A stretch of 64,000 nucleotides of DNA from a virus. This document shows, in pieces, positions 1-64,000 of the stretch. Location: the IMG/VR virus record IMGVR_UViG_3300045988_137804, positions 1 to 64,000 of that record. One strand, 5' to 3'. Position 1 is the first letter of the stretch, and the number at the start of each line of letters is the position of its first letter. The notes under the pieces were generated by a model, which had not been told where the DNA came from, searched no databases, and worked only from the letters and a program-made list of their open reading frames with translations. A program made the translations under genes and the position numbers.

Positions 1-55
1 TCAAATTCACAGAAGTTTACCAGTTTCCAATCTTTTTTGAATGAATTTATGCTTT
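1..55. repeat. Left arm of a perfect 55-bp inverted repeat. It is the reverse complement of 185..239 and is cut by the window edge, so it may extend further left.
   Basis: Direct comparison: revcomp(185..239) equals 1..55 exactly. The match breaks at 56 and 184. Confidence 0.9.
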
Positions 56-167
56 TATCAGTATTCATAAAAATCCCTTATTTATAGGGGATTGCGCAAT
101 CTCTTTATTCTAGAATTTACCTGTTTTCACCTTTCTTAATTTTAAAAACTCCTCGCTTTCAAGGCAT

Positions 168-1679
168 TTGCAACTACCATGTGAAAGCATAAATTCATTC
201 AAAAAAGATTGGAAACTGGTAAACTTCTGTGAATTTGATAAGTATGCAACAAAATCATACTGTGCAATTCATGGTGTAGATGAATCATTGAATCTTGGTG
301 ATATTACAAAAGTTGATGAGACAAATCTTGAACAATTTAATATGATTTGTGGAGGTAGCCCGTGTCAGGATTTTTCTGTAGCAGGTAAACAAAAGGGTTC
401 TGTTTGGACTTGTAAAGAATGTGGACATGAATATAATCCATTAACAGTTCATTGGGCTGAACGTGATAAGTGTCCAAATTGCAACAGTGAAAATATTGAA
501 AAGACAAGATCATCATTACTTGTTGAATATTTAAGAGTTATCAGAGCAAATAAACCAAATTTTGGAATTTATGAGAATGTAAAGAACATTGTCGGTAGAC
601 AGTTTAAAGACACAACATTTAAATTGTTTACTGATGAGTTGGAAGAATACGGATATAACGTGTATTGGAAGGTGCTTAATGCAAAGAATTATGGTATTCC
701 ACAAAATAGGGAGCGTGTGTATCTGATTTTTATTAAGAAAGATTTGGATAATGGTAAGTTTAAATTTCCAGAACCATTTGATAATGGTGTTAGATTGAAA
801 GATTTATTGGAAGACGTTGTTGATCAAAAATATTATCTTAGCAAAGAAGTTCAAGATAGATTCAAGCTAACTGATGATACTTTTACAAAAAATATTATTG
901 GCACAACAAAACCAGAGTTTAGAACAATCGGTCAAAGAGATTTGGTATATCAGAAAGATTCCGTAATGGGTGCATTAGTAGCAATAGATTATAAGCAACC
1001 GAAACAGATTTTGGATAATGATATTAAAACAGTTGCAATTCCACAAGCCACCAAAAAAGGTTACATAGAATGTGAAATTGGTGGAGTTGCAGATTTATCA
1101 TATCCAGATTCTAAAACTAGACGTGGAAGAGTACAAGATGGTGGTAATATTTGTCCAACATTAACTGCTACAGAGACAGGTGTATGTAGAATCGAATCTG
1201 TTGAAGACAAGCCTAAAGAAAGATTTTTTAGACAAGCATTAGATACATTTGATGATTCCGATGCAGAATATGGAGATACAATTGATGCATTTAATAAAAG
1301 AGTAAATAAATCGGGCTGTTCACCTACATTAACGACAAGACCAGAAGGGTTTAAAACAGCTATTTTGCCAGTAACAAATAATTTACGAGTAAGAAAATTA
1401 ACTCCGAAAGAATGCTTTAGACTTATGGGATTTTCGGATGAAAATTTCAATGCAGCACATAATGCAGGTATTTCAAATTCGCAGTTGTATAAGCAAGCTG
1501 GAAATTCAATCGTGGTAGATGTTTTATATTACATATTTGTTGAGCTGTATAAAGCCATGCCATATCTTTTTGATGATTTAAAGTTAAGCAGTTTCTTCTC
1601 AGGAATCGGAGCATTTGAAGTGGCATTGGACAGATTATACAAAGGAATTAATTTTGGAAATTTTACAAATTCACATTAA
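168..1679 (+). CDS. DNA (cytosine-5)-methyltransferase of the Dcm/M.HhaI family. Motif order is permuted, with motif I at the C-terminus, and a zinc ribbon is inserted between motifs IV and VI.
   Basis: GGSPCQDFSVAG (motif IV, PCQ), ENV (motif VI), QNRERVY (motif VIII), RKLTPKECFRLMGF (IX) and QAGNSIVV (X) are all present. FFSGIGAFEVAL (motif I, FxGxG) comes last. The N-terminus NFCEFDKYATKSY aligns with the region that follows motif I in M.HhaI. There is a CxxC...CxxC insert. Confidence 0.85.
   Translation: MQLPCESINSFKKDWKLVNFCEFDKYATKSYCAIHGVDESLNLGDITKVDETNLEQFNMICGGSPCQDFSVAGKQKGSVWTCKECGHEYNPLTVHWAERDKCPNCNSENIEKTRSSLLVEYLRVIRANKPNFGIYENVKNIVGRQFKDTTFKLFTDELEEYGYNVYWKVLNAKNYGIPQNRERVYLIFIKKDLDNGKFKFPEPFDNGVRLKDLLEDVVDQKYYLSKEVQDRFKLTDDTFTKNIIGTTKPEFRTIGQRDLVYQKDSVMGALVAIDYKQPKQILDNDIKTVAIPQATKKGYIECEIGGVADLSYPDSKTRRGRVQDGGNICPTLTATETGVCRIESVEDKPKERFFRQALDTFDDSDAEYGDTIDAFNKRVNKSGCSPTLTTRPEGFKTAILPVTNNLRVRKLTPKECFRLMGFSDENFNAAHNAGISNSQLYKQAGNSIVVDVLYYIFVELYKAMPYLFDDLKLSSFFSGIGAFEVALDRLYKGINFGNFTNSH
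185..239. repeat. Right arm of the 55-bp inverted repeat. It lies inside the methyltransferase coding sequence, codons about 6-24.
   Basis: Same comparison. It encodes ESINSFKKDWKLVNFCEFD in the + frame. Confidence 0.9.
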
Positions 1680-1699
1680 GCGAAAGGAACTGTCTATAT

Positions 1700-1993
1700 A
1701 TGGATAATTATTGTCTTAAATATTCAATTTATATTTTTGACGAAGAAGGAAAACTTTATGATTTAGTACATTCTAAATTTGGAATAAAAATAATTATGCA
1801 TACGAAAGAGAAAGGTCATAAAGAACCACATGTGCATGTCAAGTACGAAAATAAAGAAGCAGTGCTAAGTTTGATAGATGGAAGATTTATGAAAGGAAAC
1901 ATACATCCAAACAAAAGGAAATATGCGGAAGAATGGGTAATGAATAACAAAGAGGAACTTCTAAAAAGGTATAAAGAAGTGATTGTTTTATGA
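1700..1993 (+). CDS. DUF4160-family protein
   Basis: Signature KEPHVHVKYENKEAVLSLIDG (the conserved xPHFHVxY core). It is followed by an ORF that overlaps by 4 bp. Confidence 0.6.
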   Translation: MDNYCLKYSIYIFDEEGKLYDLVHSKFGIKIIMHTKEKGHKEPHVHVKYENKEAVLSLIDGRFMKGNIHPNKRKYAEEWVMNNKEELLKRYKEVIVL

Positions 1994-2247
1994 ATCACAT
2001 AGAGAACACAATAGCTGTAAAATATGAAAACTTTAAGGAGAGAATAAACATTATGACGATTAAATTTATTAAAGATGTTGTCTTCAAAGACCAAAAAGAA
2101 GACAGTGTAAAGATTAAAAAAGGAAAGATTCTCACAGCAAAGGTTGTAAGAAACGAAGATGGTAAGGAAGAATATGAGATTACTCATAGGAAAAATACAT
2201 TCATGATTCCATCTTCTATGAAAGATGTAGTATTTGAGATTTTGTAA
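1990..2247 (+). CDS. Small protein, probably the DUF2442-like partner of the DUF4160 gene
   Basis: ATGA stop/start overlap with the upstream gene. Size and pairing are typical of the DUF4160/DUF2442 couple. Confidence 0.4.
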   Translation: MNHIENTIAVKYENFKERINIMTIKFIKDVVFKDQKEDSVKIKKGKILTAKVVRNEDGKEEYEITHRKNTFMIPSSMKDVVFEIL

Positions 2248-2309
2248 ATTTGTTCAGATTCTTTTGGAGAATAAGTAAGTATACAAATAATGATTGCGAG
2301 GTATATAAA

Positions 2310-2819
2310 ATGCTTAACAAAGAACAAAAGAATCTGGTGGAAGAAAATTATAATCTTACATATAAATATGCAAAAGATCACAAGTTGGATATGGAAGAAT
2401 TCAGTGGATTGCTTTCTATTGGTTTGTGTAAAGCTGCGTTAAATTACGATTCAGATAAAACAAAGTTCTCTACGTTTGCATACAGATGTATGGGAAATGA
2501 AGTAAGTAATTATCTGAGAAAAGTTAATGCAGGTAAATACTTGAGACATGATGAAGTATATTCCATGGAAGCATTGAATGAAAACGAGAATAGAGCTATA
2601 GAAGAGACATTTCTTATGACTTCATCGGAGAATATTGAGATAGACTATATGTTCAAGGCTAAGTTTCAGAAAGAATATGACAAGCTGAAAGACCAGGTTA
2701 AGAACATTGTTGCTCTCAAATATCATGGATACACAAACAATGAAGTTGCAGAAATTATGAATATAAAAGCATCTACTATAAGTATGGCTTTGAAAAAGTT
2801 CAAATATGCGCTGGTATAA
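2310..2819 (+). CDS. Sigma-70 family RNA polymerase sigma factor (phage-encoded)
   Basis: Region-2-like segment LVEENYNLTYKYAK...FSTFAYRCMGNEV and region-4 HTH ALKYHGYTNNEVAEIMNIKASTISMALKKF. GAGGT sits upstream of the ATG at 2310. The ORF frame is open from 2250. Confidence 0.7.
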   Translation: MLNKEQKNLVEENYNLTYKYAKDHKLDMEEFSGLLSIGLCKAALNYDSDKTKFSTFAYRCMGNEVSNYLRKVNAGKYLRHDEVYSMEALNENENRAIEETFLMTSSENIEIDYMFKAKFQKEYDKLKDQVKNIVALKYHGYTNNEVAEIMNIKASTISMALKKFKYALV

Positions 2820-2870
2820 ATGCTATATTATGAGATATATAGATAATATTGTGTGTTGCAATAAATCGTA

Positions 2871-2916
2871 ATACTACATGTAGTATATAAATATATCATC
2901 ACACACTATATATAGT
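2871..2916. promoter_or_regulatory. 16-bp perfect palindrome ATACTACATGTAGTAT (2871..2886) followed by the motif ACACACTATATATAGT (2901..2916). The same motif recurs at 11948..11963.
   Basis: Seen directly. The second copy overlaps a TTGACA -35 element. Confidence 0.5.
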
Positions 2917-2977
2917 ATTAAAATATAGATGAAATGCGAATTTCATTGGTGGAGAATATATAAGCGGAGGTGATAAC

Positions 2978-3502
2978 GTGGGAACAAATTATTACATGAT
3001 GATGAAGGACAAGGAACTTGCAATGAAGTATTTCGATAATGAGTACGAGCTTACAGATACTCCGTATTTTGGCTATGAAGTACATATCATGAAACTGAGT
3101 TATGGTTGGAAACCTTTATTTGAGTGGCATGGGAATGCGTATAAATCAGTAGAAGATATGCTAAAGTTCTTGGAATTTCATAGAATGGATATTGATATTT
3201 TTGACGAATATAATCGAGAATATACCATTGAAGAATTAAAAGAAGAGTTCGTAAGTCATAAAAATGTAAAACCAAGATATATGAAACATATTCCAGAAGG
3301 CATTCCGAATCATACATTTGGTGGTAGAGATTATTTAGCTGAGTCCACTGAGGATGATTATGACATTAAAATGCCATATGACCATGTAGAGTATCATAAA
3401 TTAGATCCTTACAATGAAAAAAGATGGATAGATGAAAGTAGAGAGCCATTATATTTTCACGATAAGGATGGTTATGATTTTACGAAAGGATGGTTCGAAT
3501 AA
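2978..3502 (+). CDS. hypothetical protein
   Basis: ORF with a GGAGGTG ribosome-binding site. No motif recognised. Confidence 0.5.
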   Translation: MGTNYYMMMKDKELAMKYFDNEYELTDTPYFGYEVHIMKLSYGWKPLFEWHGNAYKSVEDMLKFLEFHRMDIDIFDEYNREYTIEELKEEFVSHKNVKPRYMKHIPEGIPNHTFGGRDYLAESTEDDYDIKMPYDHVEYHKLDPYNEKRWIDESREPLYFHDKDGYDFTKGWFE

Positions 3503-3612
3503 TGAATAAACCAACATTATGGGTTATGGTTGGCTTGTCTGGAAGTGGTAAATCAAGTGTTGCAAAAGAAATCGCAGAGAATAATCCTAAGAAGGAGATG
3601 AATAACAAATAA
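3502..3612 (+). pseudogene. 36-codon remnant of a P-loop NTPase/kinase (Walker A GLSGSGKSS), truncated just upstream of the homing endonuclease
   Basis: MNKPTLWVMVGLSGSGKSSVAKEIAENNP then a stop. TAATG coupling to the upstream gene. No continuation was found downstream. Confidence 0.5.
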
Positions 3613-3641
3613 CAAAAAGAAAAATTTATTGTGGAATATAT

Positions 3642-3998
3642 ATGATACGCAATAAAATAAACGATAAAAAATATATAGGTCAAAGTATAGATATATGGTA
3701 TAGATATAGAAATCATTTGAGTGAATCATATAATGTAAACAAAAAAGCTTACAATATGGCAATTCATAAGGCGATAAGAAAATATGGTAAAAGTAATTTT
3801 GAATTAATTGTTTTAGAAGAATGTCCAAAAGAAAAATTAAATGAACGAGAAATTTATTGGATAGAATATTACGATACATACAATGATGGTTACAATCAAA
3901 CAATTGGTGGGGATACATTAAAAAATACAATTGATAGAGCAAATATATATATCGTCTGTGGGATGAAGGAAAATCTATTAAAGACATTCGTGAAATAA
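3642..3998 (+). mobile_element. GIY-YIG homing endonuclease, catalytic domain ORF
   Basis: KYIGQS...YRYRNH...NEREIYWIEYYDTYNDGYN, typical of the I-TevI-like GIY-YIG domain. Confidence 0.8.
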
Positions 3999-4477
3999 CT
4001 AAGCATGGAAAACATCAAATTATTCGTATTTTAGAAGGTTATGATAAATATTCACCTGAAGAAAGCAAGAGAAGAGGATTTTCGTCTGCTTCAAAGACTA
4101 GGGGCAAAACTGTGTATAGATATCAAATGAATGGTGAATATATAGATGAATTTTGGTCAATTGCTGAAGCCGGAAGAAAAACAGGAACAAGAAATACAGA
4201 TATAAGTTTATGCTTAAATGGTTCTCAACAATCTGCAAATAATTATAGATGGAGTTTTGAGAAAAAAGATAATATCGGAGAATACAAAGCGGAGATGGCA
4301 AACAAAAAGAAAGCAGTTATAAAATATGATGAGGACAATAATTTTATTGAAGAATTTGCATCAATTACAGATGCGGCGAAATCAGTAGGGCTAAAAGGTT
4401 TATCTGGAATAATAAAATCATGTGAAAAAGATGTTTTGTGCAAAGGGTATAAGTGGAAATATAAATATCAAATCTAA
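3938..4477 (+). pseudogene. C-terminal DNA-binding part of the same homing endonuclease (NUMOD-like HTH repeats), in the -1 frame relative to the catalytic ORF. The frame switch sits at a (TA)5 repeat, 3943..3952.
   Basis: Manual translation: frame 2 is open from 3938 (…YRLWDEGKSIKDIREITKHGKHQIIRILEGYD…) and continues into the listed ORF 4112..4477, which has two G..W/SI.EA..-type repeats. Confidence 0.6.
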
Positions 4478-4552
4478 GGAACGTTGGAAGAAAAGGTTTG
4501 GAGAATATAAATATCAGATGCTTTTGGATTTTCATGAATGTGATAAAGTGAG

Positions 4553-4909
4553 GTGAGATACATGAGATGTAATACAGATTTGGAGACTTGGCTGCATGAT
4601 TTCGAAGACGATATATTCCGTATCTTAGTTTACAGAAAGCCTGGTCAGTATACTCCATACGAAGTGGAGAATAAGTTTAGTGATGAGTCTTTATATGTAG
4701 ACAATGAATACAAGAAAGTATTTATTGAAGACGTAATTGAACTACCGGACAAAGATGTTCTGATTGGATTTAGAGAAGTTCTTGATGTGAATCAAAATAA
4801 AGACGGAGAATATGAATGTGAGTTGGCAGATAGCATTGAATATTATAAGCTTTCTGAAATTAAACTGGAATGTTTTAAATGTGATCAAGTGATTGGAGGT
4901 GAGTTCTAA
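4553..4909 (+). CDS. hypothetical protein
   Basis: ORF only. Confidence 0.4.
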   Translation: MRYMRCNTDLETWLHDFEDDIFRILVYRKPGQYTPYEVENKFSDESLYVDNEYKKVFIEDVIELPDKDVLIGFREVLDVNQNKDGEYECELADSIEYYKLSEIKLECFKCDQVIGGEF

Positions 4910-5169
4910 TGGATATTTTCCAAAACATTGTATTGATCTTCATGGGAGTATTGCTCTTAGGAATTTTGGTTGCATTTTCAATCCTATTAGAGAAGTTCAT
5001 GGAGCTGTCAGACGAAGTACATAAGAAACTCTTTGAAATGTCAGTAGAGAATAATACAAATGTAGATGATGGATTCATTCTTGGAGATGAGTTCTTGACA
5101 GAAGACGAATTGACAAATGAAAGCGATGAAGATTCAAGAGAAGAATTCGGAATTTATTCTGAACGATAA
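4909..5169 (+). CDS. Small membrane protein with an acidic C-terminus
   Basis: Hydrophobic N-terminal segment. TAATG overlap with the upstream gene. Confidence 0.4.
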   Translation: MDIFQNIVLIFMGVLLLGILVAFSILLEKFMELSDEVHKKLFEMSVENNTNVDDGFILGDEFLTEDELTNESDEDSREEFGIYSER

Positions 5170-5384
5170 AAGAGTAATAGTATTATGGTTATACGTCAGA
5201 TATGAGGACAAATTCTTGCCGTAATCGTTCAAGATTAACAATTGGATACTGAAAAATAAAGAACTGAATTTGCTCTATGTATATATCAAATAGTAAGCAA
5301 TATATGATGTATTTTTGGACTTAAATTAGCTTAATTAAACTAACTAATTTTTGTATAAATATTTAAAAAAGAGGAGAAAGAAAA

Positions 5385-6965
5385 ATGGTAAATGAGATTA
5401 TTAATGGACTTGGTGTTTTAGTTCCTGTAGTGATTGTAGGAGCAGGTGGAATTGGAATTGTTGGTTCTGGATATGTAAAAGCATCGCCAGATAAAGCCTA
5501 TATCATTTCTGGTTTAAGAAAAGATCCAAAAGTTCTTATTGGAAAAGCTGGGCTTAAGATTCCATTCTTTGAAAAGAAAGACGAGCTAAATCTTCAGTTA
5601 ATTCCAATTGATGTAAAAACATCAAGTGCAGTTCCAACAGCAGATTACATCAACATTAACGTTGATGCAGCAGTAAACGTAAAGGTAAGTAGCGACACAG
5701 AAAGACTTAAACTTGCAGCAGAGAACTTTCTTAATAAACCAACTGACTACATTGGACAGGTTGCAAGAGAAGTTCTTGAGGGTAATATGCGTGAGATTGT
5801 TGGCAAAATGAACTTGGAAGAAATGGTTTCCGATCGTCAGAAGTTTGCAGAACTCGTAAAAGAAAATGCCGAACCAGATCTTGCTGCAATGGGACTCGAC
5901 ATTGTGAGCTTCAATGTACAGAATTTTGTTGATGAAAATGGAGTAATTGAAAATCTTGGTGTTGACAACATTGTTAAAATTCAGAAAAATGCAGCTATTT
6001 CAAGAGCTGATAGCGAAAAAGAAATTGCCAAGGCTCGTGCTATGGCTAAAAAAGAAGCGAATGATGCAGAGGTAACTTCTGAATTGGAAATTGCAAATGC
6101 TCAGGCTGAAGCACAGAAGAAGAAAGCAATTGTACAGGCTAACGCAGATAGAGAGTCAAGAGAAGCTCAAATTGCAGCAGACACACTTATTGCACAGAAA
6201 GAAAATGAACTTGAAATTAAAAAAGCAGAACTTCAGAAAGATGCTGATACGAAAAAGGCTTCAGCAGATGCAGCTTATAGTATTCAGGAAGAAAATGAAA
6301 GAAAATCTGTGGAGATTGCTACGGCAGATGCTAATCTTGCTAAACAGGAAAAAGCTGTGGAGATTAAAGAGAAAGAGATTGCACTCACAGAAAAAACTCT
6401 TGAAGCTACTGTAAAGAAACAGGCTGAAGCAGAAAAATATGCAAAACAGCAGGAAGCAGATGCAAGACTGTATGAAACACAGAGAAAATCAGAAGCAAAT
6501 CTTTTTGAGAGACAGAAAAATGCTGAAGCAGAGAAGTTTGAACGTGAGAAAGAAGCTGAAGCTATGAAAGCAACAGCAGAAGCTAACAAATATGCTATGG
6601 AACAGGAAGCAGAAGGTATTCGTAGTAAAGGACAGGCTGAAGCCGATGCAATCAAAGCAAAAGCTCTTGCAGAAGCAGAAGGTATTCAGAAGAAAGCAGA
6701 AGCAATGAAACAGATGGGTGAAGCAGCAGTTCTTGATATGTATTTCAAAGCTATGCCAGAAATCGCCAAGAATATCGCAGAACCTCTTGCCAAAGTTGAC
6801 AAAATTACAATGTATGGAGATGGAAACTCTTCAAAATTGATGAAAGATATCATGAACACTCTTAATCAGGTTACAGATGGTATGAAAGAGTCAACTGGAA
6901 TCGACTTAAATTCTATTCTTGCAGGTTTTGCAGGTGCTAAAATTGCTGAATCTACAGACAAATAA
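5385..6965 (+). CDS. Flotillin-like SPFH/band-7 protein (FloA/YqiK type)
   Basis: An N-terminal transmembrane segment, an SPFH domain, then a long Ala/Glu/Lys-rich coiled coil. Strong ribosome-binding site AAAGAGGAG. GC content is visibly higher than in the flanks. Confidence 0.8.
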   Translation: MVNEIINGLGVLVPVVIVGAGGIGIVGSGYVKASPDKAYIISGLRKDPKVLIGKAGLKIPFFEKKDELNLQLIPIDVKTSSAVPTADYININVDAAVNVKVSSDTERLKLAAENFLNKPTDYIGQVAREVLEGNMREIVGKMNLEEMVSDRQKFAELVKENAEPDLAAMGLDIVSFNVQNFVDENGVIENLGVDNIVKIQKNAAISRADSEKEIAKARAMAKKEANDAEVTSELEIANAQAEAQKKKAIVQANADRESREAQIAADTLIAQKENELEIKKAELQKDADTKKASADAAYSIQEENERKSVEIATADANLAKQEKAVEIKEKEIALTEKTLEATVKKQAEAEKYAKQQEADARLYETQRKSEANLFERQKNAEAEKFEREKEAEAMKATAEANKYAMEQEAEGIRSKGQAEADAIKAKALAEAEGIQKKAEAMKQMGEAAVLDMYFKAMPEIAKNIAEPLAKVDKITMYGDGNSSKLMKDIMNTLNQVTDGMKESTGIDLNSILAGFAGAKIAESTDK

Positions 6966-6998
6966 TCTGTACATAGTTTAATTTTACACATTCCAACT

Positions 6999-7535
6999 TT
7001 GCATAGTGTCACAGCTATGCAGAGTATTTCTAAAAATAATATGAGAGGAAGTGATTGTGTGGTTAATTTAGAACCACGGATGATGCAAAAAGTACAAAAG
7101 TGTTTAGAAACACATGTTGGTGGTGAAGCATATTTTAATGAATTAGACGCTGCGATTAAATCAGATGAAAATCTTTTGAAGTCTTTCATTAATCGCATTG
7201 TCATAGAAACGAAGTGTCGCAACTTTGTAATGTCAGGTGAAATTGGTGTTGTATATTCTAAATTATATTCATACGATGACATTCATTTGTTGTTGCTGCC
7301 AGGTGGCTTGAGACACGATAAAGAAATTCCTTATGACATTGGGAGAATATATGAAGGAATGGAATTTGTATTCGTAGACGATTCATATTACTCAGGAAAA
7401 ACTTTGAATGCTGTGAAGAAATATATGGAATCTACTGGTGCAAAAATCATTGCAAATTATGTTTTCTACGATGGTAGCAGAGAAAATAAAGATAATGTGA
7501 GATCAATTTACAGATATTATGATCATCACGAATAA
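6999..7535 (+). CDS. Type I phosphoribosyltransferase-fold protein
   Basis: PRPP-binding motif EFVFVDDSYYSGKTL. The true start is uncertain; M candidates at 7043 and 7078. Confidence 0.6.
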   Translation: MHSVTAMQSISKNNMRGSDCVVNLEPRMMQKVQKCLETHVGGEAYFNELDAAIKSDENLLKSFINRIVIETKCRNFVMSGEIGVVYSKLYSYDDIHLLLLPGGLRHDKEIPYDIGRIYEGMEFVFVDDSYYSGKTLNAVKKYMESTGAKIIANYVFYDGSRENKDNVRSIYRYYDHHE

Positions 7536-7549
7536 GGAGAATAACATAT

Positions 7550-7747
7550 ATGGGAAGAAAATTCAGATGGTTGGATGCAATCAGGACAATGAATGTAAAT
7601 GATCTTGCACCATATTTAATAAAGGAATGTTTCAATTTTCATGATGGAACATGGTGGTCATCTCCAAGTGGTAATAAATTTGATTATCATGATGATGCTC
7701 TTGAAGATTGTATTCGGTGGTTAAATTCTAAATATGATGGGAGATAA
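7550..7747 (+). CDS. hypothetical protein
   Basis: ORF with a GGAGA ribosome-binding site. Confidence 0.35.
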   Translation: MGRKFRWLDAIRTMNVNDLAPYLIKECFNFHDGTWWSSPSGNKFDYHDDALEDCIRWLNSKYDGR

Positions 7748-7755
7748 TAATTATT

Positions 7756-8127
7756 ATGGGATGGTATGAAGAGTACAAGACTGATGAATATATAAAAAGT
7801 CTCCAGTCTGTAGTAGAAGGATTAAAAACAAAAGATAAGACAATTAATTCACTACAAGAAGAGAATAATAGATTGAGAGATGAACATTACAAGGATGGAG
7901 AGTTAAAGAAATTGCAAGAAAAAATTGATAAGTTGCAAGGCGACTGTAATAGAGGATTTCCAATTAGTTTCAATGAGCAAGAAGTGATTGATGAATTTCG
8001 AGAAGAACACAAGAAGGAATGTCCTCATTGTAGCTTCAAATACATATTTGAGCCTTATTCGATTGTTGAGTTTGGATATCTAAAATGCAATGTTTGTGGT
8101 GAAGAAATAAAATTTGCAGAACGGTGA
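7756..8127 (+). CDS. Coiled-coil protein with a C-terminal zinc ribbon (CPHC...CNVC)
   Basis: Seen in the translation. Confidence 0.4.
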   Translation: MGWYEEYKTDEYIKSLQSVVEGLKTKDKTINSLQEENNRLRDEHYKDGELKKLQEKIDKLQGDCNRGFPISFNEQEVIDEFREEHKKECPHCSFKYIFEPYSIVEFGYLKCNVCGEEIKFAER

Positions 8128-8169
8128 TGGAGAATAAGTAATTAAAGGTTATAGAAAGGAGTTTGTGAA

Positions 8170-8592
8170 ATGAGATTTTCTGAAGCAATCGAACATCTTC
8201 TTAACGGAGAACGCATAAAGGAAGCGTGTTGGGAAAATGGTTATTACATCAAGCTGGAAAACGACAAAATTGTGGATTGTGATGGATCAGCAGAAGTGTT
8301 CGATAGTAAAGACATTATATCTAACGATTGGGAGCTATATCAGCCTAAATTAGATGTAGGTGCGGTTATTCAATACAATGACGGTACAATCGGAATTGTG
8401 CTTAGTTTATCTGAACTAGATAAGGAATACATCATTTTAGATGAGAATTGGTGCGTAGAAACAGTGAATGAAAGCCAGGTTTCATTAATCAATATTGACT
8501 ATGGAAAAGTTAGTTTGCATGAAGATTCTGCGAGTAAAAATCTCAAAAGTATAGTTTTATCATTACAGATGATTTCAGAGTTAGTAAATTAA
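8170..8592 (+). CDS. DUF2829-like protein, a possible Tad2-type anti-Thoeris sponge homolog (tentative)
   Basis: N-terminus MRFSEAIEHLLNGERIKEACWENGYYI resembles the F-EAl--Lk-Gk-v-R-gW opening of DUF2829. Called from memory of that family only. Confidence 0.3.
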   Translation: MRFSEAIEHLLNGERIKEACWENGYYIKLENDKIVDCDGSAEVFDSKDIISNDWELYQPKLDVGAVIQYNDGTIGIVLSLSELDKEYIILDENWCVETVNESQVSLINIDYGKVSLHEDSASKNLKSIVLSLQMISELVN

Positions 8593-8666
8593 TGATTTTA
8601 TCCACTACGAAGTGGAGAATAAATAAGTATAAAGTTTAAGTTTCAAAGATTAAAGGAGAAAACATT

Positions 8667-9311
8667 ATGAGTACAATTGAGAAAATGAGTGTTCACAAAG
8701 CATTAGCAGAGTTAAAGATTATTGATTCCAGAATTGAGAGATCAATTGATGATGCACAGTTCTGTGTAGCAAACAAACATTCTAATGAAAAGATTAATGG
8801 TATTCCGGTTGAGGACGCTAAGAAGTTAATGGTTGGAAGTTACGACAAAGCATCAGATCTTATTAAGAGAAGAAATGCAATCAAGAGAGCAGTTGTGCTT
8901 TCTAATGCTAAGACAATTGTTACGATTGCAGACAGAGAATATACTGTTGCAGAAGCAATTGAGATGAAAAATCATGGCATTGAGTTTGAGGAATTTCTTT
9001 TAAATGAAATGAGATGTCAATACGCAGATGCTAATAGAACTATCTCAGCAGAGAATGGCGAAAAACTGAGTGAAAGAGCAGATAAATTTGTCATTGACAT
9101 GTATGGATCAAAAGAGGGTAAAACAAATACTGCTGATTTTGAGAAAGCAAAGAAAGATTTTATCACAGCAAATTCTTATGACTTGGTTGATCCACTTGAT
9201 ATCAAGAAGAAGATTGATGAATTGGAAGAATATATCTCAAACTTCAAGACAGAAGTAGATGCTGCATTAAGTGTTAGCAATGCTATTACAGAAACTACTG
9301 TAGAGTATTAG
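8667..9311 (+). CDS. hypothetical protein
   Basis: ORF with an AAAGGAGAA ribosome-binding site. Confidence 0.5.
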   Translation: MSTIEKMSVHKALAELKIIDSRIERSIDDAQFCVANKHSNEKINGIPVEDAKKLMVGSYDKASDLIKRRNAIKRAVVLSNAKTIVTIADREYTVAEAIEMKNHGIEFEEFLLNEMRCQYADANRTISAENGEKLSERADKFVIDMYGSKEGKTNTADFEKAKKDFITANSYDLVDPLDIKKKIDELEEYISNFKTEVDAALSVSNAITETTVEY

Positions 9312-9504
9312 AGAATATATAAATAGGAAATTATTTCACTGTTTGCTGAAAACTTAGAACTACAATCATTCAGACTTTTGCAAGTATAGCCTGAATCAAA
9401 ATAATAAAGAAGCTTGCAACATAATAAAACATAAAAAGCAAGTATAGCAAATTATTACAGGAATGCTTGATGCACAGTGTTGAGCGTTTATAAATTACAA
9501 GATG

Positions 9505-9605
9505 ACTGTAAAGAGTAAAGTTCAAATGTCAAGTAGTAAAGCTCAAAATTCAAAGATTATTTTTTATGTAAAGTTTAAGCAGTAAATAGTAAAGATATAA
9601 AGTTT
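9505..9605. repeat. Iteron-like cluster of about 6 (A/T)GTAAAG repeats and TTCAAA repeats in a non-coding region upstream of the tRNA cluster
   Basis: Seen: tgtaaagagtaaagttcaaatgtcaagtagtaaagctcaaaattcaaag…tgtaaagtttaagcagtaaatagtaaagatataaag. Confidence 0.5.
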
Positions 9606-9744
9606 TATAAAATCTTCGACAAACAGTTTTCAGTATGATTGTACTTGGCTGTAAGTTGTCTGCGAAGCTAGTAAATGGTGAATTAATTAATAAATGTCAA
9701 CCTACATAATAATATGCATAGTTGTCGTGAGGGTTGGCAAATAT

Positions 9745-9833
9745 GGATCATTACATCAACTGGTAAGATGAGCTGCCTCATAAGCAGAAAGCCCTAATAA
9801 GGTATAAACTGGGTTCGACTCCCAGATGATCCA
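9745..9833 (+). tRNA. tRNA-like gene with class-II architecture (about 20-nt variable arm) and anticodon CAU. Identity is atypical or unknown.
   Basis: Hand fold: acceptor ggatcat/atgatcc; D-stem catc/gatg; anticodon stem gctgc/gcaga with loop ctCATaa; T-arm ctggg-ttcgact-cccag; discriminator A. Confidence 0.5.
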
Positions 9834-9969
9834 CTGTATCTGAATATTCACAGAATGTGTTATTCGTTTCCTTTCTTTCTATGAACATTCTAGTTCAGAT
9901 ACAATGTTTTTCATAACTTCCTTTTGTTTGGTTGGCAACTTACCATATAGACAAAAAAGTTGCAATAAT

Positions 9970-10038
9970 GGGCTGTGGTGTAATGGTAGCACATAATACT
10001 TTGACTATTATAGATCCAGTTCAAATCTGGACAGCCTA
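9970..10038 (+). tRNA. tRNA-Gln (anticodon UUG)
   Basis: Hand fold: acceptor gggctgt/acagcct (G1·U72); anticodon stem taata/tatta with loop ctTTGac; T-arm ccag-ttcaaat-ctgg. Confidence 0.7.
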
Positions 10039-10124
10039 GCTTGTGAGATTTTGGAACGTCTCACAAATATTACTCCTTTCATGGGTTATTTATAGTGCAA
10101 AAGATGTGCAGAAATGCACATCGA

Positions 10125-10210
10125 GCTGGCATGGCGGAATTGGTAGACGCAATGGACTTAAAATCCATCGGTAAAAACACACCATACGAGTTCGAGTCTC
10201 GTTGCCAGTA
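10125..10210 (+). tRNA. tRNA-Leu (anticodon UAA), class II
   Basis: D-arm tggcggaattggtagacgc is identical to the bacterial tRNA-Leu consensus. Anticodon stem atgga/tccat with loop ctTAAaa. Long variable arm. T-arm acgag-ttcgagt-ctcgt. Acceptor gctggca/tgccagt. Confidence 0.8.
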
Positions 10211-10367
10211 TTAGCCATATGAGACACTTATTCCCTGAGCAAGAATGATGAAGTCGGTACAAAAGTGCTCAATTTCTGTATTTTACATTCGTGTGTTATG
10301 CAAGCAGCACGAATGACATATGGCATTAACCCCCAACATAGGGTATTTACATTTTACAAAAATGGTT

Positions 10368-10437
10368 TGGCTGTTAGTTCAGTGGGAAGAACATCTATTG
10401 CAAGAGAGGGTCACAGGTTCGAGTCCTGTACAGTCAA
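10368..10437 (+). tRNA. tRNA-like element, probably degenerate. Acceptor, D-arm and T-arm are canonical but no regular anticodon arm can be drawn.
   Basis: Acceptor tggctgt/acagtca; D-arm gttc-agtgggaa-gaac; T-arm acagg-ttcgagt-cctgt. The middle segment contains the self-complementary TTGCAA. Confidence 0.35.
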
Positions 10438-10505
10438 CTTGACGCAGAAAACATTTGATTTTTGCATTCATGTTTTGCACGCCTCATTTCTTCAATGTGC
10501 AAAGT

Positions 10506-10627
10506 AGATTGTTAGTTCATTGGTAGAATATCTTATTGAAAAATAATGTAATCCTGTTCTTTTCGCTTTCTTAACGATGTGATGCATTATTAATAGGAAG
10601 AAACACGTTCGAATCGTGTGCAATCTA
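10506..10627 (+). other. Split or interrupted tRNA-like structure. Acceptor/D-arm at 10506..10530 and T-arm/acceptor at 10603..10627, separated by about 70 nt. A cttatt/aatagg stem encloses a 54-nt insertion.
   Basis: Hand pairing of agattgt with gcaatct. T-arm acacg-ttcgaat-cgtgt. Confidence 0.3.
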
Positions 10628-10714
10628 TCAGTCTTGGTTGACTTACCACTTTCAAACGAGGACTTTAAATTCGGTAGTAAAGTGGAGAATAATAATCATA
10701 GGTGGTGAAAAATT

Positions 10715-11056
10715 ATGAGATGTCCGTATTGTGACAAAGAAATGATTAAGAAGTACAAGATTAAGCACTTCTGTAATTTCGATGATCCGTGTGACTCATG
10801 GGAAAAAGAAATACATATCTGTAAGAAGTGTGGTATCAAGAAAGTAGATGGCAAGTGGAAGATTCCACATAAGTACAGAAGACCATCAACTAATCAGATT
10901 CGCAGATGCAAGACTTTAGCTAAGATACACGACATAGATTTTGAGCCACTTCTTGCCAGACAATGCAAGAGATTCATCACAACAATGCTGAAAAAGTTAT
11001 ATGTTCAGGATCATTATTGTGATGGAGAACTCCATATCATTGGAGAGAATAAATAA
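10715..11056 (+). CDS. Cys-rich zinc-finger protein, hypothetical
   Basis: CPYC...C..C...CKKC motifs. Confidence 0.45.
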   Translation: MRCPYCDKEMIKKYKIKHFCNFDDPCDSWEKEIHICKKCGIKKVDGKWKIPHKYRRPSTNQIRRCKTLAKIHDIDFEPLLARQCKRFITTMLKKLYVQDHYCDGELHIIGENK

Positions 11057-11074
11057 GAAAAGGAGATAAGAAAC

Positions 11075-11314
11075 ATGACAAGAGAAGAAAGAATGCAGAA
11101 AAGAAGAGACGCAGGTAAGGTTTATACTTACAAGAAAAATCCTTACGAGAAAGGAACTAAAGAGTGGGTTAAGGAAGAATGTGCGAGAGCAGAGAAAAGA
11201 AAATCCAAGAAACCACATTACGCTAAGATGACTTCTGTGTTTGCCAAGTTAGATAATGAGCTTGCAAAGGCTGAACTTGCTGCAAAGAAGAAGTCTAAAA
11301 AAGAGGGTAAGTAA
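11075..11314 (+). CDS. Small basic protein, hypothetical
   Basis: Lys/Arg-rich ORF with a GGAGA ribosome-binding site. Confidence 0.4.
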   Translation: MTREERMQKRRDAGKVYTYKKNPYEKGTKEWVKEECARAEKRKSKKPHYAKMTSVFAKLDNELAKAELAAKKKSKKEGK

Positions 11315-11551
11315 ATGAGAGAAACTTTATTTTGGATTACCATTATCGTTGGAATCGGACTTGGTATTTACACTGGTGGTTGGTTGTTATTTATTAAACC
11401 GATTATTGTTGCATGTGCTGCATATGACGCAGGGACACTTACAGGAAGTATGATTGGATGGACAATTATCAAATGTTTGGTGTTTGCACCAATTGTTGCA
11501 AGAGTAATTATAAATGTTACACTTACGATTGCAGGAGATATTTTGGATTAA
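11315..11551 (+). CDS. Small membrane protein
   Basis: Two hydrophobic segments. Confidence 0.4.
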   Translation: MRETLFWITIIVGIGLGIYTGGWLLFIKPIIVACAAYDAGTLTGSMIGWTIIKCLVFAPIVARVIINVTLTIAGDILD

Positions 11552-11572
11552 TTTCAATAGGAGAACAAACCA

Positions 11573-11848
11573 ATGATAGAGATTATCGAAACTAATCTTG
11601 CTATAGATGAGAATAAAGATATTAGAGATCATCAGTCTAGAGTAGTTCTTGCAGATGATTGGGAGTCTTATTGCGAAGCATATGAAAAGTATGACGGATC
11701 AAGAGTGACATTTCCATCAAAGAGTCCTGGTGCTAGTATCTATGAAGACAGTAAAATAGAAGATTTAGAATATGACGAGTATCATTTGCATTGCAGAATT
11801 AATAAAGTATATTTTACAGATACAAGATTGGCATACAAAATCAGTTAA
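11573..11848 (+). CDS. hypothetical protein
   Basis: ORF with a GGAGAA ribosome-binding site. Confidence 0.4.
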   Translation: MIEIIETNLAIDENKDIRDHQSRVVLADDWESYCEAYEKYDGSRVTFPSKSPGASIYEDSKIEDLEYDEYHLHCRINKVYFTDTRLAYKIS

Positions 11849-11943
11849 TCACTTTTGAGCAATTCGCTCACAATTTCAAATCAAAATTGAATAGAGAATA
11901 TAAATTTAGAGGTTGCACAGCGTACCTTTGGTTTCTTGTAAAA

Positions 11944-11972
11944 TTGACACACTATATATAGTGTTTATAAAT
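11944..11972 (+). promoter_or_regulatory. Candidate sigma-A-type promoter (TTGACA, 16-17 bp, TATAAA). The 14-bp perfect palindrome CACTATATATAGTG lies in the spacer, as an operator would.
   Basis: Seen directly. It shares the 16-nt motif ACACACTATATATAGT with 2901..2916. Confidence 0.5.
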
Positions 11973-12133
11973 AATATAAATACAATATATTGACATAAAA
12001 ACACCATAAAATCGCTGTTTCATATAGATTTTTGCATAAATTTATTTTTGTGTTCCGTCCGGTTGGGCGTTTAGATAGATTGTTTTATTAACAATATTTA
12101 CATAAATTTTTTATTTTTAAGGAGGATTTTCTG

Positions 12134-13162
12134 ATGGCAGAAAAGAAAAAAGGTATTGATTTACCACAGACAAAAGGAACATTTCAGGTAAGAGGTAAGG
12201 TTAGTGGTACACAGAAAGATAATTTCTATGTCGAAAAGCTTACAAAAACAAACAAGCCTTGGAGATCAACAAGTTTTGGAATTGAATTCAATCCAGGTTC
12301 TACAATGTATGTTGGTTTAAATGGAATGGAAAGAGATGTTGTCAAGTTTTCAAAAAAAGATAACGAAACAGGTAAATATGTTTCAAAAGATGTTCCTTGG
12401 AAAGACCGTTTTACATTCAATGAGGAAGGTTATGGGCTGATGGGTGTAAAAGTTGGTGTTGAAAAAGTAAAAGACGAAAAAGGCAACGATGTAAACAATA
12501 AGAAAACTCTTGTTGAATTTGATGCTGCAAAAGAGATTTCCGACCATCTCGTTGATGATAAGACAGTATTTGTAAAAGGAAGAATTGAGTATGGAAGTTA
12601 CAATGACAGTCATACAACAAAATTTGTTCCTAGTCAGGTATCACTTGCAAAAGATATTGACTTTGAAGCAGAAGATTTTAATTCACTTGCAGACTTCACA
12701 CAGACAATTGTATTTATGTCAGTCACACCAAACGATGATAAAACAAAAGCGACTGTTGAAGCAAAGATTGTTAATTACGATTCCATTGAAGATGCAGAAT
12801 TTGTAATTACAGATATGGGTCTTGCTCGTGTATTCGCAAAACAGCTTAAGCCATACACAAGTATCAAAGTATGGGGAAATATTTCTGTAGAAAAAGATAC
12901 AACAGAAGTTGAGACAACAGATTGTTGGGGACAGAAAAATAATATGGAGCGTGTAAACACACCTACAGTTCGTGAACTTATTATCACTGGTGCTGATCCG
13001 GAGACAATCGACACAGAAACATACACAGAAGCAGAGATTGACAGAGCAATCGAAACAATCAAGGCATCCAAAGAAGCTGCTAAAGACTTTGGTGGTTCTG
13101 AAAATGGTACATGGGGTTCAGTTCACGCAGGTTCAGAAGATGATGATAATGCAGGTTGGTAA
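12134..13162 (+). CDS. Putative ssDNA-binding protein with an acidic C-terminal tail (tentative)
   Basis: C-terminus ...SEDDDNAGW. It sits immediately upstream of a Sak4-like ATPase. Confidence 0.35.
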   Translation: MAEKKKGIDLPQTKGTFQVRGKVSGTQKDNFYVEKLTKTNKPWRSTSFGIEFNPGSTMYVGLNGMERDVVKFSKKDNETGKYVSKDVPWKDRFTFNEEGYGLMGVKVGVEKVKDEKGNDVNNKKTLVEFDAAKEISDHLVDDKTVFVKGRIEYGSYNDSHTTKFVPSQVSLAKDIDFEAEDFNSLADFTQTIVFMSVTPNDDKTKATVEAKIVNYDSIEDAEFVITDMGLARVFAKQLKPYTSIKVWGNISVEKDTTEVETTDCWGQKNNMERVNTPTVRELIITGADPETIDTETYTEAEIDRAIETIKASKEAAKDFGGSENGTWGSVHAGSEDDDNAGW

Positions 13163-13217
13163 AAACCAATCTGCAACTAACGAAGTGATTATTTTTAAAA
13201 TTTAGGAGGAATTACAC

Positions 13218-14384
13218 ATGGCAACAGGACGTGGTGGAAAGAAAATTAAGACAAGACTTGGATTTTTACTTTATGGAGCATACGGAACATGGAAATCTAG
13301 CTTTTGTCTTGAGTCAATGAAACTTGTAAATGAAGATGGAAGTCCGTTTAAGGTATTGTTTATTGATCCAGAAAACGGTGGTATTGACACATACTTAGAT
13401 AAGTACGAAGAAGAGGGTTATGATCTTCAGAATATTTACATCGTATACACACAGTCACTTTCCGAGGTGAGCGAATTTATTAAGAGGGCAAAAGACGGAG
13501 ATGACTTTTACGAATTTGATGATGACGGAAATGAAACAGATGAAGTATATCTTGATTCTGATGGAAAACCATTTAGACCAGACATGATTGTTGTTGACGG
13601 AGCAACACTTCTTTACACAGCAAAACAGCAGAGTATTATTGAATTCTCAAAGAAGAGAGCAACCGTAAGAGCTAAGAAAAATGAACTTACAGGAATGTCA
13701 AAAGAAGTTGCAATCGAAGGCGCAGGAATGGAGCAGAAAGATTGGGGAACACTGAAGTTTGATGGTCAGAATTTAATTCTTGATCTTCTTGCATCTGGAA
13801 AACACTTTGCTGTTACATCAAGAGAGAAACCAGAAACCGATCAGTTTAAAGACAAGAATGGTGAGTTTAAAACTGTAAGAACTGGTGCATTTGTTCCTGA
13901 TGGATTTAAAGATGTTGGATACAACTGCAAAACTGTAATCCGTATGTTTAAAGACGATGATGGAATTATCAAAGGTCTTATTGACAACAAAGACAGAACT
14001 CTTGTACATCAGCAGAATGAAGTAATTATTGAACCATCCATTCTTGATTGGCAGACAGCAATCACAAAGAATAAAGACAAAAAAGACTTTGTTGTACAGA
14101 ACAACATGAACTCTGCGATCCAGAAAGAACTCAAGGCTGTTGAAAAAGATAATGCTAAGTATGATTCAGAGTTTGAAGAGAAGTCTGAAACAAATGTAGG
14201 TTCAGACCTTAAAACAGTAGAGGATTACTGTGATGCAATCAAAGCTGTTATTACAGCACTTCCTGCAACAGAAAAGAACAAAAAACAGACAGAGATTACA
14301 AAAGCAGGTCTTCCAAAGGCTTATATGAAGTTGACAGACATTGAAGAACTGAAGAAATATTACGATATTGTTTCTGCTAAATAA
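13218..14384 (+). CDS. RecA-fold ATPase, Sak4/AAA_24-like recombination protein
   Basis: Walker A-like LLYGAYGTWKSSF and Walker B MIVVDGATLL. Confidence 0.6.
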   Translation: MATGRGGKKIKTRLGFLLYGAYGTWKSSFCLESMKLVNEDGSPFKVLFIDPENGGIDTYLDKYEEEGYDLQNIYIVYTQSLSEVSEFIKRAKDGDDFYEFDDDGNETDEVYLDSDGKPFRPDMIVVDGATLLYTAKQQSIIEFSKKRATVRAKKNELTGMSKEVAIEGAGMEQKDWGTLKFDGQNLILDLLASGKHFAVTSREKPETDQFKDKNGEFKTVRTGAFVPDGFKDVGYNCKTVIRMFKDDDGIIKGLIDNKDRTLVHQQNEVIIEPSILDWQTAITKNKDKKDFVVQNNMNSAIQKELKAVEKDNAKYDSEFEEKSETNVGSDLKTVEDYCDAIKAVITALPATEKNKKQTEITKAGLPKAYMKLTDIEELKKYYDIVSAK

Positions 14385-14448
14385 ACTAAATTTATAAAAA
14401 CGTTACGCCAGTATATTTTTATATGCTGGTGTAACTATTGGAGAAAAA

Positions 14449-15135
14449 ATGGCTAGAAGTAAAAAATACAAATGCGGATATTGTAAAAATGAAATAAATT
14501 TAGAAAAAGAAGATGAGCAATCATATTTTTTTATAGTAGACGAAAAAAGAAATACTAGAAAATGTTTTCATTGTGATTGTTTTGTAGAACATCAGACTTC
14601 AAAAAAGAAAAAACCATTAACTGTCGATGAATGTATTGAAAAAATTGACCAATATAGAACATTGGAAAAACAGTACGAAGATAAAATCCAAAAAAGTGAA
14701 AATCCAAGAAATCAATTGTTTGAATATGTAATGGACATGTATGATTTAACTTTTGTGCCATCATATTTTTATGTAAGAATGAGCGAAGTTTTTAATGGTA
14801 GTTACAAAGGACTTAGCAAGCCAGTTCCACCGGAAGACTTATTGGACATGTGGCAACAAAAAAGAAATTTTCTTTTACAGAATGCGGAAAAACAAAGAAA
14901 ACGTGACAAGAATATAGATGGTATTTCAAGAGTATGGTATGACATGTCTATTTTGCTTTCCAGATACGATGCGTATTTAGATTGGAAAGAAAAACAAAAA
15001 TTAGCAATGATTGATATAGAAGAAAAGAAGAAAGAAAGCATTGACTTTGTTAAATACAATGACATTGTTAAAAATTCAAATACAAAGAAAGAGAATAATG
15101 CAATAGATATCAATTCAATGCTTGATGAAATTTAA
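14449..15135 (+). CDS. Hypothetical protein with an N-terminal Cys cluster; possible helicase loader by position
   Basis: CGYC...CFHCDC motifs. It lies directly upstream of the DnaB-like gene. Confidence 0.35.
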   Translation: MARSKKYKCGYCKNEINLEKEDEQSYFFIVDEKRNTRKCFHCDCFVEHQTSKKKKPLTVDECIEKIDQYRTLEKQYEDKIQKSENPRNQLFEYVMDMYDLTFVPSYFYVRMSEVFNGSYKGLSKPVPPEDLLDMWQQKRNFLLQNAEKQRKRDKNIDGISRVWYDMSILLSRYDAYLDWKEKQKLAMIDIEEKKKESIDFVKYNDIVKNSNTKKENNAIDINSMLDEI

Positions 15136-15141
15136 AGGCAG

Positions 15142-16671
15142 GTGTTTTCAATGGAGATAATTAGTAACGTAACAAATGAAATATTGCTCGTTGGAAGCAT
15201 ATACAAAAAACCAGATTTGTTTGTAGAACATGGTAATAACATTAGGTCAAAATATGATTTTTATGATGAAGCAACAAAGTTCTTTTATGACAATGCAGAA
15301 ATTTTATATAAGACTCGCAGCCAGGAATTTAACAGAAGTATTGTTAGTACATACATGGCAGAAGAATCTGAGAGATTAAGCCTGTATAAAAAATATGGTG
15401 GATGGAAAACAATTGAAAAATGGATGGAACTTTCAGTACCAGACAATATGGCTGGGTACTATGAAGTCCTTAAAAAGTATTCGTTACTTAGAGAATATCA
15501 AAGAAATGGTTTTGATGTAAGTAAGATTGTTTCTCATCCTAAATTTGAAATGTTATCAGCAATGGATATTTACAGATTGATCCGTTCAAAAACAGATAGA
15601 ATTCATACTGTAATTTTAACGAACGAAGAAGCTGAAATATTAAATAGCAATATTCGTACAACATTATTGCACTGTATGGAAACACCTGACTTGGGACTTC
15701 AAATGCCATTTCCTATTATGAATGATATCACAAGAGGAATGAAAAAGAAGTCTGTAATGGCTGTTGGTATGCTTAGTAATGCAGGTAAAAGTAGACTTAT
15801 GACAAAGTTAATTGCTTATATTACTTTGGTATTAAAAGAAAAAGTCTTTGTTCTTTTAAACGAGATGTCTGTTGAAGAAATAAGATATGCATTAATAACA
15901 ACTGTTATTAACAATCCAGAGTTCCAAGAAATTCACGGATTAAAGATAAAAAAGAAAGAAAAAGAATTCACTCTTGGGTTATACAAAGATAACAAAGGTG
16001 AATTTATTTATCAGAAACGTGACGAATGGGGAGATATTACAGAATCTATTGAAGATTATATAGAGAGAGTCGCTGCAAACTCTGACGAATACATAAAGAT
16101 TATGCAGATTGCAGACTGGATCGAACAAGAGACACAAGGTCTTATTTTTGTAAAAGATGTTGCTTCTGCATATGATGATAAAACACTTGAATTCGAAATA
16201 AGAAAAGCACATCTTACTCTTGGAATAGATTATTTTTTCTATGATACATTCAAAAATGACATTTCCACAACTGGTGATTGGGCAGCAATGAAAGTAACAG
16301 CAACAAGGCTTACAGAAGTTGCGAAGGATCTTAATATGTTTGGCTACTTGTCAATTCAGTTGACGGACGATGCAAACTTTGTAAAACCAGACGAGCTTAC
16401 ATCAAGTAACATTGCAAACTGTAAATCAATCAAACATGTCTTACATACATTGTTTTTATTCAAAGAAATTCCAAAATCAGATTTTCATAAATATGGATAT
16501 ACTACAACAACAGATTGGGGGACTAATACAGTTCATTCGTTAGACGAGACAAAACGATATTATTGTTGTGTTTGTGATAAGAACAGATTTGGCGCAAAGA
16601 AAAAAACATTATTTGAAATAAATTTAGATTACAACATTTGGTTGGAAGTCGGAGAAATTATTAAAAAATAA
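15142..16671 (+). CDS. DnaB-like replicative DNA helicase
   Basis: Walker A GMLSNAGKS, Walker B-like LGIDYFFYDTF, and an H4-like LNMFGYLSIQL. Confidence 0.65.
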   Translation: MFSMEIISNVTNEILLVGSIYKKPDLFVEHGNNIRSKYDFYDEATKFFYDNAEILYKTRSQEFNRSIVSTYMAEESERLSLYKKYGGWKTIEKWMELSVPDNMAGYYEVLKKYSLLREYQRNGFDVSKIVSHPKFEMLSAMDIYRLIRSKTDRIHTVILTNEEAEILNSNIRTTLLHCMETPDLGLQMPFPIMNDITRGMKKKSVMAVGMLSNAGKSRLMTKLIAYITLVLKEKVFVLLNEMSVEEIRYALITTVINNPEFQEIHGLKIKKKEKEFTLGLYKDNKGEFIYQKRDEWGDITESIEDYIERVAANSDEYIKIMQIADWIEQETQGLIFVKDVASAYDDKTLEFEIRKAHLTLGIDYFFYDTFKNDISTTGDWAAMKVTATRLTEVAKDLNMFGYLSIQLTDDANFVKPDELTSSNIANCKSIKHVLHTLFLFKEIPKSDFHKYGYTTTTDWGTNTVHSLDETKRYYCCVCDKNRFGAKKKTLFEINLDYNIWLEVGEIIKK

Positions 16672-16688
16672 AGGAAGTGGTGGTTTAA

Positions 16689-17711
16689 TTGGATATCGAA
16701 TCTCTCAAAGAAAATATACTAGAAAATGATTTAATACCAGTAGTTTTAGAAGAAGTTGGATGTCATCATATCAAACATAGAGATGGGTTTTATCAATGTG
16801 CAAATCCAGATGGTGATAACACAACAGCGGTTTGTGTGTATGAAAATACCAATTTAACCACCATTAATTATACAAGAGATATAACAAACGGAAGAAAAGG
16901 TTCTGATTTAATCTCTTTAGTTGAATTTTATAAGAACGAAACATTTCCACATGCAATCAAATGGATTTGTGATGTTCTTGATATAGATTACTATTCTAAT
17001 CCAGAAGATGAACTTCCAGAAAGTCTTAAATTGACGAAAATGTTGTTAGATTTACAGGAAAATGACAATGTGGAAGAAGAGGAAAAACCATTAAAACCAA
17101 TCTCTGAAAGAATTCTTTCCTATTATAAGCCTTATGTAAATGACATGTTTCTTGAAGATAATGTTGATTACGATACACAGTCAGAATTTGAGATTGGATA
17201 TGATGAAGAAAGTAACAGAATAACAATTCCTATAAGAGATGATTTGGGAAATTTAGTTGGTGTAAAAGCAAGGTATTTTTATAGAGAAGTGCCAGAAGAT
17301 ACTATGAAATTTATCTATCTTGAAAAATGTGCAAGGTCACAAATCTTATACGGTCTGTATAAAACAATCAATTTTATAAAACAGAAAAAAAGAGTATTTG
17401 TTGTAGAAGCAGAAAAGGGTGTTCAGCAATTATGGAATGCTGGATATCAAGAAGCTGTTGCAACTGGTGGAAAAAAGATAACGCAATGTCAAATTAATAA
17501 ACTAACAAGACTTTGTGTTCCGATCATTTTTGTTTTTGACAAGGATGTTGAAAAAGAAGAATTGGATTCTATAGCAAAGCGTTTTATAGACGAAGTTGAG
17601 ATTTATGCATTGATAGATAAAGATGGAATTTTATCTAAGAAAGAATCACCGACAGATAATATAGAAAAATTTGAACAATTATTAAATAAGAATATTTATA
17701 AATTACGATAG
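16689..17711 (+). CDS. DNA primase (zinc-binding N-terminus plus TOPRIM)
   Basis: CHH...C zinc motif. TOPRIM VFVVEAEKGVQQLW...FVFDKDVE. TTG start at 16689 with an AAGGAAGTGG ribosome-binding site. Confidence 0.7.
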   Translation: MDIESLKENILENDLIPVVLEEVGCHHIKHRDGFYQCANPDGDNTTAVCVYENTNLTTINYTRDITNGRKGSDLISLVEFYKNETFPHAIKWICDVLDIDYYSNPEDELPESLKLTKMLLDLQENDNVEEEEKPLKPISERILSYYKPYVNDMFLEDNVDYDTQSEFEIGYDEESNRITIPIRDDLGNLVGVKARYFYREVPEDTMKFIYLEKCARSQILYGLYKTINFIKQKKRVFVVEAEKGVQQLWNAGYQEAVATGGKKITQCQINKLTRLCVPIIFVFDKDVEKEELDSIAKRFIDEVEIYALIDKDGILSKKESPTDNIEKFEQLLNKNIYKLR

Positions 17712-17718
17712 GAGTGAT

Positions 17719-19446
17719 TTGTTGAAATATAGATTAATCAAAGACTCATTAAACGATGAGTACAACGTACAAAAAACGATCCTACTAAATCGTGGTGTAG
17801 AAAATTGGAAAGAATATTTAAACATAGACGAATCATGTATTAACGACTATTCGATGCTCGACAATATTCACGAAGCAGTTTTATGTTATATATCACATTT
17901 AGACAGAGGGTCAAAAATTCATGTAATTGTAGATCCTGATGTTGATGGCTTTTGTTCTGCCAGCGAGATTATAAGATATACAAAAAAGATAAATTCTGAA
18001 GCAAATATAACATATTCATTGCATACGCAAAAACAGCATGGAATTTCTGAAGATATTACAATTCCAGAAGATATAGATTTATTAATTGTACCAGACGCAG
18101 GAAGTAATGATGTAATTCAATGTAAGGAATTGAATGAAAACGGAATTGACGTTATCGTTTTAGATCATCATATTTGTGATAAAAAGAATCCGTATGCAAT
18201 TGTTGTAAATAATCAGATGTGCGATTATCCAAACAAAAACTTTTGTGGTGGCGGTATTGTATATAAGTTCTTAAAAGCTGTAGATGATGAGCTTTGGGAG
18301 AATTACGCAGATGATTTTCTTGATATGGTAGCACTGTCAAACATTAGTGATGTAATGGACATGAGAGAATTTGAGACAAGATATTATGTCAATACAGGAT
18401 TAAACAAGATTAGAAGTAAGGTTTTTAAAGCACTTATTGATAAGCAATCATACTCAATGAAAGATGTTGTGAACATTATTTCTGTGCAATTTTACGTAAC
18501 ACCAATCTTAAATGCAATGATTAGAGTTGGTAATCAGGATGACAAAGACTTATTATTCAGAGCGTTTATTGAAACTGATGAAGTGTTTAAGTATAAAAAA
18601 CGTGGTGCTACAGAAGAAACGGATGAAGATATTTACACAAGAGCAGCAAGACTTTGTTATAACGCTAAAAATAGACAGGGAAAAGAAGTGTCTAAAAGCG
18701 TTGATGAAATTGATAATATTATAAAACAGAACGAGTTATATAAGAACAAAGCAATTTTTGTCAATGTCTCTAATGTTCTTAGCCAAACATTGACTGGTCT
18801 TGTAGCAATGAAAATTGCAGATAAATATAATAAACCATGCTTATTATTACGAAGACAGAAGTTACGTGATGATGGTGGAATGTTCTATGGTGGTTCTTGC
18901 AGAAACTTTGATCATAGTCCAATTGGCAGTCTAAAGAATGAACTTGATAGCACCAATCTATTTGAGTTTGTACAAGGTCATGATAATGCAGCAGGTTTTA
19001 GTATCAACAGAAACAATGTTGAAAAAGCAATTAGTAGAATAAATACAATGTGGAAAAACATTGATTTTACAGCATATTACGAAGTTGATTTTGACAAAGA
19101 TGTTAGTGAGATTGATATATCATTTGTAAAAGAAATTGATGATATAAAAGACTTGTTTGGACAAGGGATCAAAGAACCTTATGTTCATATATCAAATATT
19201 CCTGTTGTAAAAGAAGATACATTTGTTATGGGGAAAGAGTCAAATAGTTGGAAAGTCATTTACAATGATGAACTTGCATTTGTAAAGTTCTCAGTTGATA
19301 AAGAAAAAGATGCAATTATCAATAGTATGTTTTCTGATACGGACGGACTTCTTGGAACAATGGATGTTGTAGGAACAGTTAGTTTAAATAATTACAAAGG
19401 AATTTTAACACCACAAGTAATTGTAAAAGACTATGAATTTAAGTAG
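17719..19446 (+). CDS. DHH-family phosphoesterase, RecJ-like ssDNA exonuclease
   Basis: DHH motifs: DPDVDG, VPDAG, VLDHH. Confidence 0.7.
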   Translation: MLKYRLIKDSLNDEYNVQKTILLNRGVENWKEYLNIDESCINDYSMLDNIHEAVLCYISHLDRGSKIHVIVDPDVDGFCSASEIIRYTKKINSEANITYSLHTQKQHGISEDITIPEDIDLLIVPDAGSNDVIQCKELNENGIDVIVLDHHICDKKNPYAIVVNNQMCDYPNKNFCGGGIVYKFLKAVDDELWENYADDFLDMVALSNISDVMDMREFETRYYVNTGLNKIRSKVFKALIDKQSYSMKDVVNIISVQFYVTPILNAMIRVGNQDDKDLLFRAFIETDEVFKYKKRGATEETDEDIYTRAARLCYNAKNRQGKEVSKSVDEIDNIIKQNELYKNKAIFVNVSNVLSQTLTGLVAMKIADKYNKPCLLLRRQKLRDDGGMFYGGSCRNFDHSPIGSLKNELDSTNLFEFVQGHDNAAGFSINRNNVEKAISRINTMWKNIDFTAYYEVDFDKDVSEIDISFVKEIDDIKDLFGQGIKEPYVHISNIPVVKEDTFVMGKESNSWKVIYNDELAFVKFSVDKEKDAIINSMFSDTDGLLGTMDVVGTVSLNNYKGILTPQVIVKDYEFK

Positions 19447-19456
19447 GAGATAAAAT

Positions 19457-22400
19457 ATGGCTAGTTCATTACATAATCATAGTGAGTATTCAGTTTTGGA
19501 TGGATTTTCCCATCCTGAAGAATACTTAAAAAGAGCGCAAGAGATTGGACTACATGCTTTTGCCATTACGGAACACGGAAATGAATACAGTTGGATTTAT
19601 TTTGACAAGTTAAAAAGTAAGTATCCAGATGTGAAAATGATTTACGGAGTAGAACTTTACGAATGTTTTGATATAAAAGTGCAAGATCCAGACAATAAAT
19701 ACTTTCACTTGGTTGCACTTGCGAAGAATGAAAAAGGAAGAATTGCTTTAAACGAGATTGTTACAAAAAGTAATTTTGAAGGATTTTATTACAAGCCTAG
19801 AACAGATTTGAAAATGTTAAAACCATACGCAAAAGATTTAATCATTCTTTCTGCATGTTTGGCATCCAAAATTGCTCGTGAAAAAGACTTTGATAAATGC
19901 GTAGATTATATCAATGAATACAAAAGTATTTTTCCAAATTTCTTTCTTGAAATGCAAAGTCATAAAACAGAAGACCAATCTATTTACAATCAAAAAATTC
20001 TTAAATTATCAGAAGTAACAAATACACCATATACAATTACAACTGATTCTCATGCTGCCACAGAAGAAGATTTGTATTATCAAGCAAGACATGTTCAGAT
20101 TGCTCGTGATAATGAAACAATGACAGAACTATATGATGGTTGCTATGTACAATCAGAAAATGAAATTCATTCAATAATGGACAAACAAATCGGACATGAT
20201 AATGTGTCAAAAGGAATTGAAATGTCTGATTACATTGCTGATATGGTTGATGATGTAAGTATGCCATTTCAGTCTCCGCAGTTGCCTACATTTCCATTGC
20301 CTGATGGTTTTAAAGACAATTTTGAATACTTGAAATATCTTTGTGAAGATGGTTGGAAAACAAGAAAACTAGATGAATTGTCAGAAGAAGATAAAGAAAT
20401 AAGAAGAAAAAGACTTGATTATGAGCTTGGAATCATTCATCAAATGGGTTTTGACGGTTATTTCCTTATAGTTTGGGATTTTATAAAATGGTCAAAACAT
20501 AATGGCGTTTACGTAGGTGACGGAAGAGGAAGTGGCGGAGGATCTATTGTAGATTATCTGCTTGGAATTTCTCAGCTTGATCCAATTACATACAATCTGA
20601 TTTTTGAACGTTTTCTTAACCCAGAACGTGTATCTATGCCTGATATTGATACCGATTTCTCTGATAGAGAAAAAGTTGTTCAGTATCTAATGGATAAATA
20701 CGGTGCAGATAGGGTATGTCAGATTATCAACTTTTCTTATATCACTCCGGTTGTAGCGATTAAAGATGTTGGTCGTGTATTAAAGATTCCATATAAAATC
20801 TGTGACAAAATCAGCAAGAAGTTTACATATCCTACGTTTGAAGAATGCGTAGATAACAATCCATCATTGTATGAAGAATATGCAGACTACAAAGAACTAT
20901 TTGACATCGCAGGAAAAATAAGTGGAAGAGTTAGACAGACATCCGTTCATGCAGGTGGAGTTGGAATTGTAGATACAAAAGTTACAGATTACATGGCTAT
21001 GAAAGTTGGTAGCAAAGGTGAGCATGTAATTCAAGTAGACAAAAAGAACGTTGAAGAAATTGGAATTATTAAGTTTGACTGTTTGGGATTGGCAGATACA
21101 TTAAATACAATCAAATACGCTGTTGAATATGCAGGTATTGATGAATGGGAGATTGATGCAAATAATCCAGATTTCTTAAACAATAAGGAAATGTATGAAC
21201 TACTATGTTCAGCAAAAACAAATGGTGTGTTCCAAGTTGAATCACAGGGAATGAAAGACCTTCTATTAAGACTTCAACCATCAAATCTAGAAGATGTATC
21301 TGCTGTATTGGCTCTGTACAGACCTGACAGTATGGGTGCGTTGGATGAATATATTGAGTGCAAACACGGTAGAAAGACAGTTGAATATATGCATCCAGAT
21401 ATGAAACCAATTTTGGAAAGCACTTATGGTTGTATGATCTATCAAGAAGAAATGATGGATATAGTACGTATTTTTGGTGGAAGAACTTACGGTGGAGCAG
21501 ACAAGTTTCGTAAGGCTGTAGGCAAGAAGGATGTAAAGCTTATAAAAACAGAGTCTGAAAAAATATATAAAGAAATTATTGACTGTGGATATGGAGAAGA
21601 TATTGCAAAAGAAATTAGTGATTTTTTAGCAAGTAAGGGTAATTACCTCTTCAACAAAAGTCATTCCGCCCTGTACTCGCTTTTGACTCTTAAAACAGCA
21701 TATCTTAAAGCAAAATATCCAGTTGAATTCTTTTGTGCATTATTAAATCAAAAAAGAGATGATTATGGCGCATTGAACAAATATATTCTTGATGCAAAAG
21801 ACTTTGGAGTTGAACTTTTACCACCACATCTTAATCGTTCTGAACGTGGATTCAAAGTATTTAATGGCAAGATTTTGTTTGGTCTTGAAGCAATCAAGGG
21901 TGTTGGAGAAAAATTCGTAGATGCATTGATCGAAGAAAGAAATAAAAAACCATTTGAGAACTTTAAAGATTTCTACGAAAGAATGTCTCCGTCAGTGTCT
22001 ATTGTAGTATCACTTGCAAAGGCTGGTGCAATTCCATGTAAGGATAAGCGTCAATTATTAATTAATTTTGCAGCAGGTCAATATCAGAAAAAAGAATTTA
22101 CACCAGTAAAAACATTGCCAAAACTATCAATTCTTAAAGAAAAATATGGAATTGATGGTGGAGTTATCAAAGACAAAGAAGAGAGAATAAGATTATATAA
22201 CATAGAAAAAGAAAAAGAATTCAATAAATTGCAAAAAGAGAAGTTTGACAAGTCAATGCAGACGTTCTGTGACAAATACCTACAGAATGAAAACCTATGG
22301 GAATTTGAAGCATTATCTGTTTTTATTGACAAAAATCCATTTGTAGAAGCATACCAATATATTCAAAAAGATTTTGACGAAGTTGAAGATGGTGGAGATG

Positions 22401-22663
22401 GAGTTGTTGTAGGTATTGTTGCAAACATTCAAAAGAAAAAAGACAGAACAGGAAAACAGTTTGCTTTTGTATGGTTGTATTCTGCATATGGGCTTATAGA
22501 AGTAACTTGTTGGCATTCTCAATTAAAATCTTATGAAGACTTAATTAAAAAAGGAACACAAGTTTCTGTGTTGTATAGAAAGAGTGATGACAAAGCGATT
22601 GTAAAAGAGATGAAAACATACGAACAATGGCTTTCGGATCGTCACATACAAATGTCAAAATAA
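19457..22663 (+). CDS. dnaE: DNA polymerase III alpha subunit (DnaE-type, with N-terminal PHP domain)
   Basis: PHP HNHSEYSVLDGFS. Also GFDGYFLIVWD, PDIDTDF, the right length, and an OB domain at the C-terminus. Confidence 0.85.
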   Translation: MASSLHNHSEYSVLDGFSHPEEYLKRAQEIGLHAFAITEHGNEYSWIYFDKLKSKYPDVKMIYGVELYECFDIKVQDPDNKYFHLVALAKNEKGRIALNEIVTKSNFEGFYYKPRTDLKMLKPYAKDLIILSACLASKIAREKDFDKCVDYINEYKSIFPNFFLEMQSHKTEDQSIYNQKILKLSEVTNTPYTITTDSHAATEEDLYYQARHVQIARDNETMTELYDGCYVQSENEIHSIMDKQIGHDNVSKGIEMSDYIADMVDDVSMPFQSPQLPTFPLPDGFKDNFEYLKYLCEDGWKTRKLDELSEEDKEIRRKRLDYELGIIHQMGFDGYFLIVWDFIKWSKHNGVYVGDGRGSGGGSIVDYLLGISQLDPITYNLIFERFLNPERVSMPDIDTDFSDREKVVQYLMDKYGADRVCQIINFSYITPVVAIKDVGRVLKIPYKICDKISKKFTYPTFEECVDNNPSLYEEYADYKELFDIAGKISGRVRQTSVHAGGVGIVDTKVTDYMAMKVGSKGEHVIQVDKKNVEEIGIIKFDCLGLADTLNTIKYAVEYAGIDEWEIDANNPDFLNNKEMYELLCSAKTNGVFQVESQGMKDLLLRLQPSNLEDVSAVLALYRPDSMGALDEYIECKHGRKTVEYMHPDMKPILESTYGCMIYQEEMMDIVRIFGGRTYGGADKFRKAVGKKDVKLIKTESEKIYKEIIDCGYGEDIAKEISDFLASKGNYLFNKSHSALYSLLTLKTAYLKAKYPVEFFCALLNQKRDDYGALNKYILDAKDFGVELLPPHLNRSERGFKVFNGKILFGLEAIKGVGEKFVDALIEERNKKPFENFKDFYERMSPSVSIVVSLAKAGAIPCKDKRQLLINFAAGQYQKKEFTPVKTLPKLSILKEKYGIDGGVIKDKEERIRLYNIEKEKEFNKLQKEKFDKSMQTFCDKYLQNENLWEFEALSVFIDKNPFVEAYQYIQKDFDEVEDGGDGVVVGIVANIQKKKDRTGKQFAFVWLYSAYGLIEVTCWHSQLKSYEDLIKKGTQVSVLYRKSDDKAIVKEMKTYEQWLSDRHIQMSK

Positions 22664-22675
22664 AGGAGATATTCA

Positions 22676-24922
22676 ATGAAAGTTGGAGAAGAAGTAAAGT
22701 TTAAATGTGTTCCAGTTACAGAAAGATATTACAATGATGATTCTTCGTATGGGGTATTTGTATTCCATACGAAGGACGAAATACCAGAATACGATGAAGT
22801 TCCTGATTCTCCATTTGAAAGTATTGAATCAACTTCTGGTAAACGAATGTCTATATTAGCTGGAAACATGCAGCAGTTATATGTTGGATCAGAATACGAA
22901 GTAACTGCTACGTTAGATTACAATAGTAAATACAAATCTTATCAGTATAAGCCAAAGATTATTACATCTATAACGCCCAAAACAGAAGAACAACAAAAGA
23001 AATTCTTGCAATCAATTGTTACGAAAAACCAAGCAGAAACATTATTAGCAAAATATCCAAATATTGTAGAAGATATTATTAATGGCAATGATAATGTTGA
23101 TATTCGTTCTTTGAAAGGAATAGGGGACAGGACATATGCTTCAATTAAAAAGAAAGTAATTGATAATTATGTTATTTCAGACATTCTAACATTGCTTCAA
23201 CCACTTGGAGTTACTTATGCAAAAATCAAAAAGTTGCTTTCCAATGAACCAAATCCAACATTATTAAAAGAAAAGTTGCTAAGTAACCCATATATCATGC
23301 TTAATATTAGAGGGTTTGGATTCAAGACAGTGGATCAACTTGCGTTAAAACTAAATCCAGGAATCAAATGTTCTGCAAAAAGAACTTACGCTTTTATAAA
23401 ATATTACCTTAAAGATATTGGAAACAATCAAGGACATACATGGGTTGATATAGATGCACTTGAAAATGCTGTCATTGACAACATTAACGAATGCACAGAT
23501 ATTTTTAAATCAATCATTGAGAATGAGAAAAATAAAGAAATAAATCTTCATTTCTATTATGACAAAGTTGGTCTTATGGAGTATTACGAATCTGAAAAAA
23601 ATGTATTTGAACAGTTAAAAAGATTAAATAATACAACTCCGTTAAAGATAACTGAAGAAGATATAAGAATAGGAATAGAACAGTCAGAAAAGGATCAAGG
23701 TTTTACACTTACAGAAGAACAAAAAGAACTTGTCAAAAACAGCGTAAAAAGCAATGTTGTAATAGTAGTTGGATTCGCAGGTGTTGGTAAAACTTGTGTT
23801 TCAAGAGCAATTCTTAATGTTTACAAACATGCAAAATATTCAATTTCCTGTTGTGCTTTATCAGCAATGGCAGGTCAGAGAATAACTGAAGCAACAGGTT
23901 TTGAAGCATCTACAATTCATAGATTACTTGGCTATAGTCCAAATGGTTTTGCATTTAACTCAGATGTACCATTACAACAAGACGTTATTTTCGTAGATGA
24001 ATGTTCGATGATTAATTCGTATCTATTTGAATCAATCGTTTCTGCAATACAGACTGGCAAAAAAATTATCATGTGTGGTGATAACAGACAGTTACCACCA
24101 ATAGGATATGGAAATATATTTGGTGATTTGCTTGAAAAAACAGATGATTTCTCAATATTCAAATTGACAAAAGTTCTTAGACAGGCTGAAAAGTCTGGAA
24201 TTCTTATGGACGCAAATAAAATTCGTGAAGGAAAATTTCCAATAAAACAACCGGAATTGAAAATTATCAACGGTGAACTGCAAGATATGACATATATGTT
24301 CAGAGATTCAAGAGAAAGTCTATCGTCAATTGCAATAAAAACATATATGAAAGTAGTTGAAAAAGATGGTCTTGATAATGTTGTAATCATAACACCAAGA
24401 CGTGAGAATTGTGAGAACAGTGCAAACGAAATGAACAAAAAGATTGTGAATTTAATAGCAGACAAGACTCAAAAATATATGAAAATCGGAGATAAGACAT
24501 TTTATGTTGGTTCTAAAGTGATGCAGACAGATAACAACTATGACAAGAATGTATTTAATGGCGAGATAGGATATATCAAAGATATTAAAACTGAGTATGA
24601 CGGTAATGAAAAAACAACAGTTTTTAATGTTGAATATAAGATGAATGGGAAATCGAAAGTTGTTAAATACAATAGAAACGAATTAGGTCAGATTGATTTG
24701 GCGTATGCTATGACAGTTCATAAAGTACAGGGACAATCAATTAAATCTGTAATTATTATTACGGATATGACTCATTACACATTGCTTGATACATGTTTAT
24801 TATATACAGCAATAACTAGAGCAAAAGAAAGATGCTTGCTATTATCAGAGCCTATGGCATTTAAAATCTGTATGGAGAATAACAAAAGTAGAAACAGACA
24901 AACATGGTTAAGTTTAATGTAA
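22676..24922 (+). CDS. RecD-like (RecD2/PIF1-type) SF1 DNA helicase
   Basis: Walker A GFAGVGKT, Walker B VIFVDECSMI, and C-terminal SF1 motifs VHKVQGQS. Confidence 0.8.
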   Translation: MKVGEEVKFKCVPVTERYYNDDSSYGVFVFHTKDEIPEYDEVPDSPFESIESTSGKRMSILAGNMQQLYVGSEYEVTATLDYNSKYKSYQYKPKIITSITPKTEEQQKKFLQSIVTKNQAETLLAKYPNIVEDIINGNDNVDIRSLKGIGDRTYASIKKKVIDNYVISDILTLLQPLGVTYAKIKKLLSNEPNPTLLKEKLLSNPYIMLNIRGFGFKTVDQLALKLNPGIKCSAKRTYAFIKYYLKDIGNNQGHTWVDIDALENAVIDNINECTDIFKSIIENEKNKEINLHFYYDKVGLMEYYESEKNVFEQLKRLNNTTPLKITEEDIRIGIEQSEKDQGFTLTEEQKELVKNSVKSNVVIVVGFAGVGKTCVSRAILNVYKHAKYSISCCALSAMAGQRITEATGFEASTIHRLLGYSPNGFAFNSDVPLQQDVIFVDECSMINSYLFESIVSAIQTGKKIIMCGDNRQLPPIGYGNIFGDLLEKTDDFSIFKLTKVLRQAEKSGILMDANKIREGKFPIKQPELKIINGELQDMTYMFRDSRESLSSIAIKTYMKVVEKDGLDNVVIITPRRENCENSANEMNKKIVNLIADKTQKYMKIGDKTFYVGSKVMQTDNNYDKNVFNGEIGYIKDIKTEYDGNEKTTVFNVEYKMNGKSKVVKYNRNELGQIDLAYAMTVHKVQGQSIKSVIIITDMTHYTLLDTCLLYTAITRAKERCLLLSEPMAFKICMENNKSRNRQTWLSLM

Positions 24923-24940
24923 AGGAGAAATAAGAATCAA

Positions 24941-25747
24941 ATGATTAAAATTTCATGTAAAGAATACGCAGCCAATCTAAAAGAAGAACTAAAAGAGTTA
25001 TGCGAAAAATCACCAAGACAGCGTTGCCTTACAGTGGTTCAGATTGGGAATGATGCAGCAAGTAACTCTTATGTAAATGGCAAAAGAAAAGATTGTGAGT
25101 ATGTTGGGATCAAGTTCAATCATGTACATATTACAGATTATGAAAATCTTGACGAATCAGATCTATGCCAAATTATTAAAGAACTTGATAAATCAGAGGA
25201 AGTAGATGGAATCATCATCCAGCTTCCTATTCCAGACAAATACAATGTAAAAATATTGCAGCAGTTCATTAGTCCAGAAAAAGATGTTGATGGTTTCAGA
25301 AAGGATTCGCTTTACAATCCATGCACTCCGCAAGGAATTATTGATTGGCTCGAAGCTAATGACATTGATTTAAGAGGTAAGTTAATAACTGTATTAGGAA
25401 GAAGTGAGATAGTAGGTAAGCCACTTGTAAACATGTTGATTGATAATGGTGCAACAGTTATTAATTGCAACAGCAAAACACCAGAGAATAAAATAAAGTA
25501 TTTTACTAGAATGTCAGATATTGTTGTTTCTGCAATTGGTAAACCACTTAAGTTAGATTGGATTTATTTTGATGATTATACAATTATTGTAGATGTTGGA
25601 ATCAATAGAGATAAGGACGGTAAGTTATGTGGAGATGTAAATACGAAAGACTTTGATAAATTCTTTTCATCTAATTATGTAACACCTGTTCCGGGTGGTG
25701 TTGGTCTGTTAACAAGGGTTACATTGCTGAAAAATGTGATGAGATAA
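24941..25747 (+). CDS. folD: Bifunctional methylene-tetrahydrofolate dehydrogenase/cyclohydrolase
   Basis: VQIGNDAASNSYVNGKRK, DGIIIQLPIP, PVPGGVGLLT. Confidence 0.85.
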   Translation: MIKISCKEYAANLKEELKELCEKSPRQRCLTVVQIGNDAASNSYVNGKRKDCEYVGIKFNHVHITDYENLDESDLCQIIKELDKSEEVDGIIIQLPIPDKYNVKILQQFISPEKDVDGFRKDSLYNPCTPQGIIDWLEANDIDLRGKLITVLGRSEIVGKPLVNMLIDNGATVINCNSKTPENKIKYFTRMSDIVVSAIGKPLKLDWIYFDDYTIIVDVGINRDKDGKLCGDVNTKDFDKFFSSNYVTPVPGGVGLLTRVTLLKNVMR

Positions 25748-25782
25748 GCAGATGAAAGAATCGTTTCATTAGGAGGAAACAT

Positions 25783-26112
25783 ATGAAAATGTTGTATACA
25801 GTAATGATTATTGCTTGTGCTATTGCTTACGTTGTTAGTGTTATTTCTCTTCTAAACCCAGATGGATGGAAAAGGAAGAAGTTCACAGCAGATGAGGCTA
25901 GGAAGATATCTGATGATTATTCTGAAGATATTGCCTTTATCGAGAAAGAAATTAAACAAACCGCTAAACAAAACAAAACTTCTGTCGAACTGACTATTAA
26001 CAGTGAAGAAGTAGTGAAGCATTTCGAGAACGCTAAATTTGTTGTAACACATGTCGATAAATGTATTTATAACATTGATTGGAGCAATGATGCAGAAAGT
26101 AAAAGACATTAG
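25783..26112 (+). CDS. Membrane-anchored hypothetical protein
   Basis: N-terminal transmembrane segment. Confidence 0.4.
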   Translation: MKMLYTVMIIACAIAYVVSVISLLNPDGWKRKKFTADEARKISDDYSEDIAFIEKEIKQTAKQNKTSVELTINSEEVVKHFENAKFVVTHVDKCIYNIDWSNDAESKRH

Positions 26113-26232
26113 AGAATATTCAATAGAGGAAATAATCTATCCTAAAACATTGGAACTCCGAGTCAGTATGGAAGATTTCAAACGCTGGCTTGGAGTCGAT
26201 GAAGAAAGAAAATTTGGTTACACATTGGAGGA

Positions 26233-26932
26233 GAATAAAATGGGAACAGTAATAATTACAAAAGACACAACAAAATATCCTATCACAATGATTGGAAGAT
26301 ATGCAGGTGTATGTTGGGGAGCAAATACATCAGACAATGAAAAAAATTACAAACGTGGTTTGGATTGCATTGAAAGTGAACACGGAAGGACATGGGAGTT
26401 TCCAGATGTATATGCAATTATTGATGGATATTCAGCCAAGGTTTTGCGTGAATGGTATACACATGTAGGAGGTTTGCCAACCAGATTACAAGCATCTACG
26501 AGATATATCAATTATTCTAAGGGTGAAGGATTTAAATATGTAACTCCACCTACAATTGCAAATAATAATGATGCGTTGGCAGAGTGGTCATCAATGATGA
26601 GTAATATTAATGATATGATTAGCAAATTTATCAATGTATATAATATTCCGGTCGAAGATGCGACAATGGCACTACCTATAGCATATCAAAGTAAAATGGT
26701 AGACAAACGTAATTTTAGAAACGTTGTAGATATGTCAAATCAGAGAACTTGTACAAGAGCATATTGGGAATATAGAAATCAGTTAATGAAAGATTACCTT
26801 CATGCATTAAGAGAATATTCAGAAGAGTGGAAGACATTAATAGATATGAAATGCAAACCAAAATGTGAGAAAACAGGATTCTGTACAGAAAAGAAGACAT
26901 GTGAAAGAAAACCAAAAAGAGACGAAAAATAG
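26233..26932 (+). CDS. thyX: Flavin-dependent thymidylate synthase
   Basis: ThyX signature RHR-like ...HVGGLPTRLQASTRYINY. Strong ribosome-binding site GGAGGAG before the ATG at 26233. The frame is open from 26051. Confidence 0.75.
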
Positions 26933-26945
26933 GAGAGTATTTATT

Positions 26946-27125
26946 ATGAATAAAAATATCGAAAAAGAAATTTTAAACAATCAAAAAGTAATTATGAGAG
27001 TATTACGCACAATTACGTCAGAAAAATACAATAATAACGATAATTCTAAATTGGATTATGACCTGCTCGAATACAGAATTGGGAAAACAGGTGAACTTTT
27101 AAGAACCTTGGAGGATGAAAATTAA
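26946..27125 (+). CDS. hypothetical protein
   Basis: ORF only. The frame is open from 26865. Confidence 0.3.
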   Translation: MNKNIEKEILNNQKVIMRVLRTITSEKYNNNDNSKLDYDLLEYRIGKTGELLRTLEDEN

Positions 27126-27331
27126 TGAGAGATCCGAATAGAACATATCCATTTTGCAGAGAATTAGCAACAATTTGGAGTGAAAAATATCCTGACTTAA
27201 GATTTGGTCAGCTTATGTATAACTTCATTGTTTGGTGCAGCAATACAAAGAAGCGTGATATTTTCTTTCCAGAAGAAAAAGAATTTATGGAACTGTTTAA
27301 AGAATTTTGTGGAGTTGAAGAAGGAGAATAA
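27125..27331 (+). CDS. hypothetical protein
   Basis: ATGA overlap with the upstream gene. Confidence 0.35.
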   Translation: MRDPNRTYPFCRELATIWSEKYPDLRFGQLMYNFIVWCSNTKKRDIFFPEEKEFMELFKEFCGVEEGE

Positions 27332-27334
27332 AGA

Positions 27335-27832
27335 ATGAACACATTAATGGGTTATTTATTACAACCAGACACAGTGATTTTCTTTGATGTGGACGGAGTA
27401 TTAGCACCGTATGAATTTGGTGTTAATAAACATTGTATTGATGACGAAGAATGGGATAGAAAAATGACAGCAGGAGAAGACATGTATTCTACGGTATCTC
27501 CAATTAGATTGTTCCAAAATTTTATTGAAAGAAAAGGAACAGATAATGTATATGTTTGCTCTAAAGCATCGACAGAAGAGTATGCGTCCAAAATGAAATT
27601 CTGCCAAGATGGATATGGTATTCCATCTGACCACATTTTTCTAGTTGCTTCTAAAAAGGAAAAGCTTGATATCCTGAGAAGTTTTTCAGTTGCTCTTGGT
27701 ATTCCAGAAGAAAAGATTGCAATGGTAGAGGATACAGTAGAAACGCTTGATATGATTTTTAATAATACAAATTGTGCAACAGTACATGTATCTTCGTTCC
27801 TTGATTATAATGATGAGGTAATTTATGAATAA
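27335..27832 (+). CDS. HAD-superfamily hydrolase; probable nucleotidase
   Basis: HAD motif I FFDVDGVL. Confidence 0.55.
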   Translation: MNTLMGYLLQPDTVIFFDVDGVLAPYEFGVNKHCIDDEEWDRKMTAGEDMYSTVSPIRLFQNFIERKGTDNVYVCSKASTEEYASKMKFCQDGYGIPSDHIFLVASKKEKLDILRSFSVALGIPEEKIAMVEDTVETLDMIFNNTNCATVHVSSFLDYNDEVIYE

Positions 27833-29780
27833 AGTAGATAGAATTAAAGAATTAATTTCAACACTCAACAAAGCATCAGACGCTTATTATAACAGTGGTA
27901 ATCCTATTATGACAGATTATGAATGGGATAACTTATATGATGAGCTTGCGAAATTAGAGAGAGAAACAGGTGTTGTTTATCTTAATAGTCCTACGCAACA
28001 GGTTGGATATGAGGTTAAAACAAAACTTGAAAAAGTAACTCATTCACATCCAATGCTTTCTCTTGGGAAAACAAAGTCTGTTAATGATTTAGTGAAATTT
28101 TCCAATGGGAGAGATTGTATTATTTCTCTTAAAATGGATGGTCTTACGGTTTTAAATACATATGAAGATGGCAAATTGACCCAAAGTGAGACTAGGGGGA
28201 ATGGTGAGGTTGGTGAATTGATTACTCACAACGCCAAAGTATTTGATAATTTACCTGTATCTATTGATATGGATAAGAAGTTTGAGATTGAGGGAGAAGC
28301 AATTATCACAAAAGAAGACTTCCACAATATTAATTTAAAACTTAAAAATGGTGAGAAATATAAGAACCCTCGTAACTTGGCAAGCGGATCAGTTAGACAG
28401 TTAGATAGTAAAATTACAAAAGACCGTCATGTAAAATTTATTGCTTGGAAGATTCCTCATGGATTTACAAGATTTACAGATGGTTTCAAATTTGCAGAAG
28501 AATTAGGCTTTGATGTTGTGCCTTATTCAAAATATAACAGTAAAACAGATGATATTAATGTAATTGTTGAATATCTAAAAGACCTTGCAGACGTAAAAGG
28601 TTATCCGATTGATGGTCTTGTTATTACATATGATAATGTAGAATATGGCAAATCACTTGGTAACACGGGACACCATCCTAGACATTCGTTGGCGTTCAAA
28701 TTTTATGATGAAGAAGAAGTTACCATATTAAAAGATATTGAATGGGGAATGGGTAAAACAGGACAGCTCACGCCAGTAGCAATTTTCGATGACGTAGAAA
28801 TTGATGGTACAACAGTTAATAGAGCATCACTCCATAATGTTTCCATTCTTAAAGAACTGCAACTTGGTATTGGGGATAAGATTACAGTATATAAAGCCAA
28901 TCAGATAATTCCTCAGCTACGAGAAAATCTTACAAAAAGCAATACAATCACAATCCCATCAACCTGTCCTATTTGTGGAAAACCTACAAAGATTGTAAAA
29001 GATAACGATTCAGAAGTTCTTATGTGTACGAATGATAACTGTGCAGGTAAACTTCTTGGTAAACTTTGTCATGCAGTTAGCAAAAATGCATTGAATATTG
29101 ATGGTTTATCTGAAGCAACAATTCAGAAATTCATTGACCTTGGCTGGTTAAAATCAATCAGAGATATCTATTACCTGCATCTTCATAAGATGGACATGTA
29201 TAAACTCGAAGGATTTGGTAAGAAGTCAGTAGATAAACTTCTTAAATCAATTGAAGAAAGTAGAAATACAGACTTAGTTAGATACATTTATGCACAATCA
29301 ATTCCTTTAATTGGACACACTGCAAGTAAAGCAATTTCTAGAGTGTGTAATGGAGATTTTGACATATTTTTAATGCGTATGTCTGGAATGGAGGATTATA
29401 ATTTTTCATCAATAGATGGCTTTGGGACAGAAATGGTCAAATCACTTAGTAGTTGGTGGGATAAAAATGCTTGGCAATTTACAGATACTGGTCACAACGA
29501 ATTTACATTTAAGAAGAAAGAAACAGTTAATGTATCAGGAACAGATTTAACAGGAAAAGTATTCGTAATCACCGGAAGCCTTAGTCAATTCAGAAATCGT
29601 GATGAGTTAAAAGAAGTGATTGAGAGTCTTGGTGGTAAAGTTTCTGGATCAGTAAGTACCAAAACAGCAGCTTTAATTAACAACGATATTGAATCTTCAA
29701 GTAGTAAGAATAAGAAAGCAAAAAGTCTTGGTATTCCGATTCTTACAGAGAATATGTTTATGGAGAAATATCTAAGATAA
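27825..29780 (+). CDS. ligA: NAD-dependent DNA ligase
   Basis: KxDG adenylation motif (LKMDGLTV), a Zn-finger CPICG...C, HhH motifs, and a C-terminal BRCT. Confidence 0.85.
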   Translation: MNKVDRIKELISTLNKASDAYYNSGNPIMTDYEWDNLYDELAKLERETGVVYLNSPTQQVGYEVKTKLEKVTHSHPMLSLGKTKSVNDLVKFSNGRDCIISLKMDGLTVLNTYEDGKLTQSETRGNGEVGELITHNAKVFDNLPVSIDMDKKFEIEGEAIITKEDFHNINLKLKNGEKYKNPRNLASGSVRQLDSKITKDRHVKFIAWKIPHGFTRFTDGFKFAEELGFDVVPYSKYNSKTDDINVIVEYLKDLADVKGYPIDGLVITYDNVEYGKSLGNTGHHPRHSLAFKFYDEEEVTILKDIEWGMGKTGQLTPVAIFDDVEIDGTTVNRASLHNVSILKELQLGIGDKITVYKANQIIPQLRENLTKSNTITIPSTCPICGKPTKIVKDNDSEVLMCTNDNCAGKLLGKLCHAVSKNALNIDGLSEATIQKFIDLGWLKSIRDIYYLHLHKMDMYKLEGFGKKSVDKLLKSIEESRNTDLVRYIYAQSIPLIGHTASKAISRVCNGDFDIFLMRMSGMEDYNFSSIDGFGTEMVKSLSSWWDKNAWQFTDTGHNEFTFKKKETVNVSGTDLTGKVFVITGSLSQFRNRDELKEVIESLGGKVSGSVSTKTAALINNDIESSSSKNKKAKSLGIPILTENMFMEKYLR

Positions 29781-29793
29781 GGAGAACAAGAAT

Positions 29794-29997
29794 ATGATAG
29801 AAACTATGATCGTATTTTTTCTATTTCTATTTATAAATTCATTTGTAATTTCTATATTCTTTTCAGGAATTAGTGGTCTATCATTATGTAGGCGTATATT
29901 ATATTCCTTATTACTTGCTTTAGTACTTTCCGGTTTATTAACATTTTCAACTTTAGCTGTTTACTTTATAGATACAGGAGTGAATTTATTAATATGA
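29794..29997 (+). CDS. Small membrane protein
   Basis: Two transmembrane segments. Confidence 0.35.
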   Translation: MIETMIVFFLFLFINSFVISIFFSGISGLSLCRRILYSLLLALVLSGLLTFSTLAVYFIDTGVNLLI

Positions 29998-30545
29998 TTT
30001 ATGTATTACTTGGCAAAACAGCCAGTGGTAAGGACACCATAGCTTCAAAACTGGCTAAAAAAGGACTTAAACGGGTTGTAACTTACACAACCCGTCCACC
30101 AAGAAAAGGTGAAAAAGATGGCGAGAATTATCATTTTATCACTAACGATGAATTTGAAGGATTGATTCAAAGCGGATTTTTCGCAGAGTGGAGGTCTTAC
30201 GACACTGTAGATGGTGTTTGGTATTATGGATCGTCAATAGATAGCTATGATACAGATGAAGATAGAATTATAATTTTGAACCCTGATGGGTTTCATCAAA
30301 TCAAAAAAATCTTAGAACCTGAAAAGGTCAAATCAATTTATGTATATTCAAACATAAAAACAATCAGAAATAGATTAAAAAAACGTGGAGACAAGAAAGA
30401 AGAAGCTGAAAGACGTATTGAACACGACTTAATTGACTTCAAAGGTCTTGAAAATGAAGTAGATAAGATTATGTATAACAACGAAGATGATAATCTCGAT
30501 GACGTAGTTCAAAAAATTCTTTCTTATATAACAGAGAATAAGTAA
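29994..30545 (+). CDS. Guanylate kinase-like nucleoside monophosphate kinase
   Basis: P-loop GKTASGKDT and TTRPPRKGEKDGENYHF. Confidence 0.7.
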   Translation: MIYVLLGKTASGKDTIASKLAKKGLKRVVTYTTRPPRKGEKDGENYHFITNDEFEGLIQSGFFAEWRSYDTVDGVWYYGSSIDSYDTDEDRIIILNPDGFHQIKKILEPEKVKSIYVYSNIKTIRNRLKKRGDKKEEAERRIEHDLIDFKGLENEVDKIMYNNEDDNLDDVVQKILSYITENK

Positions 30546-30561
30546 GTGGAGGATTAGTTAA

Positions 30562-30756
30562 TTGGTATCAACGACAGCACAATTAGCTAGAGACTTGCAT
30601 AATTTAGGTGACAATTTTGTAATTGCAGTGGATGAAGATGGTGTGGAATACATCATCGATTCCATTGGCAAAGCGTGTAGACATTATGATAACCCATACG
30701 AATATTGTTTAGCACTTAAGTTAAAAAGAGCAAGTTCTGGCTGTATTAAAAGATAG
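30562..30756 (+). CDS. hypothetical protein
   Basis: ORF only. Confidence 0.3.
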   Translation: MVSTTAQLARDLHNLGDNFVIAVDEDGVEYIIDSIGKACRHYDNPYEYCLALKLKRASSGCIKR

Positions 30757-30768
30757 GAGAATATAGAA

Positions 30769-31002
30769 ATGTATATTAATTTTGCAACAGTTAATGACGT
30801 AGCATTATTTACAACAACGTGTGATAAATATGATGAAGATATAGATATCTACTTTGGTCACATGTGTTTTGATGCAAAATCTCTTGGAGCTAATATGAAT
30901 CTAATTGGCAAAGATGCAAAAGTTGTTATTCATACAGATGATGAGTCTGTGGAGAATAAATTTAAAGAGGATGTAAATTTGTGGATTGTAAAGAAAGGGT
31001 GA
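30769..31002 (+). CDS. Small protein, possibly with an HPr-like fold (paralog 1)
   Basis: DAKSLGANMNLIG resembles the HPr Ser46 region KSIMGVMSLG. Called from memory only. Confidence 0.3.
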   Translation: MYINFATVNDVALFTTTCDKYDEDIDIYFGHMCFDAKSLGANMNLIGKDAKVVIHTDDESVENKFKEDVNLWIVKKG

Positions 31003-31008
31003 TTAAAG

Positions 31009-31248
31009 ATGTGGATTCTATTGAACGACACAACTGAATTAGTTGCATTTAGGAATGGTGCAAGGTTCTTTGATGGAACAATTGAAGTGCAGCAGGGCAG
31101 ATATATTATTGATGCCAAAAGTACACTTGGTCTGTTTAGCTTGGATCTTTCAAAGCCTGTAGATGTGACCATCACATGTGATAGTGAGAGAGTAAAAAAT
31201 AATTTCTATGATTATGTCAAGAAGTGGAGAGCAGAAGATGGCATTTAG
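31009..31248 (+). CDS. Small protein, possibly with an HPr-like fold (paralog 2)
   Basis: DAKSTLGLFSLDLSKPVDVTI. Paralogous to the 30769 ORF. Confidence 0.3.
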   Translation: MWILLNDTTELVAFRNGARFFDGTIEVQQGRYIIDAKSTLGLFSLDLSKPVDVTITCDSERVKNNFYDYVKKWRAEDGI

Positions 31249-31603
31249 GTATTCTGCATACAATACAACAATTTTCAATTGTCCATGTAAATGCTGTTTG
31301 ACGTGGGAAGAATGTAGCGTTACACAACCATCAAAATGTCAAAGAATATTGGATAATTATGTGGACTACTACGAAAGTAAAAAGAAAATAACTAATAAAA
31401 CAAGATATTCCGAAACAAAGAAATCTAAAGCTATCCGTGAAAAACTTGAGAAAGATTCAAATGACATTGAGAAGTTAATTCTGCAATTGTCAAAAGATGG
31501 ATGTAAAAACGACAATAACGAACTTGTTTTTCTCACATCCAGGTATTCATACATAAAAGAATTGCTTAAAAAATATTGGAAAGATGGTGAGAAAAATGAA
31601 TAA
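31208..31603 (+). CDS. Cys-rich hypothetical protein
   Basis: CPCKCC motif. The start may be M at 31238. Confidence 0.35.
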   Translation: MIMSRSGEQKMAFRYSAYNTTIFNCPCKCCLTWEECSVTQPSKCQRILDNYVDYYESKKKITNKTRYSETKKSKAIREKLEKDSNDIEKLILQLSKDGCKNDNNELVFLTSRYSYIKELLKKYWKDGEKNE

Positions 31604-32192
31604 ACCTAAACTATTTTTAGATTTTGACAACACAATCGTAGATACAATCGCAGCAGTTGTGTCTCTATACAATGAAGATTACGCATCTAATGAAGGCTTT
31701 GTTCAGATTAATCCTGAAGATGTAACAAGTTGGGAGTTTACCGAATGTAATCTTGCTACATATGAAGAGATTGACAGATATTTTGGTGATGAAAGATTCT
31801 TCCAAAGAGTCAAATTGTATCCAAGTGCAGGTCAAGTCTTACGATCGTTATCCCATAGATATGATATCACTATTGTCTCACATGGGTATGCTAACAATTT
31901 GAGACTGAAAGAAAAATGGGTAAAAGATAATTTGTTTAAAGAAATCTTCGATAGTAGTTGCAATGCTGAATTTGTTGGTGTTGATTGGGAAACACATAAC
32001 GACAAATCTCATGTAGACATGTCTAATTCTATTTTCGTAGATGATTCTATCAGAAATCTCGAAACAAGTAGTGCAAAATATAAAATCTTATATGGAGAAT
32101 ATATGGATTGGAATAATACAAATATTGAGTTCATTCGATGCAAGAATTGGCTCGATTTGAACAATCAGATTTGTCTGATCGAAAGATTTTAA
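31584..32192 (+). CDS. HAD-superfamily 5'(3')-deoxyribonucleotidase-like protein
   Basis: LFLDFDNTIVD (DxDxT). Alternative start at 31596. Confidence 0.6.
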   Translation: MVRKMNKPKLFLDFDNTIVDTIAAVVSLYNEDYASNEGFVQINPEDVTSWEFTECNLATYEEIDRYFGDERFFQRVKLYPSAGQVLRSLSHRYDITIVSHGYANNLRLKEKWVKDNLFKEIFDSSCNAEFVGVDWETHNDKSHVDMSNSIFVDDSIRNLETSSAKYKILYGEYMDWNNTNIEFIRCKNWLDLNNQICLIERF

Positions 32193-32206
32193 GGAGGTAT
32201 CTGAAA

Positions 32207-32383
32207 ATGGTAGTAACTAATTTTTTATGTTTTTTAGTTGGTGCAGTTATTGGAGTCATAATGACGTGTTTTTGTAATGTTAATTACGATGATTCTCGTG
32301 AAAGAGAATGGAATGAATGGAAAAGTGATATGGAAGAATTCGAACTTGATGAAGATTTGAAAGAAACAAAGGAGGATAAGTAA
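32207..32383 (+). CDS. Small membrane protein
   Basis: AAGGAGG ribosome-binding site. One transmembrane segment, then an acidic tail. Confidence 0.35.
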   Translation: MVVTNFLCFLVGAVIGVIMTCFCNVNYDDSREREWNEWKSDMEEFELDEDLKETKEDK

Positions 32384-32385
32384 TA

Positions 32386-35300
32386 ATGGTAAGAGTTATT
32401 AAAAGAGATTGCTCTGAAGTTGATTTTGATAAGAATAAAATTTCAACGGCAATCTTAAAGGCTATGAAAAATGGTAGCGGAATTGTTAAACCCAAAATTG
32501 CGGAATCTATTGCAGATGAGATTGAAAAGGAATGTAAGGATCGAGAAGAGATTGATATTTCTGAAATTGAAGCAATGGTATTTGACAAGCTGATTACCAA
32601 AAAACAGAGACTTACTGCAAGAGCATATGAAGGTTATAGAAGTACAAGAGAATTCCAGAGAGAGAATGAGAATACTGTTGACGAGGAAATTCTTGGAATT
32701 GTAGAAGCAAACAACGAAGAATGGAAAGATGAAAATGCGAATAAAAATCCAGCATTAAACCCTACAATTCGTGATTATATTGCTGGATCTGTAAGTAAAG
32801 ACGCAACAAAAAGATTTTTATTATCTCCAGAAATTATTCAGAGTCATTTAGAAGGAATTATTCATTTCCATGATTCAGATTACTTTATTCAACATATGCA
32901 TAACTGCGGATTAGTAAATCTTGAAGATATGCTTCAGAATGGTACTGTTATTAGTGAAACAATGATTGAAAAGCCACATAGTTTTTCTACAGCATGTACC
33001 GTGACTACTCAGATCATTGCTCAAGTTGCATCTAGTCAGTATGGTGGACAGAGTATCTCACTTGCACATCTGGCACCGTTTGTGGATGTTTCCAGAGAGA
33101 AGATCCGTAAGGAAGTGATCAGCGAGCAGGAACTGGTCGGAATGGAATATCCGGAAGATGTGCTCAATGAGATCGTAGAGAGAAGACTGAAAAAAGAGAT
33201 TACAAAAGGTGTTCAAACAATTCAGTACCAGTTAATCACACTTATGACAACAAATGGGCAAGCACCGTTCATCACAATTTTTATGTATCTGAATGAAGCA
33301 AAGAATGAGAGAGAAAAGAAAGACCTAGCGATGTTAATTGAAGAAATGTTACTTCAGAGAAAACTTGGTGTGAAAAATGAAGATGGTGTTTATATTGCAC
33401 CAGCATTTCCAAAACTCATTTATGTTCTTGAGGATGACAATTGTAACGAATCAACAGAATATTGGTATTTAACAGAACTTGCTGCCGAATGCACGTCAAA
33501 AAGATTAGTTCCAGATTACATCTCTGAAAAAGTAATGAAAGAACTTAAAGGTGATGTGTATACATGCATGGGATGTGTTGATGGAAAAGAACTTGTTACA
33601 TATACATATAACAATAATCTTTACGTTGAATCATTTGAAAGAATGTGGAATAGACTTTCTGATAGATTTGAAATAAAACATCAGTATAATGACAACAACC
33701 CAAATCTATATATGGATTTGAGCGATGTAGAAATCTATGACACAGACAAAGGATTTGTTAATACAGAGAGAATAATCAGAAATATATCAACCTCTTGGCT
33801 TGATGTTAATTTTTCCAACGGAAGAAGATTACTTTGTACAGAAGATCACCCACTTACATTAAGAGATGGAAGAACAATCCATGCATCTGAATTAAAATTA
33901 AAGGATAGAATTCTCATTAATTCACATCAGTATAATGAAGAAAATATTGTATTCAATGAAGACAAGGCGTGGTTGTTAGGTTTTATGCTTTGTGATGGAT
34001 GTTATCAAGGCTCTTTATTTTCTTCAATTGCAGCAGAAAATGAAGATGAAATTGCAGATAAGTTTTCAGAAACAATGAAGAAATATTTTGATCTCGATAT
34101 TGAAAAAAAATTACAGCAAAGAGGTAAGAAAGGAACATATTACGATTTGATTGCACATAGTCAGAATGAAAAAATATCTGTGTATTGTAATTATTTCGCT
34201 AAAAAATTCGAAGGTCTGAATAAGATTGATAGACATGTTCCTAATGAAGTATTTTCATGGAATTATTCGTCAAAACTTGCTTTCCTGGCAGGAATGATTG
34301 ATGCAGATGGGTACATTAATAGTTCTCAGAATAAAGGATTTTCTATAGTTCAAATTGGTTCTACAAACAAAGAACTTGCATTACAACAAATGGCACTTGC
34401 ACAGTCTTTAGGTATGCCAGCAAAGCTGTACCATAACCATTACAGTAAACGTAACCCAGAATTGATTAGATACAGAGTTGAGTTTTATCCAACAGATGAA
34501 CTAATTAATTATATTGTATGTAAAAAGAAATATGATAATTATATTGATTCAAATGTATCTAGTTATAATCATGAATCTGAAGTTACTGAAATCAACAAAA
34601 TTAATAAAAAAATGTTTTCTTACGATGTAACAACAACAAGTGAGCATTTTGAAATTAGCGGAATCTATAGTCATAATTGTAGGTCTTTTTTAACTGTTGA
34701 TAGATTTTCTGATAAAGTTGGAAACATTTCTAACGCTAAAAACTTTAATGGAAAACATAAATATTACGGAAGATTTAATCAGGGTGTTGTTACAATTAAT
34801 CTTCCAGATATTGCATTTTCATCTGATGGCGACATGGATAAGTTTTGGGGAATTTTCGAAGAAAGAACAGAATTATGCCATAAGGCTTTAAAGGCTAGAC
34901 ATAACCGTTTGCTTAAAACTTCTTCTGATATTGCACCAATCCTGTGGCAGAACGGAGCATATGCAAGACTTAAAAAACATGAACCAATTGACAAACTTTT
35001 ATTTGATGGATATTCAACGATTTCTCTTGGATATGCAGGACTTTATGAGTGTGTGAAATATATGACAGGAAAATCCCATACAGATGGTGATGTAGGAGAA
35101 AAGTTTGGATTGGAAGTAATGCAAGCATTAAATGATAAATGTAATCAGTGGAAAGAAGCTGAAAACATTGATTATAGTTTGTATGGCAGCCCAATCGAAA
35201 GCACTACGTATAAATTTGCAAAGTGCTTAAAAAATAGATTCGGTGATGATATTTTTATTAAACTTGATGGATTTGATAGAAATTATATTACAAATAGTTA

Positions 35301-35730
35301 TCACGTTCCTGTGTTTGAAAGAATTACAGCATTTGACAAATTTAAAATTGAATCAAAATTCCAAAACCTTAGTCCAGGAGGCGCAATTTCGTATTGTGAA
35401 ATCCCATCAATTAACGTAAATATTCCAGCATTATTGGAAGTAATTAAATTTATTTATGACAATATTATGTACGCAGAAATCAATACAAAAGATTGTTATT
35501 GCGAAGTGTGTGGATACGATGGAGACATTCCACTTATTGACGATGATAACGGTAAACTTGTATGGGAATGCCCTAATTGTGGCAACACAGATAATACAAA
35601 AATGGACATCGCATTTAGAGTTTGTGGTTATGTTGGTACTGCAAAAAATGGTGGAAACCAAGGAAGATATGGAGATATCCACGATAGAGTTTACCACATC
35701 GATGACTTTGAATACGAGGAAAATGAATAA
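32386..35730 (+). CDS. nrdD: Anaerobic ribonucleoside-triphosphate reductase (class III) carrying an in-frame intein
   Basis: ATP-cone N-terminus. C-terminal Zn ribbon CEVCGYDG...CPNCGN and glycyl-radical motif RVCGYVG. Intein at 33574..34677. Confidence 0.85.
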   Translation: MVRVIKRDCSEVDFDKNKISTAILKAMKNGSGIVKPKIAESIADEIEKECKDREEIDISEIEAMVFDKLITKKQRLTARAYEGYRSTREFQRENENTVDEEILGIVEANNEEWKDENANKNPALNPTIRDYIAGSVSKDATKRFLLSPEIIQSHLEGIIHFHDSDYFIQHMHNCGLVNLEDMLQNGTVISETMIEKPHSFSTACTVTTQIIAQVASSQYGGQSISLAHLAPFVDVSREKIRKEVISEQELVGMEYPEDVLNEIVERRLKKEITKGVQTIQYQLITLMTTNGQAPFITIFMYLNEAKNEREKKDLAMLIEEMLLQRKLGVKNEDGVYIAPAFPKLIYVLEDDNCNESTEYWYLTELAAECTSKRLVPDYISEKVMKELKGDVYTCMGCVDGKELVTYTYNNNLYVESFERMWNRLSDRFEIKHQYNDNNPNLYMDLSDVEIYDTDKGFVNTERIIRNISTSWLDVNFSNGRRLLCTEDHPLTLRDGRTIHASELKLKDRILINSHQYNEENIVFNEDKAWLLGFMLCDGCYQGSLFSSIAAENEDEIADKFSETMKKYFDLDIEKKLQQRGKKGTYYDLIAHSQNEKISVYCNYFAKKFEGLNKIDRHVPNEVFSWNYSSKLAFLAGMIDADGYINSSQNKGFSIVQIGSTNKELALQQMALAQSLGMPAKLYHNHYSKRNPELIRYRVEFYPTDELINYIVCKKKYDNYIDSNVSSYNHESEVTEINKINKKMFSYDVTTTSEHFEISGIYSHNCRSFLTVDRFSDKVGNISNAKNFNGKHKYYGRFNQGVVTINLPDIAFSSDGDMDKFWGIFEERTELCHKALKARHNRLLKTSSDIAPILWQNGAYARLKKHEPIDKLLFDGYSTISLGYAGLYECVKYMTGKSHTDGDVGEKFGLEVMQALNDKCNQWKEAENIDYSLYGSPIESTTYKFAKCLKNRFGDDIFIKLDGFDRNYITNSYHVPVFERITAFDKFKIESKFQNLSPGGAISYCEIPSINVNIPALLEVIKFIYDNIMYAEINTKDCYCEVCGYDGDIPLIDDDNGKLVWECPNCGNTDNTKMDIAFRVCGYVGTAKNGGNQGRYGDIHDRVYHIDDFEYEENE
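33574..34677 (+). mobile_element. Intein of 368 aa with a LAGLIDADG homing-endonuclease domain, inserted in NrdD between ...YTCMG and CRSFL
   Basis: Starts with Cys (CVDGKEL) and ends ...SHN followed by Cys. LAGLIDADG motifs LLGFMLCDG and LAGMIDADG. Confidence 0.8.
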
Positions 35731-36275
35731 TGAAATATAACTCAATTAGATACATGGACATCAGTAATGGAGAGGGCGTTGGAGTCGCCCTTTTCGTACA
35801 AGGCTGCAATTTCCATTGTCCTTCTTGTTTTAACCAAGATACTTGGGACTTCAATGGTGGCAAAGAATGGACAGAAAAAACTAAAGAAACATTTCTTAAA
35901 TTAGCAGATAAACCATACATAAAAAGAGTTTCATTTCTTGGTGGAGAATGTTTAGCAAATGAAAATCTTGAAGGAGTTTATGATGTTATCAAAGATGTAA
36001 ACGAATTATTTCCTGATAAAAAGATATGGATGTATACAGGCTATACTTGGGAATCTATTTTTAATCCAATTGTGACTGACAATCTTGATCTGGAAAGAGA
36101 TAGACTTATTGAACTCAGAAAAATGATTGTTAAAATGACAGATGTTCTTATTGATGGACAATATATTCATGAACAAAGAGATATGAATTTAAAATTCCGT
36201 GGCAGCAAAAATCAGTGTGTTATTGATACAAAAAAATCTCTTGATCAGGGCAAAATAGTTCTATATCTTGATTAA
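35730..36275 (+). CDS. nrdG: Anaerobic ribonucleotide reductase activating protein (radical SAM)
   Basis: QGCNFHCPSC cluster. ATGA overlap with nrdD. Confidence 0.8.
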   Translation: MKYNSIRYMDISNGEGVGVALFVQGCNFHCPSCFNQDTWDFNGGKEWTEKTKETFLKLADKPYIKRVSFLGGECLANENLEGVYDVIKDVNELFPDKKIWMYTGYTWESIFNPIVTDNLDLERDRLIELRKMIVKMTDVLIDGQYIHEQRDMNLKFRGSKNQCVIDTKKSLDQGKIVLYLD

Positions 36276-36278
36276 TTA

Positions 36279-36330
36279 ATTATAATGAGGACGCATTAAT
36301 TTGTGTCCTCTTAATTAAAAGGAGCAACAA
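36279..36330 (+). terminator. Probable rho-independent terminator after nrdG
   Basis: Hairpin gaggac...gtcctc followed by a T/A-rich tail. Confidence 0.4.
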
Positions 36331-36331
36331 A

Positions 36332-36604
36332 ATGAACGAAGAAATCAAACCAAAACAAGTTCTATATTATGCACAAATTCTTCCGACAGTTGGTATTTAT
36401 CATGTATTAGAAATGAAAGTAGCAACAGTCTATGATACTTATTTTGCAGTCACAGAAAAGCGTGATAAACATCGCTATTTGTTCAATTATGAAGATGTTG
36501 GTAGAACCATTTTCTTCAATAGAAGTGAGTGTTTAGAAAAAGTAAAATACGCTGAAGCTCATGGCAAAAAAGTAAGCAACGAAACATATTACGAAGAAGA
36601 TTAA
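36332..36604 (+). CDS. hypothetical protein
   Basis: AAAAGGAG ribosome-binding site. Confidence 0.45.
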   Translation: MNEEIKPKQVLYYAQILPTVGIYHVLEMKVATVYDTYFAVTEKRDKHRYLFNYEDVGRTIFFNRSECLEKVKYAEAHGKKVSNETYYEED

Positions 36605-36615
36605 GGTGATAAAAC

Positions 36616-37365
36616 ATGGCGAATAAATTATTAGAATATAAAAATAGATTTCGTTTACGTGTACCTATTTGCGAATCAACTCATGATTTTTCACGTAAGC
36701 TAGATGGAAGTTTAGAAGATATTGATATCTATGTTGATTGTGCTTGTGATTGTAAAATTTTTCATTATGGTCATAAAATTTTTGAAGCATATATTCCATC
36801 TATACAAAGAGGACATAACATTTTAAAACAATTATATTATGAAAATATTAATCCAAATAATGTAAATGTTACTGAGAAAGAAATGGTAGCAAGAGGAACA
36901 AAAACAACAAAACTTTCTTACCATATCATCGACAATGATCTATATAAATCAGAATTAAAATCATCAGATTTTTTCCCATTTATTCAGGAATCAGATTCAG
37001 AAGTTATCTTTAGATTTCACGAAAAAGATTTTGAGAAAGTAATTAAATTATTAAAACCAAAAACTCTTGGTGCAGGTATTTCTCCATTCAGTACGAAGAA
37101 TTTACCTAAACGAAAGTATGAAATAAGTGATGACCAGTTAAGAGAATATAAGAGTATAAACGACTCTATTCCTCAGTCTGATAAATTAAAGCTCTCAAGA
37201 ATTACGAGCGATTTTATCAACAATATTATGTCGAAAAACAAACGATATAATATTGTTGATATGAAAAAATTAATGAGAAAAAAGATGCTAAATGGTAAAG
37301 AATTTATTCACGAAGAAGGTTTCTGGAATGAATATATTTCTTATTTAAAGAAGAGATTGTGGTGA
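36616..37365 (+). CDS. hypothetical protein
   Basis: ORF only. Confidence 0.45.
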   Translation: MANKLLEYKNRFRLRVPICESTHDFSRKLDGSLEDIDIYVDCACDCKIFHYGHKIFEAYIPSIQRGHNILKQLYYENINPNNVNVTEKEMVARGTKTTKLSYHIIDNDLYKSELKSSDFFPFIQESDSEVIFRFHEKDFEKVIKLLKPKTLGAGISPFSTKNLPKRKYEISDDQLREYKSINDSIPQSDKLKLSRITSDFINNIMSKNKRYNIVDMKKLMRKKMLNGKEFIHEEGFWNEYISYLKKRLW

Positions 37366-37371
37366 AGAAAA

Positions 37372-37719
37372 ATGAAACAATTAAAGTTGAGTAAAAAATG
37401 CAAGCATGAAGATTTAGTTGCGTATGGTTTCAGAAAACACGGACTGAATTATAAACTTTCAGTTCCATTATATACATATAAAAAGATTCCGGTTATTAGT
37501 GTAAGTTTTCTCGTTTCATGTCTTGATAATTATGTTGGTTATGATGTGATCGACAACAATTCTGACATGATTTACACAGCTTATTATGACACAAGTTTGT
37601 GCGGAGAGAATAAAGTATTAGAGAAAGTTAAACGAAAACTTGATGAAGTTTTTGAGGAAATGACTGAGAAAAATATTTTAAAAGGAGATAAAGAAGATGC
37701 AGAGAATTGCGAAATTTAG
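37372..37719 (+). CDS. hypothetical protein
   Basis: ORF only. Confidence 0.4.
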   Translation: MKQLKLSKKCKHEDLVAYGFRKHGLNYKLSVPLYTYKKIPVISVSFLVSCLDNYVGYDVIDNNSDMIYTAYYDTSLCGENKVLEKVKRKLDEVFEEMTEKNILKGDKEDAENCEI

Positions 37720-38203
37720 TAAAGTTAGTTTTGAACAGTTTAAAAAAGATTGGATTGATACATTTGGAGATGTAACAGAAGATAAGATTAAAGAGGTTTA
37801 TGATAACATTAAATTGCCAAAAAGAGCTACTGCAATGTCAGCAGGTCATGATATAAGCATTCCATTTGATACAAGTATTAAGAATGGCGAGGTTGTAAAA
37901 ATTCCTACCGGAATTCGATGCAAAATGGATGATGGATATGTAATGTTTGTGTTCCCCCGAAGTAGCATGGGAATTAAAAAAGGAATGGTAATTTGTAATA
38001 CTATTCCTGTAATTGATGGAGATTATTTTGGAGCAGATAACGAAGGTCATATCTTTATTTGTGTCACAAATACATACAAAAAATCAATAGAATTAAATTC
38101 TGGGGATAATATTGTACAGGCAGTTTTCACTAAATTTGGTGTAGCAGATGACGAAAAAATTACAGAAAAACGATTGGGAGGAGTTGGTAGCACTGGATTA
38201 TAA
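37697..38203 (+). CDS. dut: dUTP diphosphatase (trimeric dUTPase)
   Basis: SAGHDI, PRSS, IDGDYFG, and C-terminal motif V RLGGVGSTG. Confidence 0.8.
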   Translation: MQRIAKFSKVSFEQFKKDWIDTFGDVTEDKIKEVYDNIKLPKRATAMSAGHDISIPFDTSIKNGEVVKIPTGIRCKMDDGYVMFVFPRSSMGIKKGMVICNTIPVIDGDYFGADNEGHIFICVTNTYKKSIELNSGDNIVQAVFTKFGVADDEKITEKRLGGVGSTGL

Positions 38204-38855
38204 ACCTATAGATTTTGACGAATCAAAAGAAGTATGGAAATTATGTGATGATTATCCTGGCAATTATATTAGTAATTATGGAAGAGTTAAAAGGGATTCT
38301 TATACATATCATTATAAAAATGGAAAAATAAAAAATTACAAGCCTATAATAAAAAAATTAACTGAAACTAGCAAAAGGAAAGGTACAATTCAAGGGTATT
38401 TATGTACTCGAATGATTGGTTCTGATGGAAATAGTAAATGTGAAATGGGTCATAGGCTTGTAGCAAAAGCTTTTATTCCTAACCCAAATAACCTACCTAC
38501 AGTAAATCATAAAAATGGCAATAAACATGATAACCGAGTAGAAAATTTAGAATGGACTTCTTATTCTGACAACAATCAACATGCATACGCAAATGGCTTA
38601 AAAGGCGATAATGTTATAATGCTACAAGTTGACCAAGATAATTATATCAAACAAATATATTTTTCTGAAGAATATGCAGCGTTATGTAATTGTTTATCTA
38701 CGAAAAACATTAGAAATAGTTCTGAGAAAAATACGTTAGATTATTATAATAATAAATGGATTAGATTTTATCCAAACAAATACAAAATTACAGTAGACGA
38801 CAACGCAACGGAAGTTCGCAATGGTGGTTTCGGATCTACAACAAAATCTAAATAA
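38148..38855 (+). mobile_element. HNH homing endonuclease (NUMOD4-like N-terminus, then HNH)
   Basis: WKLCDDYPGNYISNYGRVKR; HNH core VNHKNGNKHDNRVENLEW. Overlaps the dut 3' end by 56 nt. Confidence 0.75.
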
Positions 38856-38877
38856 ACACATGTAATAATTATTGACA

Positions 38878-38920
38878 GGAATGCATAGTGTGGTAAAATG
38901 ATACTAACAAATGCATTCCT
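38878..38920. other. 10-bp-stem hairpin aggaatgcat...atgcattcct downstream of the HNH gene
   Basis: Seen directly. Confidence 0.5.
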
Positions 38921-39193
38921 CTATGTCCCTATGCAATCCAAATTTGCATTTTTTCATCAAAATTGTGTAAATTATTTTTGCACTTTTGTCGAGCGTCAAA
39001 TAAACGAAATAGTTTACAAAATAGACATAGAAGGTAGTGTTTTTGGGAAAATCTAAGAAAATGGTTTTAGTACCCAATTTTTGCTCTATGTCGAGTTCGA
39101 AAAATGGCTTAAAATAAGGCTTTTTTGAGGGTCAAAATCCTAATGAAATACCAATTTCATTCGAACTCAAAATCCACATTAAAAAGTAAAAAT

Positions 39194-39240
39194 AAAGGGT
39201 ACTAGACTTAGCAAATTGCTGGTTTAGTACCCTTTTATAA
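39194..39240 (+). terminator. Strong hairpin aaagggtact...agtacccttt, then a T-run. Terminator-like, with no gene immediately upstream.
   Basis: Seen directly. The loop contains a second palindrome, agcaaattgct. Confidence 0.45.
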
Positions 39241-39289
39241 AACGCAAAAATTATTTGCCCCAAAAGTGCAAAATTAGATTACACAATGA

Positions 39290-39450
39290 CATAGAGAATT
39301 TCCCAAAAACGATTTTTGGGAAGAAGATGAAAATGCCGATAAAGCCCGTGGTTGACACGTTTTCTCTTTCCCAAAAATTTTCCCAAAAATGAAGAAAAAG
39401 TTCCCAAAAACGATTTTTGGGGAAAATAGCCATTTTTGGGAAGCTTTATT
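39290..39450. repeat. Array of at least 7 copies of TTCCCAAAAA / TTTTTGGGAA. Two are arranged as the 23-bp palindrome TTCCCAAAAACGATTTTTGGG(G)AA. It lies immediately upstream of the TnsA-like gene and is a candidate transposon end (TnsB sites) or operator array. One inverted copy sits at 39041..39053.
   Basis: Seen directly. Confidence 0.6.
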
Positions 39451-39518
39451 CTTACACATGAATGCATTTGTTATTCATCAAAAACTGTATAAACATACAG
39501 ATGAAAGGAGCAAATGCT

Positions 39519-39863
39519 ATGCAGAAAAAGAATTACAAAGGTCGCTGCGAGAAATTAACAGTGCCAAAATCTAAGGATGTCTGCCATATCTATAATGACA
39601 TCCAAAAGTCTTATCTATTACAACTTCAGGACGATCCAAACATCAAAGAGATAAAATGTAATGTCCTTATGCTTGGATTGGAACTTGGAGAATTCACATC
39701 TGATTTTCAGTGTGTTACAGCAGACAACAATCTAATAGTGCGTGAATGTATCTCACGAGATGCTATCGCCAAACCAATGACAGCAAAACGATTAGATGCT
39801 TCAAGAGAGTATTGGTTTCGTCATGGCATAACAGATTGGGGGATTGTAACCGATGAAAAATAA
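39519..39863 (+). CDS. tnsA: TnsA-like endonuclease (short form) of a Tn7-like element
   Basis: Position and overlap with tnsB. Restriction-endonuclease-like D...E.x motif region SDFQCVTADNNLIVRECIS. AGGAG ribosome-binding site. Assignment is tentative. Confidence 0.45.
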   Translation: MQKKNYKGRCEKLTVPKSKDVCHIYNDIQKSYLLQLQDDPNIKEIKCNVLMLGLELGEFTSDFQCVTADNNLIVRECISRDAIAKPMTAKRLDASREYWFRHGITDWGIVTDEK

Positions 39864-41661
39864 GAGTCTATTTTATAATCCAAAAACCAAAGAAATATTT
39901 CGTGTGTTAGACAGTAAAGGTTCAAAAGTTCTTATCATTAATTGCACAAAGAAACAGATGCCTTATTGGACAGAATTCGATTCAATTTCTTCCTGTCGTT
40001 TAATCACAGAAGATGAATTACAGGACATGACTGGCACACATTTTCAAGAACTAACTGTACCATCAAAAGAATACAGATATGTTCAAGAAAGGTTTTCACT
40101 GATTTCAAATATCATTCCTATCATCGGAAATAAAAGCAAGCGTACTCAGATGATACGAATCATATCTGAAACAAATAATTGCAGTAAACAAACAATCAAA
40201 AACATCTTGTGCCAGTATCTCATCTATCAAAATATTTCTGCATTAGCACCGCAAAAGAGCAATGAAAAAGAACTAACAACAGATGAGAAAAACATGCGTT
40301 GGGCATTAAATAAGTTCTTCTATACAAAGAATAAGAATTCATTATCAACCGCTTACGTCATGATGCTTAAAGAAAAATATACAGATGAATACAACAACTT
40401 ATTACCACACCCAACCATTCATCAGTTCCGTTATTTCTATCGCAAAACAAAAAAGATGGAAACGTATTATATCTCAAGAGATGGCATAAAAGATTACCAA
40501 AGAAATCACAGACCATTGCTAGGAGAAGGAATTAGAACAGTTGCAAATAGCATTGGAACAGCTATGTTGGATTATACAATCTGTGATATTTATCTCGTAA
40601 ACGATAAACAAGAATTAATTGGTCGTCCATTAATGACAGCTTGCATTGATGTCTACAGCGGATTGTGTTGTGGTTACTCATTAACATGGGAAGGTGGAAT
40701 GTACAGTTTGCGTTCTTTGATGTTAAATGTGGTCACTAATAAGAAAGAACATTGTAGAAAGTTTGGAATAAATATCGAAGAATCCGACTGGAATTGTCAT
40801 CAATTACCTGCAACATTAATCACAGATAAAGGTTCAGAATATGCGTCAGAAAACTTTGAACAACTTACAGATTTAGGAGTGTCTATTATAAATCTACCAG
40901 CCTATAGACCAGAGTTAAAAGGATCAGTTGAAAAGTTTTTTGATATGATTCAATCACTTTATAAGCCACAGTTACTAGGAAAAGGTGTCATAGAATCTGA
41001 TTTCCAGGAACGTGGCTCACATGATTATAGAAGAGATGCTTGTCTAACATTAGAACAATTTGAAAAAATAATTCTTCGTTGCATCATCTATTATAATACA
41101 CAGAGAATTATCAAAAATTCACCACTGATTGAACAAAATATTCCGCCACATTCTTGTGACATATGGAACTATTATTTGACCTATAATGATGACTTTTTGA
41201 TAAGAATATCGCCACAGAATCTACTTTTATGTTTGCTACCAAGAACGAAAGGAGTGTTTAAAAGAAATGGTTTAAACGTCAATAGTCTCCGCTATAAGCA
41301 TAAAACATACACCGAAATGTATCTTGTAGGAGGAGATGTAACAGTAGCCTACAATCCAGAAGATGTTTCTTACATTTGGCTCATTGAAGAAAATGGAACG
41401 TATGTAAAATTTGAATTAATCAATTCTCAGTTCTATGGAAAGGATTTATCATTTGTAGAAAAATATATGGAGTCATCTAAGAAGCTAATTGCAGAAAATA
41501 CCGATGATAATTTACGAGCAAAAGTTACGCTTTCAAAAGATATAGATTTTGTAATTTCTGAAAGTGTACGTTCTAATGTAAGCACAAAAAATATCCGCAA
41601 GAATCGTCAGAAAGAACAGGAACTTACTCATAGAGATTTCGTAAAGGAGTATGAATTATGA
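39853..41661 (+). mobile_element. tnsB: TnsB-like DDE (Mu/rve-type) transposase
   Basis: DDE core DYTICDIY...TACIDVYSG...ITDKGSEYAS. Size and gene order fit. Confidence 0.8.
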
Positions 41662-42917
41662 TTAATATGAATAAAGTAATCAAAGAACTTCCTGATATGC
41701 TGTCCGGAAATGAACTTCAGAAAGCAATGTCTATTATTCCAAAATACGACAAACAGATTCAGGAAGATGGAAGTATGACCGAAAGACTTTTGAAATTATC
41801 TGACCTTTATAGCATTTATATTCCATCACAAATGTCTACTGAAATTTATAGCAAACTATATCTTGGAATCATTCGTTCTATGCAGAAAAAAGGAAACAAG
41901 TTAACTGTACAACAATTCAATTCAACTTATAGAACGATGCAGAATATTAAGAATAAAACTGGCAATCAGCAATATGATGGAATCATAGGTGGATCAGATT
42001 CATTTACAATTATTGGTGCAAGTGGGATAGGAAAATCATCAGCTATTTCTCGTGCATTGAATCTGATTGAAGCAAATCATGTAATAGAAATTGAACAGCC
42101 TTACACTAAAATACTTCCATGCTTAACAGTGCAATGTCCATTCGATTCTTCTGTAAAAGGATTATTACTTGAAATTCTTCGCAAAGTTGATGAGCAGTTA
42201 GGAACAGATTATGCACAAACAAAAAGGTTCACGACTGATATGCTTATAGGTGCTGTTAGTCAGGTGTGTTTAAATCATATTGGCTTGCTTGTTGTAGACG
42301 AAATACAGAACGTAGTTAATTCAAAGAACGGCAAGAACTTAATCGGATCATTGACGCAGCTAATCAACAATTCAGGCATTAGCATCTGCATGGTTGGAAC
42401 ACCAGATAGTGAAATATTCTTTGAACAGGCTATGCAATTAGCTCGTAGAAGTGTCGGATTAAAATACACAGCTTTGCCATACGATGAACATTTTTGCGAA
42501 GTATGTGAATGCTTATTTTCTTACCAATATGTAAAAAATATCACATATATAAATAGCACGACTATAGAATGGTTGTATCAACACAGTGCAGGAGTTATCT
42601 CTATTGTTGTATCATTAATTCATGATGCACAAGAGATTGCAATCTTAAATGGGAGAGAAGTATTAGATATTAAATCGTTAGACGAAGCATACAACAATAG
42701 ACTTTCTATGTTGCACGATTATATTAGACCTACTATGAGAAAGAAATCTATCGGCAATAATAAAATAAAGAAACAAAATATCATTACAACTTTGTCGATA
42801 AAAAATAGCGCAGATATTCAAACAGATTTAATACAAAGTCTTGCGAAAGAATGTAAGAAAGATGGAACAGATATTGTAGAAATACTGAGTCAACATATTA
42901 CAATTGAGGTGATTTAA
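41658..42917 (+). CDS. tnsC: TnsC-like AAA+ ATPase
   Basis: Walker A IIGASGIGKSS and Walker B LLVVDEIQN. Confidence 0.75.
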   Translation: MINMNKVIKELPDMLSGNELQKAMSIIPKYDKQIQEDGSMTERLLKLSDLYSIYIPSQMSTEIYSKLYLGIIRSMQKKGNKLTVQQFNSTYRTMQNIKNKTGNQQYDGIIGGSDSFTIIGASGIGKSSAISRALNLIEANHVIEIEQPYTKILPCLTVQCPFDSSVKGLLLEILRKVDEQLGTDYAQTKRFTTDMLIGAVSQVCLNHIGLLVVDEIQNVVNSKNGKNLIGSLTQLINNSGISICMVGTPDSEIFFEQAMQLARRSVGLKYTALPYDEHFCEVCECLFSYQYVKNITYINSTTIEWLYQHSAGVISIVVSLIHDAQEIAILNGREVLDIKSLDEAYNNRLSMLHDYIRPTMRKKSIGNNKIKKQNIITTLSIKNSADIQTDLIQSLAKECKKDGTDIVEILSQHITIEVI

Positions 42918-44318
42918 ATGATTGGATTTATGCCTAAATTATATCCAGATGAATTAGTGTATAGTTGGATTGCTAGGTATCATGTAAGAACTGGACATTA
43001 TAGTTATCAGCAAACAGCAAAACATCTACTAGATAAGAAAGCAAATATTGTCTCGAAAAAGTTTTTAAACGAATACTCAAATGAATTTTTTAACATCATC
43101 AAAAAGAATATTCCAATAAAAGAGTTAGTAATAAATCATAGTATGCTGTCAGCTTATATTAAATTTTTGCCAAAAGATAAGCGCAATAATCTAATAGAAT
43201 CCTATGAAAACAATTTAAGATATAAAGAGTCATCAATTGGATTTAAGACAAGAAGTAATGGTATTAGTATGCGATATTGTCCTATATGTGTAAAGGAAGA
43301 TCGAGAAAAATATGGAGAAACTTACTGGCACAGAGAACATCAATTTGTTGGAATTAATGTATGCACAAAGCATAAATGTTATCTTATAGATTCCAAAATG
43401 TCTGTAAAAAGTATTGATAAGTCTGAGTTTTATACCGCAGAATATGTCATAGAACAACATGATGATGTTAAGATTTCCAATAATGAGTATGAGATAAAGT
43501 TTGCCAAGTATTTTACAGAAGTCATAAATACAGAGTCAAATAATGACTCAAATATTGTGGAATATCTCAATACTATATTATTGAACTCAAAGTATAGAGC
43601 AAATGGATGTATGCTAAAAGATTTTAATAAATTGTACGATGATTATTCTGAATTATGCGAAAAGATTAATGTAAATATAATTTCTTCACAACCATCGTTA
43701 AGAGAGATATTAAAAAATAAACGCAGAACATTGGATATTTGTATCCTTGGAATGCTATTGAATATTTCGCCTTACGATCTCGTGAATAGAGTATTGCCAA
43801 ATACAAACAAAGAGGATATCAGAGAGCAAGTCATATTTTTAAGAGATGTAAAAAAGATGAGTTATAATCGTATTGCAAAAGAATTAAACGCAAGTAGAAG
43901 AGCAGTTGGTACAATATATCATAGTAAAAAAACTGAAAATGATTTAGATGTTCTTAAACTTCTTAAAGATGAACTGCCAAAATTCTATAATGGAGATTTA
44001 ACTAATGGAAGACCGCAAAAAATAACAGTATACACAGTTGAAAAACAATTTGATATTCCACAAAAAGTATTAATAAATAATAAATCCTATTATAACGAAA
44101 TAATCAAGTATGAAGAGTCTTATCCTGAATATTGGGCGAGAGAATTAGTATGGTCTTATAATAAACTAAAGGAAGATAAAGCATATATAAGTCAAAATAA
44201 AATAACCAAACAAATAAATATTCGTAAGGAGCAACCTGTAAAAGCTATACCATACATCTCTAAATATACAGACAAAGAAACTGCTGAAGCTATTAAATCA
44301 TTATTGCAAAAATCGTAA
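42918..44318 (+). CDS. tniQ: TniQ/TnsD-family target-selection protein
   Basis: N-terminal TniQ motif LYPDELVYSWIARYH and zinc ribbon CPICVKE...CTKHKC. Confidence 0.75.
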   Translation: MIGFMPKLYPDELVYSWIARYHVRTGHYSYQQTAKHLLDKKANIVSKKFLNEYSNEFFNIIKKNIPIKELVINHSMLSAYIKFLPKDKRNNLIESYENNLRYKESSIGFKTRSNGISMRYCPICVKEDREKYGETYWHREHQFVGINVCTKHKCYLIDSKMSVKSIDKSEFYTAEYVIEQHDDVKISNNEYEIKFAKYFTEVINTESNNDSNIVEYLNTILLNSKYRANGCMLKDFNKLYDDYSELCEKINVNIISSQPSLREILKNKRRTLDICILGMLLNISPYDLVNRVLPNTNKEDIREQVIFLRDVKKMSYNRIAKELNASRRAVGTIYHSKKTENDLDVLKLLKDELPKFYNGDLTNGRPQKITVYTVEKQFDIPQKVLINNKSYYNEIIKYEESYPEYWARELVWSYNKLKEDKAYISQNKITKQINIRKEQPVKAIPYISKYTDKETAEAIKSLLQKS

Positions 44319-44368
44319 AAAAATGGGGAATAGAAGAGTATTAAATCTCAACTATTCCCCATAATTAA
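44317..44368. terminator. Bidirectional rho-independent terminator (11-bp stem atggggaatag/ctattccccat) between tniQ (+) and the endolysin (-)
   Basis: Seen directly. A/T runs on both sides. Confidence 0.6.
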
Positions 44369-44378
44369 TTATAGAAAA

Positions 44379-45524
44379 TTATTTTAAAGCACCGCTTGAA
44401 TTAAAGCTATATTCTTTTCCACCTATTTTAATTATTTCATTACAAGCCATTGATCCATCATCTTTAAGATAATATTTTGTGCCTTTATCTGTAACCCAAT
44501 GATTTCTCATCATTGCTCCGACTGGGATACAATCCTTATCTTTATTATACCAATACCATTTATTATTTTTTTTTAACCAACCAGTTACCATTGAACATCC
44601 TGGAAATCCAGAGACTTCTCCACTTGATACAAAATAATAATCATTTGTCCCATCATTATATTCGCCTAAAACTGCTGAACCAGTTTGATGATTTTTACCT
44701 CCACTTGTTCTCAATAGATACCAAAAACCATCAATTTTTCTCCAACCCGTAACCATCGCACCGATTGCATAATATGGCGTATTAGATTCACTTAAATAAT
44801 ACCAGTCGCCATTATCACAAAGCCAACCAGTTTTCATACTGCAATCATCATTAAAATAATACCAATGTCCATTTATTGATTCCCATTTATTATTTATAGC
44901 ATAACCATTTTTGTCAAAGTAGTACCAAACGTTATCTAGACATTTCCACTGTTCCTTTGGGTATGATTCGTCATCATTTCTATACCACCAGCCAATATTG
45001 TCTTTTTTCCAACCAACAGATATTTTATTAGTAATATCTTTCTTGAACTGATTCCAAATAGAAGAGTCACAACCGTTTGCACCCCAACCTGTCCAACCTG
45101 GACAAGACTTAGAGCATACATCCCAATGACGAACAACATGAGCTGCATCGATGTTATATTTCTTCATAAGTGTTTTAGTAAGTTCAACTGTATTTCTATA
45201 TGTTCCATCAGAAATCTTTCCGTCTGTAGAACACATTTCGATGCTAATTGAATTACTATTCGTACATTTTCCAAATAAGTTATTTGAACCGTAATTTCTT
45301 CCAACAGCCCAAGCCGTGTCACTATCGGAAACTACCTGTACTACGTTCTCTGTATCAACGAAATAATGAGCAGATGCACCACGGTTAGTACTTTTAAAGT
45401 AGTTGCCGTTGTTCACAGATTTGTCCCACCAATTTCCTGTGTAGTGAATTACAATATACTTTCTTCCGTTATTACCTTTTGTGTAATTAACTTTAGTAAG
45501 GTTTTGAATAAGTTTGTAAGCCAT
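44379..45524 (-). CDS. Endolysin: N-acetylmuramoyl-L-alanine amidase (Amidase_2/PGRP) with C-terminal choline-binding-type cell-wall-binding repeats
   Basis: YIVIHYTGN...SAHYFVD. Repeated GW..DNGDWYY / TGW.K.dg.WYY modules. Confidence 0.8.
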   Translation of the reverse strand: MAYKLIQNLTKVNYTKGNNGRKYIVIHYTGNWWDKSVNNGNYFKSTNRGASAHYFVDTENVVQVVSDSDTAWAVGRNYGSNNLFGKCTNSNSISIEMCSTDGKISDGTYRNTVELTKTLMKKYNIDAAHVVRHWDVCSKSCPGWTGWGANGCDSSIWNQFKKDITNKISVGWKKDNIGWWYRNDDESYPKEQWKCLDNVWYYFDKNGYAINNKWESINGHWYYFNDDCSMKTGWLCDNGDWYYLSESNTPYYAIGAMVTGWRKIDGFWYLLRTSGGKNHQTGSAVLGEYNDGTNDYYFVSSGEVSGFPGCSMVTGWLKKNNKWYWYNKDKDCIPVGAMMRNHWVTDKGTKYYLKDDGSMACNEIIKIGGKEYSFNSSGALK

Positions 45525-45562
45525 AAAAATACCTCCTTTGAAATAAAAGAACTTTATAGATA

Positions 45563-45599
45563 CAAAAAGAGAGCAACGAATAAAATCGTCACTCTCTGA
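45563..45599 (-). terminator. Hairpin plus T-run on the - strand after tail gene 45625..46887
   Basis: agagag...ctctct stem followed by ttttt on the - strand. Confidence 0.4.
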
Positions 45600-45624
45600 A
45601 TTAATAAAATTAGATATTTAGTTG

Positions 45625-46887
45625 TTAGATTCCTCTGGTTACTAGTAATGTTCCACTTGTAAGATCTGGTAATCCTGTAAGTTTTCCATTAGATACCCCT
45701 AGTGTAATAGAAGTGGCAGATGGTGTTCCATATGTTACAGATTTATAATAACTTGTTCCGTTGAATGCATACATAGTAGTGGTTGAAGTTCCCCATGAAC
45801 TTGAACTGGAAGCTGTAGCATAACCATACGCTTTGATTGTCCCAGATGTAGTTTTAAATGATACTGTTGGGTTTGTAACATCAATCAAATAAGCTTCGCA
45901 ATTGTTATTGGACGATGTTGAAGATGAAGAATCTCCAGTATATGTACCAGTTACTCCAAGAATTGATACTCCAGATTTGATATTAGAAGCAATAATTTTA
46001 TTTTGTTCTGTAGAAGAAATTGATACTTTTCCAGAGCCATTATGGTATCCGGATGGAATAGTATATGTTCCAGCTTTAGTAGAAATTGTTCCAGTAACCG
46101 CACCATTATTTGTCATTGTACCTGTAGTTTTACCACTACTAATATAAGCGGTTTTACCAGAGAGAATGTTTGTTGCTGTAGCTGTTGCATCTGAAGTGTT
46201 TGTGCCTGTGGAAGTACCAGAAGAGGAGACATCGAGTGTTCCAGTCAATTTAACGCCGTTAATTGATGTAAATGTAACACCTTTTTTTACTTCTCTAACA
46301 GAAGCATTACCAAATTTGCTTGCATCCACAAGCAAAGTCAAATCTTGATCACCTACATATGCGCCGATTTTATCATCATTATTAGGATTCCAAGTCCCAG
46401 TTATTTTTGCAAATTTTAAATTATAACCTCCAATCGAGCTTACATGTGTTTCTACTGAAGACACGGTATGTGCAACATCTGGATTTCTAGGTAATGTTCC
46501 ACTAATATTTACGCCATTCGCACTTGTAAAAGTATAGCCTGATACAACAGCGTCTTGTGGCGCGTCACCAAATTTATTAGCTCTTGTTGTTGTTGTTAAA
46601 ATATCGCCCTGTTGAACAATTGCTTTGTTTGTATCTGCATTAGATCCCAAATTATTTACATTTTGTGAAATACTAATACTTGCTGATGTACCGCTTTTAT
46701 TATATATAGGATCTGTACCAACTGAGCCATATTGAAACAAATCTGTTCTATGTTCAAGCGTACCAGTAATAGCAGTACCACTTTTATTATGAGCCTTTAC
46801 GCCACTTGCCATACCACTCGCAGTAACCGTATCCCCTGTCAAATCAATCAGAGTTTTTCCATTATAAACAACTTTATTTGTCGCCAT
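45625..46887 (-). CDS. Tail or receptor-binding structural protein with internal repeats (GVTFTS.NGV.ISGTL)
   Basis: Ser/Thr/Gly-rich with a repeated module. Located in the tail block. Confidence 0.5.
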   Translation of the reverse strand: MATNKVVYNGKTLIDLTGDTVTASGMASGVKAHNKSGTAITGTLEHRTDLFQYGSVGTDPIYNKSGTSASISISQNVNNLGSNADTNKAIVQQGDILTTTTRANKFGDAPQDAVVSGYTFTSANGVNISGTLPRNPDVAHTVSSVETHVSSIGGYNLKFAKITGTWNPNNDDKIGAYVGDQDLTLLVDASKFGNASVREVKKGVTFTSINGVKLTGTLDVSSSGTSTGTNTSDATATATNILSGKTAYISSGKTTGTMTNNGAVTGTISTKAGTYTIPSGYHNGSGKVSISSTEQNKIIASNIKSGVSILGVTGTYTGDSSSSTSSNNNCEAYLIDVTNPTVSFKTTSGTIKAYGYATASSSSSWGTSTTTMYAFNGTSYYKSVTYGTPSATSITLGVSNGKLTGLPDLTSGTLLVTRGI

Positions 46888-46899
46888 ATAATCCCTCCT

Positions 46900-48618
46900 T
46901 TATCCTATTGTTACAGTAGTACCAGAGCTATTTGACTCTTCCTTATACGGAATCGCACTTACTGATACGTTATCTTTCATGACCTTACCGCTTGTACTAA
47001 GTGACTGTGTGGTAGCTGACGGAGTTACACTATATGAGCCTGAATAAGTCTCTGGAAGTTTAGCGATAATTGCTTTAAGAATTGAAGTCACATCTGAGCC
47101 ATAAGATGAGAGAGAAGATAAGTCTCCCAGTTTTGTATTGATTTCTGATTCTGTGTAATAACGATCATCGTGCGTATGACTTGAAGCTGCTTTTCCATTA
47201 AGAGCGGTAGTAATTGTACTCTGTGTCATAGTACCATCTGTTGCAGTACCCGTACCTGTATAAAGTTTTGTAAGACCTGCTGTTGATGTTGTTCCTGTAC
47301 TGTAAGTAGTATTTGTAGGAACTACCCATGTACCATCTCCACGTAAAAATGATGCTTGTTTTCCAGCCGCAGGAGCCGGAACTAAACCTGCTTTTCCAGC
47401 AGCACTTGCTGTAGCGGCAGTCATATTGCTATAAGTTGTATTATTATCCGGTGGAACAGTCCAAGTTCCATCCTCTCTAAGATATTTTGTAGTACCTGCT
47501 GTTGTAGATGGAGCAGGTACAAGACCAGCCTTTGCTCCAGAACCAGACTTAACAAAATTTGAATATGTTGTGTTGTTATCTGCTCCCCAAACAGCAGTAC
47601 CATCCGCTGACCATCTAAGAATTTGCCCAGAAGACCCTCCGGATGGAATATGTTTATTTCCAGATGTTGTTGGGTGAGTATATACTGTATCTGTGAATTT
47701 TGCCCCGGATGGAACATCTGCATTAACTGTATGATTATTTACTTTTGATGCATTTGTTGCAGTTGAAGCATTTCCACTTAAAGCACCTTTAAAGGTTGTT
47801 GCTCTGATTGTTCCAGAAGACGGCTGAACAGACAATCCAGCACTTGAGAAAACTTGATCCGTAACAGTTGTTGGCGAGAATCCTTCTGTAGCACTATTTG
47901 AAGCACCCCAAACCAATGATCTCCAGTTTGTATAATCTGAATCTTTTACAGCTGCCTGTGTTACCTTTGTGTCCGTATTCGTATCACTTCCAGGAATACC
48001 TAATCCTGTAATATCTGCCTTTGTAACAGCAGTAGCAGCACTAACATGTCCTGTTGCATCAACTGTAACTTTGTAAAGTCCAGAAGATTTTGCTGTGTAA
48101 CTTGGATGGGTATAAACTGTATTATTATCAGTTAATTCGATAGTTGTGTTCCCAGATTGGTTCATAGTAAAAGTCCCTTTACTAGTGCCATTTTGTTTGA
48201 CAGTCACTGTACCATTACCAACTGACGGTATTGTAGCAGAACTATAAGCAAGAGAACCAAGTCCAAGCCATGATTTCAATGCGTCTTTACTGACATCCTT
48301 GATTTTTGCAATATTTGAACCACCGTCTCCGCCTGTATATCCTGCAATGAATTTAATGTTATCTCCTGTAATTCCACTTCCGCTATAACCAATCTTAATA
48401 TTTTTTGATGTATTTCCATAATCGACTACAGTAGTAGCCGAATCCGCACTTGTTGCTTTAGTCGCAGTATCTGCATTTCCCTGTAATTTTCCAATAAATG
48501 TTGGAGCTGTAACTGAGTCGCTTACATATAATTTTGACAAAAGCCTCGAAACTCCCGTTACGATTAGATTGCTTAACTGAGCCAAGTTAACTCCTCCTTT
48601 CGTATATTTAAAAATCAA
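46900..48618 (-). CDS. Tail fibre protein with Phage_fiber_2-type repeats
   Basis: YTHPSYTAKSSGLYKVTVDATGHVS module and C-terminal SHTHDDRYYTESEIN. Confidence 0.65.
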   Translation of the reverse strand: MIFKYTKGGVNLAQLSNLIVTGVSRLLSKLYVSDSVTAPTFIGKLQGNADTATKATSADSATTVVDYGNTSKNIKIGYSGSGITGDNIKFIAGYTGGDGGSNIAKIKDVSKDALKSWLGLGSLAYSSATIPSVGNGTVTVKQNGTSKGTFTMNQSGNTTIELTDNNTVYTHPSYTAKSSGLYKVTVDATGHVSAATAVTKADITGLGIPGSDTNTDTKVTQAAVKDSDYTNWRSLVWGASNSATEGFSPTTVTDQVFSSAGLSVQPSSGTIRATTFKGALSGNASTATNASKVNNHTVNADVPSGAKFTDTVYTHPTTSGNKHIPSGGSSGQILRWSADGTAVWGADNNTTYSNFVKSGSGAKAGLVPAPSTTAGTTKYLREDGTWTVPPDNNTTYSNMTAATASAAGKAGLVPAPAAGKQASFLRGDGTWVVPTNTTYSTGTTSTAGLTKLYTGTGTATDGTMTQSTITTALNGKAASSHTHDDRYYTESEINTKLGDLSSLSSYGSDVTSILKAIIAKLPETYSGSYSVTPSATTQSLSTSGKVMKDNVSVSAIPYKEESNSSGTTVTIG

Positions 48619-49295
48619 TATTCGATAAAGTCATCGAACTCTATTTTGTTTTCGTATATCTTGTTTGAATTTGGGATAGAATAAATCCCGTGAATTTGAT
48701 CATTATAAGACGGTCTATAAATTTCTGTTCCTTCATGGATTCTAAGACCTGTAAATAAAATGTATCCTTGTGTAAACGTATTTTCCAAATTTGGGTTTGG
48801 GTAAAACATAATATAAATCTTTCCATCATCTGCATTTGATCTAAATTTTGCCCAAACCAATATCACTTTTCCTTTTGTAGTGTCTACAATACTCCACGAG
48901 TTACCGTTTGTATTATATTTTTCTGTATACGAACAACCATGTTCTAAATGTAATCGAAAATCCGCATCACAATCCTCAGAAACATAAGCGTACATGCTTA
49001 CTGTGAAATCTCCATTTTTTATTCTTTCTTTTTGCCAATCGAGAATATAAGAGTAAACCATGAATCGTTTTGTATTATTCCAATATTTTCGTTTCTCCTC
49101 TGATACGGGATTAATTTTTTTACAAGTATCAAATCCATAAGGAAGAAAAATATCCGTCTTATAGTTAGATTCACAGGTACAATTACTATTTGCTATATTT
49201 TGTTTTCCTAAATATAAATTTTGCGGGGGGGGGGTAACAGAATAGTTTACATCAATTATCCCATTTTCATTAAGTTGCGTCATTCTATCCTCCAA
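48615..49295 (-). CDS. Tail-module hypothetical protein with a C10 homopolymer at codons about 21-24 (TPPP)
   Basis: G10 on the + strand at 49225..49234. Confidence 0.5.
   Translation of the reverse strand: MEDRMTQLNENGIIDVNYSVTPPPQNLYLGKQNIANSNCTCESNYKTDIFLPYGFDTCKKINPVSEEKRKYWNNTKRFMVYSYILDWQKERIKNGDFTVSMYAYVSEDCDADFRLHLEHGCSYTEKYNTNGNSWSIVDTTKGKVILVWAKFRSNADDGKIYIMFYPNPNLENTFTQGYILFTGLRIHEGTEIYRPSYNDQIHGIYSIPNSNKIYENKIEFDDFIEY
49225..49234. repeat. G10/C10 homopolymeric tract inside a coding sequence
   Basis: Counted directly. It encodes ...VTPPPQ. Confidence 0.8.
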
Positions 49296-49313
49296 AAATC
49301 CATTTAAATAAGG

Positions 49314-49709
49314 CTAAAATTCAATGAAATCTGCCGATGAAATTCCACTTTCATTAAAAGTACATTTTGATGTTATTTCTGTGTCTATGCGGTAATATAA
49401 GTCGTAATAACCATCTATAACCACTTCTCCAAGTGTAGATGGAATACCACCATTAAATTTATTCCAACAACCGATAGCTCCCCACCAGTTACTGCTATAT
49501 GTATTGTTCATACAGAGATAAGTATTACCTTTCTTTAGATAAACTCCACCGTAACTACTTGAAGTCCAATATTCATCACCTGTATAGACCTCAACATCAT
49601 CGTGACCCACATCTGCGAAAGCAGCAGTCATCGGATTTACATTTTGAATAAACCTATATTTAAAATCTGGATTACTTTCTGTTATTTTTGAATTGTCATA
49701 AGTTCCCAT
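49314..49709 (-). CDS. hypothetical tail-module protein
   Basis: ORF only. Confidence 0.45.
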   Translation of the reverse strand: MGTYDNSKITESNPDFKYRFIQNVNPMTAAFADVGHDDVEVYTGDEYWTSSSYGGVYLKKGNTYLCMNNTYSSNWWGAIGCWNKFNGGIPSTLGEVVIDGYYDLYYRIDTEITSKCTFNESGISSADFIEF

Positions 49710-49960
49710 TTGCCTGACGTGTTGTAATTACATAATGAAACATTAAACCATGCATTTTCGTTCTTGTATACATGTGTTGCAAATGAGTCAGATTCTGAGA
49801 ATAAGTTAAAAGAACCGTCAGATAAGACGGGAGTATGATGAAAGACTCTTACCCATACTGATCCATCTGATTCAGTATAAAAGTTTGAGTCATACATATT
49901 AATAATAGGAGAGGTAGCAAATGCAGTTGCAAGGATGTTTCCATTTTTACAAATATTCAT
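49682..49960 (-). CDS. hypothetical tail-module protein
   Basis: ORF only. Confidence 0.4.
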   Translation of the reverse strand: MNICKNGNILATAFATSPIINMYDSNFYTESDGSVWVRVFHHTPVLSDGSFNLFSESDSFATHVYKNENAWFNVSLCNYNTSGKWELMTIQK

Positions 49961-49962
49961 AA

Positions 49963-50523
49963 TTACACCTCCTCAATCTGTATTGCTACGATTTTATCTG
50001 AAGCAATTGAACCAGATTTAGTAGAGTTGTCAATAGCATATTCTGCTGGCATAACCTTGATATTTGAGAATGTAATTCTTCCTATACCATTCGAATAGTC
50101 ACTACGAACTCCTAAGTATTGTCGTGTCCATTTGTCGTCTTTATTATTAAAGAATCCAGATACAAATTTTGATCCAGATTTTGCACTAAGAACCAAATCT
50201 TTGTTTAATACTTTATTTACAACAGTACACATCGAGTTTCCACTAGACCAATAATATGTATTATCATTTTTGTTAAACGTTGATCCTTGCGCCCATATAT
50301 CAAAATTATCTGCAACATTTTCTTGAAATCCGTCCCAAGAAATAAGAAGCTCAATGTAATACCTTTTAGTTCCTTCAAATCCAGCAATTGATTCTCCAGT
50401 TAATGTTGAGTTATTAGTATCTTTCCTTGGAACATATGTAACACTTTTGACATTATTCATCAACACTCCACCATGCTCATACATTTCAGTTCCAGTTACA
50501 TTACCATTCTTATATATACTCAT
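49963..50523 (-). CDS. hypothetical tail-module protein
   Basis: ORF only. Confidence 0.45.
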   Translation of the reverse strand: MSIYKNGNVTGTEMYEHGGVLMNNVKSVTYVPRKDTNNSTLTGESIAGFEGTKRYYIELLISWDGFQENVADNFDIWAQGSTFNKNDNTYYWSSGNSMCTVVNKVLNKDLVLSAKSGSKFVSGFFNNKDDKWTRQYLGVRSDYSNGIGRITFSNIKVMPAEYAIDNSTKSGSIASDKIVAIQIEEV

Positions 50524-50524
50524 A

Positions 50525-50770
50525 TTAAACCACCGCCTTCCGGTAATTTAGATTTCCATAACTTCTCTTGTTGGTCTGTTTTGTCATATAATAATATATT
50601 TTTCCTGGCGTTATATGGCAATACTGATTTGTTATTGTATATATATCATTACTTATTCCGGAAAGAACATATGGATTTTCTTTTGTATATTTCTCAGAAT
50701 TTACTAATATATTCATCGCATCTGATTCATATATATTTTCTTTTTTAATATTTCCATTTTTATTTATCAC
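50525..50770 (-). CDS. hypothetical small protein
   Basis: ORF only. Confidence 0.35.
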   Translation of the reverse strand: MINKNGNIKKENIYESDAMNILVNSEKYTKENPYVLSGISNDIYTITNQYCHITPGKIYYYMTKQTNKRSYGNLNYRKAVV

Positions 50771-52575
50771 TGCTCAATAAATTCTCCTTGTGTCATTAGA
50801 GTACCTGTATTAGTAATAGATACAGGTGTCTTATATAAGTTCATAACATCTTCAGCAGAGAGTGCTGTGGCGTAGATACGAAAGTCAGAAAGATAACCGT
50901 TAGTCCAATTACCTTTTGGGATTCCATTATCAGAATTTTCCGATCCTCCAATTGTCCCTTTTGTGCCAACTCCTTGTAATGTCCCAACTTCATCTTTTGT
51001 CGAAACTAAATTTCCATCTACGTATAATTTTTTGGCTGTGTTACTTCTTGTTACACAAATATGATGCCAACAATTTGTGGTCACAAGATAATCAAATTCT
51101 GTATGTACTTCATCATCAAGTCTTATTACACCTCCAAGAAAGAATACGGCTACTCCAACACCAACGGCTGTTCTTGCAGTATATATAGTGTGCACAGTAT
51201 TTTTTGTAAAATAAGCCCAACAAGCAATAGAAAAATCTGTAGCTGTAGAATTGATTGGATTTTGGACTCCGATATAATTTGAACTACCATTAAATTTATA
51301 ACAACAATTATATCTAGGTGAATCATTATAGATGGTAGGAGCAGAAGAGGAAGTAATCCATCCGTGATGACCAAAGCCAGAAGTATCATAGATTGTGTTA
51401 TCATACATTTCTGGAGTATCTTTTAGAGATGTCATATAAGGAGTGGGAGATGAACCAAGTTCCACTTTTGCATTCTTTACATAAAGATCAGCATTATATC
51501 CGCCTCCGACACAAAAGTAATCAGAATCTTTGCCAGTATACAAATCTCTTAATGTCACGGTTACAGAATATCTTGTCCATTCATCACTTTTAACATCATC
51601 CATTAAATCTCCAAACTCGCGTCTGTTCCAGAAATCAATAGAAGAAGTTGTTGTACTCCAATACTGAATATAAGGACTTCCGCTATCTATAGTTCCTTTT
51701 ACATCAACTGAAAAGGTTACAACATCTCCTGTTTTTAATCCGGAATTCTTACGTTCAAAATTTATACAAATCCCATTTGAATTAAAAATGCCAGTATTTC
51801 CAGTTTTAAAATGCCAACCTTCCGATGTTACTTCGTTGATGATGATATTATTTATTACACCATCACCCCAGTTTCTCCCATTCCAATCAATTAACCCTGA
51901 AGAATCTAATAAGTTTCTTCCAATGATATTTCCATCAATCATACTCATCGGATAATGGCACATTAACCCTTGAGATAAAAGACGAACTTCTTTAGGAGAT
52001 ATGGCATTATTGTAAATACGATAATCATTAAACATATGATATTCTGAATTGTAAATCATCTGTGTGTCATAAGCAAATGTAGAAGAGTTACTAACTTTTC
52101 CGCCTTCAGACCATTTTAGTTGTCCATTAATATAGATATTAATAGTAGGATTTTTATATACAACTGCAACATGTGTCCATTGATAGGATGGAAGTACACC
52201 TTTTATAAAATTTCCACAAAATATTGTATTTTCAGCATCATTCATCCAACTCCAATGAAAGTCATTACATGTAGGATATTGAAATAATGAAAACTTTCTA
52301 CTATTGTTTGCTGTCATATTATCGTTTCCAAATATCCTTGTGCGATTTGTAGTACTTCCTTCTTCCGCATTTACATATATCCAGAAAGCAATAGTAAGTT
52401 CATCATTATTTAGAACCTTTTCTGTACCTTCAGCCGGAATCAAAACTCCGCCTTTATTTAAACACTTTCCAAGTTTTCCGTCTTTGTAAGTTGCTCCTGT
52501 AACTTGTAAATCTACGTCCAGTAATCCCTGATTATTAGTATGTCCGTTCAGTGGCAGGTGTATCATCAAACTCAT
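50767..52575 (-). CDS. Receptor-binding or tail-fibre protein with LamG/concanavalin-like lectin domains (paralog A)
   Basis: DYRIYNNAISPKEV and DFRIYATALSAEDVMNLY, which are LamG-type signatures. The C-terminus TPVSITNTGTLMTQGEF is shared with the upstream paralog. GGAGG ribosome-binding site. Confidence 0.6.
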   Translation of the reverse strand: MSLMIHLPLNGHTNNQGLLDVDLQVTGATYKDGKLGKCLNKGGVLIPAEGTEKVLNNDELTIAFWIYVNAEEGSTTNRTRIFGNDNMTANNSRKFSLFQYPTCNDFHWSWMNDAENTIFCGNFIKGVLPSYQWTHVAVVYKNPTINIYINGQLKWSEGGKVSNSSTFAYDTQMIYNSEYHMFNDYRIYNNAISPKEVRLLSQGLMCHYPMSMIDGNIIGRNLLDSSGLIDWNGRNWGDGVINNIIINEVTSEGWHFKTGNTGIFNSNGICINFERKNSGLKTGDVVTFSVDVKGTIDSGSPYIQYWSTTTSSIDFWNRREFGDLMDDVKSDEWTRYSVTVTLRDLYTGKDSDYFCVGGGYNADLYVKNAKVELGSSPTPYMTSLKDTPEMYDNTIYDTSGFGHHGWITSSSAPTIYNDSPRYNCCYKFNGSSNYIGVQNPINSTATDFSIACWAYFTKNTVHTIYTARTAVGVGVAVFFLGGVIRLDDEVHTEFDYLVTTNCWHHICVTRSNTAKKLYVDGNLVSTKDEVGTLQGVGTKGTIGGSENSDNGIPKGNWTNGYLSDFRIYATALSAEDVMNLYKTPVSITNTGTLMTQGEFIEQ

Positions 52576-52622
52576 ACAACTACCTCCAGAATATTCAGAC
52601 AGTTTCTATCTATTTTTTTTTT

Positions 52623-52640
52623 TTTTTTTGAATAATTTCT
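52623..52640. repeat. T18 (A18 on the coding strand) homopolymeric tract in the 84-bp spacer between the two LamG receptor-binding protein genes, 48-65 nt upstream of the paralog-A start codon
   Basis: Counted directly. Confidence 0.8.
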
Positions 52641-52659
52641 TCGCATCTCGTTCATTTTC

Positions 52660-54503
52660 CTACATCTCCTTAAATTCACCCTGAGTCATTAATGTTCCAG
52701 TATTCGTAAGTGACACTGGCGTATTGTATAATTCTTTTATATCTTGATCCGATAGAGCAGTAGCATACATTCTGAAATCTGATATAGAATAATCAGAAGT
52801 GGAAGAGCTGTCCTCACTATAACAATTACCAATACGATGTAATGCATGTGCTGATGCATACTCGGTATCTATATTGCTGTGTGTAACAGTTTTTCTCAAC
52901 ACGCCATTTAAATAATATTTGGCTGTATGTGTTTCTAAATCCCATGTGATTGTGAACATATTCCATACATTTAAATTAACATCAAACGTACATGTATTAC
53001 TGCAACAATCCATTGTAATAGCTTGTGCCCCTGTAGAACCAATTATAATAAAATCATATTTGTTTCCTGTCCAGTTATAACCATTTGCAAAAAATAGATA
53101 AGTTCTCCATGTATTGCTAGTTGAATGTCTATTAATCCAGAGATTTGCTGTTCCCTGAGACATATTTTCAAATGAAAAATTCGGTGTAATTATTCCTGTT
53201 TGCGCACCATTTAATAGTTTGCATGAACCATCATATCTTGGAGCATCGTTGTTATATGAAATATAATCTTTATTATACATTGTTCCATGATTCCCATAAC
53301 CACTTGTATCATAAACAATTCCATCATTCCAAGCACCATTACTTATAGGAGTATCAACATCACATTCTGATACTTGCACATCTTTAAGGTCAAAATCAAA
53401 TGAAAAAGTTGCGTCTTTAGTAGCCATAGCACTTGTATAAAATTCTAAGATTGGGTTAGTTTTATAAGTTGTTCCAGATCTATCTGATGTTTCTTCAAGT
53501 TGGATAATTAAATGATGTTCTCGCCATTTACCATCAGCCAAACTTGACGAGCAGACTGTTGAATTTTTAGGTCTAGCCCAGTCATTATCCATTCTACTTG
53601 CTCTTAATTCAAAAGATACATTAGAAGTACATGTATTGCATCTAGTCTTACAACTATAATCATATTTCTTTCCTGCCGTGAAATTAAATACTGGAAAGCT
53701 AATTGACTTCCAACTATTTGTTCCAGTACCTGTATATGTATATTTATAATTATATCCACGTTCATCTGTTAGCTTTGTACATGTTATATCATTTACACCA
53801 CCATTGGCTCTTCCTTCAAAGAAATCTCCGGAATATTTATTAATAGAAGCAGTAGGATACGGATCGTTTAAAGGATAGTGACAGATCATACCTTTTGCTA
53901 ATTCTTTAATTTCGCGTGGTGATAGGGCGTTGTCGTAGATGCGGATGTCTGACATATAAGATTGATACATCATATCGCCTTTAATTCTAGAGCCAATTGT
54001 AATTGATTTGTTTGAACCCCAAATATCAGACAAGTTATTAACCTTTGTTTTTTCTACTATTAAAGAACCATTAACATAAAATTTTCTACTTGTTCCATCA
54101 ATTATAAATGCAATATGATGCCATTTGTCATTTGACAAATTAAAAAGACATGTATTTCCACCAATTAAACCTTTTGAGTCTGAAAACCAATAGTAACCAG
54201 TCGTCGTATTTACTTCTAACCGATTATCATATTCGCCTATTGCAAATATATCTGACCATGCTCTAGGTGTCTTTGGTTTTACCCATAATGCAATAGTCAA
54301 TTCTTCTGAGTCATATTCCCACGGGACTCTTAAACAATAATCTCCCATAGATATACTCTTACCAAATTTATCATCTATATACGAAGGACTTGATGATGCT
54401 GTAATATTCATCGTACCAAGTCCATGATTTTCTAAGTTGTTCTGTGTGTTTAACCACACTTGTAAAGCCAATAAAGACCACTCCCTTTCTTTGAAAAAAG
54501 GAG
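52660..54503 (-). CDS. Receptor-binding or tail-fibre protein with LamG-like domains (paralog B)
   Basis: DIRIYDNALSPREIKEL and DFRMYATALSDQDIKELY. The start was reassigned to the ATG at 54503 (AAGGAG ribosome-binding site), because the maximal ORF start at 54609 overlaps the upstream gene. Confidence 0.6.
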
Positions 54504-54526
54504 CAGAATTCATCCGCTCCTTAATA

Positions 54527-57500
54527 TTAATTAAATGTAAAGTCAATACACTTATTTGTGCTGTTGTATGTAATAGTCGCTCCGCCACCAAGCTGGAATG
54601 ATGTGGCACTTGTTTCTAGTTTACCTGATGCAGAAGAACCAATATTACATAAATTTGTTCCATCTGATTTAACAAAAGTTGCTTTAGGTGATCCATTAAG
54701 ACCTTTAATTCCAAGTGAACCAGTTTTATCATGGTCGCCAATGGCAACATCGTCACCAAGCGTATTCCATGTATTATTTGCAAGGTTTAATGCGCCCGTC
54801 ATGGTTCCTCCAGAGAGTTTTAAATATGTTGAATCATGATTGTGTGTAGCCGGAGTAAATGTACTTGGTTTTCCAGATACATTAGCCCATGTAACTGAGT
54901 TAGCTACTTTTGCTACATCCGCAGTTCCAGCTGTGTTTGCTTTACCAGAATAAATACCGTTGGTATCAATGTATGTATGTGTTGCACCTGCAATACCATT
55001 ATTGCAATTAGTGTAAAAGTCAATATTGCCATCATTTGTAAGGAATAATTTTTCATCTCCGCCATTACTAAGCAATGATTTAGCTGCATCTGCGGATTCT
55101 CCACCACCAACGATAGTTGCTCCACCTCCGCCAATTACAACACCATTACCATATACATCTGAGGTATTGTCGATAAATTTAATCATCTCATAAGTAGATT
55201 TTGAACCTTTGTAGCTAATATTCCCTGTCATCACACCACCAGTTAGCTTCAAATAACTACTATCATGATTATGACTACTTGGTGGGTAAGTAGCAGGTTT
55301 ACCAGTAATTCCACTCCAAGGTGCAGAAGTAGCACTACCAGCGGTATAAACTGTATATCCATCTTCAGAAGATAACTTCGTATCATCTATAACGAAATAC
55401 ATCTTTCCTGTGCCTGTAACTTTTACAGTATCACCTTTCTGGATACTTGCTGTAGTTAATTTAAAACGATCCGTATCGTCAGCTACAATAACACAGCGTT
55501 CTAATGCACCTTGAGGAAGACGAGCAATATCAATTGTTCCTGTAGTGATTTTACTTGCATCTACAGATGTAATAGTAGAATTATCATGATTATGAGTTGA
55601 TGGAGTATAAGTAGATGGTTTATTTTTTACATTATTCCATTCTACAGATTGTGCAGAAGCTGCGGTTGTCGCAGATGTTGCGCTTTTAACTGAAGCATTT
55701 GCAATATCTGTAATCTGAGAAATTGTATGATTGTGAGAAGTGTTTGCCTTACCACTAAGTTTTGAATCTACTTCAGATTCAGTGTAATATCTATCATCAT
55801 GGGTGTGAGAAGATGGTGTGAATGTGGAAGGTTTGCCTGTGACATTTCCCCAAGCTACAGCACCAGCAGAATTTGCGTAGTTTACAGAACCTCCGTCGGA
55901 CGAAGTAACTGTTGCTGTTGGAGTGGCGGATTCTGGTGTGTCATTACTTTTTATTTCCATGTTCCAATTGTTAGAAGTGTTAGTTGACTCTAAAACACGG
56001 ACTTTCATTCTGCCATATTGATTTTGATGGTTATAAATATAAAGAGTCCACGTATTTCCATTTGTGTTGATGATTGCATCACCAGGCAAGAAAGCTGTGC
56101 CTGTTCTTGATTCCCATTTTAATTCTCTTACATATATAGTGGTAGAATTATCACATCTTATATGCAAATCTAAAATAGCAGAACCGATATTACCATATCC
56201 ATATGTAAAGAGTAATCTCGCAACATGATTTGAGTATCCGGTTAATGTCGTACTATAAACTTTATACCAACCTGCTGTATTAGCCTTATCTGAACCAATA
56301 TAAGCTACGCTACCTATTTTGTCTAGTGAGACATGTGTATGCCCCGTATCTGATTTCCCATCCAAAACACTCTTAATAGCAGCTTGTGTCATTGTTCCGT
56401 CAGTAGCTGTTCCGGTTCCAGTATATAACTTAGTCAATCCGGAAGTAGAAGCAGTACCCGTAGAATATGTTGTATTTGTACTTGGGATTCCAAGAGCTGT
56501 GATATCAGATTTTGCTACCGCAGTTGTTCCAGAAACATGACCTGTAGAATCTACAGTTACTTTGTATAATCCATTTGTTTTAGCAGTATAAGAAGGATGC
56601 GTGTAGACGGTATCGGTGAGTTTTTCTTCTGTCCAGTTTCCCCATGTGCCATCTTGACAAAATCTTCTATACGATTTGTTTATTGTTGTAGAGCCAGTTG
56701 TAAATAGAATTTGGGTATAATATGTTCCATTTGCTGTATGCGATACAATTAATCCAAAATTGTCAACTCCAGATGGTTTATTTGAAACGGTATTTCCACC
56801 ACCAGCGTTATAAAAACCAGGAGTAGTAACACTATTTAAATTTTGATTTGTAAGTGTCATCATTGCGGCTTTATTTTCATTTAACCACTTACCCTGTGCT
56901 GCACTCAAACTTTTATCTGTCGCTGTAGAAGTAAGATTATCTATAACATCACGCCATGTATTTGTATTATTATCTGTAAGTTCAATAGTGGTTGCACCAG
57001 ACTGATTAGTTGTAAATGATCCTTTTACAGCTCCAGCCTGCTTTATTGTAATTGTTCCATTACCTACACTTGGAATAGTAGGCTTATTAGAAAGATCATT
57101 ATAAGAACCACTGATAGCAACCTTATGTAATTTACTTTTAATGTATTCAAATAATGCTTTCAATGGTCTACGATGATAAGTAGTTGTTGTAGTTCCTCCA
57201 CCTGCGTATTGAGACACGTAATAGTCATCATCATTCGGTGTGGCAGTTCCGGTTGTTAACGTATTAATCATCGTAGATAAATCATGTGTATGATTTGTAT
57301 TTGATTTTCCAGCCAAAGCAGAATTTACAACTTTATTTTGCACTGGATTTGTAGAAGTAGAACTCAACGCAGAGTCTACAGTTGTTTTATTGGCTCCAGA
57401 TGCGATGCCATCAAGTTTGGAACGGTCGTCTGGAGATAAGGATTCGTAAAGTGGAAGTTCTGACCATTTCTTAGAACCATCTCCAATTTTAAAATTGCCA

Positions 57501-57607
57501 GAATTTTTTACAAACCCGAGTTCGTCTTCACCGAGAACTGGGTTGGTGGATTCCCAGTTCTTTTCAGTGTCTGATCTTTGTAAAAGTTTAACTGATAAAG
57601 TTTTCAT
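54527..57607 (-). CDS. Large tail fibre protein (1026 aa) with multiple Phage_fiber_2-type repeats
   Basis: Repeated SHTHD...YYTESEVD, HNHT and HNHD modules. Shares a module of about 100 aa with the 60286..62025 protein. Confidence 0.7.
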   Translation of the reverse strand: MKTLSVKLLQRSDTEKNWESTNPVLGEDELGFVKNSGNFKIGDGSKKWSELPLYESLSPDDRSKLDGIASGANKTTVDSALSSTSTNPVQNKVVNSALAGKSNTNHTHDLSTMINTLTTGTATPNDDDYYVSQYAGGGTTTTTYHRRPLKALFEYIKSKLHKVAISGSYNDLSNKPTIPSVGNGTITIKQAGAVKGSFTTNQSGATTIELTDNNTNTWRDVIDNLTSTATDKSLSAAQGKWLNENKAAMMTLTNQNLNSVTTPGFYNAGGGNTVSNKPSGVDNFGLIVSHTANGTYYTQILFTTGSTTINKSYRRFCQDGTWGNWTEEKLTDTVYTHPSYTAKTNGLYKVTVDSTGHVSGTTAVAKSDITALGIPSTNTTYSTGTASTSGLTKLYTGTGTATDGTMTQAAIKSVLDGKSDTGHTHVSLDKIGSVAYIGSDKANTAGWYKVYSTTLTGYSNHVARLLFTYGYGNIGSAILDLHIRCDNSTTIYVRELKWESRTGTAFLPGDAIINTNGNTWTLYIYNHQNQYGRMKVRVLESTNTSNNWNMEIKSNDTPESATPTATVTSSDGGSVNYANSAGAVAWGNVTGKPSTFTPSSHTHDDRYYTESEVDSKLSGKANTSHNHTISQITDIANASVKSATSATTAASAQSVEWNNVKNKPSTYTPSTHNHDNSTITSVDASKITTGTIDIARLPQGALERCVIVADDTDRFKLTTASIQKGDTVKVTGTGKMYFVIDDTKLSSEDGYTVYTAGSATSAPWSGITGKPATYPPSSHNHDSSYLKLTGGVMTGNISYKGSKSTYEMIKFIDNTSDVYGNGVVIGGGGATIVGGGESADAAKSLLSNGGDEKLFLTNDGNIDFYTNCNNGIAGATHTYIDTNGIYSGKANTAGTADVAKVANSVTWANVSGKPSTFTPATHNHDSTYLKLSGGTMTGALNLANNTWNTLGDDVAIGDHDKTGSLGIKGLNGSPKATFVKSDGTNLCNIGSSASGKLETSATSFQLGGGATITYNSTNKCIDFTFN

Positions 57608-57628
57608 TAATTATTTACTCCAATCTTT

Positions 57629-60271
57629 TTATTCAAGTTTCGTATTTATAAGTTTATACAAAGATGCTCCAAAATCTATAGGAGTGCCTTTGTACCCAGC
57701 CGACACAGCTCCAGCATATATACTACCAGCAATGTCTATCTTTTCTCCTTTTAAATCATAACAATAAACACTACCTTTTTCTGTAATATATAAAGCGTTT
57801 CTAAATTTTGAAGGAGTTAAATTTTCCTGTTCTTCATTAATTCTACATAATCTCAACGAAGCATTAGTGGATGATTTTCCACGTATGGACACCTCCTCGT
57901 CCAAATCATACATATATACATCATCTAATGTTAATGTTACATTTGTACCGAATCCAAAACTTTGGAAGCCAACACACAAGCTTGTTGCATTATCTGGAAT
58001 GGTATATCTTATACAACATATTTTTTCACCAGACCACACATCTGATTTATTTTTTGTATTACTATACAAACGCACTGTGTTTGGATTATCTGTATTAACT
58101 CCTAATCCAAAAGCATAATTTACCCATCCGTTAGATGCTGTTCCTAATCCAGTTGATCCATCAGAAAACACAAATGTTGAACAGCCAAGTTCTATAGTGT
58201 GTCCTCTTAAAGCTATGACATCATCTCCACTATATTTGTATTTAGACCATCCCCATGCATTAGTATGTGATATATTGTAATCATATACTTTCCAACCATT
58301 CTTTGTATCTGGTGTCATTTTTGCACTCATTTCTGATGAATTATTGAAGCTTGTTGGAAAAATATTTGTATACCATTTTTTTGAAACTTCGTCTGAATGT
58401 TCGCCAAGATCAATGAGGTATGCGTTTTTAAGTGTCACTGTTCCATTAAACTTTTCGTTCTCTGGTGCATGAAACCATACTCTTATATTGTAAGAAGTAA
58501 ATATATCTTCAGACGTTTTATCATAGTATCCAGTTGCCGTACCAAGATCACTTCCAACACCACTGATTTTATAGTTTGTTACAGCATCCCCGTTTAAAGG
58601 TTGCATATCAACATAGATGTAAAAAGATGGCACAGACCATAACCATTTCGCATCATATACTGTTCCATTTGGTAAAGTCCAACTATCTTCTGACATATCA
58701 AACACAACGTCAGAAAAACCGAATTCTAGCCCTTTACCTGTTTGTTTAAAGTCTTCGTAGTTTGTTGGTTGTATAACATTCAAATAAATTCCACCTTGGT
58801 TCAAATCTGTATAGCTACAAACAATATCAGTTGTTCCATCAGAATTTTGAACAACTTCAATCGCTCCTCCAGAAATTCCATGACTTTCTGAGTCAGTTGA
58901 TATAAAATTTGTGTAATCCGAAAATGATAATGTGTTATTCCAGTCATCGATTGCCATTCTCCAGTATGAAACAGCGTTTCTTTTTGAATCAGCAGTGGCA
59001 TTATTTACAAGGTCTGATAAGGTAGTAATTTCGTCCATCAGTTCATGTTCAATAACTGGTGCAGTTAGGAATCCATTATTGAACTTATGTCCATCTAAAA
59101 TACAGTAATTTTTAATTGCTGTTTCTTTAGATACTTTACCAGATAAATTTTTCCATTTATGAACCTCTAAAACATGAGAATTAACTTTTAATTGATAGAT
59201 ATTGTCATCAATTTTTTTGATAACTTTTGTATTCCCTTTAGAAAACATATCTACAAATTCAGGCTTTTCAATACAATTAAACGTCCCCATAGATACATAT
59301 CCACCGCCACAAGCTAGTGTTGTGGCGCATAAATATGTAAGCAAAATATCTTTATAGTCTCCAGCATCATTTGGAAGATAATTCAATGTCCAAATTTTTG
59401 CTTTACATTTTCCAGTTGAATACCAATTCGCACAATAATCATATATGTTTGTTTGACCGTTTTGCCAAGCATAATCATCTTTATAATTTGTTGAAGAAAT
59501 CAAACACGATTCTAAACATATAACGTCATCAGCATTTAGAGATGAATACCAATCCCCAACAGTAAATGGCATTCCACCATTAGTGATAACAAATAAACCT
59601 CTTGAATAACAGGCATTGATAAGAGTAATCCATTTCTGATTTAATGCTTCGTTTTTATCTTTGAAGTTATCTGGCTTCCATCCAAATTGATAACAAATAT
59701 CTTCTTTTGTAAAATCATATCCCCAATCATCAAAGAACACACCATCTGTGCCAGATCCTTTAAAATAATCTAACCAGTCACAAATTTGCTGGAATGTATA
59801 TATTCTTGTACAACCAGATAAATCTGCTGTTGAACCGTCCCATGAACCATCTGAATTCAGATGTGCATGATCTCCGTTATATGTAAAATCAGTACGTCCA
59901 CTTTCTGATTGGAGATATTCAAATGTACGTAATTTTGGATTTAATTCTTTGGCACGTTTTAGTATTTTTGTTGTATTATCTGTGAAAGTCGGTCTTGAAT
60001 CGGCTAATCTATTTAAATTTAAACGTTGCATTCCAACAAGATCATGTTTTGAAAACATAATTGCATCATTTTCAATTCCGTTTCCACGTTCAATATTATT
60101 ACTCCAACCTAACCAAACAAGTCCCAAACTTTGATCTATAGGCATTGTGTTTTCATATTTCTCAAGCGATTTATTGATTTCATCAATTGAATTTCGAGAT
60201 GCTTCATCCATAATCTCATATACTGGAGAATTATTTATGGCAAAAGTTTTCATAACTTTATTCGTGCTCAA
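57629..60271 (-). CDS. Tail-associated putative glycoside hydrolase or depolymerase (TIM-barrel-like) with a C-terminal beta-rich region
   Basis: GTDGVFFDDWGYDF resembles the GH114/GHL10-type motif. Tentative. Confidence 0.4.
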   Translation of the reverse strand: MSTNKVMKTFAINNSPVYEIMDEASRNSIDEINKSLEKYENTMPIDQSLGLVWLGWSNNIERGNGIENDAIMFSKHDLVGMQRLNLNRLADSRPTFTDNTTKILKRAKELNPKLRTFEYLQSESGRTDFTYNGDHAHLNSDGSWDGSTADLSGCTRIYTFQQICDWLDYFKGSGTDGVFFDDWGYDFTKEDICYQFGWKPDNFKDKNEALNQKWITLINACYSRGLFVITNGGMPFTVGDWYSSLNADDVICLESCLISSTNYKDDYAWQNGQTNIYDYCANWYSTGKCKAKIWTLNYLPNDAGDYKDILLTYLCATTLACGGGYVSMGTFNCIEKPEFVDMFSKGNTKVIKKIDDNIYQLKVNSHVLEVHKWKNLSGKVSKETAIKNYCILDGHKFNNGFLTAPVIEHELMDEITTLSDLVNNATADSKRNAVSYWRMAIDDWNNTLSFSDYTNFISTDSESHGISGGAIEVVQNSDGTTDIVCSYTDLNQGGIYLNVIQPTNYEDFKQTGKGLEFGFSDVVFDMSEDSWTLPNGTVYDAKWLWSVPSFYIYVDMQPLNGDAVTNYKISGVGSDLGTATGYYDKTSEDIFTSYNIRVWFHAPENEKFNGTVTLKNAYLIDLGEHSDEVSKKWYTNIFPTSFNNSSEMSAKMTPDTKNGWKVYDYNISHTNAWGWSKYKYSGDDVIALRGHTIELGCSTFVFSDGSTGLGTASNGWVNYAFGLGVNTDNPNTVRLYSNTKNKSDVWSGEKICCIRYTIPDNATSLCVGFQSFGFGTNVTLTLDDVYMYDLDEEVSIRGKSSTNASLRLCRINEEQENLTPSKFRNALYITEKGSVYCYDLKGEKIDIAGSIYAGAVSAGYKGTPIDFGASLYKLINTKLE

Positions 60272-60285
60272 AAAATCACCTCCAT

Positions 60286-62025
60286 TTAAATAGTTAAAAC
60301 AACGTTGCCGTTATCATCATCTGCTACAGAAATTTCCTTCCCAGCAAGCTGTGTGTCTCCGTTACTATCAGTAACAGTAGAACTTACAACACTGGTAACT
60401 TTAAGATTTCCATCATTATTTGATACATAAGTTGTTGCGCCACCGGCATTTCCACCATCAAGAATTAATAATTCAGTCCCTTGAACCAAATAATTTGTTG
60501 ATACATTCGCCTCTACAGGAATACCATTTGCAAAATATACTGGATGTGTTGTAGAACCTGCGTTTGTTCCTAATTTACTTGCAGTTGTAGCATTAGTAGC
60601 AGAACTAGCAGATCCTGCACTTGTTGCATATTTAACAGATTTATCCTTATCTGCCGTATTATCTACATTTCCAAGACCTACTTCCGATTTCGTGTAAGTT
60701 GGCTTTTTTGCTGCTTTCGCCCATGCAGGAACGTCAGATGCAGGTAGAGTAGTAGGATAAGCTGGAAGAGTTACCGTAGTTCCGGATTTATATTCTGTTG
60801 TACCAATTTTTACAGACTGAACAGCGCTATCAGCTTTTGCTCCCTGTGCAGCCGTAGCTTTTCCATCAAGAGCAGCCTGTAATCCTGTAATAGTGCTAAT
60901 TGCCTGATTATGCGCAGATGGTGTATATGATGTTGGTTTGCCTGTTACACCAGACCACGGAACAGAAGTAGCTGATCCGGCTGTGTAAATCTCATAACCT
61001 TCTTCACTTGAAAGTTTGCTTTCGTCAACAACATAGTACATTTTTCCAGTACCAGTTACTTTGACTGTATCACCAAGCTGTACATTAGTTTTTGTAAGCT
61101 TAAATCTTGCAGTGTCATCTGCAACGATTGTTAATCTTTCAAGAGCACCTTGAGGCAATCTTGCGATATCAATCGTTCCTGTTGTAATCTTTCCTGCATC
61201 AATTGCTGTGATATCAGCATTTCCATGTGTATGATGTTTAGCGGCGGCATCTGTAATTCCATAACCACCTAAAGTTGTAGGATTAGAACCACCTGTTACA
61301 TGTCCCTGTGCATTCACCGTAACTTTAGTGTATGTACCAGCAGAAACTCCGGAAGTAGGATGTGAATATTTTGTATCTGTAGAATTGACTACAATTGCCC
61401 CATTAGCATCTGTTGTTACAGAAGTAGCTCCGGAACCTTTAATTGTAACAGACTGTTTCTTGGAGTCGCTGTCTACAATATCTACGGTCGCATTACCATT
61501 CGTTGCATTTGTTGGAGTTCCAAGAGTGTATGTTGTATTTTTATAAGAAGAAATATAATTCTTATCGTTTGTAAGTTCTGAGACTTTGGTTGGTACTTTT
61601 ACATTTACAGCCTTAGAATTTGGTGTGAGGGCAGTACCATTTACTTTCACAGTCTCAATTACGTTAGCCTGTGCATTACTTGGAGCATGTGCTGACTGAG
61701 AATGCGTAAAAGCTTTATCATAATTTGATTTTAATCCTGTTGTAAATGAAGCTGTAATAGCATCTAGGATCGCTTTATTTGAGTGAGAATGTGAAGCTGC
61801 CTTAACCGCAGCATTAATAGCATTTGTAATTTCTGTTGGAGTATTTGTAAGATAAGGAAGGTCTGCAAATTTGTCTGTACCATTACCAACCTTTACTTTC
61901 GGTTCTCCGCTTTCAGGAAATTCAATAGCGTACTCACCTTTTAGCAGTACTTTTTCAGAAGTCCCCCAATTTGCAGTAGTATCGTTACAAATAACCAGTC
62001 TTGTGTTTAAAGTATTATTTGCCAT
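60286..62025 (-). CDS. Tail fibre protein with Phage_fiber_2-type repeats
   Basis: HSHSN, HHTHG and ITTGTIDIARLPQGALER modules. Confidence 0.65.
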   Translation of the reverse strand: MANNTLNTRLVICNDTTANWGTSEKVLLKGEYAIEFPESGEPKVKVGNGTDKFADLPYLTNTPTEITNAINAAVKAASHSHSNKAILDAITASFTTGLKSNYDKAFTHSQSAHAPSNAQANVIETVKVNGTALTPNSKAVNVKVPTKVSELTNDKNYISSYKNTTYTLGTPTNATNGNATVDIVDSDSKKQSVTIKGSGATSVTTDANGAIVVNSTDTKYSHPTSGVSAGTYTKVTVNAQGHVTGGSNPTTLGGYGITDAAAKHHTHGNADITAIDAGKITTGTIDIARLPQGALERLTIVADDTARFKLTKTNVQLGDTVKVTGTGKMYYVVDESKLSSEEGYEIYTAGSATSVPWSGVTGKPTSYTPSAHNQAISTITGLQAALDGKATAAQGAKADSAVQSVKIGTTEYKSGTTVTLPAYPTTLPASDVPAWAKAAKKPTYTKSEVGLGNVDNTADKDKSVKYATSAGSASSATNATTASKLGTNAGSTTHPVYFANGIPVEANVSTNYLVQGTELLILDGGNAGGATTYVSNNDGNLKVTSVVSSTVTDSNGDTQLAGKEISVADDDNGNVVLTI

Positions 62026-62050
62026 TGTTCCTCCAATCTAAAAAGGAACT

Positions 62051-62482
62051 CTAAGAGTTAGAGTTCCCACAGTTTATAATATTAATTTCATCATAATTGC
62101 TACCTACGCAATAGTATTTTGTATTCTCGTTGTCCCAACGATAAATACGATTTGTTTTAGTAGCAACATAAATATGATATGTATCTCCCATAGTCGGGAA
62201 AGAATATATTGTATCTTTTGTCACGATAGGAGATTCATTCAGTTCAATCCATTCTCCGTTAAAATAATATAATGTATTTGGTAAGAGCAAATAAATTTTA
62301 TTAGCTAATGGAGCAAGAGGAAGTTCTGAACAAATAACCAAATCAGATGACATTTTTATTCGTGTTGTTGCATCATCTTTATAAAAATTCCCCGTATCTC
62401 TACAGAAAATCAATTGACCATCTGTAATAGGGATGTCTGACAAACGAGACTGTGATGCTTCTGTAAGAGATAAAAATCCCAT
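62051..62482 (-). CDS. hypothetical tail-module protein
   Basis: ORF with a GGAGGA ribosome-binding site. Confidence 0.45.
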   Translation of the reverse strand: MGFLSLTEASQSRLSDIPITDGQLIFCRDTGNFYKDDATTRIKMSSDLVICSELPLAPLANKIYLLLPNTLYYFNGEWIELNESPIVTKDTIYSFPTMGDTYHIYVATKTNRIYRWDNENTKYYCVGSNYDEINIINCGNSNS

Positions 62483-62517
62483 ATCATCCTCCTTTTATAA
62501 CATCCCATAAGGAAAAA

Positions 62518-63456
62518 TTATGCAATTTCTGTCCAAGTAATTGCGTTTTCAGTTGCTTTTACTCTTGTATCCATTGCTCCATTAAGACCATCGGCATAGG
62601 CTTTTGCATCATTAAGAGCCTTTGTAGCTTTTTCCTGTGCATCTGTTGCAGCCGCATCGATCGCAGCCTGTTTTGCTGTATCAATAGCAGAATTGATAGT
62701 CTGTACTTTTTCATCAATCTGCTCTTTTGTATAGTAGTCCTCAAGAGATTTTGTAACTTCTGCAAATTTGTCATTGATTGCTTTTGTCACAGCTTCAGTT
62801 GTTGCATAAGCAGAGAGGTCTACTGTAAATCCAAGAAGCTCCCAAGCTGTTCCTGTATATACATACTCTTTACCATCGTCATTTGTATGCCATACATCAC
62901 CTGTAACCATACCCTTAACTGCTTCGAGTTCTTTGTAATTCTCTTTAGCTCCTTTAAATCTAAAAACGGACGCTACCTTAGAATCAATCTGCTGCTGAAG
63001 TTCTGATTTTGCGTCATTAACTTTCTTTGTTGCGTCAGCAGAAGCTGTTTCTGTTGCAGACTTAATAGCATCCTCTTTTGCTGCATCAATCTTAGCCTGA
63101 ATTGCTTCGGAGCCTTCTACGCCCTTAAGCTTTTTGGCAAGATAAGTCTTTACGGCAGCCTGTGTTACAACTTTTCCATCATTGTCTGTTGTATCACCAA
63201 TAGTACCGATTGTACCTACTGCAAGATCAACATAATCTGCACCTGTATAAATTTTTGCTGAATAATCATCCAGAACATAAATTACTCCCTGTGATGGTGT
63301 TCCTGGAAGAGCAGAAACTTTTACAACTTTCTGGCTGTATACTTTGTCTCCTTTAAAAATCTGACCATCTGCAAAATAGAGTGTGTCATTGTCTTTTGTT
63401 TCAATTGCATTATACTTATCAAGAGTACCAAATTTAAAATTAATAATGTTATTCAT
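62518..63456 (-). CDS. Tail fibre or baseplate-associated protein with an Ala/Lys-rich coiled-coil C-terminus
   Basis: Its N-terminus is similar to the 63472 ORF (KFG...L..Y.AIE). Confidence 0.45.
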   Translation of the reverse strand: MNNIINFKFGTLDKYNAIETKDNDTLYFADGQIFKGDKVYSQKVVKVSALPGTPSQGVIYVLDDYSAKIYTGADYVDLAVGTIGTIGDTTDNDGKVVTQAAVKTYLAKKLKGVEGSEAIQAKIDAAKEDAIKSATETASADATKKVNDAKSELQQQIDSKVASVFRFKGAKENYKELEAVKGMVTGDVWHTNDDGKEYVYTGTAWELLGFTVDLSAYATTEAVTKAINDKFAEVTKSLEDYYTKEQIDEKVQTINSAIDTAKQAAIDAAATDAQEKATKALNDAKAYADGLNGAMDTRVKATENAITWTEIA

Positions 63457-63471
63457 CGATTTTCTCCTTTA

Positions 63472-63837
63472 CTAAAATTCTGTCCATACCATACCTGCAC
63501 CGGAAATCTGTGTAATTACTGGTTCTACAGTAAATGAAGAAGTTCCCTGTTGTACAAGATATGGATAAAACTTACCGTCTGAAGCACTTTTAATTACTAC
63601 TGGTTGTCCGGCATATGTATCTGAGCTTTTATTGACTGTAGTAGTAGCTTCCTCAGTACTATTGAAACAAAGAATACGTGGGCGAATTGCCTGTTTTTCT
63701 TTGTTGTCGGTAATATAGAAAAGCTCTGCTGTATCTTTTGTCAGAACCAAATCTCTTTCATCAATGATTCCATTTTCAATTGCAGTATCAAGATTCGCAA
63801 TATTACCGTAACCAAATTTCATAGATGTGTCTGCCAT
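63472..63837 (-). CDS. hypothetical tail-module protein
   Basis: AAGGAGG ribosome-binding site. Confidence 0.45.
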   Translation of the reverse strand: MADTSMKFGYGNIANLDTAIENGIIDERDLVLTKDTAELFYITDNKEKQAIRPRILCFNSTEEATTTVNKSSDTYAGQPVVIKSASDGKFYPYLVQQGTSSFTVEPVITQISGAGMVWTEF

Positions 63838-63861
63838 GATGTACCTCCTTTGAATTTATTA

Positions 63862-64000
63862 AAATTCGACCACTTCAATTTTGCCTGGATTATCAGTGCC
63901 AGGATCAGGACTTGTTCCTTTTGAAATGTCAATTTTATTTCCAATTGGTGTACCATTTGCAAGTAACTGGAGAATATTATCTCTAAGAGTAATATTGTCA
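63862..64000 (-). CDS. C-terminal fragment of a further - strand structural gene, cut by the window edge
   Basis: Open frame that ends ...GKIEVVEF* at 63862. Confidence 0.4.

What the first reader, a model, noticed from the sequence alone, without database searches (positions are those of the whole stretch)
1..239. 55-bp perfect inverted repeat across the methyltransferase 5' coding region, at the window edge: invertible switch or foldback
Positions 1..55 are the exact reverse complement of 185..239. That stretch is codons about 6-24 of the methyltransferase, and the match probably continues left of the window. The 129-bp unique spacer (56..184) carries the only ATG plus five codons (MQLPC). 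On the - strand the left copy reads straight through SINSFKKDWKLVNFCEFD but is preceded by TAA and has no start codon. Recombination between the arms would move the start and any promoter from the rightward methyltransferase onto a leftward methyltransferase-like gene. That is a Campylobacter sapA-style promoter/5'-exon flip between two methyltransferase variants. The trivial alternative is an assembly foldback chimera at a contig end.
Basis: partly seen in the sequence, partly recalled or inferred. Interest (0 to 1): 0.6.

Follow-up and report, generated by a model that had tools for sequence, protein, structure and literature searches.

The report
Invertible on/off switch for phage methyltransferase
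The 55-base mirror repeat is an assembly artefact, but it was created by a real 128-base DNA segment that flips to switch a gut-phage DNA-methylating enzyme on or off, a switch I could not find described for phage DNA-modification genes.

Summary
Its length is not biological. A 99.98%-identical genome (LR756492.1) has the same 128-bp spacer. Left of it lies the 3' end of a co-directional methyltransferase, with only a 9-bp inverted repeat. A k=55 test shows that window 1-238 is a chimeric graph path. It needs both orientations of the spacer in the sample. An independent SPAdes contig, 100% identical, ends at the predicted branch k-mer.

The biology underneath is real. The spacer is an inverton carrying a Shine-Dalgarno hairpin, an ATG and five codons (MNTDK). 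In relatives it occurs in both orientations, between identical flanks, inside long contigs. At least five subfamilies show this, each with its own 9-13-bp repeats. The same cassette precedes three other DNA-modification genes. Two adjacent switches show all four state combinations.

There is no divergent second methyltransferase, so the sapA-style model fails. This is an ON/OFF switch, OFF in the window. The invertase is unidentified. I found no prior description in the papers I searched.

The parts
1..46 (.). Artefactual part of the left arm (reverse complement of 193-238). It is not part of the phage genome at this position.
   Evidence: It is absent from L130, which is 99.98% identical from position 38 on. 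55-mers starting at 2-46 exist only on the reverse strand of the flipped-state genome.
47..55 (.). True left inverted-repeat core, TTATGCTTT (9 nt).
   Evidence: The OFF-forward and ON-reverse paths agree for exactly 9 nt to the left of the spacer. The same core is seen in L130, L002, L019 and L082.
56..183 (-). Invertible 128-bp segment (inverton), in the OFF orientation in the window. Its expression signals read on the minus strand.
   Evidence: It is found in both orientations between conserved flanks in relatives.
155..188 (-). Compound stem-loop at the promoter-distal end: GCTTTCA...TGAAAGC enclosing a GTTGCAAA-loop hairpin, followed by a T-run. It resembles a terminator or insulator.
   Evidence: A terminator-like site at 164-151 was found by the scan. 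Equivalent stems occur in other subfamilies, some followed directly by T-runs.
107..135 (-). Conserved box GAAAGG-N17-TAGAAT. I presume it is a promoter with a non-canonical -35, but this is not shown.
   Evidence: It occurs once in the window. It is conserved in all subfamilies and in the non-invertible bacterial copies. No consensus sigma-70 promoter scored.
90..101 (.). Perfect 12-nt palindrome GATTGCGCAATC, possibly an operator.
   Evidence: It is unique in the window. Other subfamilies have different sequences at this position that are nearly always perfect palindromes, such as AGTTGTACAACT, GTGTGTACACAC, GCTTGTACAAGC and GGTTACGTAACC.
72..93 (-). Hairpin AATCCC/GGGATT whose 3' arm holds the Shine-Dalgarno-like AAGGGA (79-74).
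   Evidence: 47 of 48 distinct leaders have a hairpin here. Mean MFE is -6.8 against -2.5 kcal/mol for shuffles, with 33 distinct stem sequences.
54..68 (-). Start codon ATG (68-66) plus codons for MNTDK. This is the true N-terminus of the methyltransferase when the segment is flipped.
   Evidence: Translation. In the ON state in L019 and L082 it reads MNTDKSIN... into the gene.
184..192 (.). True right inverted-repeat core AAAGCATAA, inside the coding region.
168..1679 (+). C5 cytosine methyltransferase gene, shown here in the OFF state: a TTG start with no good Shine-Dalgarno sequence. The enzyme is circularly permuted, with motif I (FSGIGAFEVAL) at the C-terminus.
   Evidence: Pfam PF00145, E = 4.4e-59. 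HhaI aligns only from its residue 39, and residues 402-487 align to plant DRM enzymes across the motif X-to-I junction. Non-permuted relatives L244 and L245 have motif I at the N-terminus.

Best explanation
Window 47-192 is an inverton. A 128-bp segment is bounded by a 9-bp inverted repeat (TTATGCTTT / AAAGCATAA). On one strand it carries a terminator-like stem-loop, a conserved promoter-like box, a 12-nt palindrome, a Shine-Dalgarno hairpin, an ATG and the first five codons (MNTDK) of the methyltransferase. The right repeat lies inside the coding sequence. In the ON orientation the gene is completed as MNTDK-SINSFKKDW.... In the OFF orientation, as in the window, the gene has no proper start, and the flipped ATG reads into a 16-aa dead end, antisense to the upstream gene. 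The assembled sample contained both states. A k=55 de Bruijn assembler entered the segment along the reverse strand of ON molecules and left it along OFF molecules. It stopped where the path would have traversed its own reverse complement. That stop produced a contig end with a perfect 55-nt foldback. What is shown: both orientations exist, the exact boundaries, the coding consequence, and the k-mer composition. What is inferred: the promoter, switching within a clone, catalysis by a site-specific recombinase (unidentified), and the benefit. My proposed benefit is bet-hedging of phage DNA methylation against hosts with either classical or methylation-dependent restriction.
For: Artefact. L130 (LR756492.1) is 99.98% identical over window 38-11993, yet left of the spacer it has the 3' end of a 308-aa methyltransferase. 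In the k-mer test, window 55-mers starting at 2-46 occur only in the ON genome (reverse strand), and those at 139-183 only in the OFF genome. Window 1-55 is the reverse complement of the first 55-mer common to both states. SPAdes contig NODE_6_length_160806 (L132), 100% identical, ends at 138, which is the last 55-mer shared by the two paths.

Real inversion. L002 has the window's orientation, while L019 and L082 are flipped, all deep inside contigs of 92-175 kb. L030, L032 and L033 compared with L031 and L034 have identical flanks and an exactly reverse-complemented middle, between the 12-bp repeats TATTTTTTTCTT / AAGAAAAAAATA. Genomes in opposite states are up to 99.5% identical over 7.7 kb. 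At least five subfamilies, each with different repeats, are seen in both states. An ORF-based call gives about 68 ON and 9 OFF.

Generality. The same cassette sits before the upstream 308-aa methyltransferase, and the pair shows all four state combinations. It also sits before a 252-aa B-type methyltransferase-like gene (C5 motif IV-like PPCTH, no Pfam hit) and a PAPS-reductase-domain gene, the latter also seen in both states.
Against: No reads were available, so coexistence of both states in one sample is inferred from contig-end k-mers, not observed directly. I cannot verify that window position 1 is a contig end, or that the assembler used k=55. No invertase was found in the window. None was found from about -33 kb to +72 kb in the window's subgroup. 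No sigma-70-type promoter scores in the segment. The repeats are short (9-13 bp) and AT-rich.
Confidence: 0.85

Rival explanations
1. One reading: the repeat is truly 55 bp or longer, because a second, divergently oriented methyltransferase-like gene lies left of the window. Inversion would swap the promoter and start between the two genes (sapA-style).
For: The minus strand reads MNTDKSINSFKKDWKLVNFCEF in frame off the window edge. The arm is perfect for 55 nt.
Against: The 99.98%-identical genome L130 and relatives L002, L019 and L082 all have a co-directional gene's 3' end at that position. The arm length equals the graph k-mer exactly, and the arm starts exactly where the ON and OFF states converge. 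In none of about 80 related loci is a divergent copy seen.
Confidence: 0.03
2. A pure technical foldback, such as an amplification or library chimera or an assembler error, with no underlying biology.
For: The repeat sits at the very edge of the window and its arm length equals a common default k. Foldbacks at contig ends are common.
Against: Both orientations occur deep inside many long contigs from different samples, with repeats far shorter than any assembly k-mer. The assembler therefore had no freedom to choose the orientation. The 128-nt unique loop with exact functional boundaries is not what a template-switch chimera predicts.
Confidence: 0.04
3. The inversions are real but not programmed. 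They would be rare accidental events at short AT-rich inverted repeats (replication template switching) that became fixed in different strains, with no dedicated recombinase and no regulatory role.
For: The repeats are only 9-13 bp. No invertase was found near the element in the window's subgroup. Most assemblies, about 85%, are ON.
Against: Repeats are kept at the same two positions in at least five diverged subfamilies, although their sequences differ. They are also kept at three other genes. The flip always joins or removes exactly the Shine-Dalgarno sequence, start codon and first codons. Near-identical genomes differ in state. Two adjacent switches show all four combinations. Two independent assemblies of one strain break at the element as expected for a mixed population. 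Bacterial copies of the same leader lack the repeats and are always ON.
Confidence: 0.08

Closest known systems
E. coli fimS switch (FimB/FimE tyrosine recombinases)
   Same: A short invertible segment, bounded by 9-bp inverted repeats, carries the expression signals for the adjacent gene and gives ON/OFF phase variation (my own knowledge).
   Different: fimS is 314 bp, lies wholly upstream of fimA, carries only a promoter and has its recombinase genes adjacent. Here the segment is 128 bp, the right repeat is inside the coding region, the segment supplies the start codon and five codons, the element is in a phage, and no adjacent recombinase was found.
Gut-bacterial invertons, including 'partial intergenic' and intragenic invertons (PhaseFinder studies; PMC10028968)
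   Same: Short repeats flank a flippable regulatory segment. One repeat lies in the coding sequence, so the flip changes the gene's 5' end. They are detected as two orientations in metagenomes.
   Different: Those were described in bacterial chromosomes, mostly for surface structures. This is a conserved, portable cassette repeated before several DNA-modification genes of a roughly 160-kb phage lineage.
Phase-variable methyltransferases: phasevarions and Type I hsdS 'epigenetic invertons' (PMC7672463, PMC7394358, PMC11741434)
   Same: Stochastic switching of DNA methylation by a genetic switch.
   Different: Known cases are bacterial. They act through repeat-tract slippage or by shuffling hsdS specificity domains. 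Here orphan C5 methyltransferases and a PAPS-reductase-like gene of a phage are turned ON or OFF by flipping the promoter and start cassette.
Phage Mu Gin / P1 Cin tail-fibre inversion systems (Van de Putte & Goosen 1992, cited in PMC13501310)
   Same: Programmed DNA inversion encoded in phage genomes.
   Different: Those invert segments of several kb that swap tail-fibre C-termini. They use an adjacent serine invertase, 26-bp sites and a Fis enhancer. No serine recombinase was found here, and the target is DNA modification, not host range.
Campylobacter fetus sapA promoter inversion
   Same: An invertible segment carrying expression signals.
   Different: sapA needs two oppositely oriented homologous genes sharing long conserved 5' regions. 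No second gene exists here.
k-mer-length terminal repeats in de Bruijn assemblies
   Same: A repeat whose length equals the assembly k at a contig end marks a graph vertex, not biology.
   Different: The usual case is a direct repeat marking a circular path. Here it is an inverted foldback produced by a two-state inverton.

Membership tests
Inverton (invertible expression switch, fimS-like) | Segment bounded by inverted repeats | tested here: met
   9-bp core at 47-55 / 184-192. Repeats of 9-13 bp at the same positions in other subfamilies.
Inverton (invertible expression switch, fimS-like) | Both orientations occur in nature between unchanged flanks | tested here: met
   L002 vs L019/L082; L030/L032/L033 vs L031/L034; L017 vs L018; L020 vs L042; L059 vs L063; L333 vs L305.
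Inverton (invertible expression switch, fimS-like) | Orientation decides expression of the adjacent gene | tested here: met
   At the level of sequence logic. ON joins the Shine-Dalgarno sequence, ATG and five codons in frame to the gene. OFF leaves a TTG with no good Shine-Dalgarno sequence (window) or an in-frame TAA (L030), and a 16-aa dead end on the other side. Expression itself was not measured.
Inverton (invertible expression switch, fimS-like) | Segment carries a promoter | tested here: inconclusive
   A conserved GAAAGG-N15-17-TAGNAT box is present, but no sigma-70 consensus scores and the box is unique in the window.
Inverton (invertible expression switch, fimS-like) | A site-specific recombinase catalyses the flip | tested here: inconclusive
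   None in the window. None from -33 kb to +72 kb in the window's subgroup. Tyrosine recombinases of three types lie 7-14 kb upstream in other subgroups. Two of them are widespread, with 170 and 112 relatives. No functional link is shown.
Inverton (invertible expression switch, fimS-like) | Reversible switching within one population | not testable with these tools
   No reads were available. It is inferred from contig-end k-mers in two assemblies of one strain.
sapA-type promoter flip between two homologous genes | Two oppositely oriented homologous genes flank the invertible segment | tested here: not met
   The left flank is the 3' end of a co-directional gene in L130, L002, L019 and L082.
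Assembly (de Bruijn) foldback artefact | Arm length equals k, the arm sits at a contig end, and its outer part is absent from the same genome assembled elsewhere | tested here: met
   That the window edge is a contig end is inferred. An independent SPAdes contig of the same strain ends 137 nt away.
Hin/Gin/Cin serine-invertase system | Adjacent serine invertase gene | tested here: not met
   No resolvase-family hit in the window or in relatives' flanks.
Hairpin telomere of a linear phage | Palindrome at the physical end with little or no unique loop | tested here: not met
   The loop is 128 nt and unique. The same sequence is internal in L130.
Phasevarion (phase-variable methyltransferase regulon) | ON/OFF methyltransferase that changes expression of other genes | not tested
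   Only the ON/OFF architecture is shown. No methylome or expression data exist.

The most novel reading that the evidence does not exclude
A lineage of roughly 150-160-kb gut phages, probably infecting Lachnospiraceae, carries a portable 'modification inverton' cassette. Copies of it independently switch several DNA-modification genes ON and OFF: two or three kinds of C5 methyltransferase and a PAPS-reductase-like enzyme. A phage population would then produce virions with combinatorially different DNA-modification patterns. That would be bet-hedging against hosts armed with either classical or modification-dependent restriction. The flips would be made by a recombinase that is not adjacent and may be non-canonical or host-encoded, since repeats differ between loci of one genome apart from a short ATRAAA core.
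Probability: 0.45. Interest if true: 0.8.

Novelty: new variant of a known kind. Interest (0 to 1): 0.68.

Why it matters
Phase variation is regarded as a cellular bet-hedging strategy. In phages, programmed inversion is known mainly for tail-fibre (host-range) switching. A conserved multi-copy inverton that toggles phage DNA-modification genes would mean that phages also hedge their epigenetic defence against restriction systems. The idea is directly testable with existing metagenomic reads, by measuring orientation ratios at three loci, and with methylation-aware long reads.

It also has a practical side. These elements break short-read assemblies and leave k-length foldbacks at contig ends. 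Such foldbacks could be misread as inverted terminal repeats or as genome termini. Finally, the switched enzyme appears to be a natural C5 methyltransferase permuted between motifs I and II. A 2018 survey of REBASE did not find that topology among natural enzymes (PMC5944983).

Tried and rejected
- **Hairpin telomere:** rejected. The loop is 128 nt and unique, and the region is internal in L130.
- **Known RNA family in the leader:** no Rfam match at E <= 1.
- **Consensus RNA structure from a MAFFT alignment:** RNAalifold gave none, because the short variable stems were not in register. I replaced it with a per-sequence hairpin test.
- **Palindrome or promoter-like box as a general phage motif:** both are unique in the 64-kb window.
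- **Palindrome as the methyltransferase's own target, tracking enzyme type:** not supported. The same palindrome precedes unrelated enzymes (AGTTGTACAACT in L004 and L088; GATTGCGCAATC in the window and L082). Near-identical 308-aa enzymes have different palindromes.
- **Small FimB-sized tyrosine recombinase (L038/L065) as the universal invertase:** found in only 14 contigs, none from the window's subgroup.
- **Serine invertases:** none found.
- **Match in cultured or deposited phage records:** none for window 1-2300. The polymerase's nearest cultured relative has only about 34% identity.

Full report
**1. The observation**

The window begins with a perfect inverted repeat. Arms 1-55 and 184-238 are 55/55 complementary and are separated by 128 nt. 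The 55-mer occurs nowhere else in the window, and none is expected by chance.

- The minus strand has an ATG at 68-66 that reads MNTDKSINSFKKDWKLVNFCEF off the left edge.
- The plus-strand ORF (168-1679, 503 aa) starts at TTG, not ATG.

The ORF is a C5 cytosine methyltransferase (PF00145, E = 4.4e-59).

**2. What lies left of the spacer in the same genome**

Exact-protein look-ups found two records of essentially the same phage.
- L130 (NCBI LR756492.1, 204.6 kb) is 99.98% identical to window 38-11993. It contains the identical spacer in the same orientation. Left of the spacer it reads ...gttgaaaaaatagtgaagaaATTATGCTTT, which is the 3' end of a co-directional 308-aa C5 methyltransferase. Only 9 nt (TTATGCTTT / AAAGCATAA) are truly inverted-repeated.
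- L132 (ENA ERZ1748977, SPAdes NODE_6_length_160806) is 100% identical to window 138-11993, and its contig end falls at window position 138.

**3. Why the arm is exactly 55 nt**

I used L130 as the OFF genome and made an ON genome by flipping its spacer in silico. I then classified every 55-mer of window 1-300.

| Window 55-mers starting at | Where they exist |
|---|---|
| 2-46 | Only on the reverse strand of the ON genome |
| 47-138 | Shared by OFF-forward and ON-reverse |
| 139-183 | Only in the OFF genome |
| 184 onward | In both states |

Window 1-55 is the reverse complement of the first 55-mer common to the two states (184-238). NODE_6 ends at the last 55-mer shared by the OFF-forward and ON-reverse paths (138-192).

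Both contig ends therefore coincide with the branch vertices of a k=55 graph built from a mixture of the two states. The window's first 238 nt are a chimeric walk: in along ON molecules (reverse strand) and out along OFF molecules. The walk stopped where it would have traversed its own reverse complement. That the window edge is a contig end, and that k was 55, are inferences.

**4. The inversion is real**

Relatives of the methyltransferase in IMG/VR (206 hits) carry the element deep inside long contigs. Their repeats are far shorter than any assembly k-mer, so the orientation in each contig is dictated by reads.
- In the window's own subgroup, L002 has the window's orientation, whereas L019 and L082 are flipped.
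- In another subgroup, L030, L032 and L033 have flanks identical to L031 and L034. The middle is exactly reverse-complemented between the 12-bp repeats TATTTTTTTCTT / AAGAAAAAAATA.
- At least five subfamilies, each with different repeat sequences at the same two positions, are seen in both states.
- Genomes in opposite states can be 99.5% identical over 7.7 kb of flank (L032 vs L040).
- Calling a cassette ON when its start codon opens an ORF of at least 150 aa gives about 68 ON and 9 OFF distinct contexts.

**5. Anatomy and consequence**

Read in the ON direction, the segment contains these parts in order:
- The left repeat.
- A compound stem-loop. In several subfamilies a T-run follows it directly, so it resembles a terminator.
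- A conserved GAAAGG-N15-17-TAGNAT box.
- A palindrome of 10-14 nt, perfect in nearly all leaders, whose sequence differs between subfamilies.
- A hairpin whose 3' arm holds the Shine-Dalgarno sequence. It is present in 47 of 48 distinct leaders, with 33 different stems. Mean MFE is -6.8 against -2.5 kcal/mol for shuffles.
- A start codon and about five codons (M-x-x-E/D-N-K).
- The right repeat, inside the coding region.

In the ON state this yields MNTDKSINLFKKDWELVNFCEFD... in L019. In the OFF state the gene keeps only a TTG without a good Shine-Dalgarno sequence (window), or an in-frame TAA (L030). The flipped ATG then reads a 16-aa dead end, antisense to the upstream gene.

The promoter is presumed, not shown. 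No sigma-70 consensus scores. No Rfam family matches.

**6. A cassette dedicated to DNA-modification genes**

The same architecture precedes three other genes:
- The upstream 308-aa methyltransferase, just outside the window, with perfect 12-bp repeats TTTTTCTTTCAT / ATGAAAGAAAAA.
- A 252-aa B-type methyltransferase-like gene (C5 motif IV-like PPCTH, no Pfam hit) in L001/L082 and L088.
- A PAPS-reductase-domain gene (PF01507, E = 1.3e-9), caught ON in 20 loci and OFF in 2. L333 against L305 is a clean flip.

For the upstream and downstream methyltransferase switches, all four state combinations occur, so they flip independently.

| Locus | Upstream switch | Downstream switch |
|---|---|---|
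| L019, L003 | ON | ON |
| L130 | ON | OFF |
| L082 | OFF | ON |
| L002 | OFF | OFF |

The surrounding region also encodes a D12 N6-adenine methyltransferase and a Lar-like restriction-alleviation protein.

Homologues of the permuted methyltransferase occur in Lachnospiraceae and other Clostridia genomes. They have the same leader (palindrome GTGTAGCTACAC) but no flanking repeats, and they are always ON. The leader therefore looks ancestral, and invertibility was added in the large phages. This also points to the likely hosts.

**7. The invertase is not identified**

- No recombinase family appears among the Pfam hits for the window's genes.
- None was found in relatives of the window's subgroup from about -33 kb to +72 kb.
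- In other subgroups, three types of tyrosine recombinase lie 7-14 kb upstream. One is sporadic, in 14 contigs. Two are widespread, with 170 and 112 relatives.
- No link to the switch is shown, and the window-subgroup contigs are not in the truncated hit lists.
- Right-hand repeats of different loci share only an ATRAAA core.
- About 55 kb of the genome remained out of reach.

**8. Comparison with known systems, and novelty**

The element works like fimS and like the gut-bacterial invertons, especially the 'partial intergenic' class, in which one repeat lies in the coding sequence (PMC10028968). It is not a sapA-type system, because the defining second gene is absent. It is not a Gin/Cin system, because there is no serine invertase.

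Phase-variable methyltransferases are known in bacteria. They work through repeat slippage or hsdS shuffling (PMC7672463, PMC7394358).

Full-text searches found no description of invertons controlling phage DNA-modification genes. The nearest is a 2026 methods paper that only 'suggests potential viral invertons', with 16 candidates and a Microviridae capsid example (PMC13501310).

I rate this a new variant of a known kind. The phage itself is uncultured. Its polymerase is about 34% identical to that of Brevibacillus phage Sundance.

**9. Verdict**

- As described, the 55-bp repeat is an assembly artefact.
- The underlying suspicion of an invertible switch is right. It leads to a conserved, multi-copy phage inverton family for DNA-modification genes.
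- Confidence in the combined explanation is 0.85. The main gaps are read-level proof of mixed states, the promoter and the recombinase.

Noticed in passing
window 168-1679 (+): The C5 methyltransferase is circularly permuted between motifs I and II. It starts just before motif II and carries motif I (FSGIGAFEVAL) at its C-terminus. HhaI aligns only from its residue 39, and residues 402-487 align to plant DRM enzymes. Non-permuted relatives L244 and L245 have motif I at the N-terminus. A 2018 REBASE survey found natural permuted C5 enzymes only with breakpoints in the variable region (PMC5944983). The enzyme also has a zinc-ribbon insertion at about aa 81-112.
   Followed up: partly
L130 ~7296-7426 (about 1 kb left of window position 1): A second inverton of the same design sits at the start of the upstream 308-aa C5 methyltransferase. 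It has perfect 12-bp repeats and flips independently of the first.
   Followed up: yes
window 39853-44318 (+): Three consecutive genes have Pfam hits HTH_TnsB/Mu-transpos_C, TniB/AAA_22 and TniQ. This is a Tn7/Tn5053-like transposition module inside a phage genome.
   Followed up: no
window 32386-35730 (+): The anaerobic ribonucleotide reductase NrdD is interrupted by an intein with a LAGLIDADG homing endonuclease.
   Followed up: no
window 3642-4477 (+): A GIY-YIG/NUMOD homing-endonuclease gene is split into two ORFs in the window (118 and 121 aa) but is intact (277 aa) in relative L001.
   Followed up: no
window 2310-2819 (+): A small sigma-70-like factor (regions 2 and 4) lies three genes downstream of the switch and is conserved in relatives. 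It could read the unusual promoter-like box in the cassette. This was not tested.
   Followed up: no
L019 ~8940-8960: In L019 the upstream switch is ON, but the 308-aa methyltransferase ORF is frameshifted in an A-run inside the right repeat (A4 instead of A5). This is either a sequencing error or a second, slippage-type switch.
   Followed up: no
L145 10608-12077 (+): A 490-aa ORF with a weak HTH_OrfB_IS605 (TnpB-like) hit lies about 13 kb upstream of the methyltransferases in contig IMGVR_UViG_3300045988_126192.
   Followed up: no
L130 / L132 records: The same phage is deposited as a 204.6-kb record (LR756492.1) and assembled as a 160.8-kb SPAdes contig (NODE_6). The 44-kb difference is unexplained. 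It could be a concatemer or over-extension, or a real difference.
   Followed up: no
window 44379-45524 (-): A lysin with an Amidase_2 domain plus choline-binding repeats is consistent with a Gram-positive (Firmicutes) host.
   Followed up: no

What the first reader, a model, noticed from the sequence alone, without database searches (positions are those of the whole stretch)
168..1679. Circularly permuted C5 cytosine methyltransferase with a zinc-ribbon insertion
Motifs occur in the order IV (GGSPCQDFS) - VI (ENV) - VIII - target-recognition domain - IX - X (QAGNSIVV) - I (FFSGIGAFEVAL). The ORF stops 12 codons after motif I. The N-terminus (KLVNFCEFDKYATKSY) is the segment that normally follows motif I, and the C-terminal tail GINFGNF repeats that same segment. 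This pattern is what the duplication/truncation route to permuted methyltransferases would leave behind. A CxxC...(about 20 aa)...CxxC zinc ribbon sits between motifs IV and VI, which is unusual for this family.
Basis: partly seen in the sequence, partly recalled or inferred. Interest (0 to 1): 0.55.

Follow-up and report, generated by a model that had tools for sequence, protein, structure and literature searches.

The report
Permuted phage cytosine methylase behind invertible switch
This huge-phage gene encodes a DNA cytosine-5 methyltransferase whose first conserved block (the SAM-binding motif I) has moved to the very end of the protein, a natural arrangement I could not find described, and its start codon sits on a 128-bp DNA segment that flips, so the enzyme is probably switched on and off.

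Summary
ORF 168-1679 is a C5 DNA methyltransferase (Pfam 201 bits, TIGR00675 215 bits) that starts at profile position about 20 and carries motif I at residues 471-491. A profile of canonical relatives' N-termini splits exactly across the two ends. The motif is under purifying selection, and AlphaFold2 models it as a confident strand plus helix.

The architecture is not a one-off. 118 of the 120 best homologues share it, as do dozens of 50%-identity clusters from gut phages and Lachnospiraceae prophages.

The closest characterised relative is the multispecific SPβ/φ3T methylase (33% identity). It already has the zinc ribbon, so the ribbon is not new. The variable region is built from shuffled TRD-like modules.

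New here: the called TTG start is an artefact of an inverton. Window 56-183, flanked by 9-13 bp inverted repeats, carries the Shine-Dalgarno site and ATG on the opposite strand. Otherwise identical contigs hold both orientations. Window 1-55 is a 55-nt assembly overlap from the other orientation. No invertase was found.

The parts
1..55 (.). Left arm of a perfect 55-nt inverted repeat with 184-238. Positions 1-46 are not in the otherwise identical genome LR756492.1. I read them as an assembly-graph overlap (k=55) coming from reads of the other inverton orientation. Only 43-55 (core 47-55, TTATGCTTT) is the real left inverted repeat.
   Evidence: window 47-11679 is 100% identical to L001; only positions 1-46 differ. 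(13-nt IR GAAATTATGCTTT/AAAGCATAAATTC in L006).
56..183 (.). Invertible segment (128 bp), here in orientation B. Its minus strand carries a Shine-Dalgarno-like AAGGGA (74-79) and an ATG (66-68). It also holds two palindromes, ATTGCGCAAT (91-100) and ATTCTAGAAT (107-116), and a weak terminator-like hairpin (151-164, minus strand).
   Evidence: the same segment is reversed between the same flanks in L002-L005; in L012 versus L013 the spacer is the exact reverse complement while 477+2096 nt of flank are identical; in-silico inversion gives a 502-aa ATG ORF; the hairpin.
184..196 (.). Right inverted repeat (core 184-192, AAAGCATAA). It lies inside the coding sequence (codons S-I-N).
168..1679 (+). 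C5 DNA methyltransferase ORF as callable in orientation B (TTG start, no good Shine-Dalgarno site). The orientation-independent coding body runs from about 184 to 1679.
216..248 (+). Motif II (LVNFCEFDKYA). This is the strand that normally follows motif I, and here it is almost at the N-terminus.
   Evidence: AF2 strand 15-21 with pLDDT above 84.
351..377 (+). Motif IV (GGSPCQDFS) with the catalytic cysteine.
   Evidence: P65 and C66 invariant.
399..503 (+). Zinc-ribbon insertion (CKEC...16 aa...CPNC) in the catalytic loop. It takes the place of about one residue of M.HhaI, between G92 and E94.
   Evidence: Zn_ribbon_8 and HypA hits below cut-off. (alignment gap). (four Cys invariant). (120/120 homologues). 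(pLDDT 80-96). (also present in SPβ MtbP).
504..716 (+). Motifs V (TRSSLLVEY), VI (ENV, 573-581), VII and VIII (QNRER, 702-716).
831..1382 (+). Variable region with three TRD-like modules: a ...GALVAIDYKQP, b ...CPTLTATETG, c ...SPTLTTRPEG. Homologues carry 2-6 such modules in different combinations.
   Evidence: AF2 confidence is low here.
1386..1523 (+). Motifs IX (RVRKLTPKECFRLMGFS) and X (QLYKQAGNSIVVDV).
1557..1577 (+). Linker MPYLFDD, joining the helix after motif X to the relocated motif I strand.
   Evidence: M464, P465, Y466, L467 and F468 invariant..
1578..1640 (+). Relocated motif I (LKLSSFFSGIGAFEVALDRLY): strand beta-1, the glycine loop and helix alpha-A of the SAM-binding fold.
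   Evidence: HMM i-E 1.2e-8. (71% identity to SPβ MtbP residues 4-20). (conserved in 118/120). (strand 471-476 and helix 482-495, pLDDT about 95). (15 synonymous versus 1 nonsynonymous changed codons against L010).
1641..1679 (+). 12-residue tail KGINFGNFTNSH plus the stop codon. It varies across the family and has no demonstrable homology to the post-motif-I segment.

Best explanation
The gene encodes a functional orphan DNA cytosine-5 methyltransferase of a roughly 204-kb gut phage. It belongs to the SPβ/φ3T-like subfamily, which carries a zinc ribbon in the catalytic loop.

Permutation. The polypeptide is a natural circular permutant. It begins just before motif II and runs through IV-VIII, the target-recognition modules, and IX and X. 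An invariant linker (MPYLFDD) then leads to motif I (strand, FSGIG loop, helix), and 12 residues later the protein ends. In the folded protein the C-terminal motif I should occupy the central beta-1/alpha-A position of the Rossmann-type SAM-binding sheet, next to the N-terminal beta-2 (inferred from the AF2 model and family knowledge).

Target recognition. The variable region holds three TRD-like modules. Relatives swap, gain and lose such modules, so the enzyme probably methylates more than one target sequence and protects phage DNA from host restriction (inferred).

Expression switch. Expression depends on a 128-bp invertible segment flanked by 9-13 bp inverted repeats (shown). In orientation A the segment puts a Shine-Dalgarno site and an ATG in frame, giving MNTDK-SINSFKK.... 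In orientation B, the state in this window, the body has only a TTG without a usable ribosome-binding site, so the enzyme is most likely off or strongly reduced (inferred). The recombinase is unidentified.

Origin. The permutation most likely arose by fusion of tandem methylase genes followed by truncation at both ends (inferred).
For: Family membership and motif order.

The permutation:
- The profile of canonical N-termini splits between the C- and N-termini of this ORF.
- The pairwise split against SPβ MtbP agrees.
- Moving the last 40 residues to the front raises the Pfam score from 201 to 208.9 bits.

Conservation:
- 118/120 best homologues have C-terminal motif I, 0/120 have N-terminal motif I, and 120/120 have the ribbon.
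- The key residues are invariant across 41 sequences.
- Dozens of 50%-identity clusters share the topology.
- The C-terminal 28 codons show 15 synonymous versus 1 nonsynonymous changed codons against L010.

Structure:
- The AF2 model has pTM 0.74, and the C-terminal strand and helix reach pLDDT about 95.
- The best fold match is M.HhaI.

Biological context:
- Modular TRD combinations.
- Phage or prophage context with no neighbouring nuclease.

Inverton:
- The segment is reversed between identical flanks.
- Four protein pairs are identical over 497-535 aa except for the first 5-6 residues.
- About 20 orientation-A and 22-24 orientation-B cluster representatives.
- The 55-nt inverted overlap at the contig edge.
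- In-silico inversion gives a 502-aa ATG ORF with AAGGGA 5 nt upstream.

Origin:
- In-frame tandem methylase genes in Bacillus phage BC-VP.
- A contig with X-linker-I-II contiguous.
Against: - No activity, methylome or expression data exist.
- The first AF2 run, with a shallow alignment, failed (pLDDT 39). The good model cannot be inspected for contacts with these tools, so packing of motif I is inferred from confidence values only.
- The TRD region is modelled poorly, and no target sequence can be assigned.
- Orientation B is as common as A in assemblies, including the complete genome. The φ3T methylase is annotated with a TTG start. Orientation B might therefore still be translated, and the switch might change level or N-terminus rather than turn the enzyme off.
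- No promoter could be assigned.
- No invertase was found in the window or in 10 kb upstream.
- The claimed tail vestige is not significant.
Confidence: 0.75

Rival explanations
1. The C-terminal motif I is a dead remnant of a truncated downstream methylase gene that happens to be fused in frame. Either the protein is inactive, or it obtains SAM binding in some other way, for example in trans from the neighbouring methylase-like protein.
For: Tandem methylase genes are common in phages. A second methylase-like gene lies immediately upstream in the complete genome.
Against: - Motif I and its linker are invariant across relatives down to about 45% identity.
- Substitutions there are almost all synonymous.
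- No family member keeps an N-terminal motif I.
- AF2 folds the segment confidently.
- Engineered permutants opened at residue 35 (M.MpeI) or 33 (M.SssI) are active (PMC5944983).
Confidence: 0.05
2. The ORF architecture or the inverted repeat is an assembly or gene-calling artefact.
For: Window 1-46 is indeed not genomic sequence at that place. The called TTG start is doubtful.
Against: - The same ORF architecture occurs in more than 100 cluster representatives from independent assemblies made with different assemblers. These include an isolate genome (Coprococcus sp. HPP0074) and a complete phage genome.
- Both inverton orientations occur inside long contigs with intact flanks.
Confidence: 0.02
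3. The two orientations of the 128-bp segment are fixed strain polymorphisms left by rare past inversions, not an actively switching phase-variable element. Alternatively, orientation B is also expressed, so the element has little regulatory effect.
For: - No invertase gene was found nearby.
- The inverted repeats are short (9-13 bp).
- Orientation B dominates in some lineages.
- TTG starts are used by related phage methylases (H18 annotation).
Against: - Four independent lineages each occur in both orientations with zero other differences in the protein. One pair has zero differences in 2.6 kb of DNA.
- The window's own contig ends in a 55-nt overlap that can only come from reads of the other orientation in the same data set.
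- The Shine-Dalgarno site and ATG are placed so that only one orientation gives a canonical start.
Confidence: 0.15
4. The enzyme uses the C5-methyltransferase fold for a different reaction or substrate, for example a cofactor other than SAM as in DNA C5-carboxymethyltransferase, or RNA as in Dnmt2.
For: Fold matches include Dnmt2 and the C5-carboxymethyltransferase 8yf3.
Against: - Those matches are weaker than the match to M.HhaI.
- All catalytic motifs are canonical.
- The closest characterised relative (33% identity) is the DNA methylase of SPβ.
Confidence: 0.05

Closest known systems
Multispecific C5 methyltransferases of Bacillus subtilis phages SPβ and φ3T (MtbP / M.SPBetaI, M.Phi3TI)
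   Same: - 33% identity over the whole catalytic core.
- The same CxxC...CxxC insertion after motif IV.
- Phage-encoded orphan enzyme.
- Variable region built of several TRD-like modules with (S/A)PTLT cores.
- By established knowledge, these enzymes methylate several unrelated targets to evade host restriction.
   Different: - The SPβ and φ3T enzymes have the canonical order I-X, with motif I at residues 4-20.
- No inverton is known for them.
- The TRD modules of the window protein are not recognisably the same ones.
Natural circularly permuted C5 methyltransferases (M.BssHII, M.Alw26I, M2.Eco31I, M.Esp3I, M2.BsaI and about 22 REBASE entries)
   Same: Motif X precedes motif I within one polypeptide. 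Both are thought to arise by duplication or fusion followed by truncation.
   Different: - Those enzymes are opened in the variable region (order IX-X-I...VIII), which leaves both structural domains intact (PMC5944983).
- Here the break is between motifs I and II, inside the SAM-binding subdomain.
Engineered permutants cp35M.MpeI and cp33M.SssI (and the type B cp62/cp58)
   Same: The new N-terminus lies shortly after motif I. That this is between motifs I and II is my inference from the residue numbers. The engineered proteins are active in vivo, which shows the topology is compatible with catalysis.
   Different: They are artificial and poorly soluble. The authors found no natural counterpart among 20,677 REBASE sequences, although their motif-I pattern would match SFFSGIG.
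M.HhaI (solved structures)
   Same: Best structural match (TM 0.67 normalised to M.HhaI). Motifs II-X align.
   Different: M.HhaI has the canonical order, no zinc ribbon and a single TRD.
Invertible expression switches (fimS of E. coli with 9-bp inverted repeats; gut-bacterial invertons; Type I hsdS 'epigenetic invertons')
   Same: - A short DNA segment between short inverted repeats.
- Both orientations occur in a population.
- Orientation decides whether expression signals face the gene.
- The target is a DNA-modification function, as in hsdS invertons (PMC7672463, PMC9881135).
   Different: - The element sits in a phage genome.
- It carries the Shine-Dalgarno site, the start codon and the first five codons rather than a demonstrated promoter.
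- One inverted repeat lies inside the coding sequence.
- It controls an orphan C5 methylase.
- No invertase has been identified.
- The fimS details come from my own knowledge and were not checked here.

Membership tests
C5 DNA cytosine methyltransferases (PF00145 / TIGR00675) | Profile match above the curated cut-off | tested here: met
   PF00145 scores 201 bits (cut-off 22). TIGR00675 scores 215.5 bits (cut-off 100.65).
C5 DNA cytosine methyltransferases (PF00145 / TIGR00675) | Catalytic motifs IV (PCQ), VI (ENV), VIII (QxRxR), and IX and X (GN) | tested here: met
C5 DNA cytosine methyltransferases (PF00145 / TIGR00675) | SAM-binding motif I (FxGxG) present | tested here: met
   Present at residues 476-481, at the C-terminus.
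C5 DNA cytosine methyltransferases (PF00145 / TIGR00675) | Canonical linear order I to X | tested here: not met
   The order is II-IV-V-VI-VIII-TRD-IX-X-I.
C5 DNA cytosine methyltransferases (PF00145 / TIGR00675) | SAM-dependent formation of 5-methylcytosine in DNA | not testable with these tools
   Needs enzymology or a methylome.
M.BssHII-type natural circular permutants | New termini in the variable region, with motifs IX-X preceding I-VIII | tested here: not met
   The break lies between motifs I and II. The definition is from PMC5944983.
Permutants opened between motifs I and II (engineered type A of PMC5944983) | N-terminus after the motif I helix; motif I joined to the C-terminal helix after motif X | tested here: met
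   HMM columns 3-22 align to the C-terminus and columns 23-32 to the N-terminus. The linker is MPYLFDD.
SPβ/φ3T-type multispecific phage methyltransferases | Sequence relationship, including the zinc-ribbon insertion after motif IV | tested here: met
   BLASTP E = 8e-65, 33% identity, with the ribbon aligned.
SPβ/φ3T-type multispecific phage methyltransferases | Several TRDs in tandem in one variable region | tested here: inconclusive
   The window protein has three TL-type modules, and relatives show combinatorial module sets. The modules were not shown to be independent TRDs, and the AF2 model is poor in this region.
SPβ/φ3T-type multispecific phage methyltransferases | Methylation of more than one unrelated target sequence | not testable with these tools
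   Needs a methylome.
Invertons (site-specific invertible switches) | Segment flanked by inverted repeats | tested here: met
   Core TTATGCTTT/AAAGCATAA, extended to 13 nt with one mismatch.
Invertons (site-specific invertible switches) | Both orientations found in otherwise identical DNA | tested here: met
   L012 versus L013: 0 differences in 2573 nt of flank, and the spacer is the exact reverse complement. Four identical protein pairs.
Invertons (site-specific invertible switches) | Orientation couples or uncouples expression signals | tested here: met
   By sequence only: the Shine-Dalgarno site plus ATG are in frame in orientation A, and orientation B has no ATG or Shine-Dalgarno site. 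Expression was not measured.
Invertons (site-specific invertible switches) | Cognate invertase (serine or tyrosine recombinase), usually nearby | tested here: not met
   phmmer with Hin, TP901-1 integrase and XerD against all six-frame ORFs of the window and L001 gave no hit with E < 0.04. About 130 kb of the genome was not examined.
Invertons (site-specific invertible switches) | Switching within a clonal population | tested here: inconclusive
   The 55-nt inverted overlap at the contig edge implies both orientations in one data set. No reads were available.
Type II restriction-modification system | Cognate restriction endonuclease gene adjacent | tested here: not met
   Neighbours are another methylase-like gene, a DhiT-like toxin, a sigma factor and small phage ORFs. 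No nuclease domain was called next to the gene.

The most novel reading that the evidence does not exclude
A huge gut phage keeps a multi-target cytosine methylase under a reversible DNA-inversion switch. Every lysate would then contain both methylated and unmethylated genomes, a bet-hedge between hosts that restrict unmethylated DNA and hosts that restrict methylated DNA.

The enzyme itself would represent a natural, recurrent 'motif I last' topology of C5 methyltransferases that was thought not to occur in nature. The rough tree suggests it may have arisen more than once.
Probability: 0.4. Interest if true: 0.75.

Novelty: new variant of a known kind. Interest (0 to 1): 0.6.

Why it matters
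Enzyme evolution. A 2018 survey of 20,677 REBASE sequences concluded that every natural permuted C5 methylase is opened in the variable region and that nature favours routes that keep the two domains intact. This large family is opened inside the SAM-binding subdomain. It shows that the route demonstrated only in the laboratory is used in nature, possibly repeatedly.

Engineering. The family offers natural, soluble scaffolds for split or permuted methylases used in targeted methylation.

Phage biology. An inversion switch on a phage-borne, probably multispecific methylase would be a simple way to diversify the epigenetic state of progeny. It is directly testable with long-read metagenomes that already exist.

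Annotation. About half of the database entries for this gene carry a wrong start (MQLPCE...) because of the inverton.

Tried and rejected
- Megablast of window 1-4000 against 50,697 phage records gave no match.
- AlphaFold2 with 41 close homologues gave pLDDT 39, which is unusable. Only the broader 69-sequence alignment worked.
- I tested whether the C-terminal tail is a vestige of the segment after motif I. An HMM of canonical columns scored real tails no better than shuffled ones: 56% of shuffles reached the real median. Rejected as evidence.
- The sigma-70 promoter scan of 1-2300 found fewer sites than in shuffles and none usable in the invertible segment. No promoter was assigned.
- Recombinase search with Hin, TP901-1 integrase and XerD against all six-frame ORFs of the window and L001 found nothing.
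- The palindromes ATTGCGCAAT and ATTCTAGAAT and the inverted-repeat core do not recur in the window above chance. There is no evidence for a shared operator or for further invertons with the same sites.
- The more distant lineage P0083 (L010) has no comparable inverted repeat upstream. The inverton is specific to this phage clade.
- Literature searches for a natural 'motif I last' C5 methylase, for a zinc ribbon in C5 methylases, and for phage methylase invertons found no description. The library lacks most subscription journals.
- A real large inverted duplication at the left edge of the window was rejected. LR756492.1 is identical from position 47 onwards and has a different gene there.
Full report
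**The observation.** ORF 168-1679 (+, 503 aa, TTG start) is present as described. It is a C5 DNA methyltransferase: Pfam PF00145 scores 201 bits in two stretches, and TIGR00675 'dcm' scores 215.5 bits with residues 14-459 on profile positions 20-328 of 329. Alignment to M.HhaI and translation of the sub-ranges give these positions:
- Motif II: 216-248.
- Motif IV (GGSPCQDFS): 351-377.
- CxxC-16-CxxC insertion: 399-503.
- Motif V: 504-530.
- Motif VI (ENV): 573-581.
- Motif VIII (QNRER): 702-716.
- Variable region: 831-1382.
- Motif IX: 1386-1436.
- Motif X: 1482-1523.
- Linker MPYLFDD: 1557-1577.
- LKLSSFFSGIGAFEVALDRLY: 1578-1640.
- Then 12 residues and the stop.

**Is the terminal FSGIG segment really motif I?**
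- The N-terminal 148 residues alone match Pfam positions 22-83, so the first ~20 positions are missing there.
- I built a 32-column HMM from the N-termini of 43 canonical-order relatives found in the representative search. Against all six-frame ORFs of the window it hits only this ORF.
- The hit is split. Columns 3-22 (LkVlSLFSGIGAFekALenl) align to residues 471-490 with i-Evalue 1.2e-8. Columns 23-32 (gIdyelVgyc) align to KKDWKLVNFC at the N-terminus.
- BLASTP against the SPβ methylase MtbP shows the same split. Query 14-460 aligns to subject 26-433 (33% identity, E = 8e-65), and query 471-487 aligns to subject 4-20 (71% identity).
- Moving the last 40 residues to the front raises the Pfam score from 201 to 208.9 bits.
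- The break therefore lies between the motif I helix and the motif II strand.

**Is it a functional arrangement?**
- The identical protein is encoded in LR756492.1, a 204.6-kb phage genome.
- Of the 120 best database clusters (55-100% identity), 118 end with motif I 15-30 residues before the stop, none has an N-terminal motif I, and all have the four cysteines.
- In an alignment of 41 members, the linker, the strand, the FSGxG loop and the helix are invariant.
- Across the 28 codons of linker plus motif I, the window differs from the Coprococcus prophage copy (L010) at 15 synonymous and 1 nonsynonymous codons.
- A search of 1.84 billion 50%-identity representatives shows the same topology in dozens of clusters. 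A few of them lack the ribbon. Many canonical-order relatives, with or without the ribbon, appear alongside.
- AlphaFold2 with 41 close homologues failed (pLDDT 39).
- With 69 sequences including representatives, AlphaFold2 gave pTM 0.74. The catalytic domain has pLDDT above 90. A strand at 471-476 and a helix at 482-495 reach pLDDT about 95, and strand 15-21 is also confident.
- The best PDB match is M.HhaI.
- I could not inspect contacts, so the placement of motif I in the sheet is inferred.

**Zinc ribbon.** The insertion replaces about one residue of the M.HhaI catalytic loop and is modelled confidently. It is not peculiar to the permuted proteins. SPβ MtbP has it at the same place, and so do many canonical-order relatives. 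It is absent from every solved C5 methylase returned by the searches. I found no paper that mentions it.

**Target recognition.** The variable region of the window protein contains three modules with TL-type cores: GALVAIDYKQP, CPTLTATETG and SPTLTTRPEG. Among the 120 homologues the two modules nearest motif IX are nearly constant. One to four further modules are swapped in more than 20 combinations, even among near-identical phages. This resembles the multispecific SPβ/φ3T enzymes, which by established knowledge carry several TRDs in tandem. Specificity cannot be read from the sequence. The surrounding genes are phage genes without a nuclease partner, both here and in the 'bacterial' copies, which lie in prophage-like regions.

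**The start of the gene is on an inverton.**
- Window 1-55 is the perfect reverse complement of 184-238.
- The window is 100% identical to LR756492.1 from position 47 to at least 11679. Positions 1-46 differ, and the complete genome has the 3' end of another methylase-like gene there.
- Related contigs show the 128-bp segment (window 56-183) in either orientation between the same flanks.
- In the pair L012/L013 the flanks (477 + 2096 nt) are identical, and the 127-nt spacer is the exact reverse complement.
- Four pairs of database proteins are identical over 497-535 residues and differ only in the first 5-6 residues, MN(T/S/N)(D/N)K versus MQLPCE. The two forms are about equally frequent among cluster representatives, about 20 versus 22-24.
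- The repeats are TTATGCTTT/AAAGCATAA, extendable to 13 nt with one mismatch.
- Inverting the segment in silico puts AAGGGA 5 nt upstream of an ATG and gives a 502-aa ORF, MNTDKSINSFKKDWKLVNF....
- In the orientation present in the window there is no ATG and no usable Shine-Dalgarno site. Gene callers fall back on TTG at 168.
- I read the 55-nt arm at the window edge as a k=55 assembly-graph overlap produced by reads of the other orientation in the same sample. This is an inference; no reads were available.
- No serine or tyrosine recombinase was detected in the window or in the 10 kb upstream. No promoter could be assigned.
- A more distant lineage lacks the repeats.

**Origin.** Two observations still fit the fusion/truncation route.
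- Bacillus phage BC-VP has canonical methylase genes in tandem, with the stop of the first directly followed in frame by the ATG and motif I of the second.
- One low-coverage contig (L014) encodes IX-X, the same MPYLF linker, and then I-II-IV...VIII in one frame. It contains frameshifts and is unresolved.

A rough neighbour-joining tree interleaves permuted and canonical sequences and separates a ribbon-less permuted group. That hints at more than one origin, but the tree is not robust.

**Comparison with what is known.** PMC5944983 lists the natural permuted C5 methylases (M.BssHII, M.Alw26I, M2.Eco31I, M.Esp3I, M2.BsaI and 22 REBASE entries). [quoted passage not shown] Its search pattern for motif I would match SFFSGIG, yet no such protein was reported among 20,677 sequences. 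The same paper shows that engineered permutants opened at residue 35 (M.MpeI) or 33 (M.SssI) are active in vivo. I infer from the numbering that this site lies between motifs I and II. Programmed inversions that alter DNA-modification genes are known for Type I hsdS, BREX PglX and N6 methylases (PMC7672463, PMC9881135). The published screen required repeats of at least 22 bp and would miss this element.

**Verdict.** The protein is a member of the C5 methyltransferase family by every sequence criterion except motif order. It is not of the M.BssHII type. Its nearest characterised relatives are the multispecific SPβ/φ3T enzymes, which share the ribbon. What is new is a widespread natural 'motif I last' topology and an inversion switch that carries the gene's start signals. 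Function, targets, the effect of the switch and the recombinase remain to be shown.

Noticed in passing
window 39853-44318 (+), possibly from 39462: Three consecutive genes resemble a Tn7/Tn5053-type transposition module inside the phage genome: a 602-aa protein with the Mu transposase C-terminal domain, a TniB-type AAA ATPase, and a TniQ protein (Pfam). A 133-aa ORF with no Pfam hit lies just upstream.
   Followed up: partly
L001 8945-9871 (the gene immediately upstream of the window in LR756492.1): A second, 308-aa C5-methylase-like gene with unusual motifs: LSLCGGVETG in place of FxGxG, and STCCQ in place of PCQ. TIGR00675 gives only 79 bits, below the cut-off. Its stop lies about 10 nt before the left inverted repeat.
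   Followed up: partly
window 1700-1993 and 1990-2247 (+): A DUF4160 / DhiT-like toxin homologue (NCBIfam toxin_DhiT, E = 4e-13, below the cut-off) is followed by an overlapping 85-aa ORF. This may be a toxin-antitoxin pair directly downstream of the methylase.
   Followed up: no
window 91-100 and 107-116: Two perfect 10-bp palindromes, ATTGCGCAAT and ATTCTAGAAT, lie inside the invertible segment. They occur nowhere else in the window above chance. They could be binding sites for a regulator or a recombinase accessory factor.
   Followed up: partly
homologues P0031, P0043, P0047, P0048: Some family members carry an intein (Hint domains PF14890/PF13403) inserted right after the catalytic cysteine of motif IV (GGSPC | ...intein... 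| QDFS).
   Followed up: no
L007 2426-4708 (Bacillus phage BC-VP) and similar Bastille-like phages: Three methylase genes lie in a row. The first two are in the same frame, with the stop codon directly followed by the ATG, so tblastn reads through them as if they were one permuted protein.
   Followed up: yes
L014 1-2100 (ERZ842375 NODE_23350, coverage 3.5): This contig encodes TRD fragments, then IX-X-linker-I-II-IV-VI-VIII in one ORF, then more TRD-like pieces in other frames. It could be a fused tandem intermediate, a BssHII-like permutant or a decaying gene. A G7 run sits next to the ORF start.
   Followed up: partly
window 32386-35730 (+): A 1114-aa anaerobic ribonucleotide reductase-like ORF appears to contain a LAGLIDADG-type intein (seen by eye in the translation). 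NrdG-like, dUTPase-like, ThyX-like, FolD-like, DNA ligase and Pol III alpha-like ORFs lie nearby. None was checked with profiles.
   Followed up: no
window 2250-2819 (+): A phage-encoded sigma-70 family factor, with ECF or sporulation-sigma-like matches, lies 0.6 kb downstream of the methylase. Phage promoters may therefore not resemble the sigma-70 consensus used in the scan.
   Followed up: no
database entries for this gene (e.g. P0001-P0012, P0035): About half of the public protein records start with MQLPCE... (one with MLSRHLQLPCE...). Gene callers chose a TTG inside the inverted segment, so these N-termini are probably not real.
   Followed up: yes

What the first reader, a model, noticed from the sequence alone, without database searches (positions are those of the whole stretch)
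9745..9833. tRNA with class-II architecture but a CAU anticodon
The hand fold gives a canonical acceptor, D-arm and T-arm (GGTTCGACTCC) and a clean anticodon loop cuCAUaa. Between the anticodon stem and the T-stem there are 20 nt, a long variable arm that in bacteria is restricted to Leu, Ser and Tyr tRNAs. The discriminator is A, as in Leu and Tyr. A Leu- or Ser-type body reading AUG would be a recoding or decoy tRNA. Alternatively this is an odd initiator/elongator Met or Ile2 (lysidine) tRNA. Phage tRNA clusters often hold such oddities.
Basis: seen in the sequence. Interest (0 to 1): 0.55.

Follow-up and report, generated by a model that had tools for sequence, protein, structure and literature searches.

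The report
Phage AUG/AUA-box tRNA with extra arm
This is a real, conserved gut-phage tRNA gene with a CAU anticodon and an extra hairpin shaped like a second anticodon arm, and it belongs to a previously undescribed phage family of tRNAs that otherwise read the isoleucine codon AUA.

Summary
Window 9745-9833(+) is a tRNA with anticodon CAU, a 20-nt variable region and discriminator A73 (ARAGORN; Rfam tRNA 51 bits against a threshold of 29).

The body is not Leu-, Ser- or Tyr-like. It has a 4-bp Watson-Crick D stem, a 7/5 acceptor/T arrangement and all universal tertiary bases. Outside the anticodon arm and extra arm it is closest to ordinary class I CAU tRNAs of related phages.

The extra arm is a 5-bp stem with a 7-nt loop (AAGCC-CUAAUAA-GGUAU), the size of an anticodon arm. 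The same arm, 18 of 20 nt invariant, sits in four other metagenomic phage tRNA lineages whose stems all differ by compensatory changes. Those four carry UAU. Similar arms with GAU-containing loops occur in further phage tRNA(UAU) lineages.

In matched samples of viral tRNAs, long arms occur in 6/111 UAU, 0/119 CAU and 0/97 UUU. No member was found in 185,579 bacterial species genomes or 50,697 deposited phage genomes.

The CAU gene is 98-100% identical in 7 contigs whose flanks have diverged to 53-60%.

My best reading is a working elongator tRNA derived from the AUA-decoding family, probably lysidinylated by host TilS to read AUA as Ile (about 0.5). The main rival is a plain elongator tRNA-Met (about 0.28). 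It is a new variant of a known kind.

The parts
9745..9833 (+). tRNA gene, anticodon CAU, 89 nt including discriminator A73; no encoded CCA
   Evidence: ARAGORN; Rfam RF00005 51 bits; own covariance model R1 109.6 bits; 98-100% identical in L145, L100, L102, L094, L096, L120
9745..9751 (+). acceptor stem 5' strand GGAUCAU, pairs with 9826-9832 AUGAUCC
   Evidence: 5 of 7 acceptor pairs show compensatory changes across the family
9754..9770 (+). D arm: stem CAUC/GAUG (4 Watson-Crick pairs, class I type), loop AACUGGUAA with G18 G19
9772..9788 (+). anticodon arm GCUGC-CUCAUAA-GCAGA; G27.A43 mismatch gives a 4-bp stem; anticodon CAU at 9779-9781; U33 and A37 A38 present
9789..9805 (+). extra (variable) arm hairpin AAGCC-CUAAUAA-GGUAU: 5-pair stem (A-U, A.A, G.U, C-G, C-G) and 7-nt loop, the dimensions of an anticodon arm
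   Evidence: 18 of 20 variable-region nt invariant in 5 lineages. A.A becomes A-U in L202, L247 and L005. All 5 pairs compensatory across 11 hairpins, 0/500 shuffles reach the covariation score
9806..9808 (+). AAA linker between the extra arm and the T stem
   Evidence: AAA/AAG/AAU/AA in relatives
9809..9825 (+). T arm CUGGG-UUCGACU-CCCAG
9969..10039 (+). neighbouring tRNA-Gln(UUG) of the same cluster
10125..10210 (+). neighbouring tRNA-Leu(UAA), a true class II tRNA used for comparison
10368..10437 (+). neighbouring tRNA-like gene with a shortened anticodon arm (6-nt loop)

Best explanation
This is a functional elongator tRNA encoded by an uncultured gut phage. The phage is likely 100-180 kb and its endolysin points to a Bacillota host.

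The tRNA has a normal class I core plus a sequence-conserved extra arm. The arm is a 5-bp, 7-nt-loop hairpin placed directly 3' of the real anticodon arm. This arm marks a phage-restricted family of tRNAs that otherwise carry UAU and so decode the isoleucine codon AUA.

The CAU member is an offshoot of that family. Its loops and the 4-7 part of its acceptor stem are closest to the UAU members L146 and L081.

The most likely mechanism runs as follows. The host transcribes and processes the gene, and the host enzyme adds CCA. Host TilS converts C34 to lysidine. IleRS then charges the tRNA and it reads AUA. With the neighbouring tRNA-Gln(UUG) and tRNA-Leu(UAA), it supplies decoders of A-ending codons to an AT-rich phage.

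Shown here: that it is a tRNA, its architecture, the family, the covariation, the association of the arm with UAU, and its restriction to phages. Inferred: expression, lysidine modification, isoleucine charging, and what the extra arm does. For the arm I favour a handle or identity aid tied to the Ile/AUA role, possibly descended from a duplicated tRNA-Ile anticodon arm.
For: It is a tRNA. All universal tertiary bases are present (U8, A14, G18G19, U33, G53 U54 U55 C56 A58 C61).

Selection: the tRNA is 98-100% identical in 7 contigs while the 150-nt flanks fall to 53-60%.

Family: the pattern AAGCCCUANNAAGGUAUAA finds tRNAs only in phage or metagenome contigs. One lineage carries CAU and four carry UAU: L033-36, L106 (three tandem copies), L081 and L146. 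None of the 35 hits in bacterial genomes is a tRNA. In the four canonical stems 14 of 24 pairs show compensatory changes, yet 18 of 20 arm positions are invariant.

Link of the arm to AUA decoders:
- In matched viral samples, long arms occur in 6/111 UAU, 0/119 CAU and 0/97 UUU tRNAs (Fisher p 0.0014).
- UAU arms are anticodon-arm-sized with 7-nt loops, five of them containing GAU: CAGAUAA, CAGAUUA twice, CUGAUUA, UAGAUAA. Other long-armed phage tRNAs have tetraloops.
- The hairpin is supported by covariation.

Prior for Ile2: 103 of 118 non-initiator viral CAU tRNAs are closer to E. coli ileX than to metT.

Context:
- Close relatives (96% identity in the adjacent protein) have tRNA(UAU) at the head of the same Gln-Leu cluster.
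- The partner tRNAs read CAA and UUA.
- The window uses AUA at 15.1, UUA at 24.9 and CAA at 13.5 per 1000 codons.
Against: - Pair 4:69 is U:A. The C4:G69 pair is a TilS determinant in E. coli and B. cenocepacia (PMC11947777) and an E. coli IleRS determinant, while U4:A69 is an E. coli MetRS determinant (PMC9976931).
- The nearest UAU relatives keep C4:G69 and C5:G68. More distant long-armed UAU tRNAs do not, so the rule is not general.
- L094 and L096 carry both a class I tRNA(UAU) and this CAU tRNA, so the two need not be redundant.
- With the arm trimmed, the body is equidistant from E. coli ileX (40 matches) and metT (41).
- No TilS-like PP-loop protein is encoded in the window, so modification would depend on the host.
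- No expression or modification data exist.
- tRNAscan-SE isotype models could not be run.
Confidence: 0.5

Rival explanations
1. It is a plain elongator tRNA-Met. C34 stays unmodified (or receives a Met-type modification), MetRS charges it through the CAU anticodon, and it reads AUG. The extra arm is then an inherited feature that is neutral or serves a general role such as stability, processing or protection.
For: - CAU together with A73 is the dominant MetRS identity set, and U4:A69 and G2:C71 match E. coli Met determinants (PMC9976931).
- C4:G69, required by the two TilS enzymes studied, is absent (PMC11947777).
- It coexists with a tRNA(UAU) in L094 and L096.
- A 4-bp anticodon stem is most frequent in bacterial elongator tRNA-Met, at 27.3% (PMC13092985).
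- ARAGORN labels it Met, by anticodon only.
Against: - The arm is otherwise found only on UAU tRNAs, and it stayed invariant while every stem diverged. That argues it works in this tRNA as it does in the AUA decoders.
- A5:U68 and C3:G70 of the E. coli Met set are absent.
- 103 of 118 non-initiator phage CAU tRNAs sampled are closer to E. coli ileX (Ile2) than to metT.
- AUG supply gives no obvious advantage to an AT-rich phage, whereas the partner tRNAs all serve A-ending codons.
Confidence: 0.28
2. It is a recoding or mistranslating tRNA. The long arm plus A73 lets an anticodon-blind class II synthetase (LeuRS, less likely SerRS) charge it, so AUG, or AUA for the UAU relatives, is read as Leu or Ser. 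This would resemble nematode nev-tRNAs and bacterial allo-tRNAs.
For: - A long extra arm, A73, A15, G18G19 and an A at 20a resemble parts of the E. coli Leu identity set (PMC9976931).
- UAU is also the commonest anticodon of allo-tRNAs (PMC5389517) and one of the two major anticodons (with CCC) of nev-tRNAs (PMC4300185), so long arms and this codon box have met before.
- Acceptor pairs G1-C72, G2-C71 and A3-U70 happen to match the E. coli tRNA-Ser acceptor pairs as I recall them from the tRNA-Ser identity literature (not tool-verified here).
Against: - The core is class I: a 4-bp D stem with C13-G22. The 15:48 combination is A.A here, not A15-U48.
- The arm has a 7-nt loop and 3 unpaired nt on its 3' side, unlike the tetraloop arms of real Leu, Ser and Tyr tRNAs in the same phages.
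- A73 rather than G73 argues against Ser.
- The body is closest to class I CAU tRNAs.
- The CAU anticodon would in any case attract MetRS.
Confidence: 0.08
3. It is a non-decoding tRNA-like RNA. It could act as a decoy or sponge for a host tRNA-targeting defence or a tRNA-binding factor, or as a regulatory RNA, with the conserved extra arm as the functional part.
For: - The arm is conserved in sequence more strongly than any stem.
- The same cluster and related phages hold several tRNA-like genes with shortened or odd anticodon loops that can hardly decode. Examples are window 10368-10437, and L005 5602-5686, which keeps the arm but has an anticodon arm 4 nt shorter.
- Allo-tRNA(UAU) species tested in E. 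coli were inactive in translation (PMC5389517).
Against: - The anticodon arm is fully canonical: 7-nt loop, U33, A37 A38.
- The anticodon is restricted to NAU in every intact member, as expected for decoders.
- All tertiary-interaction bases needed for the L-shape and for ribosome use are intact.
Confidence: 0.1
4. It is a pseudogene, or a chance or assembly artefact.
For: The whole-window Rfam gathering scan did not list it. There is one mismatch at the top of the anticodon stem.
Against: It scores 51 bits when searched locally. It is 98-100% conserved in 7 independent contigs with diverged flanks. The family shows compensatory evolution.
Confidence: 0.02

Closest known systems
Bacterial and phage tRNA-Ile2 (CAU anticodon, lysidine at position 34; E. 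coli ileX type)
   Same: CAU anticodon, loop CUCAUAA, A73, elongator-type acceptor with G1-C72, U12-A23, and a phage-borne supply of an AUA decoder. Most sampled phage CAU tRNAs are closer to ileX than to metT.
   Different: It has a 20-nt extra arm where 5 nt is normal. None of 119 matched class I-type phage CAU tRNAs has one. Pair 4:69 is U:A instead of C:G. The anticodon stem has 4 pairs. Lysidine modification is untested.
tRNA-Ile(UAU), a TilS-independent AUA decoder (Mycoplasma mobile, Bifidobacterium, B. subtilis suppressor strains; PMC3575796, PMC3919564, PMC8450103)
   Same: The family this tRNA belongs to carries UAU in four lineages with the identical arm, and in further lineages with related arms.
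   Different: Those cellular tRNAs are not among the class II (long-arm) types listed in the identity review I read (PMC9976931 names only Leu, Ser and bacterial Tyr), and my literature searches found no long-armed tRNA-Ile. The window member has C34, not U34.
Class II tRNAs (Leu, Ser, bacterial Tyr)
   Same: A stem-loop between the anticodon arm and the T arm. A73, as in Leu and Tyr.
   Different: The D stem has 4 Watson-Crick pairs, not 3. The arm loop is 7 nt, against mostly 3-6 nt with 4 the commonest in 278 phage Leu, Ser and Tyr tRNAs. The arm sequence is conserved. The anticodon lies outside the Leu, Ser and Tyr boxes.
allo-tRNAs (Mukai et al. 2017, PMC5389517)
   Same: A long extra arm on tRNAs with non-Ser anticodons. 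UAU is their commonest anticodon. Some occur in phages.
   Different: Allo-tRNAs are defined by 8/4 or 9/3 acceptor/T stems, a long D stem with a tetraloop, a longer anticodon stem and G73 or U73. Here the arrangement is 7/5, with U8 A9, a 9-nt D loop and A73.
Nematode nev-tRNAs (PMC3333845, PMC4300185)
   Same: Class II architecture with an Ile (UAU) or other non-Leu/Ser anticodon.
   Different: Nev-tRNAs are class II tRNAs that LeuRS charges with leucine in vitro, and they are conserved only among nematodes (PMC3333845, PMC4300185). Here the core is class I and the setting is a phage.

Membership tests
tRNA (Rfam RF00005) | Cloverleaf scoring above the curated gathering score (29 bits) | tested here: met
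   51.0 bits, E 7e-10, full model 1-71; ARAGORN agrees
tRNA (Rfam RF00005) | Universal tertiary bases U8, A14, G18 G19, U33, G53 U54 U55 C56, A58, C61 | tested here: met
   All read directly from the sequence
Class II tRNA of Leu/Ser/Tyr type | Long variable arm forming a stem-loop | tested here: met
   20 nt; hairpin supported by covariation
Class II tRNA of Leu/Ser/Tyr type | 3-bp D stem with a non-Watson-Crick 13:22 pair, and an enlarged D loop | tested here: not met
   CAUC/GAUG gives 4 Watson-Crick pairs, with C13-G22 invariant in the family. The window's tRNA-Leu shows the class II form
Class II tRNA of Leu/Ser/Tyr type | Isotype determinants: Ser G73; Tyr U35 (with A73); Leu A73 plus A15-U48 (PMC9976931) | tested here: not met
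   A73 excludes Ser and A35 excludes Tyr. For Leu, A73 and A15 are present but position 48 is A
allo-tRNA | 8/4 or 9/3 acceptor/T-stem configuration, long D stem with tetraloop, G73 or U73 (PMC5389517) | tested here: not met
   7-bp acceptor, 5-bp T stem, U8 A9 linker, 9-nt D loop, A73
Bacterial initiator tRNA-fMet | 1:72 mismatch and three consecutive G-C pairs at 29-41, 30-40 and 31-39 | tested here: not met
   G1-C72 is paired; 29:41 is U-A
tRNA-Ile2 (lysidine) | CAU anticodon with A37 A38 and A73 | tested here: met
   Loop CUCAUAA, A73
tRNA-Ile2 (lysidine) | Acceptor-stem determinants read by type I TilS (C4:G69 with 5:68 or 3:70; PMC11947777) | tested here: inconclusive
   4:69 is U:A and 5:68 is C:G. 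The rule is known for only two species. 6 of 46 phage CAU tRNAs of cluster c1 (closer to ileX than to metT in 39 of 46) also have U:A at 4:69
tRNA-Ile2 (lysidine) | C34 actually converted to lysidine, and charging by IleRS | not testable with these tools
   Needs mass spectrometry or enzyme assays
Elongator tRNA-Met | C34 A35 U36 and A73 (major MetRS determinants; PMC9976931) | tested here: met
Elongator tRNA-Met | E. coli minor determinants G2-C71, C3-G70, U4-A69, A5-U68 | tested here: inconclusive
   G2-C71 and U4-A69 are present. A3-U70 and C5-G68 differ
Phage long-arm tRNA(NAU) family (defined here) | Class I core, NAU anticodon, and arm AAGCC-N7-GGU(A/U)U followed by AAN | tested here: met
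   Window, L145, L100, L102, L094/96 and L120 (CAU). L033-36, L106, L081, L146, L202 and L247 (UAU). Model R1 scores 86-110 bits for the twelve members searched; L202 and L247 were found later and were not scored

The most novel reading that the evidence does not exclude
The extra arm is a functional module: a second hairpin shaped like an anticodon arm. In several lineages it displays the GAU triplet of the major tRNA-Ile. A dedicated partner would read it, for example IleRS, another host factor, or a phage protein. Phage AUA/AUG-box tRNAs would then be charged, modified or protected by rules different from those of the host. For the CAU member this could mean AUA reading without the usual TilS determinants, or non-cognate charging. 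That would make it a new functional class of tRNA rather than a decorated Ile2 or Met tRNA.
Probability: 0.2. Interest if true: 0.8.

Novelty: new variant of a known kind. Interest (0 to 1): 0.5.

Why it matters
Textbook rules restrict long variable arms in bacteria to Leu, Ser and Tyr tRNAs. This work shows a phage-restricted set of AUA/AUG-box tRNAs that break the rule in a consistent way. They have a class I core plus an anticodon-arm-sized hairpin, conserved in sequence in one family and statistically tied to the UAU anticodon.

AUA is the codon whose decoding depends most on special chemistry (lysidine) and on fine discrimination between IleRS and MetRS. An extra structural element on exactly these tRNAs could reveal a new way to set tRNA identity or to escape host control. 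It could also provide an orthogonal handle for engineering.

There is a practical point for annotation. Genes of this kind are called 'Met' by anticodon, or missed altogether: ARAGORN missed L081 and L005, and the Rfam gathering scan missed the window copy. Phage AUA-decoding capacity is therefore under-counted.

Tried and rejected
- **Leu/Ser/Tyr-type body:** rejected on the D stem, the discriminator, position 35 and nearest-neighbour comparison.
- **allo-tRNA (8/4 or 9/3) fold:** rejected. U8 A9, a 7/5 arrangement, a normal D arm and A73 are present (PMC5389517).
- **Initiator tRNA:** rejected (G1-C72; no GGG/CCC run).
- **The extra hairpin as the real anticodon arm:** rejected. Related arms have A at the U33-equivalent and U at the 37-equivalent position, and their 'anticodons' vary.
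- **Promoter or terminator hidden in the arm:** nothing above the shuffled expectation.
- **Alternative 3-bp, 4-nt-loop fold of the arm (the minimum-free-energy fold):** disfavoured. L005 breaks it while keeping GCC/GGU, and L202 and L247 extend the 7-nt-loop fold to 5 bp.
- **Excised intron-like insert:** bacteria and phages have no known mechanism for excising an insert at this position (from my general knowledge of bacterial tRNA introns, which are group I introns in the anticodon loop), and I did not scan the arm for splice-site motifs. Kept only as a remote idea.
- **Phage-encoded TilS in the window:** no SGGxDS PP-loop motif in 62 ORFs, and no tRNA enzyme among the 39 ORFs scanned with Pfam.
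- **Cultured relatives:** none in 50,697 phage records. The exact-match scan of IMG/VR with the window's own anticodon-arm sequence found nothing.
- **Literature:** searches for a described long-armed phage tRNA-Ile or tRNA-Met, and for Bacillota tRNA-Ile2 sequence strings, found nothing.
- **Deciding Ile2 against Met from E. coli references:** undecided, 40 against 41 matches. BLAST of L038 against E. coli genomes was uninformative.

Full report
**1.

ARAGORN reports tRNA(cat) at 9745-9834. The Rfam tRNA model gives 51.0 bits (threshold 29, E 7e-10) at 9745-9833 when the region is searched on its own. The whole-window scan with Rfam's fast filters had skipped it.

Read from the sequence, the gene has these parts:
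- acceptor GGAUCAU/AUGAUCC
- U8 A9
- D arm CAUC-AACUGGUAA-GAUG
- A26
- anticodon arm GCUGC-CUCAUAA-GCAGA, with a G27.A43 mismatch
- a 20-nt variable region, 9789-9808
- T arm CUGGG-UUCGACU-CCCAG
- discriminator A73

No CCA is encoded. Every universal tertiary base is present.

**2. Setting**

The window is phage DNA. The gene sits after a tail-fibre-family gene (PHROG 1491) and a RAGATH-27 RNA. It heads a cluster of tRNA-Gln(UUG), tRNA-Leu(UAA) and a tRNA-like gene with a shortened anticodon arm.

The window also encodes:
- DnaE, RecJ, a RecD-like helicase and an NAD-dependent ligase
- NrdD carrying an intein
- ThyX and FolD
- an endolysin with choline-binding repeats, which suggests a Bacillota host

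The standard genetic code gives 90% coding density. AUA is used at 15.1 per 1000 codons, AUG at 22.5, UUA at 24.9 and CAA at 13.5.

The nearest relatives are IMG/VR gut contigs of 100-177 kb. No deposited phage genome is close: DnaE reaches at most 39% identity, and the tRNA itself has no hit in 50,697 records.

**3. It is not a Leu- or Ser-type body**

- The D stem has four Watson-Crick pairs, and C13-G22 is invariant in the family. The window's own tRNA-Leu shows the class II form, with a 3-bp stem and G13.A22.
- A73 argues against Ser and A35 against Tyr.
- With the anticodon arm and the extra arm left out, the closest tRNAs among 147 unique phage tRNAs are class I CAU tRNAs. L038 even shares the acceptor stem. 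Leu and Ser tRNAs are far behind (see also the covariance-model ranking).
- The allo-tRNA definition (8/4 or 9/3, long D stem, G73 or U73; PMC5389517) is not met.
- The initiator definition is not met either.

**4. The extra arm defines a phage tRNA family**

L033-36 carry a 90-nt tRNA(UAU) whose variable region is almost identical to the window's, although all four stems differ.

I scanned for AAGCCCUANNAAGGUAUAA in three collections: IMG/VR, JGI/ENA metagenomes, and one genome for each of 185,579 bacterial and archaeal species. The tRNA hits fall into five lineages:
- the CAU lineage: window, L145, L100, L102, L094/L096 and L120, which is 7 contigs and 5 sequence variants
- L033-36, carrying UAU
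- L106, carrying UAU, with three tandem copies
- L081, carrying UAU, with a deviant T loop that ARAGORN misses
- L146, carrying UAU

None of the 35 bacterial-genome hits is a tRNA.

On the family alignment, 14 of 24 pairs in the canonical stems show compensatory changes and 95.8% of cells are paired. No shuffle reaches these values. Yet 18 of the 20 arm positions never change. The arm is therefore under stronger sequence constraint than the helices.

The CAU gene is 98-100% identical across its 7 contigs, while the 150-nt flanks drop to 53-60%.

**5. Shape of the arm**

Variants L202, L247 and L005 read GGUUU instead of GGUAU. This turns the A.A mismatch into A-U and gives a 5-bp stem, AAGCC/GGUUU, closed by a 7-nt loop. 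L005 also breaks the alternative 4-nt-loop fold.

More distant phage tRNA(UAU) genes have arms of the same dimensions, with different stems and very similar loops:

| Locus | Stem | Loop |
|---|---|---|
| L075 | CUA/UAG | CAGAUAA |
| L078 | GCGC/GCGU | CAGAUUA |
| L433 | UCUC/GAGA | CAGAUUA |
| L266 | CCGG/CCGG | CUGAUUA |
| L465 | CCGUC/GGCGG | UAGAUAA |

On the eleven 17-nt hairpins, all 5 pairs show compensatory changes, 85.5% of cells are paired, and 0 of 500 shuffles reach the covariation score. Two caveats apply. I cut the hairpins out by eye, and their homology is assumed.

The arm is thus the size of an anticodon arm, 5 bp plus 7 nt. In the window it starts directly after the real anticodon arm, and its loop CUAAUAA differs from the real loop CUCAUAA by one base. 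The GAU-loop group resembles the anticodon loop of tRNA-Ile(GAU). However, it has A at the U33-equivalent position or U at the 37-equivalent position, so these loops are not working anticodon loops.

An origin by tandem duplication of a tRNA-Ile anticodon arm is an attractive inference. It is not shown.

**6. The arm goes with UAU**

I took three matched samples of viral tRNAs sharing the D arm UAGCUCA..GGU.AGAG. They differ only in the anticodon loop.

| Anticodon | Well-folded unique tRNAs | With variable region of 16-24 nt |
|---|---|---|
| UAU | 111 | 6 |
| CAU | 119 | 0 |
| UUU | 97 | 0 |

Fisher's test gives p 0.0014.

A wider ARAGORN survey of the same 359 loci found 38 of 1467 unique class-I-isotype tRNAs at 82 nt or longer. 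These included 8 of 129 UAU and 1 of 198 CAU (L429).

The long-armed tRNAs with other anticodons (Asn, Cys, Trp, Lys, Gln and others) mostly have GNRA tetraloop arms. Several that I read by eye also have Leu/Ser/Tyr-like D arms. They are a different phenomenon.

**7. Which amino acid and codon?**

This cannot be settled by computation.

For Ile2, meaning lysidine modification and reading of AUA:
- The arm is otherwise exclusive to AUA decoders and stayed invariant in the CAU lineage.
- The loops of the CAU member (D loop, T loop, arm tail) and acceptor positions 5-7 match the UAU members L146 and L081.
- Close relatives have tRNA(UAU) at the head of the same cluster.
- The partner tRNAs serve A-ending codons.
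- Of 118 non-initiator phage CAU tRNAs, 103 are closer to E. coli ileX than to metT.

For Met:
- Pair 4:69 is U:A. C4:G69 is needed by the two TilS enzymes studied and by E. coli IleRS, while U4:A69 is an E. coli MetRS determinant (PMC11947777, PMC9976931).
- L094 and L096 carry both a class I tRNA(UAU) and the CAU tRNA.
- A 4-bp anticodon stem is commonest in elongator tRNA-Met (PMC13092985).

Two points weaken the 4:69 argument. Distant long-armed UAU tRNAs lack C4:G69. And 6 of 46 phage CAU tRNAs of cluster c1, which is closer to ileX than to metT in 39 of 46 cases, also have U:A at 4:69.

With the arm trimmed, the window tRNA is equidistant from ileX and metT, at 40 and 41 matches.

My estimates are:

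| Reading | Probability |
|---|---|
| Ile2 (lysidine, reads AUA) | about 0.5 |
| Elongator Met | about 0.28 |
| Non-decoding decoy | about 0.1 |
| Leu or Ser mischarging | about 0.08 |
| Artefact or pseudogene | about 0.02 |

**8. Comparison with what is known**

I found no description of long-armed phage tRNA-Ile or tRNA-Met.

The nearest concepts are these:
- tRNA-Ile2
- TilS-independent tRNA-Ile(UAU)
- allo-tRNAs, whose commonest anticodon is also UAU
- nematode nev-tRNA(UAU)

The first two are functional analogues. Membership of the last two fails on defining features.

**9. Verdict**

This is a genuine, selected phage tRNA with an unusual but recurrent architecture. It is a new variant of a known kind.

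Its fallback reading (odd Met or Ile2) is the supported one, and its headline reading (Leu/Ser body, recoding) is not.

Interest is moderate (0.5). The individual gene probably does ordinary work. The family-level finding is unexpected and testable: an anticodon-arm-like extra arm tied to AUA decoders and restricted to phages.

Noticed in passing
window 10368-10437 (+): A tRNA-like gene (Rfam tRNA 48 bits) with a normal acceptor, D arm and T arm, but only 19 nt where the anticodon arm plus variable loop should take 21-22. ARAGORN reports a 2-base 'anticodon' (gc) in a 6-nt loop. Homologues sit at the same place in L001, L002, L003 and L006. Related phages hold further odd-loop tRNA-likes, with 6-nt loops (ta, ag, tt, tc, aa) and 8-nt loops (catg, tttc).
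   Followed up: partly
window 9335-9418 (+): A RAGATH-27 RNA motif (RF03100, 80 bits, above its gathering score) lies between the tail-fibre-family gene and the tRNA cluster. A 70%-identical stretch that overlaps it (window ~9509-9688 of the 9200-10600 query) occurs in Dulem virus 39, from a lemur gut.
   Followed up: no
window 39853-44318 (+): A Tn7-like trio lies inside the phage genome, directly before the endolysin on the opposite strand. It comprises a protein with a Mu-transposase C-terminal domain (39853-41661), a TniB-type AAA+ protein (41658-42917) and a TniQ protein (42918-44318).
   Followed up: no
window 32386-35730 (+): The anaerobic ribonucleotide reductase NrdD is interrupted by an intein carrying a LAGLIDADG homing endonuclease. 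The activase (radical SAM) follows at 35730-36275.
   Followed up: no
L005 5602-5686 (+): A degenerate member of the long-arm family in a close relative of the window phage. The arm is kept (AAGCCAUAACAAGGUUUAAA), but the anticodon arm is 4 nt shorter (ACGAU-UAA-AUCGU) and the discriminator is G. ARAGORN misses it; model R1 gives 77.7 bits.
   Followed up: partly
L106 7213-7780 (-): Three tandem copies of the long-arm tRNA(UAU), about 240 nt apart, on one metagenomic contig. They differ by a single D-loop base.
   Followed up: no
L043 5040-5124; L051 2855-2939: 85-nt tRNAs with a Leu-like D arm and a tetraloop variable arm, but with the anticodons UUG (Gln) and AGC. These are true class II bodies with foreign anticodons, a different oddity from the one studied.
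   Followed up: no
L429 2302-2388 (+): An unrelated 87-nt phage tRNA(CAU) with a long arm (ACACU-CGCAA-GGUGU) and a C1.A72 mismatch like bacterial initiators. It was the only other long-armed CAU among 198 unique CAU tRNAs sampled.
   Followed up: no
viral loci L183-L541: About 2.6% (38 of 1467) of unique phage tRNAs with class-I-isotype anticodons are 82 nt or longer. Asn(GUU) accounts for 5 of 74 and Cys(GCA) for 3 of 38. Most have GNRA-tetraloop arms, and several that I read by eye have Ser/Tyr/Leu-like D arms, which suggests class II bodies with switched anticodons are fairly common in phages.
   Followed up: partly
L033-L036 3844-3915; L081 2162-2233: Relatives that carry the long-arm tRNA(UAU) also encode suppressor-type tRNAs, with anticodon UUA in L033-36 and CUA in L081. 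This hints at stop-codon recoding in those phages. The window itself reads well in the standard code.
   Followed up: no
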